Shown here in pieces: positions 1 through 50,146 of a DNA stretch of 50,146 nt (position 1 is the first letter of the stretch; each line of letters begins with the position of its first letter). Source of the stretch: Pseudomonadota bacterium (GTDB taxonomy: Bacteria; Pseudomonadota; Alphaproteobacteria; Rhizobiales; CAJQND01); the NCBI GenBank assembly GCA_039180225.1, contig JBCDDQ010000001.1, positions 1-50,146 of the forward strand. Reading direction: 5' to 3'. The notes under the pieces are model-generated. The model was not told where the DNA came from, searched no databases, and saw nothing but the letters and a program-made list of their open reading frames with translations. A program made the position numbers and the translations under genes.

Positions 1-132
1 CTCGGCCACCGACGGCTCGTGAAAATAGGATGCCGGTTTGCCCGCAATCTCAGTCGCCGCCAATAGCTTGCACAGGAGCGTACTGCCACTGCGCGGCGAT
101 GTGCAGATCACATAAGCATCAAAGGCCGCCAT
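1..132 (-). CDS. Stf0-family sulfotransferase, first 44 codons only (gene runs off the left edge)
   Basis: Reverse-strand ATG at 132..130 reads MAAFDAYVICTSPRSGSTLLCKLLAATEIAGKPASYFHEPSVAE, with no stop through position 1. PRSGSTLL preceded by a beta strand is a canonical PAPS-binding loop. Too short for the supplied ORF track. Confidence 0.7.
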   Translation of the reverse strand, partial: MAAFDAYVICTSPRSGSTLLCKLLAATEIAGKPASYFHEPSVAE

Positions 133-153
133 GTTGCTCCAAGAAACGGATCA

Positions 154-879
154 ATGCACCGCCTCAATGGCAGTACGCTCCTGTGCAGGCTGTTGGCGGC
201 GACCGCGATTGCGGGCAAGCCGGCATCCTATTTTCATGAGCCGTCGGTGGCCGAGTGGGCGAACGACCTTGATCTGCGACTTGATCCGGCGCTGCCTGAG
301 CCACAGGCCCTCAGCCGGATCTTCGATGCGGTGGTATCGCAGGGCAGCGCCGGAACAGGCTTGTTTGGCTTGCGGCTGCAGAGACACAGCTTTGATTTCT
401 TCATGCGCAAACTGGCCGTGGTCCAACCCGGATTTCAGAGCGATCAGGATCGGCTGACGGCAGCGTTCGGGCGCACCTCATTCATCTATCTTTCCCGGCG
501 CAACAAGGTCGACCAGGCCGTGTCCTATGTGAAGGCCGGCCTGAGCGGGCTCTGGCACGCGGCCCCGGATGGTACGGAGCTGGAACGCCTCTCTGAGCCG
601 CAGCCGTTGGTCTATGACGCGTCCAGGATTGGTGCTTCTGTCGCGCAGTTCACAGCGTTTGACCGCCAGTGGGAAGACTGGTTTCAAGCGGAAGGCATCG
701 CCCCCTTGCGCTTGACCTATGAAGCGCTTGCAGAATGCCCCCAAAAGGTTCTGAGCACTGTCTTGGATCATTTTGGCTTGGATGCGGGCGCGGCAGCAGG
801 TGTTCAGCCGGGCGTGGCGAAGCTGGCCGATGGGGTGAGTGCTGAGTGGGTCCGGCGCTACCGGGCTGAACACCCCTAG
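154..879 (+). CDS. Stf0-like sulfotransferase paralog with an atypical or truncated N-terminus
   Basis: 241-aa ORF. It has NGSTLLCRLLAATAIAGKPASYFHEPSVAEW and later FIYLSRRNKVDQAVSYVKA (sulfotransferase 3'-phosphate-binding RxxxxxxxS type). Only 4 residues precede the P-loop, so the first beta strand is missing. No in-frame ATG/GTG/TTG start lies upstream. Confidence 0.6.
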   Translation: MHRLNGSTLLCRLLAATAIAGKPASYFHEPSVAEWANDLDLRLDPALPEPQALSRIFDAVVSQGSAGTGLFGLRLQRHSFDFFMRKLAVVQPGFQSDQDRLTAAFGRTSFIYLSRRNKVDQAVSYVKAGLSGLWHAAPDGTELERLSEPQPLVYDASRIGASVAQFTAFDRQWEDWFQAEGIAPLRLTYEALAECPQKVLSTVLDHFGLDAGAAAGVQPGVAKLADGVSAEWVRRYRAEHP

Positions 880-1898
880 AGGCTGATGCGGCGCCCCTCG
901 GCTGAGGAGCGGTAGACGGCCTCCTCAATCTCCAGATTTGTCAGATAGTCCTGCGCGCTGTTCTGAACCGGCGCGCCTGAGGCGAGATGGTCCAGAACAT
1001 GGGCCTGGAGGCGGTGGACACTGTCGCCGGCAAAGCCCCGGTTCTGCCATTCATAGGCATGCAGAGCCCATGCGTTCTGCCCATGCTGACGGGTGTGGAT
1101 CTCGCCATCACCGTTCAAACTGAGCGCTCCGTCCGAGCCTTCAATCAGCATCTCGCCCATGGTGAGGCGGCGATTGTCCGCGGGGTGATCGGCCAGCCTG
1201 TTGCCATCGAACAGGCCGCGGCGGCCCCCGTTAAAGTCGAATATGATGATCCCGGCGTCTTCGCCGGCGATCACCGGATTGAGTTGACGGAGATCTGCGG
1301 TCACCTGGCTCACGTCGCCCAAAAGGAACCGGAAGACATCGATCAGATGGATGGCGGTTTCGTGGATCAGGAACCGCGGCATCTTCTGGAAATAGGGCTG
1401 GCGGGCAAGATAGGCCTCCGGTCCTTGGCCATCGCCGGGACGCAGACGGAACGAGACCTGATAAAGCGCACCCACCGCTCCATCGTCGATCAGGGCTTTC
1501 AGTTCCCCATGCCAGGGCTGAAAGCGGAAGTTCTCGTGGACGATCACCGTTGCCTCCTGTGCGGCGATCTCGGCGGTGAGGGTTTTGGCTTCCTCCAGGG
1601 TCGTGCAGAACGGTTTCTGGCAGATCACGGGGATGCGCCGGGCCATGGTCGCACGCACAAAAGTCTGGTGCGTCGGGGGTGGTGTGATGATGTCCACCAG
1701 GTCGGGTTTTGTCTCATCGAGCATCGCTTCAAAGTCGGAGAAGGTGTTGGCGATCTGGTGGTTGTTTGCGACGCTGCTCAAGGCCTCCGCATCCAGCGAG
1801 CAACAGCCCACCAGGTCAACCGGCAGACGCGACCAGCCGTCATAGTGAAACTGAGAGAAGTAACCAGTGCCAGCACAGGCGACTTTGAGACGGGTCAT
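876..1898 (-). CDS. Gfo/Idh/MocA family NAD(P)-dependent oxidoreductase
   Basis: MTRLKVACAGTGYFSQFHYDGW Rossmann N-terminus and ICQKPF motif. Start moved to the internal ATG at 1898, which overlaps the upstream stop as ATGA. Confidence 0.8.
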   Translation of the reverse strand: MTRLKVACAGTGYFSQFHYDGWSRLPVDLVGCCSLDAEALSSVANNHQIANTFSDFEAMLDETKPDLVDIITPPPTHQTFVRATMARRIPVICQKPFCTTLEEAKTLTAEIAAQEATVIVHENFRFQPWHGELKALIDDGAVGALYQVSFRLRPGDGQGPEAYLARQPYFQKMPRFLIHETAIHLIDVFRFLLGDVSQVTADLRQLNPVIAGEDAGIIIFDFNGGRRGLFDGNRLADHPADNRRLTMGEMLIEGSDGALSLNGDGEIHTRQHGQNAWALHAYEWQNRGFAGDSVHRLQAHVLDHLASGAPVQNSAQDYLTNLEIEEAVYRSSAEGRRISL

Positions 1899-2851
1899 GT
1901 GAAGCTCCAATGGCTGGGGGCGAGACCGGCGACAGGGGCATCGAACCGGGCGATCTGATGGCCCAACAGGCATCCCAGGTAGGCGGTGCTAAGATCAGAG
2001 CCGCCGAAGGCCAAACTGGAGATGTTGCGCAGGACCTTGCCCTTGTTGTCGTCCAGATGCGGCCGGCCCATGGTGCCGGACTGGAAAGCCTCTTCCACCC
2101 AGTCCAAGAAGGTTGGGTCGCAATCTTGTATGAGCAGTTCCTGCTGACCGTCCCGGTCTACCCGGATGACCCGGTTGGAGACGATTGAAGTGATCCAAAA
2201 ACCGCCCTCCCCATCGAATGTCAGCCCATCGGGGAACGTGCCTGAGCCATATTCGGCAATGGTTTGCTTGTTCGACAGATCCCCGTTCGCTGCCACATCA
2301 AACCGCACTGAGCGCCGGGCAAATGTCTCATTCACATAGAGCTGGCCGGTCTGCGGATGGATCAGGCACTCGTTGGTGTACCCCAGGCCATCGGCCACAA
2401 TTCGGGGCCCTTTTGCGTCACTCAAAACGATGAAACCTGTGGAGGCGGTTGGTCTGTAATCATCCCCGCGCGGCTGGATGCGCGTTGAGACGGTGATCCA
2501 CGTCCTGTGGTGGGCATCCACATGCACATAGTTGGTTGGTGGCAGCGGTGTGCCGTCGACCTCCAGCAGATGGGGTTGGAGCGTGCCGTCTGGGTCCAGA
2601 TGATAGACCCCACCGTCGCTGTCCCCCAAATGGGCCAGCAGCCAGCCACCTTTGGGATGCAGAGCAATGCCATTGGGTTTGGGGGTGAAGGCACCCTTGG
2701 CGCGCACTGAGTGCTGGTGGCCGTCTGGCGCGATTATGGTCACACCGCCGCGCCAATCGGCCACGTGCAGGCTGCCGTCCGGCAGGGTCAGGACGCATTC
2801 GGGCCGGGCGAGATCATCGCCGATGAAAGATAGACTATCGAGCGGGATCAT
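1895..2851 (-). CDS. SMP-30/gluconolactonase/LRE family protein
   Basis: 318-aa ORF with beta-propeller-like repeats (PECVLTLPDGSLHVADWRGG, PNGIALHPKGG, PDGLTFDGEGGFWITS). Translationally coupled to the downstream oxidoreductase. Confidence 0.75.
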   Translation of the reverse strand: MIPLDSLSFIGDDLARPECVLTLPDGSLHVADWRGGVTIIAPDGHQHSVRAKGAFTPKPNGIALHPKGGWLLAHLGDSDGGVYHLDPDGTLQPHLLEVDGTPLPPTNYVHVDAHHRTWITVSTRIQPRGDDYRPTASTGFIVLSDAKGPRIVADGLGYTNECLIHPQTGQLYVNETFARRSVRFDVAANGDLSNKQTIAEYGSGTFPDGLTFDGEGGFWITSIVSNRVIRVDRDGQQELLIQDCDPTFLDWVEEAFQSGTMGRPHLDDNKGKVLRNISSLAFGGSDLSTAYLGCLLGHQIARFDAPVAGLAPSHWSFT

Positions 2852-2968
2852 CTGCCCATCCAGGTTTGTTCAACGTCATATCAGGTGGACCATCTTGTGA
2901 AATACCTTCTGAAACACCAGGGCTGTGCTTGCACCGGTTCACCGTTAGACTTAGCATGCGCGGCTAAA

Positions 2969-4279
2969 ATGCGGAGGGGAAAACGCGTGTTACTGGGCTG
3001 TATCGCCGATGATTTTACCGGGGCCACCGATCTTGCCAATGTGCTGACCCGGGGCGGCATGTCTTGTGTCCAGTTGAACGGCCTTGGGGCGCTCAGCAAT
3101 GGTGCAGCAGGGCGGGTGGCCGGCGCAGATGCTGTTGTCGTTGCCCTGAAAAGCAGGTCTATCCCGGCTGCGGACGCTGTTGAACAGTCCTTGCAGGCGC
3201 TCACATGGCTGCGTGCGCAAGGATGCGTGAAGTTCTTCTTCAAGTATTGCTCCACTTTTGATTCCACAGACGAAGGCAATATTGGCCCGGTCGCCGAAGC
3301 GCTCATGGAGGCTTTGGGCGCGGATTTTACCATCGCCTGTCCGGCGGCACCGGAGAACGGCCGCACGGTCTATCAGGGCCATCTGTTTGTAAACGGTGTG
3401 CTGCTCTCCGAAACAGGCATGCGGCATCATCCGATCACGCCGATGACCGATGCCAATCTGGTGCGCGTGCTTGGCCGTCAGAGTGCCGGGGAGGTGGGGT
3501 TGATCGAGACCCCGGTGGTTCATGCAGGCAAGGCGCCTATTGCGGAGCGGATCGGACAGTTGCGCGCAGACGGTATCCGGCTGGCGATTGCCGATGCAAT
3601 CAGCGCGGCAGATCTCGTTGCGCTTGCCGATGGCACGGAGGATCTGGCCCTTCTGACCGGCGGTTCCGGTCTTGCTGTGGGGTTGCCGGATCTCTTCAAG
3701 CGCACCGGGCGCTTGGATGGGTCTGGTGCAACGCTGAATTGGCCGATCGACGGATACGGCGCGGTGATCTCCGGCAGTTGTTCGCAGGCGACCAACGGGC
3801 AGGTTGCTGTGATGAGCAAGACACATCCGGCCTTGGCGCTCAGCCCGGCTGCGCTCGCGGCTGATCAGGCCGGGGAGATTGAGAGGGCGGTTCAGTTCGT
3901 GGTGTCCCATCAGTCCGATGGTCCCGCCCTGGTCTTTTCGACCGCACCGCCAGATGAATTGGCTGCCGTGCAGGCCGCGCTTGGCCAAGAGCAGGCGAGC
4001 CAGCTGATCGAGACGGCCATGGGCGAGATTGCGCGGCGGCTGGTGGCGGGCGGCGTCAGGCGCCTGGTGGTTGCCGGCGGGGAGACGTCTGGAGCAGTGG
4101 TGACCGCGCTTGGGCTGGACACTCTGGCGATCGGGCCAGAAATCGACCCGGGTGTGCCCTGGACGCTCGCTCTGGGAGAACCGGACCTGGCTCTGGCGCT
4201 GAAGTCCGGGAACTTTGGCGGGCCGGACTTTTTCAGCAAGGCCTTTTCTGTCTTGGATGACCTGGCGGCAGCGGCATGA
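2969..4279 (+). CDS. otnK: Four-carbon acid sugar kinase family protein (DUF1537/YgbK; 3-oxo-tetronate kinase-like)
   Basis: LLGCIADDFTGATDLANVL N-terminal signature and C-terminal VVAGGETSGAVV nucleotide-binding motif. Start set at the internal ATG 2969. Stop overlaps the next gene as ATGA. Confidence 0.65.
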   Translation: MRRGKRVLLGCIADDFTGATDLANVLTRGGMSCVQLNGLGALSNGAAGRVAGADAVVVALKSRSIPAADAVEQSLQALTWLRAQGCVKFFFKYCSTFDSTDEGNIGPVAEALMEALGADFTIACPAAPENGRTVYQGHLFVNGVLLSETGMRHHPITPMTDANLVRVLGRQSAGEVGLIETPVVHAGKAPIAERIGQLRADGIRLAIADAISAADLVALADGTEDLALLTGGSGLAVGLPDLFKRTGRLDGSGATLNWPIDGYGAVISGSCSQATNGQVAVMSKTHPALALSPAALAADQAGEIERAVQFVVSHQSDGPALVFSTAPPDELAAVQAALGQEQASQLIETAMGEIARRLVAGGVRRLVVAGGETSGAVVTALGLDTLAIGPEIDPGVPWTLALGEPDLALALKSGNFGGPDFFSKAFSVLDDLAAAA

Positions 4280-4908
4280 GTGAACGAGAGCTCCGAGAAC
4301 AGATTGCCCGGTTCGGCCGCTCCTTGTTCATGCGCGGCTATAGCTGCGGGTCTTCGGGCAATATCTCAGTGAAGCTGGACGATGGGGTTCTGGTGACGCC
4401 CACCAACTCGTGCCTTGGTTTTCTGGAGCCGGACCGCATTTCCAAAGTGACGTTCGATGGCAAGCATCTGGCGGGTGATCCACCGTCAAAAGAGAGTTTC
4501 TTCCATCTGGCCCTTTATGAGGAGCGCAAGGACGATACCGCAATTGTTCACCTGCATTCACCGTATTTGGTTGCCGTTTCCTGCCTTGCGGATGTGAATG
4601 AGGAGGACGTGCTGCCGCCTCTTACGGCCTACTATGTGATGCGCGTTGGCAAGCTGCCGTTGGTGCCCTATTTCCGGCCCGGGGATAAGGCTCTGGCCGA
4701 CGCGGTGCGCACTTATGCCCGTGAACATCATGCCATGCTGCTGGCCAATCATGGGCCGATTGTCTCCGGCAAGACTCTGGATGCGGCGGTCTACGCGGCT
4801 GAGGAGTTGGAGGAGACCGCCAAACTCTACTTGTTGCTGGAGGGGCGGGCGACCCGACTGTTGAACGCGCACCAAATCGCAGACCTCCACGAAGCTTTTC
4901 CCACCTGA
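4276..4908 (+). CDS. otnC: Class II aldolase/adducin family protein (3-oxo-tetronate 4-phosphate decarboxylase-like)
   Basis: GSSGNISVKL, VLVTPTNSCLG and IVHLHSPY motifs typical of the YgbL/OtnC class II aldolase fold. Coupled to the upstream kinase. Confidence 0.65.
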   Translation: MSERELREQIARFGRSLFMRGYSCGSSGNISVKLDDGVLVTPTNSCLGFLEPDRISKVTFDGKHLAGDPPSKESFFHLALYEERKDDTAIVHLHSPYLVAVSCLADVNEEDVLPPLTAYYVMRVGKLPLVPYFRPGDKALADAVRTYAREHHAMLLANHGPIVSGKTLDAAVYAAEELEETAKLYLLLEGRATRLLNAHQIADLHEAFPT

Positions 4909-4926
4909 ATGAGATAACCCCCTGAC

Positions 4927-5220
4927 ATGTATGTTGTGACCGTGAAATTCACCCTGGCCAAGGGTGCAGCAGAGGCCTTTATGGGTCTCATGCGCGCTCA
5001 GGCCCGCAATTCCCTAGAACTGGAGCCCGGATGCCATCAGTTCGATGTGTGCAGTGACCCAAGTGATCCCGGTACTGTGTTTCTCTATGAGCTCTATACC
5101 GATGAGGCCGCCTTTCAGGTTCACCTGGCCAGTGATCACTTCAAGCAGTTCGATGCGGATGTGGCCGATCTGGTCGTCGACAAGCAGGTGGCCTGCTACC
5201 GCCGCGATACGCCCGCCTGA
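4927..5220 (+). CDS. Antibiotic-biosynthesis-monooxygenase (ABM) domain protein / putative quinol monooxygenase
   Basis: 97-aa ORF with a ferredoxin-like ABM pattern (YVVTVKF...FLYELYTDEAAFQVHLASDHFKQF). Confidence 0.65.
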   Translation: MYVVTVKFTLAKGAAEAFMGLMRAQARNSLELEPGCHQFDVCSDPSDPGTVFLYELYTDEAAFQVHLASDHFKQFDADVADLVVDKQVACYRRDTPA

Positions 5221-5229
5221 GACCGACGG

Positions 5230-6315
5230 ATGGCGATTTCCAACGAACTCAGAATAGCGGTCATGCCAGGCGATGGCATTGGTGATGAGATCATGGCGCC
5301 CTGTCTGGAACTGCTGGAGCTGGTGCGCGCCAAGGTGGGGGGATTTGCGCTGGCCTATGACTGGGTTGAGGCCGGCGCCGGCCTTTATGCCAGAACCGGA
5401 GAAGCGCTGCCCGATGCGGCCATCCGGCGGGCCTCAGATGCAGATGCCATCCTGCTGGCCGCCATGGGGCTGCCGGAGGTGCGCTATCCGGACGGCCGTG
5501 AGATCGTGCCGCAAGTGGATATCCGCGAGATTTTGGACCTTTATGCAGGTGTTCGCCCGGTACGCACTTTCCCGGGCATGCGTCTGCCTCTGGCTGATGA
5601 GCGGGCCCAACATCTTGATCTTGTGCTGATACGCGAATCCACCGAAGGCCTCTTCTGGGGTCGGGGAAAGTCCTTCGTTGATAAAGACGAAGCCCACGAC
5701 AAGATGGTGATCACCCGGATAGGCACCGAGCGGGTCTGCCAATACGCCTTTCAACTTGCTGAACGGCGAAAAGCGCGCGGACATGAAGGGCGCGTGACGT
5801 GCGTCGATAAGGCCAATGTCTTGGGCTCGATGGCGTTCTTCCGCGACGTGTTCGACGGCTGCGCGGCGCACCATGAGGGCATTGTGGCGGACCATTGCTA
5901 TGTGGATGCCATGGCCCTGAAGCTGATCCGCAACCCGTGGGACAATGATGTGCTGGTGACCGAAAACATGTTCGGCGACATTCTGTCAGATGCGGGCGCG
6001 GCCTTGATGGGCGGTATGGGGCTCGCCCCCTCCGCCGATATTGGCGATAAGCATGCGGTCTTTCAGCCCTGTCACGGCACCGCGCCCGACATTATGGGCA
6101 CCGGCAGAGCAAACCCCACGGCGATGATCCTGTCGGCAGCCATGATGCTGGACTGGCTGGGCGAGCGTCACAACGCCGAAAAGCTGGTGGAGGCGGGCGC
6201 TATCCTGGACCAGGCCGTGCGCTCAGCATTCGCCGATGGGGATCTGGTGCCCTACGAAATGGGCGGACACGCCGGCTTGCGCGAGATTGCAGGCCGCGTG
6301 AAAGACGCTCTATAG
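5230..6315 (+). CDS. Isocitrate/isopropylmalate dehydrogenase family oxidative decarboxylase (tartrate/D-malate dehydrogenase-like)
   Basis: IAVMPGDGIGDEI N-terminus, LIRESTEGL and NMFGDILSD motifs diagnostic of the family. Exact substrate is not assignable. Confidence 0.75.
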   Translation: MAISNELRIAVMPGDGIGDEIMAPCLELLELVRAKVGGFALAYDWVEAGAGLYARTGEALPDAAIRRASDADAILLAAMGLPEVRYPDGREIVPQVDIREILDLYAGVRPVRTFPGMRLPLADERAQHLDLVLIRESTEGLFWGRGKSFVDKDEAHDKMVITRIGTERVCQYAFQLAERRKARGHEGRVTCVDKANVLGSMAFFRDVFDGCAAHHEGIVADHCYVDAMALKLIRNPWDNDVLVTENMFGDILSDAGAALMGGMGLAPSADIGDKHAVFQPCHGTAPDIMGTGRANPTAMILSAAMMLDWLGERHNAEKLVEAGAILDQAVRSAFADGDLVPYEMGGHAGLREIAGRVKDAL

Positions 6316-6340
6316 GCCGCTTAATCTGTCAGAGGAAAAC

Positions 6341-6385
6341 TGCCGGGCACCGCTGTGGGGCATAATCAATGTTCGGTGCCCGGCA
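6341..6385. terminator. Hairpin between convergent genes
   Basis: Perfect 12-bp stem: tgccgggcaccg (6341..6352) pairs with cggtgcccggca (6374..6385). On the minus strand it is followed by GTTTTCC. Confidence 0.5.
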
Positions 6386-6537
6386 AGAGGGCAGTGAGAG
6401 AAGCTCTTGCTTGCAACCTGCCTGGCACATGCGGGTGAGGGGGGACTACTGTGCCGCGGGCTGTTTGACGCCTTACCTTGTTCTCTCACGCGGGCTTATA
6501 CGCCGCGCCGGTGACAGTTGAATGACAGATCTCTGCC

Positions 6538-8544
6538 CTAAAAAGCCACGCACCGGCCGAACTCATAGAAGAACCCGGGCGGGCACACATCGTAGCTCGG
6601 CCCCCGGTAGCGCCGGCGCACGCAGCGGCTGCCTTGGCGCCGATATCCGGGGCCGCAATACTCCGCAACGAAACGGCGGTGCACGCATTCTCCCTCTAGA
6701 TACACGTAGCGACGCGGGCAGCGGGCCCGACGCTGTTTACGCTGCGGCTTGGGTCTCAGCTGAGGATCAACATTGACGGTCTTTGGAGGTTCATAGCGCG
6801 CGCATTCAGCCGACTTCACCCCGCAGCTCTTCAACATGCTGCACAGCGCACGCCGTGAGCCCTTGAGCTGGAAAGAGGCCGCAAAAGGCGGCGCGGAAAC
6901 GGTGAGCTGATTGGCGCTCATGAGATCGCGCACAATGCGGCTGCTGGTGGAAAAGCCTTTCGATGCATCACCGATCTCTAGTTCCCCAGTAAGACCGGCA
7001 ACCGATGCGGGTACGGCGTGTTTGGCGCCTGTGTCAAAGCTCAGCGGCAAGGAGGCGCCGGCTGCCTCAAGCGCTTTCAGGCCGCGCTTCATGCGTCCAT
7101 CAAAGTCGGGATAAACCCCCCGTTTCTTCTCGCGCAGAATGGCTGAAATCTGCTTTTTCGGGCTGCAATAGGCCAGGAATTCAAGGCCGTTTGCTTCCAC
7201 GCCGGCTGCCGGAGAGGACGCGTTGCCCTCATCTTGCACATACTTGAAAGGGCGCCAGGCGGACTTGCCCGGTCCAAGGTTCACCGTCTCTTCCACTTCT
7301 GGTTCCGCATCCGGCACCACCGCCGCAGCCTGATCGCTGCCTTGAAGGCGTTTCACGTAGGCACGCGCGAGATCCGAGCGCACGCCTTCGGGGAAATCGC
7401 GCAAGTATGCCTGCCAACCCTCCAACGTATTGGTTTCAAGGGCGGTTTCGAAGGCCTCTTTCGCCGTGGGGGATTCCTCCGGGGCAGGTGGTGTCGTCTC
7501 CCTGGTTGCAACGCTGGGCTCTTCATCGAAGCTGGCGGCATAGCTGGTGCAATCGGCCAGGAAGTTGAGGATCGGGTCGGTGGCACCGGAGAGGGAGACG
7601 GCGACGGTCTTGAAGCTGTTCACCTGATAGTCGATATCCGGCAGCTCCTGCAGGGTCTCCCACAGGGCGTCGTCGTTCTTGACGGTGATCCGGGCACCGG
7701 ACACCGGTTCGTTCGCGCCCTTGGCAACCACGGTTCCATCAAAGGTGTGGTCTTTACTGTTGCCGGTGAAGGCCACTTTAACAGAGGCGGCTTCTTCCAG
7801 ATCACCGGTCTCAGAGCTGAGCTTCAAGACCGATACATTGTTCTTAAAGCCCACCGCGCAGTACCCCTGCATCAGCACGTTGTCCGTGTCTGGCGAACTG
7901 ATGGTGAGTGTGGATGCGCTCTTGCCCTCATTGGCTTCGTCCTTGAACTTCCGATACGTCCATTTCAGCTGCGGGCTGGCTTCAGGCTTTTCTTCCGTTT
8001 CTGCTGTGGTTTCTGGTTCCGGGGTGGTTTCCTCTGCGTCGTCCGGCGCCACAGTGATGGCTTTTTGCTCGTCAGCAGGCTTGGTTTCTGCCACTTCGGG
8101 CTCGGGTTCTGGTTCGACCTGCGGAGGCTCTTCAGCGGCGACGTCCTGCTCTTTCTTTGGCTCCGGTTCCGGCGTGGCGGGTGCGGGCTGCTCTGCGGCC
8201 ACATAGCCCTCGCACTGCCGGAAGGTGCCTTTCACCTGGACCTTGCGTGAACACAAAACCCCACCCCATTTGTAGCCGGTCTTGCCATCGTCAAACTCGA
8301 TCTTGAACCAGGGGAAGCCATTCATCTGGACTCCGGTGTCTTCCAGGAGCTTAACCGTGTCGCCCTCTTTCAGGCCGGCCACCTGCTTGAAGCTGGAGCC
8401 GGGCCCGGTGCGCACTTTGCCGCCCCAGGAACCAGCCTCCACGGGAAATGTGTTTTGCGCCTGAGCCAGGGGGCTCAAGAGCAACGTGGTGGCCGCGACG
8501 GCAAGTGTTTTGGTCAGCAGTTTCAATCGAGGAGCCATAGTCAA
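6538..8544 (-). CDS. Secreted SH3b-domain protein with an acidic Pro/Glu linker, two related internal modules and a basic Cys-rich C-terminal repeat
   Basis: Signal peptide MTMAPRLKLLTKTLAVAATTLLLSPLAQAQ and an SH3b-like segment (GGKVRTGPGSSFKQVAGLKEGDTVKLLE...WFKIEF). The linker is EPEPE-rich. The C-terminus carries three C-x2-G-x5-G-x-C-V motifs. Confidence 0.7.
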   Translation of the reverse strand: MTMAPRLKLLTKTLAVAATTLLLSPLAQAQNTFPVEAGSWGGKVRTGPGSSFKQVAGLKEGDTVKLLEDTGVQMNGFPWFKIEFDDGKTGYKWGGVLCSRKVQVKGTFRQCEGYVAAEQPAPATPEPEPKKEQDVAAEEPPQVEPEPEPEVAETKPADEQKAITVAPDDAEETTPEPETTAETEEKPEASPQLKWTYRKFKDEANEGKSASTLTISSPDTDNVLMQGYCAVGFKNNVSVLKLSSETGDLEEAASVKVAFTGNSKDHTFDGTVVAKGANEPVSGARITVKNDDALWETLQELPDIDYQVNSFKTVAVSLSGATDPILNFLADCTSYAASFDEEPSVATRETTPPAPEESPTAKEAFETALETNTLEGWQAYLRDFPEGVRSDLARAYVKRLQGSDQAAAVVPDAEPEVEETVNLGPGKSAWRPFKYVQDEGNASSPAAGVEANGLEFLAYCSPKKQISAILREKKRGVYPDFDGRMKRGLKALEAAGASLPLSFDTGAKHAVPASVAGLTGELEIGDASKGFSTSSRIVRDLMSANQLTVSAPPFAASFQLKGSRRALCSMLKSCGVKSAECARYEPPKTVNVDPQLRPKPQRKQRRARCPRRYVYLEGECVHRRFVAEYCGPGYRRQGSRCVRRRYRGPSYDVCPPGFFYEFGRCVAF

Positions 8545-8550
8545 TCCTTC

Positions 8551-9741
8551 TTACATGCCCGCTGCGTGGGCTTTTCGCAGTTCGCGTGCAATGATCAATT
8601 GTTGGATCTGGGTGGTGCCTTCATAAAGCCGGAAGAGGCGCACATCCCGGTAAAAGCGCTCAATACCATAGTCGGCAATATAGCCTGAACCACCATAGAT
8701 CTGAACCACGCGGTCGGCCACACGCCCCACCATCTCAGAGGCATACATCTTACAGCAGGCTGCCTCCAGGGTCAGGCTGTCGCCCCGGTCATACTTGGCG
8801 GCGCTGTCGGCCACCATGGTTTCCGCCGCGTAGCACTCGGTGTGGCTGTCGGCCAGCATGGCCTGGATCAGCTGAAACTCCCCAATGGGCTTGCCGAACT
8901 GCTGGCGCTCGGCTGTGTAGGTGAGGGCATCGTGGATCAGTCGGCGGGCTGCGCCAATGCACACCGAAGAAATGTGCAGGCGGCCGCGGTCCAACACCTT
9001 CATAGCCGTGATGAACCCTTTGCCAGGTTCACCGCCAATGATGGCAGATGCCGGCACGCGGGCATTGTCGAACACCACGTCTGAGACGTGCGCCCCGCGC
9101 TGGCCCATCTTCTTTTCAGCCGCCCCGACGCTCACGCCCGGCGTGTTCGTGTCAACGATGAAAGCGGAGATGCCGCGAGCTCCGGGAACCTCCGGCTCGC
9201 TGCGGGCCATCACCGTGAGCACGCCGGCGCGCCGGGCGTTCGTGATGTAGCGCTTGGTGCCGTTCAGGACGTAATGGTCTCCGTCCTTAATCGCCTTGGT
9301 GCGCACGGACGCCGCATCGGAGCCTGCTTCCGGCTCAGTCAAACAGAACGAGCCAACCAGATCGCCCGAGGCTAGGCGTGGCAGATAGGCCTGTTTCTGC
9401 TCTTCAGTCCCATCGATCAGAATGCCTTGGGAGCCGATACCGACATTTGTGCCCACAACCGAGCGGAACGCCGGCGAGGTCCAACCCAACTCGCGGGCGA
9501 GCGCCATTTCCTGGGTGGCCGAAAGGCCAAGCCCGCCATAGGCTTGGGGGATGGACAGGCCAAAAAGGCCTAAATCGCGCATCTTTTGCACAACGGTGTC
9601 GGGAACCAGATCATCCTCATCCACCTGCGCTTCGAGCGGCACCAATTCTTCACGCACGAAGCGCCGCACGGTCTCGATGAGATGATCCATGGTTTCAGCG
9701 TCAATGGCGCCATGAGGATGGGCTTGCGCAATGTCGTCCAT
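8551..9741 (-). CDS. Acyl-CoA dehydrogenase
   Basis: ACAD motifs: CLTEPEAGSDAAS, the C-terminal QIYGGSGY, and YEGTTQIQ near the catalytic Glu. Start moved to the internal ATG 9741 (MDDIAQAH), which has an AGGAAA RBS. Confidence 0.85.
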   Translation of the reverse strand: MDDIAQAHPHGAIDAETMDHLIETVRRFVREELVPLEAQVDEDDLVPDTVVQKMRDLGLFGLSIPQAYGGLGLSATQEMALARELGWTSPAFRSVVGTNVGIGSQGILIDGTEEQKQAYLPRLASGDLVGSFCLTEPEAGSDAASVRTKAIKDGDHYVLNGTKRYITNARRAGVLTVMARSEPEVPGARGISAFIVDTNTPGVSVGAAEKKMGQRGAHVSDVVFDNARVPASAIIGGEPGKGFITAMKVLDRGRLHISSVCIGAARRLIHDALTYTAERQQFGKPIGEFQLIQAMLADSHTECYAAETMVADSAAKYDRGDSLTLEAACCKMYASEMVGRVADRVVQIYGGSGYIADYGIERFYRDVRLFRLYEGTTQIQQLIIARELRKAHAAGM

Positions 9742-9826
9742 GGGGTTTTCCTGTTTGGGCCAGCCTGTTTTGCCCAATTGTGCGCGAGGGTCAAGGCGAA
9801 GTAAAGGCAGCGTCCAGGTCGATGCT

Positions 9827-10717
9827 TCAGCGCTTCTTTGACCTGTAGACGATGCAAACCCCGCCAGCCTGTCGCAGACGTTTACAGAATTTATTGGCTT
9901 TTTCGCGGCTGGGTTGGCCAATCCGGACCTCGTATCGCCGGGCGGCCCCGAAACTGTAGTTCACTTGACGCAAAATCATCGGCTTTAAGCCACCTAAAAC
10001 CTTCGGAAACTGGCGCTGGATCTTGCCAAATTGGCTGAGTGCCTTGCTCAACGACCAGTTGGCGGCCAAGTGCACGCCCCAAGGTTGCCAAGGCGCGCTT
10101 GCATAGCGCTGCTGCAGTGCATAGCGTTTTACAGGCAGCCGGCGGCAGGCTTCCTGAAACGGCCTGTTGGGATCGAGCGTATATTTGGCCTCAGGCGGTG
10201 TCTCTGCAGCCCAGTCCGCAGCCGGATGCCCTGTGATGATGATGACGAAGTTCTGCGTTTCTGCTGGCAGCCCGGAACGGCCCTTGCGCCAGCGAGCCAC
10301 TCGATTTTCCCCGGAGTTGTAGGCCGCTGCCGCCAGGCCCAGATTGCCGAACTGGCGCTTGAGCTTGGCGAGATACTGCGCGGAGGCCTCGATTGCCGTG
10401 GCCGGATCAAACGGGTCCTCCAAGCCCCGCATTTTTGCGGTGCCGGGCATGAACTGAGCGATGCCCATGGCCCCCTTGGGGCTGACGGCGCTGGGATTGA
10501 AGCGACTTTCCTGCCAGAGCAGCCGGGCGAAGAAACCGGGGGGCAAAGCTGCGTTACGAGCGGCTTTCTCGATGCGTTGGCACACATCGGCGATGAAGGG
10601 TGCTCCGTCGGCCTCATTGGCTGCCGCGGTCGGCGCCATGACCACAATGCCGGCCCAAATACCCGCATGGAGCAGCCGTAGGCACGGCTTGGTCAGTATC
10701 GGCAGCATCGGGGGCAC
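9827..10717 (-). CDS. Lytic transglycosylase (SLT domain) with a SPOR-like C-terminal domain
   Basis: WQESRFNPSAVSPKGAMGIAQFMPGTA catalytic-Glu SLT motif and AAYNSG. The C-terminal ~80 aa look SPOR-like (YEVRIGQPSREKANKFCKRLRQAGGVCIV). An N-terminal signal is present. Confidence 0.75.
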   Translation of the reverse strand: MPPMLPILTKPCLRLLHAGIWAGIVVMAPTAAANEADGAPFIADVCQRIEKAARNAALPPGFFARLLWQESRFNPSAVSPKGAMGIAQFMPGTAKMRGLEDPFDPATAIEASAQYLAKLKRQFGNLGLAAAAYNSGENRVARWRKGRSGLPAETQNFVIIITGHPAADWAAETPPEAKYTLDPNRPFQEACRRLPVKRYALQQRYASAPWQPWGVHLAANWSLSKALSQFGKIQRQFPKVLGGLKPMILRQVNYSFGAARRYEVRIGQPSREKANKFCKRLRQAGGVCIVYRSKKR

Positions 10718-10782
10718 CAGACCTCAGTTGATCGTGCGAGACGGTGCCATGTAACATCTGTTAGGGTGGAATGGCTAAGCAC

Positions 10783-10819
10783 AAAAAGGCGAAGCCCGGC
10801 GCGGGCAACGCCGGGCTTC
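10783..10819 (-). terminator. Rho-independent terminator downstream of amtB
   Basis: Minus strand reads GAAGCCCGGCG-ttgcccg-CGCCGGGCTTC followed by GCCTTTTTGTG. That is an 11-bp GC-rich stem plus a T-tract. Confidence 0.75.
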
Positions 10820-10918
10820 TGGGACCAGGTCCCCTGGACCGGACGGTCAGATCACGTGATGGGATTTGACCTGGCGTCCGGTGACAGGGTGAGCTTCCTG
10901 GCCATGGGTTTGATGGCG

Positions 10919-12265
10919 TCAGATCATCTGACTGCCGCGGCCAAACTCCGGATAGGCTTCAATGCCGATCTCTGCTTGGTCGAGGCCAGCCATCTCTTCT
11001 TCCTCGGTGGGACGCAGACCCATGGTGCCTTTGAGCACCAGCCAGAGCGCTGCGCTGGCGGCCGAGACGAATACGCCAACGGCAATCACGCCGGTCAGCT
11101 GAGCCACAAAGTTTGCATCCGAATTGGTGAGTGGCACAGCAAGCGTGCCCCAGATGCCGGCCAGAAGGTGGACCGGAATGGCGCCGACCACATCGTCGAT
11201 CTTGAATTTATCGAGCATGGGCACCGCGAAGACCACGATGGCACCGCCGATGCCGCCGATAATGATGGCCATCGGGACGGACGGAGTGAGCGGTTCTGCA
11301 GTAATCGCCACCAGACCACCAAGGGCGCCGTTGAGGGCCATGGTCAGGTCGATCTTCTTGTACATCACCTGAGTGAGCACCATGGCCACCACAACGCCGG
11401 AGGCAGCCGCCAGGTTGGTGTTCACGAAGATCTTGGAGACCGAGGAGACATCCTCAATGGTGCCCATAGCAAGCTGGGAGGCACCGTTGAAGCCGAACCA
11501 GCCGAGCCACAGAATGAAGGTGCCGAGCGTTGCCAGCGGCATGGAAGAGCCCGGGATGGGGCGCACTTCGCCGTCCGGACCATACTTGCCAAGGCGCGCG
11601 CCGAGGATGAGTGCGCCGGTGAGCGCTGCCCAGCCGCCGGTGGAGTGCACCAGGGTGGAGCCGGCAAAATCGGAGAAGCCCATGTCGTCGAGCCAGCCCG
11701 TGCCCCATTCCCAGGAACCCTGGATCGGGTAGATAAAGCCGGTCAGGATGATGGTGAAGATGAGGAAAGGCCACAGCTTGATGCGCTCAGCCAAGGTGCC
11801 GGAGACGATGGAGGCGGTGGTGGCGCAGAACACCATCTGGAAGAACCAGTCGGAGGCTGCAGAATAGTCGCCGGTATCGGCGCTGGGGGCCGGAATGTCT
11901 TTCGGCGAGAAGGTGCCGATGACGTCGGCGACGATCCAGGCACCATCGCCAGGATACATGAGGTTGTAGCCGACGAGCCAATACATAAGACCCGCGATAG
12001 AATAGAGCGCGATGTTCTTGGTGCACTGCATGGCCACGTTTTTGGTGCGCACCATGCCGGCTTCCAGCATGGCAAAACCTGCGGCCATCCACATAACCAG
12101 AAAGCCGCCCATGAGGAACAAGAGTGTGTTCATGATGTATTTGCCGTCGGCCGGAAGCGCGGTGCTCGCGTCCTGGGCGGCGGCGGGACTTATGATAAGG
12201 GGAACCAGGGCCGCGCCGGCAAGCACGGCGGCAGTTGTGCGTCCAGTGAGGATACGGGTCGTCAT
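10919..12265 (-). CDS. amtB: Ammonium transporter
   Basis: Multi-TM Amt family sequence (FLVMWMAAGFAMLEAG, DFAGSTLVHSTGGWAAL, HLLAGIWGTL). Start moved to ATG 12265 with a GGAGAAG RBS. Sits immediately downstream of glnK. Confidence 0.9.
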   Translation of the reverse strand: MTTRILTGRTTAAVLAGAALVPLIISPAAAQDASTALPADGKYIMNTLLFLMGGFLVMWMAAGFAMLEAGMVRTKNVAMQCTKNIALYSIAGLMYWLVGYNLMYPGDGAWIVADVIGTFSPKDIPAPSADTGDYSAASDWFFQMVFCATTASIVSGTLAERIKLWPFLIFTIILTGFIYPIQGSWEWGTGWLDDMGFSDFAGSTLVHSTGGWAALTGALILGARLGKYGPDGEVRPIPGSSMPLATLGTFILWLGWFGFNGASQLAMGTIEDVSSVSKIFVNTNLAAASGVVVAMVLTQVMYKKIDLTMALNGALGGLVAITAEPLTPSVPMAIIIGGIGGAIVVFAVPMLDKFKIDDVVGAIPVHLLAGIWGTLAVPLTNSDANFVAQLTGVIAVGVFVSAASAALWLVLKGTMGLRPTEEEEMAGLDQAEIGIEAYPEFGRGSQMI

Positions 12266-12284
12266 CTCGATCTTCTCCAATGTC

Positions 12285-12623
<339 letters not shown>

Positions 12624-12717
12624 TCACTACACCTCCTTAGGTTAATCCTGATGAGCCTCAAGCGCCCGTCATCAGGCGTGCGCGCAGGAGAGGCCCCCCA
12701 CAGTCGGCGTTAACCAT

Positions 12718-12734
12718 TTCAAGGGGTGTGCCAG
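12718..12734 (-). promoter_or_regulatory. Candidate sigma54 (-24/-12) promoter of glnK-amtB
   Basis: Minus strand reads CTGGCAC-ACCCC-TTGAA about 95 nt upstream of the glnK ATG. It matches TGGCAC-N5-TTGC except for the last base of the -12 element. Confidence 0.5.
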
Positions 12735-12808
12735 TTTTGGGGAAACCGTTAACTTATTGATTTTTAATAATATTTACGCGATTTCTGTGTTGCGCAAGAG
12801 CACAGATT

Positions 12809-12854
12809 TGCCTAATAAATAGGCTAAAAGGTTAATTTGCCTATATGTTAGGCA
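12809..12854. promoter_or_regulatory. Two 6-N5-6 palindromes; candidate NtrC-type enhancer sites
   Basis: TGCCTA-ataaa-TAGGCt at 12809..12825 and TGCCTA-tatgt-TAGGCA at 12838..12854, centres 29 bp apart. They lie about 75-135 bp upstream of the sigma54-like element. The architecture matches TGCACC-N5-GGTGCA. Confidence 0.4.
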
Positions 12855-13318
12855 GAATTGGCACTGGCGGACGCGAAGGTGCGGCGCCGTGCCCGGCGCA
12901 TGGAGCGCATGAGCGTGACAAGGATGCCTGCCAGGGCAAGGCCCAAGCCGTTGGCCACGAAATCTGCCAGATCGGTTGTGCGGTTGAACTGGCCCTGCAC
13001 GATCTCAATGATCCCGCTCAGATAGAGGATCGCACCGGCCGTGAGCAGTGCGCTGGACAGGCGGCGGCGGTGATACATGGCCAAAACGCCCACCACGGCG
13101 TAGCAGGCAAAATGCCCAACCTTGTCCACGCCCACAAATGAGAACAGATGGGACGGAACGGAAACAGGCAAAGACAGGAAGGACAGGGCAATCACCACCG
13201 CCCCGGCGCCCAGCGCCGCATAGTCTGTCCATCCAACGGTTCTGCTTTTGCGATAACCCATGTGTGGCCTCATCAGGTTTTGATCCAGAACAAGAAGAGA
13301 GCAAGAAGCGGGCCGCAC
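12848..13318 (-). CDS. VanZ-like family membrane protein
   Basis: Four hydrophobic segments, with DKVGHFACYAVVG and GIIEIVQGQFNRTTDLADFVANGLG typical of VanZ. The start is uncertain; alternative ATGs are at 13273 and 13261. Confidence 0.6.
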   Translation of the reverse strand: MRPASCSLLVLDQNLMRPHMGYRKSRTVGWTDYAALGAGAVVIALSFLSLPVSVPSHLFSFVGVDKVGHFACYAVVGVLAMYHRRRLSSALLTAGAILYLSGIIEIVQGQFNRTTDLADFVANGLGLALAGILVTLMRSMRRARRRTFASASANSA

Positions 13319-13417
13319 TCTGCGACCCGTTGGAAGGCGTCAAATCCCGGCAGAGCGCGCGATTTTGCCGGGTAGGCTTCATTTCGTCTTAAGACATTAT
13401 GAATAGCGTGCGCCGCT

Positions 13418-15442
13418 ATGGGACAGACTGCACAATCCACCCCCGAGGCGCAAGCGGATGGCGCAAAGTTAAAGAAGCTGCGCGCCCAGGCCGCAGCGCT
13501 TTACCGGCGCGGTCAGACCAAGGCGGCGATCAAGGCTCAACAGAGGTTGGTGGAGCTCGCCGGCGAAAAAGCTCAGCGCCAGGACTGGGCGTTTCTGGGG
13601 CTCTATCATTTTGCCGCCGGGGCCGAACTCAGGTGTGCGGAAATCATGGAAGAGGCCCTGCGTAAGTATCCCGATTCCAGGGATTTTCTGAACAATGCCG
13701 TGGTTGGGTTTTTGCGCGGCGGTCAACCCCGGCGCGCCGAGCCCTATCTGCATCGGGCGCTGGAGCGCGATCCGGCTTCTGCAATGCTGCATGACGCGGC
13801 CGCCAGGCTGTTTCTGGATCTCGGCGAGTTGGAGCGCTCGGTGCACCATGGGGCCCGGGCGCTGGAACTGAAAGATGAAGCGGCGGCAAAGGTTGATGTC
13901 AGCGCTCACGATCTTTCCGCCATGCCCGTGGCGCCATTCGATGGGACGCGGCCGGAGCGCAATGTGATCGCCTTTTCGCTTTGGGGCGAAGATGAGCGTT
14001 ATCTTGAAGGAGCGCGGCAGAACGCGGCCTTGGTGCGGCACATTTATCCTGGCTGGCAGTGCCGGATTTACTGCGATGAGACCGTGCCGGCCCGGGCCCT
14101 GGCGTCGTTTGGGGCCGAAGGGGCTGAGGTGCACCTGATGCCGGCGCAAAAGCGGCTCTATGAAGGGCTGTTCTGGCGCTTCTTGGTGGCGTTTGATCAG
14201 GAAGTGGAGCGCTACATTGTGCGCGATGCGGATTCGCTGGTTTCCGTGCGCGAACGGCTTGCGGTGGAGGATTGGATCGGATCTGCGCGGCATTTCCATG
14301 TGATGCGCGATTTCTACACGCACACCGATCCCATGCTTGCCGGGCTTTGGGGCGGGGTGCGCGGCGCCGTGCCGGCTGAGCTGCGCGAAGAGATGAAGAG
14401 CTATCTGGATGATCCCACCAAGACGGCCAATGCAGATCAGAAGTTCCTGCGCGAGAAGGTCTGGCCCGTGGCCCGCGCCAGCGTGCTGATCCATGACAGC
14501 AAGTTTGATGTTTTGGGGGCAAAACCCTACCCGCGGCACTCGGCCCTGGGGCGCGATGAGGCGCAGCTGAGCCATATCGGCTCCAATGCGCACTTGCTGA
14601 AAAAGCCGCCGCCGCGCTGTGCAACCGGCACCGTGAACACGCGCAGCCAATGCATCTTCACCATTGCACCGGGGCGCTCCGGTACCGCGTATACAGCCGA
14701 ACTGCTGCAGCGCAATGTGCCGCACGCTGAGGTCTATCACGAGCGCATGGGCCCAGGGCAGTTCGGGCTCCATTCGCCTGATATCTCCCACATGATGCGC
14801 TTCAACACGGAGGGAAACGCGGAGGACATTCACCAGTTCTGGCGCCGCAAGGTGGCGTTGATTGGCGCAGGGGCCGCGCCGGTCTATGCGGAGATCTCGC
14901 ATCTTTTGGCCAAGGCCGGGTTGATGGAGAATATCGGCCTCCTGTGCCGCACCACACGGGTGGATGTGGTGCTGCTGCGCCGGGGCATCACAAAGACCGT
15001 GCAGAGCTTCATCGCCCGCGGAGATTTCATCAACACCGGACTTGCCTGGGCTTTCCTTCTGGATTGGAACTATCCCAAGCGGGTGATCAATCCTGAACCC
15101 TTTAAGCCCCATGGCATGGTGGGCCGGGCCTATTGGTATGTGGCGGAGATGTATGCCCGCGGGGAGTTCTATCGGCAACGGCTCTCCGGCATTGCGAACC
15201 TCAACTTCCATGTGGCGGAACTGGAGGAGATCTCCGCTCCGCAAGGGGCCGAGCTCCTGTTAGCAGCGCTTGGCCTGCCAGCCCCGGAAGGTGGCCTTAG
15301 GACCCCTGAGGTTCAGAACAAACGCACGTTGCAGCTATTTCCCCAGATCTGCGAGGAGGCCGCCCGGCTGGTGGACAAGCTGGCGATTGACCCTATCGCC
15401 GAGGCCAGCGCGTTCCACGACAGCGGGGGCTGGCTGGGGTAG
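13418..15442 (+). CDS. TPR / glycosyltransferase-like (DxD) / sulfotransferase-like fusion protein
   Basis: aa 1-165 are helical TPR-like repeats. aa ~180-390 read NVIAFSLWGEDERY...IYPGWQCRIYCD...YIVRDADS, with the D-A-D at 14225..14233. aa ~410-674 read FTIAPGRSGTAY (P-loop 14669..14686) and LLRRGITKTVQSFIAR, which is PAPS-binding-like. Confidence 0.6.
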   Translation: MGQTAQSTPEAQADGAKLKKLRAQAAALYRRGQTKAAIKAQQRLVELAGEKAQRQDWAFLGLYHFAAGAELRCAEIMEEALRKYPDSRDFLNNAVVGFLRGGQPRRAEPYLHRALERDPASAMLHDAAARLFLDLGELERSVHHGARALELKDEAAAKVDVSAHDLSAMPVAPFDGTRPERNVIAFSLWGEDERYLEGARQNAALVRHIYPGWQCRIYCDETVPARALASFGAEGAEVHLMPAQKRLYEGLFWRFLVAFDQEVERYIVRDADSLVSVRERLAVEDWIGSARHFHVMRDFYTHTDPMLAGLWGGVRGAVPAELREEMKSYLDDPTKTANADQKFLREKVWPVARASVLIHDSKFDVLGAKPYPRHSALGRDEAQLSHIGSNAHLLKKPPPRCATGTVNTRSQCIFTIAPGRSGTAYTAELLQRNVPHAEVYHERMGPGQFGLHSPDISHMMRFNTEGNAEDIHQFWRRKVALIGAGAAPVYAEISHLLAKAGLMENIGLLCRTTRVDVVLLRRGITKTVQSFIARGDFINTGLAWAFLLDWNYPKRVINPEPFKPHGMVGRAYWYVAEMYARGEFYRQRLSGIANLNFHVAELEEISAPQGAELLLAALGLPAPEGGLRTPEVQNKRTLQLFPQICEEAARLVDKLAIDPIAEASAFHDSGGWLG

Positions 15443-15452
15443 AGGATGTCCC

Positions 15453-15528
15453 GCGCCCTTGCGAACGCGGGGGCCCATGGCTCCCACCGTTCCCTTGGCT
15501 GAGAAGGTCCTCGCTCTCGCAAGGACGC
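15453..15528 (-). repeat. 76-bp MITE/REP-like element, family A, copy 1 (inverted orientation)
   Basis: The reverse complement aligns along its full length with 48733..48808 and 49717..49792 (GCGTCCTTGCG...GGACCTTCTCAGCCAAGGG...ATGGGCCC.CGCGT.CGCAAGGGCGC). Confidence 0.8.
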
Positions 15529-15543
15529 GGCATCGGGATTGCT

Positions 15544-16335
15544 CTAGTTAGCCGCCACGTCCGCCTTCACCTCCGGATCGTAGTCATAGTGCCAGGGCTC
15601 AAACGGCGTCTGGAGTGGACCGACGAAAGAGGGCCCTGCGGCTTTGATGCTTGCGTTCAGCTTCTCTCCCCAACCTTCTTGCTGCCAGACCTTCTTAATG
15701 TCGGTGATGCGGGTTCCGGCGAAAATCTTGCCATCCTTCATGATCTGAAAGTCAACCGCCCTGGCCCGGCCATGACGCGACATGCCGGGGGCGGCCAGAT
15801 AGGCGCGGCGAGTGATTTTGAACCCTCTCAGCCAGCTCCAGAATTCCTTCGGCTTCCATTCGGCGGGCGCTTTGCCTTCCGGTTCGAACTTTTCCTTCCA
15901 GGCGGTAAAGATCTCTGCTGCGGCCACACCGACCGAGTTGTTCTTGTTCCAGTTTTTGATCTGCACATCCAGGCTGCGCACCCGGGTGCCGGCATAGAGT
16001 TCATAGCCCGGATTGGCGGCCGCAAAATGGGCGATGACCTCTCCCACCTCGGCCAGCAGCGCCTCTTGTTCGGCGGAGCCGCGATAGGCCTTGATCTGCT
16101 TCTCGGTCCAGCTCCAGCGCTTCACCAAGGGGGTTCGCGAGCGGGCATAGCTGCGCAGCGCCAGCAGGCGCCGGTCAAGATCTGGGATCTGGAAGAGGGT
16201 GTCCTTGGCGGGAGACTCCGAGAGGTTCTCAAAGATCTTCTCAAGCCGGCTCGGCTCTTCCGCCCGGGCCGAAGACGCGCCGATCAGGCCCAAGGCCAGG
16301 ATAACAGATGCACAGCTGCGCATGACCCCCGTCAT
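15544..16335 (-). CDS. Secreted LAS-superfamily (peptidase M15/VanY-like) protein
   Basis: Signal peptide, then SRHGRARAVDF (S-x-H...D metal-ligand motif) and C-terminal EPWHYDY (E-x-W-H), as in D-Ala-D-Ala carboxypeptidase-like LAS enzymes. Confidence 0.45.
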   Translation of the reverse strand: MTGVMRSCASVILALGLIGASSARAEEPSRLEKIFENLSESPAKDTLFQIPDLDRRLLALRSYARSRTPLVKRWSWTEKQIKAYRGSAEQEALLAEVGEVIAHFAAANPGYELYAGTRVRSLDVQIKNWNKNNSVGVAAAEIFTAWKEKFEPEGKAPAEWKPKEFWSWLRGFKITRRAYLAAPGMSRHGRARAVDFQIMKDGKIFAGTRITDIKKVWQQEGWGEKLNASIKAAGPSFVGPLQTPFEPWHYDYDPEVKADVAAN

Positions 16336-16338
16336 GAT

Positions 16339-17010
16339 TTACTCCATCAGCGCGTCAATGGCTCCGATGAGCTCGTCGAAGTGATCGATTACATGATCTG
16401 CTCCGAGCTCTTTCGGCGGAATGTCGGTGTACCCGAAACTGACGGCGATGGATTTCACGCCGGCATCCTTTGCCGCATCTATATCGTTGTGGCTGTCGCC
16501 CACCATGATGGTGCGGGCCCGATCACCACCCGCACGCTCAATGGTGCCCAGCACATGCCCGCCATCGGGTTTACGGATGGGCAGTGTGTCGCCGCCAACG
16601 ACGGCGCTGAAATGGTGGTCGAGATCGATTTGTTGCAGCAGCGAGTGTGAGAGCTGTTCAAACTTGTTTGTGCACACGGCCATCAGGGCCTGGCGCTCCG
16701 CCAACGTGGCCAATGCCTCGCGCACGCCCGGGAAGGGGGCTGTCTTGGCGGCGATGTTGGCGCCGTAATGTTCCAGAAACTCCGGCAGCATGGCCTTGAC
16801 CTCTTCGCGCGTGGCCGGCTCGCCGGTGGCGGCCATCATCCTTTCCATCAGCACAAGTGCGCCCTTGCCGACCATGGAGCGCACATCGGCCAAGGACACC
16901 TCGTCGCGGCCGCGGCGACGGAGCAGTTCATTGCCCGTGGCGGTGAGGTCCGGGGCGGAGTCCACCAAGGTGCCGTCCAGGTCGAAAATGATGCAGGGAG
17001 GTTTCGTCAT
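16339..17010 (-). CDS. gph: Phosphoglycolate phosphatase (HAD superfamily)
   Basis: CIIFDLDGTLVDSAPDL (DxDGT), VCTNK and VGDSHNDIDAAKDAG HAD motifs. Start moved to the internal ATG 17010. Confidence 0.8.
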   Translation of the reverse strand: MTKPPCIIFDLDGTLVDSAPDLTATGNELLRRRGRDEVSLADVRSMVGKGALVLMERMMAATGEPATREEVKAMLPEFLEHYGANIAAKTAPFPGVREALATLAERQALMAVCTNKFEQLSHSLLQQIDLDHHFSAVVGGDTLPIRKPDGGHVLGTIERAGGDRARTIMVGDSHNDIDAAKDAGVKSIAVSFGYTDIPPKELGADHVIDHFDELIGAIDALME

Positions 17011-17099
17011 GGGCGCTTTCTTGCTGGGCTTTGTCCGTGCTAATGAAGGCGCCAAAGAGCACGCCCGCATTTTGCGGTCAACAGGAGGTCGCGCTTAAC

Positions 17100-18554
17100 A
17101 TGGATACCCTCAACGATAAATCCCTCATCAAGGACAAGTGCCTGATCGCCGGCAAATGGGTCGGCGGCTCTGAGACGGCAGATGTGGTCAACCCGGCCAC
17201 CGGCGCATTGATCACCACCGTGCCGCGACTGGGCGCAAAGGAAACCGAAGAGGCCATCGCCGGGGCGGCGGAAGCTATGAAAGGCTGGGCTAAGAAAACC
17301 GCCAAGGAGCGCTCCATCGTGCTGCGCCGCTGGTACGATTTGATGATGGAGAACCAGGACGATCTCGCCCGCATCATGACCGCCGAACAAGGCAAGCCCC
17401 TGGCCGAAGCTAAGGGTGAGGTCGTGTACGGCGCCTCGTTCACCGAGTTCTACGCCGAGGAAGCAAAACGCATCTACGGGGAGACCATCCCCAGCCATAA
17501 GCCGGATGCGCGCATTGTGGTGCAGCGCCAGCCCATCGGTGTGGTGGCGGCCATCACCCCGTGGAACTTCCCCATGGCCATGATCACCCGCAAGGTCTCG
17601 CCGGCTCTGGCGGCAGGGTGCGGCGTGGTTTGCAAACCGGCAAGCGATACACCGCTCACGGCACTGGCGATTGCCGAACTGGCCAACCGGGCCGGGCTGC
17701 CTGAAGGGCTCTTCAGCGTGATCACCGGCAGTGCCGGAGCTATCGGCGGCGCGCTCACGTCGTCCGACACAGTCAAAGCTTTGACGTTCACCGGCTCAAC
17801 CGAAATCGGCCGCGTCCTCATGGAACAGTGTGCCGCTACCATTAAGAAAGTGGACCTGGAGCTGGGCGGCAATGCGCCCTTTATCGTGTTTGACGATGCC
17901 GATCTGGATGCGGCCGTCACGGGCGCCATGGCCTCCAAATACCGCAATGCGGGACAGACCTGCGTCTGCGCCAACCGGATCCTGGTGCAGGATGGGGTCT
18001 ATGACACCTTCTCTGAGAAGCTGGCCAAAGCGGTGATGGACCTGAAAGTGGGTCAAGGCACCGAAGTGGGCGTCACCACCGGTCCGCTGATCAACGCAGC
18101 TGCGGTCGAGAAGGTGGAAGAGCATGTGCAGGACGCAGTTGCCAATGGTGCTGAAATCGTCGTGGGCGGCAAGGCCCATGAGCTGGGCGGCAACTTCTAT
18201 CAGCCCACCGTTCTGAAGAATGTCACAACCAAGATGCTGGTCACCAATGAGGAGACCTTCGGTCCCGTCGCTCCGCTCTTCCGCTTCAAGACCGAGCAGG
18301 AAGCCGTTGACCTGGCCAACGACACCGAGTTTGGCCTCGCGTCCTACTTCTACAGCCGCGACATCGGCCGGTGCTGGCGGGTGGCCGAAGCGCTTGAGAC
18401 CGGCATCGTGGGCATCAACGAGGGCATCATCTCAACCGAAGTGGCGCCGTTTGGCGGCGTGAAACAGTCGGGCCTTGGGCGCGAAGGCTCACACCACGGC
18501 ATCACCGAGTTCACGGAGATCAAGTACATGCTCATGGGTGGGCTCGACTCTTAA
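17100..18554 (+). CDS. gabD: NAD(P)-dependent succinate-semialdehyde dehydrogenase
   Basis: Aldehyde dehydrogenase motifs (ITPWNFP, FTGSTEIG, ELGGNAPFIVFDDAD, NAGQTCVCANR, EETFGP). The SSADH-like N-terminus is LIAGKWV. Start set at ATG 17100 after an AGGAGG. Confidence 0.85.
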   Translation: MDTLNDKSLIKDKCLIAGKWVGGSETADVVNPATGALITTVPRLGAKETEEAIAGAAEAMKGWAKKTAKERSIVLRRWYDLMMENQDDLARIMTAEQGKPLAEAKGEVVYGASFTEFYAEEAKRIYGETIPSHKPDARIVVQRQPIGVVAAITPWNFPMAMITRKVSPALAAGCGVVCKPASDTPLTALAIAELANRAGLPEGLFSVITGSAGAIGGALTSSDTVKALTFTGSTEIGRVLMEQCAATIKKVDLELGGNAPFIVFDDADLDAAVTGAMASKYRNAGQTCVCANRILVQDGVYDTFSEKLAKAVMDLKVGQGTEVGVTTGPLINAAAVEKVEEHVQDAVANGAEIVVGGKAHELGGNFYQPTVLKNVTTKMLVTNEETFGPVAPLFRFKTEQEAVDLANDTEFGLASYFYSRDIGRCWRVAEALETGIVGINEGIISTEVAPFGGVKQSGLGREGSHHGITEFTEIKYMLMGGLDS

Positions 18555-18560
18555 GCCGGC

Positions 18561-19256
18561 ATGATGACGCAAGATGAACTGAAAAAGGTGGCCGCCGAAG
18601 CGGCTCTGGTGCACGTGCGCGATGGCATGAAGCTGGGGCTCGGCACCGGTTCAACGGCCCGGCCTTTTGTGGATCTGGTGGGCGGTCTCGTGGCGAACGG
18701 GCTGAACGTCACCTGTGTCCCAACGTCTGAGGTCACCGCCGCGCAGGCGCGGGGGCTTGGCATTCCGCTTTCCACCTTAGAGGACACCCCGCACCTGGAT
18801 GTGACCGTCGATGGAGCCGATGAGTTGGACGACCAGTTGCGTCTCATCAAAGGCGGGGGCGGGGCGCTGCTGCGCGAGAAGATCGTTGCGAGCGCTTCTG
18901 ACGAGATGGTGGTGATTGCCGATGCATCCAAGCATGTGGAAACGCTGGGGGCGTTTGCCCTGCCCATCGAAGTGGTGCAATTTGGGGCCAAGGTGACCGT
19001 GGGCAAGGTTGCCGCTATCTTGAGTGAGCTCAACCTGAAGCCTGATGTGCAGCGGCGGGAGACGGGCGATGGTCCCTTCATTACCGATGGTGGTAACTTC
19101 ATCTATGATTGCCACTTGGAGCGGCTGCCCAATCCGGAAGAGCTGGCGTCGGCTCTTGAGGCCCAGACCGGTGTGGTGGAACATGGGTTGTTTCTGGGGC
19201 TTGCTGCGCGGGCCTACGTGGCCGGTCCCGATGGTGTGAATGAGCTGACGGCTTAG
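18561..19256 (+). CDS. rpiA: Ribose-5-phosphate isomerase A
   Basis: LGLGTGSTA, DGADE and KGGGGALLREKIVA motifs. Confidence 0.9.
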   Translation: MMTQDELKKVAAEAALVHVRDGMKLGLGTGSTARPFVDLVGGLVANGLNVTCVPTSEVTAAQARGLGIPLSTLEDTPHLDVTVDGADELDDQLRLIKGGGGALLREKIVASASDEMVVIADASKHVETLGAFALPIEVVQFGAKVTVGKVAAILSELNLKPDVQRRETGDGPFITDGGNFIYDCHLERLPNPEELASALEAQTGVVEHGLFLGLAARAYVAGPDGVNELTA

Positions 19257-19272
19257 GAAAGGAATTTACAAG

Positions 19273-19770
19273 ATGAACGCCAAACTCTTCGGACTGTGTG
19301 CTGCGCTCAGTGTTCTTGTCCTGGCCGGCCCGGTTATGGCCGAGCAACCCACAGCGCAGCATGTGAAGGCCGCGCGCGAGATGCTACGCCTGACGGAAGC
19401 CGATAAGATGTTCAACGGGGTCTTGCCGGTGTTGTTGAAACAGCAGCTGCAACTGGTGAAGCAGCTACAACCCGCCATTTCGCCTGAAGCTTTGGAGCGT
19501 TTTGAGGTCTTGTTTGTGGCCGAAGCCAAAAAGGGCATCCAGAAAGTGATGGATGATGTGGCCGTGGTCTACGCCGAAGCGCTGAGCGAAGAAGAGCTTG
19601 GCGAGATTGCCGCGTTCTACAAGAGCCCTGTCGGGCGCAAGATGATAGAGATCAAGCCGGAGATGGCGCAGAAAGCCATGAAGATCGGCATCGCCTGGGG
19701 CCAGGAAGTGGGCACGACGGTGGGCGAAAAGGTGATTGAGCAGTTGAAGGAAGAAGGCCACACGTTTTAG
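19273..19770 (+). CDS. DUF2059 domain-containing periplasmic protein
   Basis: Signal peptide plus a helical protein with the FYKSPVGRKM motif characteristic of DUF2059. Confidence 0.65.
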   Translation: MNAKLFGLCAALSVLVLAGPVMAEQPTAQHVKAAREMLRLTEADKMFNGVLPVLLKQQLQLVKQLQPAISPEALERFEVLFVAEAKKGIQKVMDDVAVVYAEALSEEELGEIAAFYKSPVGRKMIEIKPEMAQKAMKIGIAWGQEVGTTVGEKVIEQLKEEGHTF

Positions 19771-19782
19771 GGAGAGCTAGAT

Positions 19783-20913
19783 ATGACCGAGACCGTGCGG
19801 GACGAACGCGACAGCCAGGTGGGCCGCGCCATCGTTGAGGACGACGTGGAGCTTGAAAGCTACTATGACGATCTGGCGGGCCTGGAGACCGGCGCGCTGT
19901 GGACGGTGGCCAATGATATCGAACCCTGGGAGCCGACGCCGGCCTCTGCCCCTACGATCTGGCGCAACAAAGAGCTGCGCCCTCAGGTGATGCGCTCGCT
20001 CGATCTGGTGTCCCCGGAAAAGGCGGGACGCCGCGTGGTTTACCTGCGCAACCCTAAGCGCAAGGACGTGAGCGCCTGTTGCGGCTGGCTGTTCAGCGGC
20101 ATCCAGGTGATGCGCCCGGGCGAGAAGACCTCGGCCCACAAACATGCCGCCTCGGCCTTGCGGTTCATCATGGAAGGTGCGGGCGGCTATACCGTGGTGG
20201 ATGGCCACAAGATCACCTTTGGCGCACGCGACTTCGTAATCACCCCCAACGGCACCTGGCATGACCATGGGGTGCTGGAGGAGGGCGAGGTGTCTATGTG
20301 GCAGGACGGTCTCGACATTCCGCTCACCAATGCGCTTGAGGCCAACTTTTATGAGGTGCATCCGGACCTCTATCAAAAGCCCAACTATCCGCAGAACGAC
20401 AGCCCCGGCACCTATGGCGCGCCGGGCCTTCTGCCGGCCAAGGAGACCTGGGACAAGCCCTACTCGCCGCTTATGAAGTATTCCTGGGAGGAGACTTATG
20501 AGGGGCTTCAGGCCTATGGCAAGGTTTCGGACGGATCGCCCTATGACGGGCTAATCATGCGCTATTCCAACCCCCACACGGGTGGCCATGTGATGCAGAC
20601 CATGGGCGCGCATATGCAGATGCTCAGGGGCGGTGAGGCGACCAAGGCACACCGGCATACCGGCAATGTGATTTACCATGTGGCCAAGGGCTCAGGACAT
20701 TCGGTGATCGGCGGCGTGCGCTATGACTGGAGCGAGAAGGACATCTTCTGCGTGCCGGCCTGGATGTGGCACGAGCACGCCAACGCGTCCGACAGCGAGG
20801 ACGCGTGCCTGTTCTCCTTCAACGACTTCCCGGTGATGGAGAAGCTTGGCTTCTATCGGGAAGAGGCGTTTGAGGATAATGGCGGTCACCAGGAGGTGAG
20901 CGGGACGGCCTAG
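19783..20913 (+). CDS. Gentisate 1,2-dioxygenase (bicupin)
   Basis: LWTVANDIEPWEP N-terminal signature and two cupin modules with His ligands (SAHKHAASALRFIMEG; KAHRHTGNVIYHVAKG). Confidence 0.8.
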   Translation: MTETVRDERDSQVGRAIVEDDVELESYYDDLAGLETGALWTVANDIEPWEPTPASAPTIWRNKELRPQVMRSLDLVSPEKAGRRVVYLRNPKRKDVSACCGWLFSGIQVMRPGEKTSAHKHAASALRFIMEGAGGYTVVDGHKITFGARDFVITPNGTWHDHGVLEEGEVSMWQDGLDIPLTNALEANFYEVHPDLYQKPNYPQNDSPGTYGAPGLLPAKETWDKPYSPLMKYSWEETYEGLQAYGKVSDGSPYDGLIMRYSNPHTGGHVMQTMGAHMQMLRGGEATKAHRHTGNVIYHVAKGSGHSVIGGVRYDWSEKDIFCVPAWMWHEHANASDSEDACLFSFNDFPVMEKLGFYREEAFEDNGGHQEVSGTA

Positions 20914-20994
20914 AGCGGGACGCATCCAGTTTGATCTGGTGTGCAGAGGCATTGCCGTGTACGAGGCACCGGACCTTTAACCAGGAGAGATCAA

Positions 20995-21672
20995 ATGGAC
21001 GTCCACGAAGCCATCATGTCGCGTCATTCCTGCCGGCGGTTCAAGCCCGACCCGGTGCCGCTAGAGGCCCTGCGCCGTATCCTCACCGGGGCCGGCAAGG
21101 CGCCAAGCGGGCACAACACTCAGCCGTGGAAAGTCTATGTGGTGCAAGGCGCCGCGAAGGAGCGGATCACCGAGAAGGCGCTCGCTGCCGCGCAAGGGAT
21201 CTCATCGCTGAAGGCCAGTGATCCTGAGTTTGATTACTACCCAACCAATTGGTTTGAGCCCTATCTGGAACGGCGCCGGGCCACCGGTTTCGGGCTCTAT
21301 GGCGCGTTGGGCATCGGCCGCGACGACAAGGAGGCGCGCGGTGAGCAGATGCTGCGGAACTTCAAGTTCTTCGATGCCCCGGTTGGCCTTTTCATCACCT
21401 TTTCACGCCGCATGTCGGTGGGCTCCTTCATGGATATCGGCATGTTTATTGAGAATATCCTGATCGGCGCCAGAGGCGAAGGTCTCCACACGTGCGGCCA
21501 GGTGGCCTGGTGCTCGCATCATCACCTGATCCGCGAAGAGCTGGGCATAGACGAGGACGAGCTCTTGGCCTGCGGCATCTCCGTGGGCTACGCGGTTGAG
21601 GACGCGCCGGAAAACATCTGGCGCACCGACCGGGCGGAGATTGACGAGTGGGTAACGTTTGTCAACGAATGA
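20995..21672 (+). CDS. Nitroreductase family protein
   Basis: EAIMSRHSCRRFKPDPV and APSGHNTQPW motifs. Start at ATG 20995 after a CAGGAGAG RBS. Confidence 0.8.
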   Translation: MDVHEAIMSRHSCRRFKPDPVPLEALRRILTGAGKAPSGHNTQPWKVYVVQGAAKERITEKALAAAQGISSLKASDPEFDYYPTNWFEPYLERRRATGFGLYGALGIGRDDKEARGEQMLRNFKFFDAPVGLFITFSRRMSVGSFMDIGMFIENILIGARGEGLHTCGQVAWCSHHHLIREELGIDEDELLACGISVGYAVEDAPENIWRTDRAEIDEWVTFVNE

Positions 21673-21929
21673 CGTCTGAATGCCTGGGCGTCGCTTCAGG
21701 GCTTCGCCGACAATCGCTACAAGTACAAAGGCAAATATAGATCTTTAACTTGCCAATATATCAACAATAGTGGCCACGGCTTTCTGTTGTTTTTTTAAAT
21801 CTGTTTGACACAGAACACCTTGTATTCGTTAATGGAGATGGAGGGGCGCACTGCAACCCGCGCTGAGAGCGTCGTTCGCTCAGCGGGGTTGAGGGTCAAA
21901 CTCATACCATCACGGATGGAGCTCCTCAG

Positions 21930-24044
21930 ATGTCAAACCATGAATTTCACAATCGGGTTCTCGATGCACGGCCGGACCGAATAGACTTTCGCGACAGGCC
22001 CTATTCTCCGCCGCTTGTGTCCCTGCCGGCCTCGTTCCCATCTGAAGAAGAGATCTCTCACTATCTGCCCGAGTACCACCGGACGTCAAAGATCCTTGAC
22101 CAGGGCCGGGAAGGTGCGTGCACGGGCTTTGGGCTTGCGGCGGTCATCAACTACACTCTGTGGGACAACTGGCTGCGCAGGAACGGCGGTGACCTGAAGG
22201 CGGGGGATCGCCCGGAACATGTCAGCCCGTGGATGCTCTATGACAACGCACGGGTCTACGATGAATGGGAGGGGGAGGACTATTCCGGCTCAAGCTGTCG
22301 CGGTGCCATGAAGGGGTGGCACAAGCACGGGGTGTGCCGGTCAGAGTTGTGGGAAAAACGCAGCAGGCGCGATCCCCGACCGCATAAATCCTGGAGTTCG
22401 GATGCCGCGCTGCGCCCGCTGGGCGCCTACTACCGGGTCGATGTGCGCTCGATCAGTGACATGCAGGCGGCGGTCCGCGAGGTGAGGGCCGTCTATTGCT
22501 CCGCTCGTGTGCATGCCGGCTGGTGGTTGGAAGGCCAGCAGAAGACCCAATCCATTGCGGGTCTGGAACTTCCCTTGATCAAACTCCACCAGAAGATCAC
22601 CGGCGGACATGCCTTCGCCGTTGTGGGGTACACGCCCTACGGTTTCATTGTGCAGAATTCCTGGGGGCCCCGCTGGGGTATGAAAGGTTTTGCGGTTCTG
22701 ACCTATGACGATTGGGCCCGCAATGGGGACGATGCCTGGGTGGCGGCCATTGCCGCGCCCATGCGTGTCGCCGAGAAGGTCTCCGTACCTGCCGCCCGCT
22801 CGCGCGGCGGATCGGAAATGTCCTCTTCAACCCTGAGCGCAGCGCTTGAGACCACAGCCAGCAAAGGGCCGTGGAACGAGGCCAAGGCCTATGAGCATTC
22901 GGTTGTGATGGGCAATGACGGCAAGGTGTTGCGGCGCCTTGTGGACACGGCCGATCCTGCCGACAATCTGCGCAAGGTTGTTTTTGAACTGCCGAAGGCG
23001 GCAATCGCCAGCGGCAAGAAGCGCATTCTGATTTATGCCCATGGCGGGCTGAACAGCGAAGAAGATGCGATCAACCGCGCCCGCCACCTGGGACCCTGGT
23101 TTGATGCCAACGGCATTCACCCGATCTTCCTGGTGTGGCGCACCTCTTTGATGGAGTCCATCGGACAGATCGGTGGCGACATCGTGGGGCCGTTCCTGAA
23201 GCAACGCGAAGAGATGCGTTCGCGCGGCATTGGAGACCTTGTGGACCGCGCTCTGGACAAGATGCAGAACAAGTTCGACAACGCCTTCGAGGCCGCCGCG
23301 GAGAAGGTTCTGGGCAAAGCGGTTTGGTCACAGATGAAACAGAACGCTGAAGCCGCCGCCAACGGCAACGGTGGCACGCGGCAAGTGACGCTTACGCTGA
23401 AAGAACTGAGTAAGGCACAACCTGATGCATCTTTCCATATGCTGGGGCATTCGGCAGGCTCGATCCTGCTGGGTCACATGCTGGACGACATGGACCCCGA
23501 CATCAGGCTTGGCACATTGGGGCTTTATGCGCCCGCCTGTTCACTGCGCTTTGCGGTCAGGCACTTCGGGCGGGCCTTCAAATCAGGCGTGTTGGCATCC
23601 GGCCAGCTGCATGTGGACAATCTGACCGACAAAAATGAGCGTGATGACACGGTGGGGCCTTACGGCAAATCGCTGCTCTATCTTGTGAGCCGGGCGTTCG
23701 AAGATCCCCGAAAGATGCCTCTGATGGGGTTTGAAAAATGCTGGGATCCGAGCACCAGCGATCTGAAGGAGCTCAAAGAGCAGTTTGGAGCCGACTTTGC
23801 CGACGGTCATATCAAGGACATTCGCGACTGGGATGCGATTGCTGATCAGTTCGGCGTTGAGCACACGGCCCACAAGCAAAAGCAGGTTGTGACCAGGACC
23901 TCGGCAAATGGTGCTGCGGAGCTGAAAATCGACATTGCGCACGGCAGCTTTGACAACGATATTGCGGTGGTCAGCGGTTCGGTGGCCAGGGTGTTGGGTC
24001 AACCCAAACCCAAGGTTCCGATCACGAATCTGATTGGGTTTTAG
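21930..24044 (+). CDS. Fusion of a papain-like cysteine peptidase (C1) with an alpha/beta-hydrolase (DUF900/lipase-like)
   Basis: The N-terminal domain has the full Q-C-H-N set: DQGREGACTGF (Cys64, 22119..22121), GGHAFAVVGY and QNSWGPRWG. The C-terminal domain has ILIYAHGGLNSEEDA and the nucleophile elbow GHSAG (Ser508, 23451..23453). No signal peptide. Confidence 0.75.
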   Translation: MSNHEFHNRVLDARPDRIDFRDRPYSPPLVSLPASFPSEEEISHYLPEYHRTSKILDQGREGACTGFGLAAVINYTLWDNWLRRNGGDLKAGDRPEHVSPWMLYDNARVYDEWEGEDYSGSSCRGAMKGWHKHGVCRSELWEKRSRRDPRPHKSWSSDAALRPLGAYYRVDVRSISDMQAAVREVRAVYCSARVHAGWWLEGQQKTQSIAGLELPLIKLHQKITGGHAFAVVGYTPYGFIVQNSWGPRWGMKGFAVLTYDDWARNGDDAWVAAIAAPMRVAEKVSVPAARSRGGSEMSSSTLSAALETTASKGPWNEAKAYEHSVVMGNDGKVLRRLVDTADPADNLRKVVFELPKAAIASGKKRILIYAHGGLNSEEDAINRARHLGPWFDANGIHPIFLVWRTSLMESIGQIGGDIVGPFLKQREEMRSRGIGDLVDRALDKMQNKFDNAFEAAAEKVLGKAVWSQMKQNAEAAANGNGGTRQVTLTLKELSKAQPDASFHMLGHSAGSILLGHMLDDMDPDIRLGTLGLYAPACSLRFAVRHFGRAFKSGVLASGQLHVDNLTDKNERDDTVGPYGKSLLYLVSRAFEDPRKMPLMGFEKCWDPSTSDLKELKEQFGADFADGHIKDIRDWDAIADQFGVEHTAHKQKQVVTRTSANGAAELKIDIAHGSFDNDIAVVSGSVARVLGQPKPKVPITNLIGF

Positions 24045-24162
24045 CGCCAACGCTCAAGATCTCGTGTGAGAAAAGGGCCATCCCATTCGTGGTCAAATGT
24101 GATACGAAGCCTCGGCGCGCGCCTTGCGCACCCTCTCCTTCAGTGTCTGAGAAAGAGCAAAA

Positions 24163-25533
24163 ATGGCTGAGTATGATTTTGACCTGTTCGTCATTGGCGC
24201 CGGTTCTGGCGGCGTTCGGGCGGCGCGGATGGCGGCGAGCCACGGAGCGAGCGTTGCGGTGGCCGAAGAATATCGCGTGGGCGGCACTTGCGTGATCCGG
24301 GGCTGCGTCCCGAAGAAGCTCTTCGTTTATGCCAGCCATTTCCCCGAATATGTGGAAGATGCTGAAGGCTATGGTTGGTCCATCGCGCCCGGCCGCTTCG
24401 ATTGGGCAACGCTCAGAGACAATAAGGACCAGGAGATCGACCGGCTGAATGGGATCTATATCCGTAACCTGGAAGCCTCTGGGGTTAAGATCATTCAGTC
24501 GCGCGCCACCCTGAAGGATGCCCACACGGTTCACCTGGAAAGTGACGGCACGCGCGTTACCGCCCGGCACATCCTCATCGCCACAGGCGCCACGCCCTTC
24601 GTGCCGGAGTTCCCGGGCTCTGAACATGCCATCACCTCCAATGAGGCGTTTCACCTGGATGCCCTGCCGGACAAGGTGATTGTGGTGGGCGGCGGCTATA
24701 TTGCTGTTGAGTTTGCCGGGATCTTCAACGGCTTAGGGCTTCAAACCACACAGCTCTACCGGGGTCCGCAGATCCTGCGCGGTTTCGACGATGACCTGCG
24801 CGACAGTCTCGCCCATGAGATGCGGGTCAAGGGCATCGACGTGCGCACCGAGAGCGATATTGCCAAGATTGAGCCGTCCGGTTCAGGCCTCACCGCCACG
24901 CTCAAATCGGGTGAAACCCTGGAGGCCGGGCTGGTGATGTATGCCACCGGCCGGGTGCCCAACACGGCAGGCCTTGGCTTGGAAGAGGCAGGCGTTGAGC
25001 TGAACGATAATGGAGCGGTTTCGGTGGATGCCTACTCGCAAACTTCCGTGCCCAACATCTACGCGGTGGGCGACGTGACAGACCGGATGAACCTCACGCC
25101 TGTGGCCATTCGCGAGGGTGCAGCGTTCGCGGAGACGGTCTTCAACAACACGCCCACGGCGGTGGATCACTCCAACATCGCCACAGCCGTCTTCTCTCAA
25201 CCTGAGATCGGCACGGTGGGTCTGACCGAAGCTGAGGCACAAGAAAGATATGGCGAGTTGGACATCTACAAATCCCGCTTCCGCCCCATGAAGTTCATCC
25301 TGCCAGGACGTGAGGAGAAGATGATGATGAAGCTCATCGTCGATGCGGCCTCCGACAAGGTGGTGGGCTGCCATATCCTGGGTCCTGACGCAGGCGAGAT
25401 GGCGCAGCTGCTCGGCATCGCGGTGAAAATGGGGGCCACCAAGGCCGATTTCGACGCCACGGTGGCGGTCCATCCCACCGCGGCGGAGGAACTGGTCACC
25501 ATGCGCGAGAAGTGGACCGCGCCCACCGGATGA
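24163..25533 (+). CDS. gor: Glutathione-disulfide reductase
   Basis: DLFVIGAGSGGVRAAR FAD motif, redox-active GGTCVIRGCVPKK and the C-terminal HPTAAEE motif. Confidence 0.88.
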   Translation: MAEYDFDLFVIGAGSGGVRAARMAASHGASVAVAEEYRVGGTCVIRGCVPKKLFVYASHFPEYVEDAEGYGWSIAPGRFDWATLRDNKDQEIDRLNGIYIRNLEASGVKIIQSRATLKDAHTVHLESDGTRVTARHILIATGATPFVPEFPGSEHAITSNEAFHLDALPDKVIVVGGGYIAVEFAGIFNGLGLQTTQLYRGPQILRGFDDDLRDSLAHEMRVKGIDVRTESDIAKIEPSGSGLTATLKSGETLEAGLVMYATGRVPNTAGLGLEEAGVELNDNGAVSVDAYSQTSVPNIYAVGDVTDRMNLTPVAIREGAAFAETVFNNTPTAVDHSNIATAVFSQPEIGTVGLTEAEAQERYGELDIYKSRFRPMKFILPGREEKMMMKLIVDAASDKVVGCHILGPDAGEMAQLLGIAVKMGATKADFDATVAVHPTAAEELVTMREKWTAPTG

Positions 25534-25632
25534 CCGCGATAAACCATTTGGTGGTTGCCACGTGCCGTGTTTGAATGTCTCCTGTGATGGATGGGGCCGA
25601 TTGTCGGCTGAGACAACATGGAGGAGATTTCA

Positions 25633-25905
25633 ATGAAAGTGCACAAACTGGGCTGCGGTGCAGCCATGGCTGTAGCAGGTGCGTTCGGATTGTCATTGGC
25701 GCTGACGCCCGCCTTGCCGGTGAGCAATGCTGAGGCGAAGACGATTTACAACTTCAATAAGCCGCAAAAAGCGCAGAAACGTGTGGCTAAACGGCGCCCG
25801 AAGCCGGCCTCCAATTCTCCGTTCTTCTTTTCACCCGCGTGCCTGATCCCGGGCGGCGGCAGTGTTGTGTGCGCACACCAGACCCTGACGAAGAAGAAAA
25901 ACTAG
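25633..25905 (+). CDS. Small secreted basic protein, unknown function
   Basis: A GGAGGAG RBS lies 6 nt before ATG 25633. The signal peptide reads MKVHKLGCGAAMAVAGAFGLSLALTPALPVSNA. A terminator hairpin follows. Confidence 0.5.
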   Translation: MKVHKLGCGAAMAVAGAFGLSLALTPALPVSNAEAKTIYNFNKPQKAQKRVAKRRPKPASNSPFFFSPACLIPGGGSVVCAHQTLTKKKN

Positions 25906-25931
25906 CAACAACCTGCCACGCAAACGTTATT

Positions 25932-25962
25932 CGGGCCGCTCAGCCTTGCGTTGAGCGGCCCG
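25932..25962 (+). terminator. Terminator-like hairpin
   Basis: cgggccgctca (25932..25942) pairs with tgagcggcccg (25952..25962), followed by a T-rich attcgtctt. Confidence 0.5.
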
Positions 25963-26006
25963 ATTCGTCTTGACCTGAATCGCCAGTCTCTATCTGGTCG
26001 GTATCT

Positions 26007-26567
26007 ATGGGTAAGATTCAAAACGTTTGCGTGTACTGCGGCTCCGGCCCTGGGATTGACCCGGTTTATGCCAGCGCCGCCCACACCCTGGGGCGGCTTC
26101 TGGCCGAGGCCAAGGTGGGGTTGGTCTATGGCGGCGGCTCGCTGGGCCTGATGGGCATCACCGCGAAGTCGACACTGGAGCATGGGGGCCATGTCACCGG
26201 CATTATCCCGGAATTTCTGATCAAACGAGAGATGATGCTGGAGGATGTCCAGGACCTCATCGTCACTGAGAACATGCATGAACGCAAGATGGCCATGTTC
26301 CACAAGGCCGATGCCTTCGTGGCTTTGCCGGGTGGCGTGGGGACCTTGGAAGAGCTGATCGAAATGAGCACCTGGCGCCAGCTGGGACGCCACACCAAGC
26401 CCATAATTCTGGCCAATATTGCAGGCTTCTGGGACCCGCTCCTGGACCTGCTGAACCATATGCGCTCTCAGGAATTCATCAGAGCCAATCTTGAGGTGCA
26501 CCTCGATGTCGTGAACCGGGCGGAAGACATCATGCCGACCATTGTGGCGCGGGCGGGTGAGAGCTGA
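26007..26567 (+). CDS. LOG family protein (TIGR00730; cytokinin riboside 5'-monophosphate phosphoribohydrolase-like)
   Basis: VCVYCGS, LVYGGGSLGLMG and PGGVGTLEEL motifs. Confidence 0.85.
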   Translation: MGKIQNVCVYCGSGPGIDPVYASAAHTLGRLLAEAKVGLVYGGGSLGLMGITAKSTLEHGGHVTGIIPEFLIKREMMLEDVQDLIVTENMHERKMAMFHKADAFVALPGGVGTLEELIEMSTWRQLGRHTKPIILANIAGFWDPLLDLLNHMRSQEFIRANLEVHLDVVNRAEDIMPTIVARAGES

Positions 26568-26580
26568 AGACAGACGCTGA

Positions 26581-27342
26581 ATGCAAGGTTATTGGGGCAT
26601 ATGCGGCGCACTGATCGGGGTTGCGCTTCTGACCGCACCGGCCCATGGGCAAGACGGGGTTGCGGAATGCGTTCGGATGCAATCAAGCCTGCAGCGGCTG
26701 GACTGTTACGACCGGTTGTTCCGCGGGCCGCTCACCGCGCCGGTGGAAACCAAAGTGAACCGGGCCGCGCCCCCGCCGGCAACCCCGCCGCCGGCCGCTG
26801 AAACCATTATCACCGGCACGATCCCCAAGACCAAGCCAGGCGTGGTGGCCAATTCGAACAGCAAGTCAGCAAAGTTCCAAACCCGGCCTGAGCCTGAAGA
26901 ACCGAAAACGCTGGCCTCCAGTTGGGTGCTGAAGGCGGCGGAGGCCGGCACCCTGGTGGCAACCAGCTCAAATCGGGTTCACCGCAACCTTGTGGGCCAC
27001 AGATCCAGGCTGACCCTGGAGATCGCGTGCAGGAACAACACCACCTCTCTGGCACTGAAGTTCGGCGGCAACATTGTGGCCTCTTTCCTGGACACCGCCC
27101 AGCTGCGGTTTCATGTGGATGACCGTCCGGCGGTGACCTACCAGTTCTCCGTGGCCGATGATTTCAAGGCGGTTGGACTGTGGGGTGGTCAAGAGGCCAT
27201 TCCCATCATCAAGTCGTTGATGGGCGCACGCTCGCTCACCGTGGAAGGGGCGCCATACTTTTCCCGGCCGGTGAAGGCGGGCTTTCCGATCGAAGGGCTG
27301 GACGCCACGATCGGGCCCCTGCGCGGAGCCTGTAACTGGTAG
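26581..27342 (+). CDS. Secreted protein, possibly VasI/TagO-like (T6SS-associated family)
   Basis: Signal peptide, then CVRMQSSLQRLDCYDRLF, a Pro-rich linker, and a C-terminal domain with LTLEIACRNNTTSLALKF. The pattern recalls VasI family proteins. This is from memory and was not searched. Confidence 0.4.
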   Translation: MQGYWGICGALIGVALLTAPAHGQDGVAECVRMQSSLQRLDCYDRLFRGPLTAPVETKVNRAAPPPATPPPAAETIITGTIPKTKPGVVANSNSKSAKFQTRPEPEEPKTLASSWVLKAAEAGTLVATSSNRVHRNLVGHRSRLTLEIACRNNTTSLALKFGGNIVASFLDTAQLRFHVDDRPAVTYQFSVADDFKAVGLWGGQEAIPIIKSLMGARSLTVEGAPYFSRPVKAGFPIEGLDATIGPLRGACNW

Positions 27343-27385
27343 AACGCTGGGTCGCCGCGCCCGCGAAAAGGCGGGCTCGCTTGTT

Positions 27386-27670
27386 TTAAAGCCAACCGCG
27401 TGCCGCTGAATCTGCAGCGATCACCGCTGCGTTCCCAAAGATCAGTCCGCCTTGCAGCACAAGGGTCGGTTTGGCATTCCAGTCATTCTTGGGCCCGCCC
27501 ACGCTGTCGAACAGCCGGTAGGTCAGAAACAATGAGTTCATTACCAAGAGGGAAACAATGAGCGGGATCTCGCCGCCCATCAGCCAAGATCTTAGGAAAT
27601 CTGCATCCAAGAACGGACGCACGTTCTCGAAATAGAACCAGCTTATCCCATCTAATATCCAAGTCAGCAT
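27386..27670 (-). CDS. Small membrane protein, unknown function
   Basis: An AGGTGAG RBS precedes ATG 27670 (MLTWILDGISWFYF...). It has two to three hydrophobic segments and lower GC than its neighbours by eye. Confidence 0.4.
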   Translation of the reverse strand: MLTWILDGISWFYFENVRPFLDADFLRSWLMGGEIPLIVSLLVMNSLFLTYRLFDSVGGPKNDWNAKPTLVLQGGLIFGNAAVIAADSAARGWL

Positions 27671-27906
27671 GATCTTCTCACCTGAAACATAAATCCTGAA
27701 GCTTTGATACGAAGTATAAACCATCCGGGTCCGGAGCGCTCTATATCATCTAAAAAGATTGGCTTTGTGGTTACAGAGACCTTAACGGGCTGGCCCATTC
27801 AAGGCGCTGGCCATTCCGGGCCGGGCGAGCTATAAGCCAGCGCCGATTTGCGCTATACTCCGCATGCGGGTGGCGCGGGTTTGTTTTGAGGTGAAAGGGT
27901 TTGGAC

Positions 27907-29295
27907 ATGGCTGAGCAATGGTCTCCTGAAAGTTGGCGCGAGAAGCCGGGCCTTCAGATGCCGGCTTATGAGGATCAGGAAAAACTGGCATCCGTTGAAG
28001 CTGAGCTGGCCACCTTTCCCCCGCTTGTATTTGCAGGTGAGGCGCGCAAGCTGAAGCGCAAGCTTGCCAAGGTCGCCGCCGGGAAAGGCTTCCTCCTGCA
28101 AGGGGGAGACTGTGCGGAGAGCTTTGCTGAACATTCCGCCGATGCGATCCGCGACACCTTCCGCCTGTTCCTGCAAATGTCGGTTGTTTTGACCTATGCG
28201 GCCTCGTCGCCTGTGGTGAAGGTGGGGCGCATTGCCGGGCAATTCGCCAAGCCGCGCTCGTCCGACATGGAGAGCGTGGACAATGTGGAGCTGCCGAGCT
28301 ACCGCGGCGACATCATCAACGATATCGACTTCACCGCCGAGGGCCGCGTGCCCGACCCGGACCGCCAGCTTCTGGCGTACCGGCAGTCGGCCGCCACGCT
28401 CAACCTGATCCGGGCTTTCGCGCAGGGCGGCTATGCCAACCTGGAACATGTGCACCGCTGGACCTTGGGTTTCCTGGCCGACACGCCGCAATATGAGAAG
28501 TACCAGGAACTGGCCGGTCACATCACCGAAACCATGGACTTCATGCGGGCCTGCGGCATCAATGCCGACACCGTGCCCCAGCTGCGGCAGACCGATTTCT
28601 TCACCTCTCATGAGGCTCTGCTGCTTGGCTATGAGCAGGCGCTAACCAGAGTGGATTCCACCTCCGGCGACTGGTACGCCACCTCCGGGCACATGGTGTG
28701 GATCGGCGACCGTACGCGCCAGCCCGATCATGCGCATGTGGAGTTCTGCCGGGGCATTCAGAACCCGCTGGGCATGAAGTGTGGGCCCTCCATTGATCCC
28801 GATGAGATGCTGAGGCTGATCGACACTCTGAACCCGGACAATGAGCCGGGCCGCATGACCCTGATCGCCCGCTTCGGCAATGACAAGGTGGAAGAGTATC
28901 TGCCGGCCCTGATCCGCGCGGTGGAGCGAGAAGGCAAATCCGTGGTCTGGTCGTGCGACCCCATGCACGGCAACACCATCAAGGCGTCAAGCGGTTTCAA
29001 GACGCGGCCGTTCGACCGGGTGCTCGATGAGGTGAAACGTTTTATGGCGGTGCACCAGGCCGAAGGCACGCACCCGGGCGGTATCCATGTGGAGATGACC
29101 GGCCAGAACGTGACCGAATGTATCGGCGGGGCGCGGGAGGTGTCTGAAGAAGATCTCTCAGACCGCTACCACACCCACTGCGATCCGCGGCTCAATGCCA
29201 GCCAGTCCCTGGAACTTGCCTTTCTGGTGGCTGAAGAGCTCAAAAAAGCCCGCCGGGACGAAGCGCCCGACTGGCAGGTGGATGCAGCTGAATAG
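27907..29295 (+). CDS. Class II 3-deoxy-7-phosphoheptulonate (DAHP) synthase
   Basis: ~460 aa with [32 protein letters not shown] and DPMHGNT motifs characteristic of AroA(II). Confidence 0.88.
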
Positions 29296-29525
29296 ACGTG
29301 TTGGCCATGGCGGGGCTTGACGCCCCGCCAACGGCGGCCTAAACCCGGCGCCATGAACACGGCCCCGTCTACACCGATCTGCAACATTTGTTGCTGCATT
29401 ATTATCAGCTAGCGCTCGATCGCTGGCCCGGCCGTTCTATTCTCCAAATTCTGATTGAACGAACCCAGCCAGCGGGCGGAGTGTCTGTGGGTGTGGGAAA
29501 TGGCCAAGATTTGGGAAAAGGTCAG

Positions 29526-30866
29526 ATGGAACTGAAACTCTATAATACCTTGACGCGCAAGAAGGCGCCGTTCGTGCCGATCGATCCGAACAATGTGCGC
29601 ATGTATGCCTGCGGTCCCACGGTGTATGACTTTGCCCACATCGGTAATGCGCGCCCGGTGATTGTGTTTGACGTGCTCTACCGGCTGCTGCGCCACGTGT
29701 TCGGAGTGGAGCACGTTACCTATGTGCGCAACATCACGGACGTGGATGACAAGATCAACGCCCGGGCCGCCGAAGAATATCCCGAGCTGGACATCAACGC
29801 AGCGGTGGCGGAGGTGACCTCCCGGACCACCGAGCAGTTCCACGAAGACATTGCCGCTCTCGGCGTATTGCTGCCCGATGTGGAGCCCACCTGCACCAGC
29901 CACATTCCGCAGATGGTGGAAATGATCAAGGTGCTGATCGCCAAGGGCAACGCCTATGAGGCGGAGGGCCACGTTCTGCTCGACACGGCCAGCGTGCCCA
30001 ACTATGGCAACCTGTCAGGCCGCTCGCTGGATGAGATGATCGCCGGCGCCCGGGTGGAAGTGGCGCCCTATAAGCGCAATCCGGCGGACAGCGTGCTGTG
30101 GAAACCCTCTGACGACAGCCTGCCGGGCTGGCCCTCGCCCTGGGGCCGGGGCCGTCCGGGCTGGCACATTGAGTGCTCGGCCATGGCCAAGGAGCATTTG
30201 GGCGATGTGTTCGATATCCATGGGGGCGGCATCGATCTGACCTTCCCCCACCATGAGAACGAGTTGGCCCAATCGTGCTGCGCCAACGGCACCGACATGA
30301 TGGCCAGAGTGTGGATGCACAATGGCTTCCTGCAGGTGGAAGGCGAGAAGATGTCCAAGAGCCTTGGCAACTTCGTGACCATCAACCAGCTGTTGCAGGA
30401 CTGGCCGGGTGAGGTGTTGCGCTACAACATGTTGCGCACCCACTACCGTCAGCCCATCGACTGGACGGTGAAGGGGCTGGAGGAGACCGCCAAGACATTG
30501 GCCGGGTTCTATGGCGGCCAAGATTTCTCCGGGTTGGAGGGCCGCTTTGCTGCGCCGGTGCTGGAGGCCCTGGCAGACGACATGAACACGCCTGCCGCCA
30601 TCACTGTGCTGCACCAGCTGGACCGTGCCGGCGATCGGGCAGCGCTGCTGGGCAGCCTCAGGGCCCTTGGTTTTGCCGGCGATCTTACCGACCCGCGGGC
30701 GCAAGGTGTGGATGAGGCGGCCATTCAAGCTCAGATCGAGCAGCGCCTGGCGGCCCGTGCGGCGAAGGATTTCGCCGAGGCGGACCGGATCCGCGACGCC
30801 CTGGCTGCCCAGGGCATTGCGCTGAAGGACGGGCCCGACGGCACCACCTGGGAGCTGGCGCGATGA
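29526..30866 (+). CDS. cysS: Cysteine--tRNA ligase
   Basis: [13 protein letters not shown], the HIGNARP (HIGH) and KMSKSLGN (KMSKS) motifs, and the GWHIEC zinc site. Start at ATG 29526. Confidence 0.92.
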
Positions 30867-32416
30867 GCCGGGAGCGGATCTATCTGTTTGACACCACGTT
30901 GCGTGACGGGGCTCAGACGCCGGGGATTGACTTCTCCCTGGAGGAGAAGCGCCATATTGCCGGCCTTTTGGACGAGCTCGGTCTGGACTATGTGGAGGGC
31001 GGCTATCCGGGCGCCAATCCTGTGGACACCAAGTTCTTTGAAGAGAGCCGCACGAAGAGCGCGACCTTCACCGCGTTCGGCATGACCAAGCGGGTCGGGC
31101 GCTCGGTTTCCAACGATCCGGGCTTGCAGGAGATCCTGCGCGCAAAGGCAGGTGCGATCTGCTACGTGGCCAAGGCGTCGGACTATCACGTGCGCGTGGC
31201 CCTTGGGTGCAGCAATGAGGAGAATCTGGAATCGATCCATGACTCCGTTGAGGCGGCCCGGGACGCAGGCAAAGAGGCGCTGGTGGATTGCGAGCACTTC
31301 TTTGATGGCTTCAAGTCGGACCGGGACTACGCGCTGGCCTGCGCCAAGACCGCCTATGAGGCCGGTGCGCGCTGGGTGGTTCTGTGTGACACCAATGGCG
31401 GGACCTTGCCGCATGAGATTGCCGAGATCGTTGCAGAGGTGACCCAGGTGGTGCCGGGCGGTCATCTGGGGATTCACGCCCATGATGATACGGGCAATGC
31501 GGTGGCCAATTCGCTGATGGCGGTGAAGGCCGGTGTGCGCCAGGTGCAGGGCACCTTGAACGGGATCGGCGAGCGCTGCGGCAATGCCAATCTGGTGTCG
31601 ATTATCCCGACCCTGGCTTTAAAGCCGGCTTATGCCAATGAGTTTGAAATTGGCCTAAGCGCCGATCAGGTGCGCGAACTCACCCATGTGAGCCGGGCGT
31701 TTGATGAGCTGCTCAACCGGGCGCCGGACCGCCAGGCGCCTTATGTGGGCGAGAGCGCCTTTGCCACAAAGGCCGGCATCCATGCATCAGCTATCTTGAA
31801 GGCGCCTGAGACCTATGAGCACATCGTGCCGGGCGCGGTGGGCAACATCCGCAAGGTTCTGGTGTCCGATCAGGCGGGCAAGTCGAACCTTTTGGCGGAG
31901 CTGGAGCGCATCGGCATTGAGGTGGACAAGGCCGACAGCCGCATCGATGCGCTGCTGCGCGAGGTGAAGGAGCGCGAAGCGCAGGGCTATGCCTATGACG
32001 GGGCGGATGCCTCGTTCGCCATGCTGGCCCGGCGCACGCTGGGCACGGTGCCCAACTATTTTGATGTGGACAGTTTCCGGGTGATGGTGGAGCGGCGCCA
32101 CAATGCCAAGGGGGATTTGGTGACCGTCTCGGAAGCCACGGTGAAGATCACGGTGGATGGGGACAAGATGATGAGCGTCGGCGAGGGCAACGGCCCGGTG
32201 AACGCGCTCGACAATGCGCTGCGCAAGGACCTGGGCCGCTATTCGGAGTTTCTGGAGGACCTGGAACTGGTGGACTACAAGGTGCGCATCCTGGACGGAG
32301 GCACGGAGGCCACCACGCGGGTTCTGGTGGAGAGTTGTGACGGGGCCGGGAACCGGTGGTTCACGGTCGGGGGTCTCCGGCAACATCGTGGATGCCTCGT
32401 TCCAGGCGCTGATTGA
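30863..32416 (+). CDS. cimA: Citramalate synthase (LeuA/CimA family), 3' end disrupted by an apparent +1 frameshift
   Basis: [27 protein letters not shown] and [12 protein letters not shown] motifs. After the G5 run at 32369..32373 the conserved C-terminus [28 protein letters not shown] continues in the next frame to 32459. Confidence 0.85.
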
Positions 32417-32470
32417 TTCGGTGAACTGGAAGCTTATCCGCGATGGGGCGACGGCTTGAGGGGTGTGAGT

Positions 32471-32608
32471 TCAAGGGGTGACGGCAGCACATTCAATTAA
32501 TCGCTCAGCCGGTGCATGATAGTCCAGTGGTTTTCGAGGTCTTTCGTTAGGTTCTCTTGCGACCTCAGCGAAATTTGAGCCACTCAGTCCGCGGACGGGG
32601 TTCAGTTT
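32471..32608 (-). pseudogene. C-terminal remnant of an IS30-family transposase
   Basis: The minus strand translates to ...RGLSGSNFAEVAREPNERPRKPLDYHAPAERLIECAAVTP*. This matches the conserved IS30 C-terminal LN-x-RPRK-x-L-x3-P-x-E motif. Only ~45 codons are open and no catalytic DDE region is present. Confidence 0.6.
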
Positions 32609-32690
32609 TCACCATACTGATGATAGCGTTCGCTCAGACAAACCGCGCAAGTCGCGACCGCTGAACAACCCCACCATCGGACGCAACGAG

Positions 32691-33653
32691 ATGCCTTACC
32701 GGAAAAGACCAATTGAAACATCCGAGCTGATACAGCTTGGGAAAACATTCGGATATGATGATCTGGAGCTAAGGCACTCAAACCCATCAGGCACCCAAAG
32801 TGACCAACAGGTTTCGGGTCATGTCTCTCTGACAAAGCTCTCAAGCGGCATGACGGCTTATTTGAGTGATCTGTTCGTCGCGGACAAAATTGAGCAAAAC
32901 GGCACGCTGCGTGCCGCGCTTAACATCGCAATCCAATTGGATGGGCCCGCAATGCGTTCGCGTTTGGGAACCGGGCAAGAGCTCACTTACACGTGCAACA
33001 GTGCCAGCATTGTGTGTCTGCCAACGCCAACATCATTTGGGGGGTGCGCTCCGGCAAATTGTCGTGTCCGCGGTGTTCTTTTTAGTTTCGATCCCGAGAG
33101 CATCGACGACACCGAGTTGTCTTCAGCGGTTAGCCGATGTCTCGAAAAGCCGTGCGTGAGGAGCATGCCAATCTCAGCAAGGACAAAAATGCTCTGCGAC
33201 GAGCTGTTTTTGTCCCACACGTCCCCTCTCACTGCACGACTGTTCGCGGAGAGCCTTGGTTTAGAAGTTCTTGGCAGAGCGATCGAACACGTCGGCGCCC
33301 CCGACCTGATCGGTTCTTCGGAGATATCGCGGCGTGATCAAGTGGTGATGTCCAAAGTCAAAGACATGATCTATGCCAACCCCGCGGCGGACTTTTCACT
33401 CGAAGGCGTGGCAAGGGAAGTCGGGGTGAGTGTCAGCGCTCTAACGTCAAAGTTTCCCAAATTGTTTGGAAAATCGGTTCTCGCATTTGTCAGGGACGCG
33501 CGGCTTGAACTTGCCCGTGACATGATCGAACAACAGGGTTGGACAGTTTCCGCAGCGGCTCATTTTGTCGGATATGGTCATCCCAGTAATTTCACTGCAG
33601 CGTTCCGCCGAAAGTTTGGAGCTTCACCACGATCTATAATCGTTAAAAACTAA
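32691..33653 (+). CDS. AraC family transcriptional regulator
   Basis: C-terminal double HTH (LEGVAREVGVSVSALTSKFPKLFG...AAHFVGYGHPSNFTAAFRRKFGASP). Lower GC by eye. Confidence 0.8.
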   Translation: MPYRKRPIETSELIQLGKTFGYDDLELRHSNPSGTQSDQQVSGHVSLTKLSSGMTAYLSDLFVADKIEQNGTLRAALNIAIQLDGPAMRSRLGTGQELTYTCNSASIVCLPTPTSFGGCAPANCRVRGVLFSFDPESIDDTELSSAVSRCLEKPCVRSMPISARTKMLCDELFLSHTSPLTARLFAESLGLEVLGRAIEHVGAPDLIGSSEISRRDQVVMSKVKDMIYANPAADFSLEGVAREVGVSVSALTSKFPKLFGKSVLAFVRDARLELARDMIEQQGWTVSAAAHFVGYGHPSNFTAAFRRKFGASPRSIIVKN

Positions 33654-33778
33654 TTGCGGTCGCGCATAGCTAATTTGGGCTTTCGCACAAGTTCCGCCAC
33701 TTTTTCCGTCATCTGCGAAAATCTATACTCCGCCTCGTTTTAGCTGGGGTTTCAGATGAAAAGGGCTGATGGCGGGAA

Positions 33779-35878
33779 ATGCAAAAACACACACATTTCA
33801 AACTCTTCGCGCGTCTCCATACTCTGCTGGCATTCAGCGGTGGTATGGTTCTGGCCAGCGCAGGGGCCGCAGCTCAAAGTAGTCCAGATCAAGATCCTGG
33901 ATCAGTCATCGAACTTGACACGGTCGTTATTGAATCTGAACGCGTGCCTCGGACGATCACCCAAACCACAACCAGCGTCGTTGTGCGCGATGGCGAAGAG
34001 TTAGAATCCTCAGGTCGGATAAACATTTTTGACGCGTTCGAAGGGACACCCAACGTCTTGCCGCAAACGGGCGGTGGCTTCGTAAGTGCCGTCAGAGGAA
34101 TCGATGGCACGGGCGCAGGCTTAGGATTTGGGTCATTTCTCACCGGAGGAAGACCACGTTTCACAACATTCATTGATGGAGTGCCTCAGTCCTTCGCATT
34201 TCTCAGTCCCGGCCAGACCGTTGGCACCTGGGGTGTCAATCAAGCAGAACTGCTTCGTGGCCCCCAAACCACTCTACAAGGCCGCAATGCGATCGCGGGG
34301 GCGCTTTATGTCACCACGCTCGATCCGTCATACACGGTGGAAAGTCGGCTGCGGGTCGACGGAGCGGTCTATCCTGGAAATGACGGCGGCTATGGCCGCG
34401 CAGCGGGGTTGTTCACCGGTCCGATTGTCGAGAACAATGTGGCCGGTCTCATATCGTTTGAAGGCACTCTTGGGGAGAGTTTCATAAGATTTACCGATCC
34501 CTTGGCTGCGCCAAGCTTCAAACCTGAGGACATTGGGTCTTACAACCTAAGAACGGCCCTGCTCTTTACGCCGGAGTCACTGCCAGGATTCCGAGCCCGC
34601 CTAACCTACAACCGTTACGACGAAGAGGCTCCTCTACCGCTCGTGACCGGTCCGGGCAAATTTGAGAACAATGGCGGCGCGTTCGGAGCCGCTGCGGGGA
34701 TCCAACAACTTCAAGGCGATTCCATATCGCTCCAAACAGATCTTGACCTCGGTAATGGGTGGTCCATCGGAAACACGTCCACTGCACTTTGGGCCAATAC
34801 GGGACAGATCTCGAACACGGCGCTTTTCCAAAGTTCACTCACGGTCAAGTCCAGCGAGTTTTCGAGTGACTTGCAACTAAAGTATCGGGGAATGGACGAA
34901 CGCAATTCGCTCGTGCTTGGCGGCTATGTGTACAAGAGGGATCGCGATGAAAATGACCCAGGATCCGTGCCGCTTGATGCTAAAGACAGCGTTGAAAACT
35001 ACGCGGTCTATGGTGAGGGCCGCATCAAACTTGCCGGGCCGTTCGATCTGATACTGGGCGCACGACTTGATCAAGAGGATCAAAAGCGTCGGGGCACCCT
35101 CTTCGGCATTCCCAGCTTGGATTTCGATGCATCTTCAGAGGCATTCCTCCCCATGGGTGGCATCCTGGTCCACTTTTCAGATGACATCACGCTTGGTGCC
35201 ACAGTTCGAACAGGGTATCAGGCTGGGGGAGCTGGGGCTTCTTTCGTTACGCCTGGCGCGTTCTTTCGGTTTGATGAAGAGCACATCACCACAGGAGAGT
35301 TGAGCTTCCGCGGTCGATTTATTGAAGATCGCCTTCAGATAAATGCCAACGCGTTCTACAGCAAAATAGACGACTTTCAGGCCGCCAGCTTTGTTGGACC
35401 CTTTCTGGATAGCATCACAAATATCGATAAAGCGCACAGTATCGGCTTGGAGTTGGAAGCCGAGTTTCTTGTGAACGAACAGCTGACACTGTTTGGCGGG
35501 ATTGGCTTGCTGGAGACAGAAATAGATCAAGGCACTGTTTCAGGACAGAATGTTTCCGGCCAAGAATTGCCCTACGCGCCTTCCTTCTCTGGGCGCTTCG
35601 GCTTTAACTATGTGTCCGACACTGGCTTCTCGTTTGGCGCAACGCTCAATCATGTTGGCGGTTACGATAATTTTGTTCCCAACAACGCTGCACTGGAATC
35701 GGGCGACTACACCACGGTCGATCTGAAGGCTGCTTACAAAGCCAACGCGAACCTTGAGGTTTTTGCCTTTGCGAACAACGTATTCGACGAAAGCTATCAA
35801 TTGAGAGCCCTCACGACAGGGGACTTTGTTCCGGGGACGCCGGCAACATTAGGAATTGGCGTGAGGGCAAAATGGTAG
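33779..35878 (+). CDS. TonB-dependent (siderophore-type) outer-membrane receptor
   Basis: Signal peptide, a TonB-box-like region IELDTVVIES, the plug motifs RGIDGTG and ELLRGPQTTLQGRNAIAG, and a beta-barrel ending in GIGVRAKW. Confidence 0.85.
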   Translation: MQKHTHFKLFARLHTLLAFSGGMVLASAGAAAQSSPDQDPGSVIELDTVVIESERVPRTITQTTTSVVVRDGEELESSGRINIFDAFEGTPNVLPQTGGGFVSAVRGIDGTGAGLGFGSFLTGGRPRFTTFIDGVPQSFAFLSPGQTVGTWGVNQAELLRGPQTTLQGRNAIAGALYVTTLDPSYTVESRLRVDGAVYPGNDGGYGRAAGLFTGPIVENNVAGLISFEGTLGESFIRFTDPLAAPSFKPEDIGSYNLRTALLFTPESLPGFRARLTYNRYDEEAPLPLVTGPGKFENNGGAFGAAAGIQQLQGDSISLQTDLDLGNGWSIGNTSTALWANTGQISNTALFQSSLTVKSSEFSSDLQLKYRGMDERNSLVLGGYVYKRDRDENDPGSVPLDAKDSVENYAVYGEGRIKLAGPFDLILGARLDQEDQKRRGTLFGIPSLDFDASSEAFLPMGGILVHFSDDITLGATVRTGYQAGGAGASFVTPGAFFRFDEEHITTGELSFRGRFIEDRLQINANAFYSKIDDFQAASFVGPFLDSITNIDKAHSIGLELEAEFLVNEQLTLFGGIGLLETEIDQGTVSGQNVSGQELPYAPSFSGRFGFNYVSDTGFSFGATLNHVGGYDNFVPNNAALESGDYTTVDLKAAYKANANLEVFAFANNVFDESYQLRALTTGDFVPGTPATLGIGVRAKW

Positions 35879-35981
35879 CGGCCATTGCTGCTATAGATCT
35901 GGCAATTCTCGCGCACAGAACCAGCGTCCGAAAAGCCCCATTTGACGCCAATTTTCTCAGCTTGAAGAGGACACAATAATC

Positions 35982-37043
35982 ATGGTCGCGATCTCTGAAA
36001 CCGTGGTGCCAGTTTCTGACGCAAAGACAGTGCTTTCTTATTTCGCCGATCACATGCGTAAGGATCACGGCATAGAGTTAGATGTTGCCGAAGATGGCAG
36101 CCGACATCTGGATATGGAGGGCTTTTGCATCGATATGCGGGTCGACCCTCGCGGTCTGTACATTCGAATCGAAGGTCCAAACGAAGGTACGCTCATCTTC
36201 TTCAAAGAGGATGTCGCTGAACATGTCTCAGAAATAGATGCAACCGCGGCCGCGAATATTCGGTGGTCCGGCGAAAGTTCTGTGGAAGGTGCTCTGCCTG
36301 TTAATTTCAAGGTCTTGAAAGTTGTCAGCAGTCGGCCGGTATTTCCCGGACTGCAACGGGTGACCCTGGCTCACGATGACGTTTCAAGTCTGGCGGCGGA
36401 CGGTGTCCACCTGCGCTTGATGTTGCCATTGATAACAGGAAGAGTTCCCAAATGGCCGCGAATGGCGGCTAATGGAGCGCCCGTGTGGCCACAGGGAGAC
36501 GACAAGCTACACGCTCGCATCATTACACTGCGAAATGTTCGCCCCACTCTCGGCGAAGTTGATGTTGATGTGGTCAAACACGAGGGGGGAATGATCTCCA
36601 GATGGGCGGCAAACGCCGAAAGCGGAAACGCCGTCGGCATTATGGGCCCTGCAGGCAAGACCAGCCCAATAGTCTCTAAGAATATGTTTTTTGCTGCAGA
36701 CGGAACCGGTCTGCCAGCACTCGCCCGAATTATAGACGACTTGCCGAACGATGCTGCTGGTGATGTGGTCGTCGCGGTTCATCAGGACTACAATGTCACA
36801 GACTATCTTCCGCCATCGGGTTTCCGTGTTCACACGATTGCGCCAGACCGGTTTCCGTCCGAAATTCTTGGAACTGCTCGTGAACTCACCAGACGCGGTT
36901 ACACCTCGTACGCTTTTTTTGCCGGTGAGTTCGATAACGCCCAGGAAATGAGAAAGCACTTCAAGGACGAACTGGGTTTGGACAAACAGACCCAGCTGAG
37001 CGCCGCTTATTGGCGACAGGGAGTTCCTGGATATGGAAGCTGA
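35982..37043 (+). CDS. Siderophore-interacting protein (FAD-binding ferric-siderophore reductase) with an N-terminal DUF2218-like extension
   Basis: aa ~110-353 resemble the SIP/ViuB family (FPGLQRVTL...HLRLMLP...RIITLRNV...GPAG). The first ~105 aa form a separate small domain. Confidence 0.65.
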   Translation: MVAISETVVPVSDAKTVLSYFADHMRKDHGIELDVAEDGSRHLDMEGFCIDMRVDPRGLYIRIEGPNEGTLIFFKEDVAEHVSEIDATAAANIRWSGESSVEGALPVNFKVLKVVSSRPVFPGLQRVTLAHDDVSSLAADGVHLRLMLPLITGRVPKWPRMAANGAPVWPQGDDKLHARIITLRNVRPTLGEVDVDVVKHEGGMISRWAANAESGNAVGIMGPAGKTSPIVSKNMFFAADGTGLPALARIIDDLPNDAAGDVVVAVHQDYNVTDYLPPSGFRVHTIAPDRFPSEILGTARELTRRGYTSYAFFAGEFDNAQEMRKHFKDELGLDKQTQLSAAYWRQGVPGYGS

Positions 37044-37305
37044 CAACCAGGCCGAGCGCAGAGTGAGTGCGGAGCCGGAAATGGGTCAAAAGTTGCCGTA
37101 GGAACTATGGCAGCTTGCCATCCACCGGGGAAAACCGCGTGACCGCCTTGTGCCATCAACGCCCGTTCCGCTGAACACGGTAGGATGCCCTAACCAGCCC
37201 CACCACACGCAGCGCCTGCGCGCCGATGTTGCTTGTGACGTGCATCACTTTCCTCACGCTCATCTTTGCCATATGCTCCCACGTTCCGGGGTGTTGAGGT
37301 GACCC

Positions 37306-38889
37306 ATGATCCAATCCGCGCTCAAGATCTTCATTGGCGCCGTCTTTGTGCTTTGTCTTCATGTTTCAGCGCAGGCTGACAAACGCATTGCGCTTGTAAT
37401 CGGCAACTCCGTCTATAAGCATGTTCCGCGCCTGGCCAATCCCGTCAATGATGCCCAGGATATCGCCACCGCATTGAAACGCCTTGGATTTGACGTCCGT
37501 AAGAAGACTGACCTGGACTATGGCGGCCTGCGCCGCGCGTTGCGCGATTTCAGCCGACAGGCGGCAAGGGCCGAGTTTGCCGTGGTGTATTATGCCGGTC
37601 ACGGCATGGAGGTGAACAAGCACAACTATGTCATTCCCGTGGATGCGGAGCTCAAATCGGATCTTGATATCGAATATGAAGCGGTGCCGCTCGATCTGAT
37701 GATGAATGCCGTTGAGGGGGCCAGCAAGCTCAAACTGGTGCTGCTGGATTCCTGCCGCAACAACCCGTTTGCCGCGTCCATGAAGGTCACGTCCGGCAAG
37801 CGTTCGATCGGGCGCGGTCTTGCCCGTGTCGAACCGGAGGTCGGAACGCTGGTGAGCTTCGCTGCCAAGGAAGGCACAACCGCTGACGATGGCGATGGGC
37901 GCAACAGCCCTTACACAACCGCGCTGTTGAAGTATCTCGAAGAGCCCGGTCTTGAAGTCCAGTTTCTGTTCCGCAAGGTGCGCGATGCCGTTATGGCCTC
38001 AACCAACAAGCGCCAGCAGCCGTTCACTTATGGCTCTCTTCCGGGCCAGAAGATCTATCTGACGGCCCCGCAGGCGGGCACAGTGACCGCGTCCGCTGCA
38101 TCGAGCGATCTGCAAAGGCAGCTGGACGAGCTGCGAAAGGAACTGCGGAAAAAGGATCAATCGGTCAATCAGGTTGGGGAACTGAAGAAGCTGCTGGAAC
38201 GCCAGAAAGCAGAGTTCGACAAGCTGAAGCGCGAGGCCGAAACGGCAAAACGGAAGCAGGCGAAGCTCCCCTCTGCCACGGCGCCTGCGCCGGAGCCTTC
38301 GGTGGCAACCATTCACCGGCGCGCGCTCGCGGCCTACAACAACCGGAACTACCGCGAAGCGCTGCGCCTTTATCGAACGACCGCCGACAGGGGCGACAGC
38401 ACCAGCATGAACTATATCGGTTTCATGTACTCCGCAGGCAAAGGTGTCGCGCAAGACTATAGAGAGGCCGCGCGCTGGTACCGCAAGGCGGCTGAGAAGG
38501 GTCATGGGGTGGCAATGAGCAATCTCGCGCGCAGGTATCTCTATGGCCAGGGCGTGGCCAAGAATTATGCAATCGCGCTTCGCTGGTACCGCAAGGCGGC
38601 CGACAAGGGCATATCGGCCGCCATGGGCGATCTTTCCTACATGTATGGCAATGGTTTTGGCGTCACCCAAAGCACCTCTGAGTCGGTGAGGTGGATGGCG
38701 CTCGCACTCAAGAACGGCGATGACCAGGCTATCCAGTTGCTGTCGACACGATCAGAAGAATGGAGCCGGTCTTGGCGCAGGCAACTGCAAAAGGTCCTGC
38801 GCTCTGAAGGCTACTACAGGGGTTCGATTGACGGCTCTTTCGGGCCGGGGACGTTGAACGCCATCAAGCGCTACGCCGGAAAACAGTAA
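37306..38889 (+). CDS. Exported caspase-like peptidase (C14) / coiled coil / Sel1 repeats / peptidoglycan-binding domain
   Basis: Signal peptide, then KRIALVIGNSVY. The catalytic dyad is YAGHG (His99, 37600..37602) and LLDSCRN (Cys150, 37753..37755). Four Sel1-type repeats follow (AARWYRKAAEKGH, ALRWYRKAADKG). The C-terminus is LQKVLRSEGYYRGSIDGSFGPGTLNAIKRY. Confidence 0.8.
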   Translation: MIQSALKIFIGAVFVLCLHVSAQADKRIALVIGNSVYKHVPRLANPVNDAQDIATALKRLGFDVRKKTDLDYGGLRRALRDFSRQAARAEFAVVYYAGHGMEVNKHNYVIPVDAELKSDLDIEYEAVPLDLMMNAVEGASKLKLVLLDSCRNNPFAASMKVTSGKRSIGRGLARVEPEVGTLVSFAAKEGTTADDGDGRNSPYTTALLKYLEEPGLEVQFLFRKVRDAVMASTNKRQQPFTYGSLPGQKIYLTAPQAGTVTASAASSDLQRQLDELRKELRKKDQSVNQVGELKKLLERQKAEFDKLKREAETAKRKQAKLPSATAPAPEPSVATIHRRALAAYNNRNYREALRLYRTTADRGDSTSMNYIGFMYSAGKGVAQDYREAARWYRKAAEKGHGVAMSNLARRYLYGQGVAKNYAIALRWYRKAADKGISAAMGDLSYMYGNGFGVTQSTSESVRWMALALKNGDDQAIQLLSTRSEEWSRSWRRQLQKVLRSEGYYRGSIDGSFGPGTLNAIKRYAGKQ

Positions 38890-39011
38890 TCGGTCAGGTG
38901 CTCCAGGCTCATTGCCTTCGATCAGTTTGCCTGCGCGTGGCTTCCGGCCAGGGTCAGGAAACGATACCGCAGTTGACCCGTCAACCTGGTCTGCTAACGT
39001 GCCGCCAGTCA

Positions 39012-39029
39012 GTTATGTTATAGCATAAC
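39012..39029. promoter_or_regulatory. AT-rich 18-bp near-palindrome, candidate Zur/Fur-family operator
   Basis: GTTATGTTATAGCATAAC lies 29 nt upstream of the DUF3299 start. 16 of 18 positions are symmetric. Confidence 0.35.
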
Positions 39030-39057
39030 CTGTCCAGCTCACCGCGGGAGAGAGTGC

Positions 39058-39735
39058 ATGAAGAGAGCTGTGTTGGCCCTGGTTGCCGGCCTGAGCATTG
39101 TACTTGCGGCCAGCGCCTTTGCGGCCAAGCCCGTTAAAGAGGTGGTCTGGGAAAATCTGGTTCCCGAGTTTGAGACCAAGCTCAACGACCCCCTGGCCGG
39201 CCAGGAACTCTATCGGCGCCTGGAGGTGGAAACCATCATCTGGGCCAGGACGCTGAACGCCGAAGAACGCGCCTCAGAAGAACACAAGCTGATGGTGGAA
39301 GATGCCCAGCACTTCTTGGAGGAGATGCGCAAAGAGGGCATTGACACCGACAAACTCATCAAAGATTTCAAGGCCTGGCAAGCCAAAGTTAATGAGCGCA
39401 ATAAACAGGTGGTGCCCGCGCTGGACGGGGCCCAAATCAAGCTTGCCGGCTACCTGTTGCCCCTGAACTATACTGAGAAGGGTGAGACGGAATTTCTGTT
39501 GGTGCCTTATGTGGGCGCCTGCATCCACGCGCCCGTGCCGCCGCAAAACCAGATCGTGTTCGTTGAGCTCTCAAGCCCCTACAAGCCGGAAGAACTCTAT
39601 GCCCCGGTGTGGGTCACCGGAACCATGCGCACGAAGGTGTCCACCAAGGCGCTGAGCTATGTGGACGGCACCGCTGATATCCCCGTCGGCTACTCGCTGG
39701 AGGCTGAGCTCATCGAAACCTACGAAGAGAGCTAG
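39058..39735 (+). CDS. DUF3299 domain-containing periplasmic protein
   Basis: Signal peptide, and C-terminal GYLLPLNYTEKGETEFLLVPYVGACIHAPVPPQNQIVFV characteristic of DUF3299. Confidence 0.65.
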   Translation: MKRAVLALVAGLSIVLAASAFAAKPVKEVVWENLVPEFETKLNDPLAGQELYRRLEVETIIWARTLNAEERASEEHKLMVEDAQHFLEEMRKEGIDTDKLIKDFKAWQAKVNERNKQVVPALDGAQIKLAGYLLPLNYTEKGETEFLLVPYVGACIHAPVPPQNQIVFVELSSPYKPEELYAPVWVTGTMRTKVSTKALSYVDGTADIPVGYSLEAELIETYEES

Positions 39736-39798
39736 GTCACTTGCCATGATCCGGCCTCCAAGATTGCCCAGATTTTAAAGCAGAAAAGGAGAGCGAAA

Positions 39799-40620
39799 AT
39801 GTGCCATCCGGTGATTATGGAATATGTGAAGGGGAAGGCTCTCAGCCGCCGGGACGTGTTTCGCGGCGCTGCTGCGGCGGGGGCGGCGCTTGCCGCCTCT
39901 CAGGTGCTGTCGCCGCGCCCGGTGCTGGCCCAGGCGGCAAGCCGCGTCGTCGACCTGACCCATACCCTGACCTACGATTTTCCAACCTATTTTGGCGAAC
40001 AGCAGTTCTTCGATGAGGAAGTGTTTTCCTACGCCAAAAACAAGTTTAACCTGAAGAAGTTGCAGGTCAACGAGCATACCGGCACCCATATCGATGCCCC
40101 GCTGCACTTCACCGATGGCGGCACCTCCATTGACGAAGTGGCGGTGGAGTCCCTGGTGTGTCCGCTGGCCGTGGTCGACATCCGGGAGAAGGCGGATGCC
40201 GATCCGGATGCGCAGGTAACGCCTGACGATCTGAAGGCCTGGATCGCCAAGCACGGGCCCATTCCCAAGGGCGCCTGCGTGGCGCAGAACGCGGGCTGGC
40301 AGAAGCGCCTGGGCTCAAAAGGGTTCCGCAACGCGGACGATGCGGGAAAAATGCACTTTCCCGGCTTCCATGTGGAAGCGGCCAAGATGCTGCTGGAGGA
40401 GGCCGAGGTCGTGGGCGTGGGTGTGGACACCTTGTCCATCGACTTTGGCACATCGGCTGATTTCATCACCCACTACACCTGGCTGCCGGCCAACCGGTGG
40501 GCGGTGGAAAACATGGCCAATCTCGACCAGGTGCCCGCAACCGGCGCAACCCTGGTGGTCGGTGCGCCGAAGCATAAGGGCGGCACCGGCGGACCCTGCC
40601 GGCTGATCGCCTTGGTCTAA
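39799..40620 (+). CDS. Cyclase family protein (kynurenine formamidase-like) with a Tat signal
   Basis: The twin-arginine leader is SRRDVFRGAAAAGAALAAS. The HTGTHIDAPLHF metal-binding motif is present. Confidence 0.75.
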   Translation: MCHPVIMEYVKGKALSRRDVFRGAAAAGAALAASQVLSPRPVLAQAASRVVDLTHTLTYDFPTYFGEQQFFDEEVFSYAKNKFNLKKLQVNEHTGTHIDAPLHFTDGGTSIDEVAVESLVCPLAVVDIREKADADPDAQVTPDDLKAWIAKHGPIPKGACVAQNAGWQKRLGSKGFRNADDAGKMHFPGFHVEAAKMLLEEAEVVGVGVDTLSIDFGTSADFITHYTWLPANRWAVENMANLDQVPATGATLVVGAPKHKGGTGGPCRLIALV

Positions 40621-40644
40621 AAGCCGGTTGTCCATGGCTAAGTG

Positions 40645-40675
40645 GTGCCTCGGATATCAAATCCGGGGCACTTTT
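40645..40675 (+). terminator. Rho-independent terminator after the cyclase gene
   Basis: GTGCCTCGGAT-atcaa-ATCCGGGGCAC forms 11 bp including one G-U, followed by TTTTCTCC. Confidence 0.75.
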
Positions 40676-40780
40676 CTCCAGCAGCTGCAATATGCGGCCT
40701 TGAGAATTCCTCAATGGCCAGATCTGCAATCGTGTTACTGTCAGCTCCCTAGGGTCCCCTCGTAGTGATGGGCAATTGGA

Positions 40781-42355
40781 ATGACAGAGGTCGACAGTTG
40801 GCCGGTGTTCATCTGTTACCGGCAATCGGACGGCAAAGACTCCGCTCGCTGGGTCCATGACCTGCTGCGGGAAAGGCCTGTGCCGGTTGTCGAACATGAC
40901 GCCGGTGACCACGACCCGCCTAAGTTGGATGTGTACTTTGATCAAACCGCTCCCGGTGTGGGTGACTGGACGGCAATACACGAGCCCTATCTGAAACTCT
41001 CGCGCGCCTTCATCATTATCTGCACGCCCGGCGCAAAGCTCAACGAAGGGGAAAACGACTGGGTGCATTTGGAGATAGACTGGTGGCTGGACAACCGCCA
41101 GGAGGCCCCGATCATCGTCGATCCGCTGAATGAGGGGGACCGCTATATCCCCACAGCGATCAAAGAGCGATGGCCGAACGTCCAACGCATCACGCTAGAC
41201 GTTGCTGACTGGAACAATCTGCCCGCCGATGAGCAGTCAACGATCGAGGATCGCAAGAGCGCTCAGTTTTTCGGGGGCATCGTTCCCAGCGGAACCAATG
41301 TGCTGCGCCAGGAACTGGATGCAAAGCAGCGCACGGCAGAGCGTTTGGCCGGTGCCCTAAGACGATCGCGCCTGTTGTTGGCTGGAACGGTCGGTCTTTT
41401 TGTGTTGGCGGTGGCCGCCGGCGTTTGGGCCTGGAACGAGCGGCTTGAAGCTGAACAGCAGGCTGCGATTGCCACCAACGCCAGGAACGTGTCGGAACGC
41501 GCCAAGGACCGGGCTCTGCACGCAGCCAAGGTGAGCCGGCAAGCGCTGTACACCTCGTTTGTCGATGCGCATGCCACGAGCAGGTTGAACCTTGAAAAGC
41601 TGCCCCGGGACGCAGCAACGCAGAATGAATTCGCCATAACGGGAAACAATCTGGGGTTCTTGTTGATCGATCGGTTGAGCGGTGAAAACCGGAATGCCGA
41701 GCACGCGCTGCAGCTCTTTGAGCAGTTGCGCGATAAGTACCCTCATTTCCAAGCGGGCTCCAACTTTTCAGGCGATCTCTTGCTGGAAGAGAAGATTACC
41801 GATGTGGGCCTGGCCCTGGCGCAGGGGCTCCAGAAGCTGGGTGATTTGGAAGCGGGCGCGCAGGCGTTGGCAACGCTGACACCTTCTGAGCGTCGGCGGA
41901 CCCGATGGAAGGAAAACGTGTTTCGCGCCTTTCTGGAGCTGTCCAACCATCGGTTCACCCAAGGGAACTATCAAGGCGCCTTTGAGGATGCGAAGCTCAT
42001 TCTCAAGGCTCTCGACCGGTTTCCCGCAGACAACGCGATTGGGTATCGTCTGCGCGCCAGGGCCTTCGGGAAGCTCTCATGGAACGCACTGTTTGTTCGC
42101 GATTTTGAGCGCTCTGCAACTGCTGCAAGCAAGGCGATTGAGCTCATCGAAGCTCACGGCATGGGGGGGCTTGAGTTTGTCTATTTGAACCGCGCCCACG
42201 CTTTTGCTTTTGCCAACAACGCCAAAGAAGCCGGCAAGCTTTACGGTGCGGTTGATGGCCAGATGTTGGCGAACGACATTCAGGCCTTGGCGAAGGCAGG
42301 TTTATGCCATGAGCTTTTTCGTGCATATTTGAAGGACTACTCCTGTGCCAACTAA
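40781..42355 (+). CDS. TIR domain / single TM helix / helical (TPR-like) repeat protein
   Basis: N-terminal WPVFICYRQSDG and NDWVHLEIDWW (Glu98, 41072..41074) are TIR-like. The hydrophobic helix LLLAGTVGLFVLAVAAGVWAW is at ~41369..41434. The ~300-aa C-terminal region is helical repeats. Confidence 0.7.
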   Translation: MTEVDSWPVFICYRQSDGKDSARWVHDLLRERPVPVVEHDAGDHDPPKLDVYFDQTAPGVGDWTAIHEPYLKLSRAFIIICTPGAKLNEGENDWVHLEIDWWLDNRQEAPIIVDPLNEGDRYIPTAIKERWPNVQRITLDVADWNNLPADEQSTIEDRKSAQFFGGIVPSGTNVLRQELDAKQRTAERLAGALRRSRLLLAGTVGLFVLAVAAGVWAWNERLEAEQQAAIATNARNVSERAKDRALHAAKVSRQALYTSFVDAHATSRLNLEKLPRDAATQNEFAITGNNLGFLLIDRLSGENRNAEHALQLFEQLRDKYPHFQAGSNFSGDLLLEEKITDVGLALAQGLQKLGDLEAGAQALATLTPSERRRTRWKENVFRAFLELSNHRFTQGNYQGAFEDAKLILKALDRFPADNAIGYRLRARAFGKLSWNALFVRDFERSATAASKAIELIEAHGMGGLEFVYLNRAHAFAFANNAKEAGKLYGAVDGQMLANDIQALAKAGLCHELFRAYLKDYSCAN

Positions 42356-42369
42356 GATGGGGTGGGCCG

Positions 42370-43224
42370 ATGAAGGCAGTCAACACATCGAAGCTTGGCC
42401 TCGCACTCTGCGGGCAACTGGCGTTCGTATTGCTCGCTGTCTGGCTTTGGGCCAGCCCGGCCAGCGCAACGGCGTCATGCCTTGTCGCAGATCCAGCAGA
42501 TCCTACCTTGAACGTCCGAGACGCGCCGCGCGGCAAGGTCATCAACCGGCTGAAAAATGGGCGGAATGTGTTCATTCTGGAAAACAGGCTTGATGCCAGG
42601 AACAAGCTTTGGGCGAAAGTGGGTGGGGCCTATCGCGGCACATGGCGTGAGTGGGGCTGGGTGTTTCAAGCTCATCTCAAATGCTCAATCGACGGAGCGC
42701 TGGAATCCCGCACAGGCCGGGTGGAGAAAGTGCACACGAGAGATCTCGCGGCGAACGGGATTGGTTGGTTCGTGAACCTTGGGGTGGCGTGCCCGTATCA
42801 GGGCGATGGACACACGCTCTCTTTTGCACCTGATTTTGTATCTCAGTACACAAAGCAAGGCTTTTCGCTGACGGCAATGTGCCTGGGGCTTGCCAGCGAA
42901 GGCGTGAACTATGATCCGGAGGACGGAACACCCATCGCTCAGTATGAACCCGTCGGAGAAGATGGCATTAGCGGGCGCTACCCGTTCTTCCTTCCGCGTT
43001 GTTTCCGAAGCGTCAGGATCTTGGCCGGGCAGAACACCGCTTGGGTGAGGTGGAAGCCGGACGGGTGCACGCTCACTTACCATCCCGTAACGGGCAAACG
43101 CCTCAGAAACTCAGGCGATGTTGTGGTGACCACCGGGGCGGAAGCCGGCGATGCCAGCCCGGAACCTGATGCGGACACGTCGGTCACCAATGCCAGATTG
43201 CGGGCTCTGCTGCGCAGAAACTAG
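42370..43224 (+). CDS. Secreted SH3b-like protein with an uncharacterised Cys-containing C-terminal domain
   Basis: Signal peptide ([17 protein letters not shown]), then [39 protein letters not shown]. Starts 15 bp after the TIR gene stop on the same strand. Confidence 0.6.
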
Positions 43225-43336
43225 CGTTGGCCGGGCTTGCAGGACCAGCGGGCACACCTTGCGCCCGCAGGCCCCCCTGTTGCACACTCCCCTCAGGGGA
43301 ACGACGACGATATCAGCGGGGAGGCCTTTGACGCTC

Positions 43337-44467
43337 ATGGCCTATAACGAACCATCCTTCACTCTTGGCATCGAAGAAGAATACCTTCTGGTCAACAAGG
43401 AGAGCCGCGACCTGGTGCGTGAAACGCCGGCGGGGCTCATGGAGGCCTGTTCTGAGGCGCTTAAAGATCAGGTGAGCCCTGAGTTTCTGCAATGTCAGAT
43501 CGAGGTGGGCACCCGGGTGTGCGATACCCTCCAGGATGCCCGCGACGAGCTCACCATGCTGCGCTCGTCCATCGCCGACGTGGCCGGCCAGTTCGGCCTT
43601 GCGCCCATTGCCGCCTCAACCCACCCGTTCGCCAATTGGAAAGATCAGCACCATACCCACAAAGAGCGCTACGACACTCTGGCCCGCGACCTGGGCGGCG
43701 TGGTCCGGCGCATGTTGATCTGCGGCATGCATGTGCATGTGTGCATCGACGATGAGGATATGCGGATCGACATTCACAACCAGCTGTCCTACTTCCTGCC
43801 CCACCTTCTGGCGCTCTCAACCTCTTCGCCCTTCTGGCAGGGCCAGGACATGCAATTAAGAAGCTATCGCCTGGTGGTGTTCGATGCTCTGCCGCGTACG
43901 GGCCTGCCGCCCCAGTTCGGCTCGTTCGGAGAGTATGAACGCACCGCCAATGTGCTGGTTCAGGCGGGTCTCATCGAGGACACCTCGAAGATCTGGTGGG
44001 ACCTGCGGCCCTCTGCCCGCTTTCCCACTTTGGAGATGCGGGTCTGCGATGTGCCCACCCGGCTGAACGACACATTGGCCATTGCGGCGCTTTATGTGTG
44101 CATCGCCCGCATGCTCTACCGGCTCAGGCGCAACAATCAGCGCTGGCGGCAATATCCCAACTTCCTGATCGACGAGAACCGCTGGCGCGCCCAACGCTAT
44201 GGCATGGAGGAAGGGCTGATCGACTTTGGCCTGGGCGCGGTGGTGCCTTATGCCGAACTGGCTGAGGAGATCATCGAGCTGGTGCGCGAGGATGCCGAGG
44301 CGATGGATTGCGTGGCTGAGGTGGAGCATATCCGCCAGATTGTCAAAGAGGGCACCAGCGCCGACCGCCAGCGCCGGGTCTACGCTGAGGCCATGGCCAA
44401 AGGCGCAGACGCGGACGAGGCGCTCCAAGCGGTGGTGGACATGCTGATGGCCGAAACGGTGGCGTGA
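43337..44467 (+). CDS. ybdK: Carboxylate-amine ligase (glutamate-cysteine ligase family 2)
   Basis: [18 protein letters not shown] and WWDLRPS motifs of the YbdK/GCS2 family. Start at ATG 43337. Confidence 0.85.
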
Positions 44468-44478
44468 TGCGCACCACC

Positions 44479-44576
44479 CGTCATCCCGGAATTTTGCGCC
44501 AGCAAGATATCCCGGACCCAGATGCCGCAGAACTTAGAGCCAGCCGCTCTGGGTCCCCGCTTTCGCGGGGACGACG
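44479..44576 (-). repeat. Palindromic intergenic element, family B (inverted relative to 48637..48719)
   Basis: gagccagccgctctgggtccccgctttcgcggggacgacg matches the reverse complement of 48637..48675. It contains the hairpin GTCCCCGC-ttt-CGCGGGGAC. Confidence 0.7.
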
Positions 44577-44781
44577 GAGTAAAGAGCGAGGATGAAGCTC
44601 CTGGAGAGACGCGCGCTTCCGTTAACAACACCCGGCCAATTTAACCGGCCATCTTCACCGGATCTTTCAGTCTTCGTGCCACACTGCAATCCTAGCCCGG
44701 CGGTCTAAGCAACGGGCATCAGGCGACTTTCGTTCCCCGTTGCGGGCCCGCCACAAGGGCTTTGAGACAGAGGAGATCGCC

Positions 44782-45111
44782 ATGGCCGCACGCATAACCA
44801 ACAGCATGCTCTGGACAGCAGGGTGCCTTGTTCTGTTCGCCCTGATCTTCGCCTCAACACCGGCAGCCGCCGGCGGCCCTTTCTGCGCCCAGCGGGCAAA
44901 GCTGATCGAAGGGTTGAGCGCGAAATTTCAGGAGAGCCGCAAAGGCGTCGGGATCACCAACACAGGCACAGGCGCCCTGGAGGTCTACGCCTCAGAGGAA
45001 GGCACCTGGACCATTGTGGTCACCACCACACAAGGCAAGACGTGCATCCTCGCCTCAGGTCATTCCTGGCAGACAACGCCCAAGGCTGTCGTGCAGGGCC
45101 CAGGGGCCTGA
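44782..45111 (+). CDS. Small secreted protein, unknown function
   Basis: A GAGGAG RBS precedes ATG 44782. It has a signal peptide (LWTAGCLVLFALIFASTPAAA) and two Cys. Confidence 0.55.
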   Translation: MAARITNSMLWTAGCLVLFALIFASTPAAAGGPFCAQRAKLIEGLSAKFQESRKGVGITNTGTGALEVYASEEGTWTIVVTTTQGKTCILASGHSWQTTPKAVVQGPGA

Positions 45112-45145
45112 AACACACCTTAAGACGCCTGATTGTCCGGGAGCT

Positions 45146-45328
45146 CTAATCAGAATGCGGCCGGCCGAAGGACGCGGTCTGCACCGCGCTGCCGGTTATG
45201 ATCTGAGCTTGCTGACCTTCTGCTTCCAACTTCGCGTTGGTACCCATGTTAAAGCCCGCGTACGCAGCGAGCCAGGCACTCACGAACAGTCCACAGGACG
45301 CGGGACCGTATTGCTTAAGCCAATCCAT
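45146..45328 (-). CDS. 60-aa single-pass membrane protein, unknown function
   Basis: A strong GAGGAGG RBS lies 5 nt upstream of ATG 45328. One hydrophobic helix (CGLFVSAWLAAYAGF). Confidence 0.4.
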   Translation of the reverse strand: MDWLKQYGPASCGLFVSAWLAAYAGFNMGTNAKLEAEGQQAQIITGSAVQTASFGRPHSD

Positions 45329-45463
45329 ACTGACCTCCTCACCCCCGTCCCCATACTCTGTCGCCCAACCGGTAAACGACCGGTTAAGTCTCAAGAGTTG
45401 CGAAAGATTAGGGCGATTTTTTGCCGTTGATCCGGGCGCGTCATAAGGGCAAAGCTAGAGGCT

Positions 45464-46255
45464 ATGGCCCAGACGCTCACCATGTACCAGGTGGATGCCT
45501 TCACCGACCGACCGTTCGCTGGAAATCCGGCCGCCGTTCTGGTGCTGGACGAGGCGCTGGATGAGCACCTGATGAAGGCCATCGCCGCGGAGAACAATCT
45601 GCCTGAAACCGCCTATGCTGTGGCCATCGACGGCGGCTACCAGTTGCGCTGGTTCACGCCAACCCACGAGGCGGCTTTTTGCGGTCACGCCACGCTCGCC
45701 ACCGCTCATGTGCTGGCGCACGAACTTGGCGGCACAGGCCCGTTCTGCTTTCAAACCCAGGTCGGGGAACTGACCGTGACGCCTGAGGCGGCGGGCTATG
45801 GCATGGATCTGCCGGCCTTTGCGCCGGAGATCCTATCCCCGGAACCTGCATGGGTGGCCGCGCTCTTCCCCGATGGGGTGAGGGCGGTCTTTGAAAACTT
45901 TGAGAACATGTTCGTCGAACTGGGCTCGGAGGCGGAGGTGAGGGCCTTCACCCCCGACCTCGCCGCCCTGGCCGGGACTTACGACATAGATCTCTGCATC
46001 ACCGCTGAGGGAGAGGATACGGACTTCGTTTCGCGCTATTTCGCCCCGCGCGCCGGCATTCCGGAAGATCCGGTGACCGGCTCCACCCACGCCACCTTGG
46101 TGCCCTATTGGGCAGAGCGCTTGGGCAAAACCCGCTTTAGGGCCCGCCAGGTTTCCCCGCGCGGCGGCAGCCTCATCGCCACGCTGCTTGAGGGGCGTGT
46201 GCGCCTTCAAGGCCAGGCCGTCACGTTCCTGAAGGGCGAGATCACGCTTGGCTGA
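45464..46255 (+). CDS. PhzF family isomerase
   Basis: MYQVDAFTDRPFAGNPAAV, LPETAY, RWFTP..E..FCGHATLA and DPVTGS motifs. Confidence 0.85.
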   Translation: MAQTLTMYQVDAFTDRPFAGNPAAVLVLDEALDEHLMKAIAAENNLPETAYAVAIDGGYQLRWFTPTHEAAFCGHATLATAHVLAHELGGTGPFCFQTQVGELTVTPEAAGYGMDLPAFAPEILSPEPAWVAALFPDGVRAVFENFENMFVELGSEAEVRAFTPDLAALAGTYDIDLCITAEGEDTDFVSRYFAPRAGIPEDPVTGSTHATLVPYWAERLGKTRFRARQVSPRGGSLIATLLEGRVRLQGQAVTFLKGEITLG

Positions 46256-46299
46256 GCGCAGAGCCCCTTTTTTTGTCAACTTTTTGCGCCTATATTAGC

Positions 46300-46670
46300 A
46301 GTGCCGGTGTTCGCACCGGCTATGGCGATAAATGGCTGTCGTAATAAACCATTCGGACCCGGGGGCAGTACCCGGCACCTCCACCACAAGCTGTTCGGCG
46401 TCGAACAACAGATGGGTGGCACCAAATCCCTGATAAACCGGCGAAAAACGGTTTCTGATGGGGGTGAAACAGGCTCGACGAGGGTGTAAAGGGCAAGTTT
46501 TCGCTCGGCATGGTACCGCCGTATCGGGCCATTCTAATAGTTGCAAACGACAACTATGCTGAGGCACGTCTCGCTGCGTAAGCAGTGCGACTGTTTCGAT
46601 TTAAGCCCTGATCCGTAGCAGGCTCAGGCGGGGTTCGGCGGGCACCTGGCAACAGAAGCCCGCCATTTTC
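46300..46670 (+). ncRNA. ssrA: Two-piece (circularly permuted) tmRNA
   Basis: The acceptor piece ends CACCTCC-A-CCA at 46376..46386. The coding piece begins GGGGGTG at 46460..46466 and pairs with it, including G3:U70, followed by AAACAGGCTCGACGAGGG. The tag ORF at 46543..46581 reads ANDNYAEARLAA*. The terminal hairpin is GGCGGGC/GCCCGCC plus ATTTT (46637..46669). The outer ends are approximate. Confidence 0.88.
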
Positions 46671-46778
46671 CCGCCATGCAGATTGCGAAGCGTGGAGAAA
46701 TGGTACACTAGCGTAACGTTTCGGTTACTTTCGTAGCCTAGATTTTAGTTCCTCAACCAAGCAGAGGAATCGACGGCA

Positions 46779-47438
46779 ATGCCAGAAGATCAAATGCGGT
46801 ATGATCTGCTGGCCCAGCAGGCGCTCAGAGGCGTTGTTCGGGCCGCATTGGAACGTGTCCGCGTGGATGGATTGCCGGGCGAGCACCATTTCTACATTGC
46901 CTTCGACACCACGCACCCGGGCTCCAAGTTGTCAGACCGCCTGAGACGCAAATATCCCGAAGAGATGACCGTCGTGCTCCAGCACCAGTTCTGGGGCCTT
47001 GAGGTGCGCGACGATGGTTTCAACGTGGAGCTTTCGTTCGACAATATCCCGGAAAAGCTGGAAGTGCCGTTTGCCGCGATCCGCGGGTTCTTCGATCCGC
47101 ACGTGCAGTTTGGTCTGCAGTTCGAGATGGAGGAGGCCAACCAGAACGACACCTCCAAGGAAGACGGGGCGGAGGGCGCATCGGGCCCGAAAATGGCCAT
47201 CGTGGCCAAGGAGGCCCAAGAGCCGGACAATCAGGACACCAAGCCGGAGACCGAGGCCAAGGACGAGGCGCCCGCTGATGCGGCGGCAGAGGCTGAAGCG
47301 GACGCTGATGAAACCGAAACCGGCGCTGATGAAACCGAAACCGGCGCGGCTGGAAGCGAAACCGGTGAGGCCGACGAAACCAACGAGACCAAGGAAGAGG
47401 CCAAGGTGGTAAGCCTCGATGCCTTCCGCAAAAACTAA
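46779..47438 (+). CDS. sspB: Alpha-proteobacterial SspB-type ClpXP adaptor
   Basis: HHFYIAFDTTHPG...YPEEMTVVLQHQFWGLEV...FDPHVQFGLQFE matches the SspB-alpha fold signature. A long acidic linker and a short C-terminal ClpX-binding-like tail (KVVSLDAFRKN) follow. Confidence 0.7.
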   Translation: MPEDQMRYDLLAQQALRGVVRAALERVRVDGLPGEHHFYIAFDTTHPGSKLSDRLRRKYPEEMTVVLQHQFWGLEVRDDGFNVELSFDNIPEKLEVPFAAIRGFFDPHVQFGLQFEMEEANQNDTSKEDGAEGASGPKMAIVAKEAQEPDNQDTKPETEAKDEAPADAAAEAEADADETETGADETETGAAGSETGEADETNETKEEAKVVSLDAFRKN

Positions 47439-47455
47439 AAAGGTTCAATTGCACT

Positions 47456-48457
47456 TTGCTTGAGACCCTGACGCTGAGATCGGTAGTGAGCGTTTTGGCC
47501 TTGAGTACGGGGGTGCTCGGCGCGCCGGACCTTGCGCGCGCGCAGACGCCTGGCGATGCCATTGGCGATCTCATCAAGGAAGTTGTGGTGCCCCGGGCCA
47601 AGCCCGAAGGCCTTTCGAACCGGAACGTTGCGGCCAAGCGGCTGTTCGGCGCCAAGAAGAAGGCCGCCCGGCTGAGGCCCAATGCCTATGGCTCCTACAC
47701 CCGCGGCTGTCTGGCCGGCGCAGAGCAGCTTGAGGCCACCGGGCCGGCCTGGCAGGCCATGCGCCTGTCGCGCAACCGCCATTGGGGTCATCCGAAACTG
47801 GTAGCGCTGGTGCGGCGCCTGGCGGTGGAAGCCAAGCAGCATGACGGCTGGAACGGACTTTTGGTGGGCGATCTCTCCCAGCCGCGCGGCGGGCCCATGA
47901 CCAGCGGCCACCGGTCTCACCAAATCGGGCTTGATGCCGATATCTGGCTCAACCCCATGCCGAACCGCGAGCTCACCTACAATGAACGCGAGAAGATCTC
48001 CGCCAAATCCATGGTGCTCGACCGCAAGCGGCTGAACCGCAAGCGCTGGACCGAGGCCCATGCGCGCATTCTGTTCCGCACGGCGAACTATCACGAGGTG
48101 GAGCGCATCTTCGTTCACCCGCCGATCAAGAAGGAGATGTGCGAGTGGGCCACGCGCAAGGGCTTCAAGGACCGCAGCTGGCTGGGCAAGATCCGCGCCT
48201 ATTATGGCCACCACTACCACTTTCACATCCGCATCCGCTGTCCGCACGGGGCTGTGGGCTGTAAGGACCAGAAGCCGGCGCCGCGTGTTGATGATTGCGC
48301 CGACAATCTGGCCTATTGGATGGGCACCAAACCTTGGGTGAAGCCGAAGAAGAAGAAGGGCGCAAAGAAGAAGAAACCCAAAAAGGTGTACAAGCCCTTC
48401 GTGGTGCAGATGAAGCACCTGCCCAGAGCCTGCCGGACGGTGCTGAACGCCAAGTAG
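47456..48457 (+). CDS. mepA: Penicillin-insensitive murein endopeptidase (peptidase M74)
   Basis: HRSHQIGLDADIW and HHYHFHIRIRCP metal-ligand motifs, with a signal peptide. The TTG start at 47456 is uncertain. Confidence 0.8.
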   Translation: MLETLTLRSVVSVLALSTGVLGAPDLARAQTPGDAIGDLIKEVVVPRAKPEGLSNRNVAAKRLFGAKKKAARLRPNAYGSYTRGCLAGAEQLEATGPAWQAMRLSRNRHWGHPKLVALVRRLAVEAKQHDGWNGLLVGDLSQPRGGPMTSGHRSHQIGLDADIWLNPMPNRELTYNEREKISAKSMVLDRKRLNRKRWTEAHARILFRTANYHEVERIFVHPPIKKEMCEWATRKGFKDRSWLGKIRAYYGHHYHFHIRIRCPHGAVGCKDQKPAPRVDDCADNLAYWMGTKPWVKPKKKKGAKKKKPKKVYKPFVVQMKHLPRACRTVLNAK

Positions 48458-48573
48458 CGCCGGGTGATGTCAACCATCAAGGCCAAATAGCGCGAATTTG
48501 CGTTGTGCCATGAGGGTTTACGCGAAATTGGGTTCGTTTTGCAGAATTTTCGATTTTGTGGGGTGGTACGGCC

Positions 48574-48719
48574 GATCATCCCCGCCTTCTCGCCCGTCAG
48601 CCCCGCCTTCTCGCCCGTCATCCCCGCCCTCTCCGCCGTCATCCCCGCGAACGCGGGGACCCAGAGCCGCCGGGCTCCGAACGTGCCACTCCTGGGTTCC
48701 CGCGTTCGCGGGAATGACG
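48574..48719 (+). repeat. Three 21-bp tandem repeats fused to an 83-bp family B palindromic element
   Basis: The 21-mers are at 48574..48594, 48595..48615 and 48616..48636 ((c/g)(g/a)tca(t/g)ccccgcc(t/c)tctc(g/c)(c/g)c). They are followed by CGTCATCCCCGCGAACGCGGGGAC (48637..48660), which is inverted against GTTCCCGCGTTCGCGGGAATGACG (48696..48719). Confidence 0.8.
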
Positions 48720-48732
48720 AGGTTTTGGGGCG

Positions 48733-48808
48733 GCGTCCTTGCGTGCGCGAGGACCTTCTCAGCCAAGGGCTCGCTACGAGCTATGGGCCCTCGCGTCCGC
48801 AAGGGCGC
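48733..48808 (+). repeat. 76-bp MITE/REP-like element, family A, copy 2
   Basis: gcgtccttgcgtgcgcgaggaccttctcagccaaggg...tatgggccctcgcgtccgcaagggcgc. The termini are 11-bp inverted repeats with 1 mismatch, and each half forms a hairpin. Confidence 0.8.
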
Positions 48809-49094
48809 GGAAAGAGGGCGCATGTACAAAATTCAAAATATCCATCAAAAAGTGGCGCAACGCCCGCCCGTGCGCGTTGACCGTAAGTGCATGATTTTAC
48901 GCGGAAAATGAATACATTGCAAAATTTAGGAATTTTTTGCTTGACAGCGTGACGCTGTTATGGCCTTATCCCTCTACGCTGGCAACAGTTGGGCCCCCAA
49001 GCGGGGGCAATCCCTCAAAACCCCAAAATTTGACACAACGCTCAGGCATCACGCGCCTGGCGTCCTTCCCATTTTCAAACCGGAGATCCATTCC

Positions 49095-49712
49095 ATGGCA
49101 AACGATCTGACGTTCTTCACCAACCCCATGTCCCGCGGGCGCATCGTGCGGTGGATGTTGGAGGAGGTGGGCTGCGCCTATGACACCGAGGTGCTGGAGT
49201 ATGGCACCAGCATCAAGGGACCGCACTATCTGGCCATCAATCCCATGGGCAAGGTGCCGGCGATCCGTCATGGGGACCAGCTGGTCACCGAATGCGCCGC
49301 CATTTGCGCCTATCTGGCCGACGCCTTTCCGGAGGCCGGCCTTGCCCCGCCACCGGGCGCGCGAGGGGCGTATTACCGCTGGCTGTTCTTCGCTGCGGGA
49401 CCCATGGAAGCTGCCGTCTTGAACCGGTCTCTCGGGTTTGAGGTGCCGGGCGATAAGGAGGGGACGGTGGGGTATGGAACCTACGAGGCAACGTTTGAGA
49501 CGGCGATCAAGGCGGTGAGCGGCGGGGGTTTCGTGGCGGGCCCCGCATTCTCGGCGGCGGATATCTATATGGGCTCGCACATTGGCTGGGGTTTACAATT
49601 CAAGACCATTGAGGCGCGGCCGGAGTTTGAGGCGTATTGGGCGAAGGTCAGCGACCGGGAGGCCTACCGACGGGCCGCCGAGCTCGACGATGCCTTGCTG
49701 GAGGGCGGCTAA
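49095..49712 (+). CDS. Glutathione S-transferase family protein
   Basis: SRGRIVRWMLEEVG, the INPMGKVPAI GSH-site motif and a C-terminal helical domain. Start at ATG 49095 after a GGAGA RBS. Confidence 0.8.
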   Translation: MANDLTFFTNPMSRGRIVRWMLEEVGCAYDTEVLEYGTSIKGPHYLAINPMGKVPAIRHGDQLVTECAAICAYLADAFPEAGLAPPPGARGAYYRWLFFAAGPMEAAVLNRSLGFEVPGDKEGTVGYGTYEATFETAIKAVSGGGFVAGPAFSAADIYMGSHIGWGLQFKTIEARPEFEAYWAKVSDREAYRRAAELDDALLEGG

Positions 49713-49716
49713 AGCG

Positions 49717-49792
49717 GCGTCCTTGCGCACGCGAGGACCTTCTCAGCCAAGGGATCGATGTGAGCTATGGGCCCTCGCGTCCGCAAGGGCAC
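49717..49792 (+). repeat. 76-bp MITE/REP-like element, family A, copy 3
   Basis: Collinear with 48733..48808, differing only in the hairpin loops and the central spacer. Confidence 0.8.
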
Positions 49793-49801
49793 GCTGAGGT
49801 C

Positions 49802-49849
49802 GATCATCCCCGCTCTCACCACCGTCATCCTGCTTGCGCGGCGATGACG
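49802..49849 (+). repeat. Family B element, short form (one 21-mer plus a CGTCATC...GATGACG hairpin)
   Basis: gatcatccccgctctcaccac resembles the 48574 21-mer. It is followed by cgtcatcctgcttgcgcggcgatgacg. Confidence 0.6.
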
Positions 49850-49877
49850 AAGAGGGGGGCGGGCGGGGTCTGCGTGC

Positions 49878-50146
49878 TCAATTGTTCAGCGTGCTGTATT
49901 TCTCCAACTGCCGCTTGTGCCGTTCTGTTCTCACCGCGCAAACGCGCGCGGGCGACTGTGGAGAGATGTCGGCCCATTCCCGTTCGAGCCGGGCGTGGTG
50001 ATTGCGCCTGTGCTCTGGCGAGGCCGGTGGGGTCACGCCAAGTCTGCGCAAGGCCACGAACAAAGACTCGCGAACCTCCAATGTGTCGTTGGTGTGCCAC
50101 AGCTCCAGAAGCTTCTCTTCGGCCACATCCCTGGCCGGCGCGCCGA
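49878..50146 (-). CDS. Hypothetical protein, possibly partial (frame open to the right window edge)
   Basis: The ORF has a GTG at 50126, but the frame stays open to 50146. No family recognised. Confidence 0.3.
   Translation of the reverse strand, partial: GAPARDVAEEKLLELWHTNDTLEVRESLFVALRRLGVTPPASPEHRRNHHARLEREWADISPQSPARVCAVRTERHKRQLEKYSTLNN

Follow-up and report, generated by a model that had tools for sequence, protein, structure and literature searches.

The window, i.e. the whole stretch of 50,146 nucleotides that was analysed, carries two consecutive genes on its forward strand. Gene 1 runs from the ATG at 40781 to the TAA at 42355 and codes for 524 aa; gene 2 runs from the ATG at 42370 to the TAG at 43224 and codes for 284 aa. 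An ORF check returned both at exactly the coordinates given in the original prediction. The gene 1 protein is identical to a “hypothetical protein” of a MAG. Three features delimit and connect the pair:

40645..40675, + strand: hairpin followed by a T-run, closing the cyclase-family gene that lies upstream and bounding the pair on its 5' side
40676..40780, + strand: region of 105 nt upstream of the TIR gene (gene 1), with a block at about 40704..40741 conserved with locus L001 in a DNA alignment
42356..42369, + strand: spacer of 14 nt between gene 1 and gene 2, 'gatggggtgggccg', containing a purine-rich stretch

Such a short, purine-rich spacer between genes of the same strand implies their co-transcription, and a single operon is the best explanation for the arrangement. 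The terminator that had been placed upstream of the pair folds stably: the hairpin (40645..40671) with its T-run reaches -23 kcal/mol (z=-4.76), and none of 200 shuffled sequences did as well. It was not listed by a simple terminator scan. In L001, a relative with 77% identity, the hairpin is retained with base changes and the T-run is not. Between this hairpin and the TIR gene (40676..40780), a promoter scan found no consensus sigma-70 promoter and nothing convincing 5' of the gene. The neighbours of the pair are cyclase-family, DUF3299 and YbdK genes, the gene directly downstream being, as announced, that of a YbdK-type carboxylate-amine ligase. The GC3 of the pair (0.66-0.68) is slightly lower than that of the immediate neighbours (0.75-0.79). 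A gene further upstream (37306..38889), coding for a secreted caspase-Sel1-PG_binding protein, was considered as a part of the module and not counted in it because it is missing from the syntenic relative L001. A MepA murein endopeptidase and peptidoglycan-binding proteins are also encoded within the same window.

The product of gene 1 can be divided as follows:

40796..41215, + strand: TIR domain, predicted to be cytoplasmic, of a SARM1-like subfamily, aa ~6-145 (Pfam, hhalign, PDB profile, AF2/Foldseek)
41072..41074, + strand: GAG codon of Glu98, putative catalytic glutamate (alignment to SARM1, family conservation)
41225..41365, + strand: predicted cytoplasmic stalk helix leading from the TIR domain to the membrane, aa 149-195
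41366..41434, + strand: single transmembrane (TM) helix, aa 196-218 (Kyte-Doolittle peak 2.26)
41435..42352, + strand: all-helical region, predicted to be extracytoplasmic, aa 219-524 (AF2 all helical, weak TPR_16 match)
41855..42340, + strand: conserved C-terminal TPR-like module, aa ~359-520, which co-occurs with the partner encoded by gene 2

The TIR-like character of the N-terminal domain, claimed from the sequence, is significant at the level of the family. The window protein matches Pfam TIR_2 (PF13676) over aa 9-114 with E=7.4e-5, i.e. 23.7 bits, below the gathering cutoff of 28; 26 of its 30 homologues match the same profile at E<0.01 (best 1.5e-6), and a precomputed PF13676 annotation exists for one of them. 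When the family profile is run against the PDB (hmmsearch), essentially only SARM1/TIR-1 TIR domains are retrieved (best whole-sequence E=8.6e-4), and hhalign aligns it to the TIR domain of human SARM1 over 99 columns with 95.4% probability, E=1.8e-8 and about 28% identity. In the AF2 model aa 6-145 display a beta-alpha alternation with pLDDT mostly at 85-96 (mean about 90 over residues ~11-240, with dips to 74-85 at ~31-70). The Foldseek matches of this model include the TIR domains of IL-1RAcPb, TLR15, SARM1 (target TM-score 0.63), SPARTA, AbTir and L7 with probabilities of 0.96-1.00, their E-values being weak (about 1e-2) and Ras-like folds being interleaved among them.

Two motifs stand out in this domain, VFICYRQSDG (aa 9-18) and NDWVHLEIDWW (aa 92-102). 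Glu98, in the second, had been assigned to the catalytic position; it is invariant in the 30 relatives and falls on the Glu of SARM1 'DWVHKEI' in both the PDB search and the hhalign comparison. This Glu corresponds to the catalytic Glu642 when the residues of the 6o0v chain in the PDB search alignment are counted, on the assumption that a tag of three residues precedes residue 560 as the first one of the construct. Asp93 and Trp94 are invariant across the family alignment and His96 nearly so, the SARM1-type W-x-H-x-E motif and the box-1 residues being strictly conserved in the family. The TIR domain of gene 1 carries those residues that a TIR able to cleave NAD+ should have, and is a putative NADase. 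The conserved Glu is no guarantee of such an activity, since some non-enzymatic TLR TIR domains keep it too (PMC7075850).

In the AF2 model a single continuous helix extends over aa 149-272 (pLDDT 85-93 up to about aa 240); its stalk part bears an 'LRQELE' motif conserved across the family. The one TM helix expected after the TIR domain is found at aa 196-218 in the Kyte-Doolittle profile, and its position is kept in 29 of the 30 relatives. It is flanked by an R-rich segment on the N-side (net +4) and an acidic one on the C-side (net -2), in agreement with the positive-inside rule, and the protein has no N-terminal leader. These sequence features strongly support a single-pass, N-in/C-out topology. 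On these grounds, and because the partner is predicted to be secreted, aa 219-524 would lie outside the cytoplasm.

Helical repeats had been proposed for this outer part. The AF2 model is indeed all helical, with low confidence; the repeats resemble TPR more than Sel1 and are only weakly detectable in the window protein, for which Pfam reports nothing other than TIR_2 and a weak TPR_16 match. The pLDDT falls below 60 beyond about aa 250 (the AF2 input contained only two informative sequences), so that the assignment of the fold is limited to “all helical, TPR-like”. The C-terminal tails are homologous between lineages: hhalign gives 96.9% probability and E=1.4e-10 over 154 columns (A6 against A5). 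A motif 'N.AHA..F....EA...Y' is found in the tails of L012, L013, L028 and L030, and the pair formed by Cys509 and Cys522 in the window protein is retained in L012, L028 and L030.

Gene 2 presents the following features:

42370..43224, + strand: secreted partner gene (ORF, 284 aa)
42370..42468, + strand: predicted signal peptide, aa 1-33, ASA|T, read from the sequence
42475..42684, + strand: SH3b-like beta-barrel, aa 36-105, flanked by the invariant Cys37 and Cys105
42685..43221, + strand: C-domain, in which four cysteines are conserved (Cys141, 171, 211 and 233)

The leader described earlier is recognized as a hydrophobic segment (aa 6-31) followed by the ASA|T signal-peptidase-type site just before Cys37; in close homologues the distance from an AxA-type site to this invariant cysteine is 3-5 residues. 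Export of the partner through a Sec-type signal peptide is a strongly supported prediction. The SH3b-like module, also part of the original prediction, is modelled by AF2 as a barrel with pLDDT 72-91, whose top Foldseek matches are the bacterial SH3b domains of endolysins and peptidoglycan hydrolases (probability 1.0, E from 1e-3 upward). SH3_3 (PF08239) is matched by 12 of the 36 members of the partner family, e.g. with E=1.9e-5 by the orthologue P0033 (25.2 bits for a cutoff of 27); the window partner itself gives no Pfam match at E<=0.1. As modelled, aa 36-105 would have the same fold as the SH3b of endolysins and peptidoglycan hydrolases. The partner differs from these enzymes by the lack of a hydrolase domain, by the location of the barrel between two invariant cysteines and by the extra C-domain.

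This C-domain of ~190 aa, which had been said to resist assignment, still does so: no family was found by Pfam (36 members), by the PDB profile search or by AF2 and Foldseek, the AF2 confidence being low and the model too poor for a meaningful structure search. It stands alone, without SH3, in the third partner copy of L012, and several partner representatives match the profile at positions ~110-280 only. Of 10 partner sequences, 8 contain either 6 or 10 cysteines, whereas 5 are present in the type of L014/L023; the C-domain is probably stabilized by disulfides. A partner homologue with 36% identity, P0037, lies on an 89-kb NCBI contig.

The co-conservation of the two genes, a point on which the original prediction could have failed, extends well beyond close orthologues. 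In all nine informative non-redundant loci a TIR-TM-helical gene with the conserved tail is immediately followed by a homologue of the partner, and the linked loci (the window, L001, L012, L013/L027, L023, L024, L025/26, L028/29, L030 and L031) represent at least five distinct sets of flanking genes. This sample is small and mostly made of MAGs and metagenomes, the named ones being Hyphomicrobiales-type alphaproteobacteria. Outside the window, receptor and partner genes on the same strand are separated by -4 to 92 nt; the spacing of 14 nt in the window and the 4-nt overlap in L030 both fit co-transcription. Three tandem, diverged partner copies are present in L012. The metagenome loci L015-L022 were set aside, as they match through SH3 only, have no TIR gene nearby and correspond to unrelated SH3 proteins.

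We considered that the partner could be tied to the SARM1-like TIR subfamily. This is not the case: among nine genomic loci of this subfamily only the 77% orthologue has a partner within 8 kb, and none of the eight whose receptors end in other C-termini has one. These other members carry WD40, protease-like or undefined C-terminal regions and no partner. Conversely, in most linked loci the TIR domain belongs to a different, canonical TIR_2 subfamily, so that two unrelated TIR subfamilies are found overall. The TIR_2-type receptors linked to a partner also possess the TM helix and keep the Glu ('CAWEV', 'CRNEV', 'CEWEV'), and a homologous C-terminal module is common to all partner-linked receptors. 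Thus it is with the final ~155 aa of the ectodomain that the partner is associated, rather than with a TIR subfamily; lineages have exchanged their TIR domains.

This linkage bears directly on the idea that the adjacency is incidental, i.e. that the hydrophobic segment of the gene 1 protein does not span the membrane, which would make it a TIR-TPR sensor of the cytoplasm, of the E. coli TIR-II kind, encoded next to an unrelated secreted SH3 protein. Cytoplasmic single-protein TIR-TPR defence systems are indeed known (PMC11350192). Such an interpretation has to face a pairing kept in nine of nine informative loci with different flanks and different TIR subfamilies, a hydrophobic helix of 20-23 residues at a conserved position that obeys the positive-inside rule, and the conserved cysteine pair of the ectodomain tail. 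It is disfavoured, and we consider it very improbable.

We rather propose, with a probability of roughly 60%, that the pair forms a transmembrane TIR receptor of two components, whose ectodomain and secreted partner would control the assembly of the cytoplasmic TIR domains and the cleavage of NAD+. The partner would act as a co-receptor, a cell-wall tether or an endogenous ligand by binding the conserved TPR-like module at the receptor's C-terminus, and a cue from the envelope or the cell wall might then change the complex and, with it, the way in which the stalk oligomerises. The active site of TIR enzymes forms on self-association, so that clustering would switch on the hydrolysis or cyclisation of cytoplasmic NAD+ and lead either to NAD+ depletion or to a nucleotide signal. 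The contact between partner and ectodomain, the cue, the enzyme activity and the role, in immunity or in envelope stress, are the presumed elements of this scheme. The locus is in any case a concrete candidate, with a conserved two-gene module and a clear predicted topology. If active, the module would show how the assembly of a TIR NADase can be gated across a membrane, and it would add a class of receptors sensing the periplasm or the cell wall.

The genomic surroundings are of another kind than those of typical anti-phage systems. No defence gene was detected near the pair, either by PADLOC or by Pfam on the neighbours, and synteny is retained in L001 and in L013/24/25/27: the context of the locus and of its relatives is housekeeping and syntenic, not a defence island. 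Relatives were found neither in a plasmid collection (tblastn) nor in viral contigs (scans). PADLOC applied to the pair itself gives weak TIR-effector matches, at the TIR level only, and none for the partner. Given the housekeeping, syntenic context and the absence of nearby defence genes, an immune role is not favoured over other roles in envelope signalling.

This context might even suggest that the TIR domain is a non-enzymatic scaffold, or an enzyme acting on another nucleotide, and that the pair is a Hyphomicrobiales-type housekeeping module for envelope or peptidoglycan homeostasis instead of an NAD+-cleaving switch. MepA and the peptidoglycan-binding proteins of the window, the cell wall as a typical target of SH3b domains, and the occurrence of the conserved Glu in some non-enzymatic TIRs would agree with it. 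Against this stand the strict conservation of W-x-H-x-E and box-1, the retention of the Glu in the partner-linked TIR_2-type receptors, and the recruitment of two TIR subfamilies to one ectodomain, a sign that the TIR output is shared and does not reflect a lineage-specific scaffold. We therefore regard a scaffold or homeostasis module as improbable; a housekeeping envelope module would be an uncommon case of a bacterial TIR outside immunity.

A dedicated anti-phage or anti-predator abortive infection system deserves more attention: damage or a foreign protein in the periplasm or the cell wall would be sensed by way of the SH3b partner and the TPR ectodomain, and NAD+ depletion by the TIR domain would kill or arrest the cell. 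It amounts to the receptor proposal narrowed to one definite biological role. By far the most of the bacterial TIR enzymes characterised so far belong to defence systems (PMC11350192, Thoeris preprint). The weak PADLOC matches, an N-terminal TIR family with highly variable, sensor-like C-termini and the slightly lower GC3 of the pair go in the same direction, and so do the three tandem diverged partner paralogues of L012, which would be expected under a diversifying pressure. On the other hand no defence gene and no separate effector gene are adjacent, the synteny in L001 and L013/24/25/27 suggests vertical inheritance, and the pair is missing from the plasmid and viral collections. We thus find abortive infection conceivable and, on balance, rather unlikely.

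E. coli TIR-II is an anti-phage system made of TIR and TPR, whose TIR catalytic residue is required (PMC11350192), and TIR-TPR anti-phage systems of the BcTir/Tpr type have been described (bioRxiv 10.1101/2023.05.26.542521). They share with our locus the pairing of TIR and TPR, whether within a single protein or split over an operon of two genes; these reports describe neither a TM helix between TIR and TPR nor a secreted partner, both of which are predicted at our locus. In Thoeris likewise (ThsB TIR and a ThsA-type effector), the TIR gene shares a small operon with one other gene. At our locus this other gene codes for a secreted SH3b/Cys-rich protein and not for a SLOG, Macro, SLATT or other nucleotide-binding effector, and PADLOC and the inspection of the neighbours found no ThsA-type effector (SIR2/SLOG, Macro-TM or similar) beside the TIR gene.

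Returning to the two-component receptor, its most ambitious form would be that bacteria own a true outside-in TIR pathway, in which a TPR-like ectodomain and a secreted SH3b/cystine-stabilised protein gate the assembly of a TIR NADase; we put this forward tentatively, as a minority possibility. The partner would then be a wall-bound co-receptor or a Spaetzle-like ligand, and events in the periplasm or the cell wall would be relayed through the stalk helix. In the literature searched, the characterised prokaryotic TIR systems (Thoeris, TIR-STING, TIR-SAVED CBASS, SPARTA, TIR-II and others) all sense cytoplasmic cues; this literature contains no description of a TIR-TM-helical receptor with a secreted SH3b partner, and no bacterial counterpart of the external ligand-binding domain that controls an internal TIR in animal Toll-like/IL-1 receptors. 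The pair recurs in several unrelated neighbourhoods, and a TIR receptor of a kind not yet described, reading signals from outside the cytoplasm, may therefore exist in bacteria. If so, these would be the first prokaryotic TIR immune or stress receptors with extracytoplasmic sensing, a functional analogue of Toll-like receptors, and the wider SARM1-like TIR-TM family, with its WD40, protease-like and other C-termini, would constitute a receptor repertoire.

A Toll-like topology with the domain order reversed had been noticed from the start. The N-terminal TIR and the helical ectodomain stand, and the likeness is one of analogy: TLRs have an LRR ectodomain at the N-terminus and a TIR at the C-terminus, whereas the window receptor has its TIR at the N-terminus and a TPR-like helical ectodomain in which Pfam finds no LRR match. 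The TIR of TLRs is of the scaffold type and that of our locus of the SARM1-like or TIR_2, putatively enzymatic type. The evidence for homology stops at the TIR fold. By the same analogy, the secreted Cys-containing partner may recall the endogenous ligand or co-receptor of the Toll/Spaetzle pair.

SARM1 has been reported to be nested in a bacterial TIR clade (PMC13142454). As SARM1 proteins are the closest solved relatives of this TIR domain, our locus may bear on the bacterial ancestry of SARM1-type TIRs. The architectures differ, ARM-SAM-TIR in SARM1 and TIR-stalk-TM-helical in the window protein, where the TIR is N-terminal and ARM and SAM are lacking; common to both are box 1, 'VFI.YR', and the motif 'DWVH.EI', whose Trp, His and catalytic Glu line up in the alignment.

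The two co-oriented genes of the original prediction are present at the positions proposed, with both sequence motifs and the glutamate codon in place:

40781..42355, + strand: gene 1, the receptor, ATG to TAA, 524 aa
41072..41074, in gene 1: GAG codon of Glu98
between gene 1 and gene 2: purine-rich spacer of 14 nt
42370..43224, + strand: gene 2, the partner, ATG to TAG, 284 aa

On this contig, a complete MAG contig of 50,146 bp, gene 1 (VFICYRQSDG at aa 9-18, NDWVHLEIDWW at aa 92-102) is annotated as 'hypothetical protein [Pseudomonadota bacterium]'. The gene placed 3' of the pair is indeed a YbdK-type carboxylate-amine ligase (NF010039, 3e-163). Its long ORF of 438 aa overlaps the 3' end of gene 2 (region 43151..43337); since the NCBIfam alignment begins at residue 66 and the orthologue has 376 aa, the true start is probably ATG 43338, which would leave a gap of 113 nt after gene 2. 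Upstream of gene 1, the strong terminator hairpin also stands: 40645..40671, followed by a T-run, folds stably (-23 kcal/mol, z=-4.8). The hairpin (40645..40675) is kept with base changes in the 77%-identity relative L001 (~7875..7905), where the T-run is deleted, so that its role as intrinsic terminator may not be conserved. A block of about 38 nt 5' of gene 1 (40704..40741, 'GAATTCCTC.AT.GCC.GATCTGCAATCGTG.TACTGT') is near-identical in the same relative while the intergenic sequence around it has diverged; it may be a regulatory site, and no match to the sigma-70 consensus was found there.

Taken alone, gene 1 matches Pfam TIR_2 at E=7.4e-5 and 23.7 bits, under the 28-bit gathering score, and PADLOC gives it weak TIR-effector matches. 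The homologue search returned 31 proteins including the query, the other 30 sharing 40-84% identity across the first ~180-250 residues, and 26 of 30 aligned members match TIR_2 individually. When a profile built on residues 1-195 was searched against the whole PDB, it retrieved chains of SARM1 and of C. elegans TIR-1, together with two weak matches put down to chance; comparison of the family profile with human SARM1 TIR by hhalign reached a probability of 95.4% (E=1.8e-8) and pairs 'PVFICYRQSDG' with 'DVFISYRRNSG' and 'DWVHLEI' with 'DWVHKEI'. The expected placement of Glu98 at the NADase catalytic position is thereby borne out: it aligns with the glutamate of the SARM1 'DWVHKEI', position 86 of the 6o0v chain, which we take to be the catalytic Glu642 if the construct begins at residue 560 (counted along the chain, assuming a 3-residue tag before that residue). 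Glu98, Trp94 and Asp93 are invariant in the family, and His96 nearly so. The AF2 model has a beta-alpha, TIR-like core, with a mean pLDDT of ~90 across residues ~11-240 and dips to 74-85 at ~31-70; Foldseek relates it at probability 0.96-1.0 to the TIR structures of IL-1RAcPb, TLR15, SARM1 (target TM-score 0.63), SPARTA, AbTir and L7, with E-values of only about 1e-2 and Ras-like folds interleaved. This family-level evidence settles the TIR identity of the N-terminus, which belongs, by its sequence, to a SARM1-like subfamily of bacterial TIR domains and, as a putative enzyme, retains the full catalytic constellation; a conserved glutamate in a TIR domain is no proof of activity (PMC7075850).

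The transmembrane (TM) helix predicted after the TIR domain was found: a single hydrophobic helix at aa 196-218 (Kyte-Doolittle 2.26), R-rich before (net +4) and acidic after (net -2), and kept at the same position in 29 of the 30 relatives. AF2 draws one unbroken helix at aa 149-272, in which the TM segment is flanked by one stalk on the cytoplasmic side and another on the outer side. As the N-terminus carries no leader, a cytoplasmic TIR domain is expected, with aa 219-524 outside the cytoplasm. This ectodomain had been described as helical repeats facing the periplasm. The helical part agrees with AF2, which predicts aa 219-524 as all-helical but with low confidence, at a pLDDT below 60, because just two sequences inform the region; as to repeats, Pfam returned a weak TPR_16 match and nothing else.

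The partner likewise conforms to what had been proposed, i.e. a signal-peptide protein with an SH3b-like module and a Cys-containing domain of no assigned family. A hydrophobic leader is followed by an ASA|T site, and in close homologues AxA-type sites lie 3-5 residues ahead of the invariant Cys37. Residues 36-105 form an SH3-like barrel (AF2 pLDDT 72-91), which in structure is matched best by the SH3b domains of bacterial endolysins and peptidoglycan hydrolases; SH3_3 is matched by 12 of 36 family members, the orthologue of the window's partner scoring 25.2 bits. The C-domain (~180 residues) has conserved cysteines at 141, 171, 211 and 233 and motifs including 'RGFS', 'FDPETG.RLP.Y' and 'YHP.TG', and neither Pfam nor the sequences of the PDB gave a match for it. 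Of 10 mature sequences, 8 hold either 6 or 10 cysteines (the L014/L023 type has 5), counts that fit disulfides in an oxidising compartment. An exhaustive search with the partner profile gave 1,271 clusters, most alike in the SH3 module alone; the C-domain occurs in roughly 50 of the best 150 of these, at times by itself.

To which part of the receptor is the partner tied? A tie to the SARM1-like TIR subfamily was considered and rejected: the partner lies within 8 kb in only one of nine genomic loci, that of the 77% orthologue, which is uninformative on linkage because its synteny is identical to that of the window. In this subfamily the TIR-TM module is joined beyond the TM helix to widely differing regions: WD40 beta-propellers of up to ~800 aa, a region with a precomputed trypsin-like Pfam annotation (PF13365), or a ~200-aa domain without known family ending 'MNDEGDM'; one version, at locus L006, appears by eye to have no TM helix. 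The TIR-stalk-TM cassette itself is constant ('WPVFICYRQSDG...DWVH.EIDWW'; 40781..41365 in the window, loci L004-L011, proteins P0003-P0031). It occurs in Hyphomicrobiales, Hoeflea, Chloroflexia, Latescibacterota and Vicinamibacteria MAGs, and this family has the appearance of a receptor repertoire of its own.

The picture was different when the partner, instead of the TIR protein, served as query. At metagenome locus L013 a partner homologue lies directly 3' of a 747-aa protein made of a canonical TIR_2 domain (E=6e-24), one TM helix and TPRs, and at L012 three diverged partner copies stand in tandem directly 3' of a gene of TIR_2 (5e-21)-TM-helical type. Post-TM regions used as query retrieved more TIR_2-TPR proteins, with a partner homologue immediately 3' in all four looked up (blastp E 1e-29 to 1e-48). 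At L028/L029 an intact 629-aa TIR_2-TM-helical gene precedes the partner P0038; at L030 the gene ahead of the partner ends in 61 residues with the same tail and overlaps the partner start by 4 nt. Altogether receptor and partner are adjacent in 9 of 9 informative non-redundant loci; L014, cut at the partner's start, is uninformative. The flanking genes form at least five different sets: DUF3299 and cyclase before the pair and YbdK after it; DUF2585, then HD and adenine glycosylase; VIT1, then DUF1810; MFS, then Usp; and the 4.9-kb contig of L012, where they are not identifiable. In this last locus the receptor gene is split across three reading frames, by sequencing error or as a pseudogene, and the third partner paralogue (within 2491..4677) has the signal peptide and Cys-rich C-domain but lacks the SH3 module.

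What these receptors have in common is their C-terminal ~155 residues, not the TIR subfamily: hhalign between the two lineages gave 96.9% probability (E=1.4e-10). This TPR-like module carries the motif 'L.W.ALF...N.AHA..F....EA...Y'; in the window, L012, L028 and L030 types a Cys pair ('GLC...C') is conserved as well. All the TIR variants keep the catalytic Glu ('CAWEV', 'CRNEV', 'CEWEV'). The two-gene system is thus co-conserved as first proposed, with the linkage moved from the TIR subfamily to the ectodomain tail. The comparison of loci strongly supports an evolutionary coupling of tail and partner, and its simplest reading is that the two work together, the cytoplasmic TIR output domain having been swapped in evolution.

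The architecture—a cytoplasmic TIR of enzymatic type, a stalk helix, a single TM segment, a helical ectodomain and an exported SH3b/Cys-rich partner—is strongly supported, and together with the conservation of the pair it is solid. On this basis the partner might bind the tail module while its SH3b domain contacts peptidoglycan; an altered partner-ectodomain complex would then shift receptor oligomerisation. For SARM1 and for the TIR NADases of plants and bacteria, assembly into oligomers is known to be necessary, and we therefore infer that TIR self-association would turn on NAD+ cleavage, so that NAD+ would be depleted or a nucleotide signal produced. A conserved separate effector gene is absent, which favours direct NAD+ depletion, or else a signal that an unlinked protein reads.

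In the literature searched, characterised prokaryotic TIR systems are cytoplasmic, as had been stated, and either sense or generate signals, with TM segments in effectors or partners (PMC11350192, PMC7159879, Thoeris preprint). TIR-II and BcTir/Tpr are TIR-TPR fusions like the receptor; however, the papers on them describe neither an intervening membrane span nor a secreted partner. The SARM1 TIR domain is reported nested in a bacterial clade (PMC13142454), and a SARM1-like bacterial TIR is therefore not new in itself. What would be new is a bacterial TIR protein of enzymatic type, its activity putative, in a transmembrane, partner-dependent sensor arrangement; no description of the two-gene module was found in the literature searched, whose coverage is partial, so an earlier mention elsewhere is possible. 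The likeness to a Toll-like receptor in reversed order is an analogy of logic: the order is indeed reversed, and repeat type and TIR class differ as well. The observation is confirmed, its interpretation having passed the computational tests in a form refined to the ectodomain, and the pair opens to testing the long-standing question whether bacteria have outside-in TIR receptors.

No pointer to immunity comes from the genomic context. The window consists of ordinary chromosomal DNA (siderophore block, caspase gene, DUF3299, cyclase-family, the pair, YbdK, PhzF-family, SspB-family—a call resting on synteny with L001—and MepA); the pair lies in housekeeping surroundings and, as predicted, directly before ybdK, and PADLOC found no match among its neighbours there. 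Relatives of the two genes were not found in the plasmid or viral collections searched, and synteny is conserved within each lineage. The pair thus seems to have been inherited vertically and not to be mobile, and this tempers a reading as an anti-phage system.

At 37306..38889 (+), some 1.9 kb 5' of gene 1, is encoded a secreted 527-aa protein with a Peptidase_C14 caspase domain (1e-39), a coiled coil, three Sel1 repeats and PG_binding_1; absent from the syntenic locus of L001, it is probably outside the TIR module. The three genes at 32691..37043 (+), an AraC-type regulator, a TonB-dependent receptor and a siderophore-interacting FAD-binding protein (SIP), have a GC3 of 0.53-0.56 against ~0.7-0.8 elsewhere in the window and are probably a horizontally acquired iron-uptake block. 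Farther away, 21930..24044 (+) encodes a 704-aa protein whose only match, to Peptidase_C1 (papain), is marginal and falls right on the gathering threshold (20.7 bits), and 6538..8544 (-), at a position unrelated to the pair, a second secreted SH3_3 protein of 668 aa (E=2e-9 at aa 41-91), otherwise without annotation.
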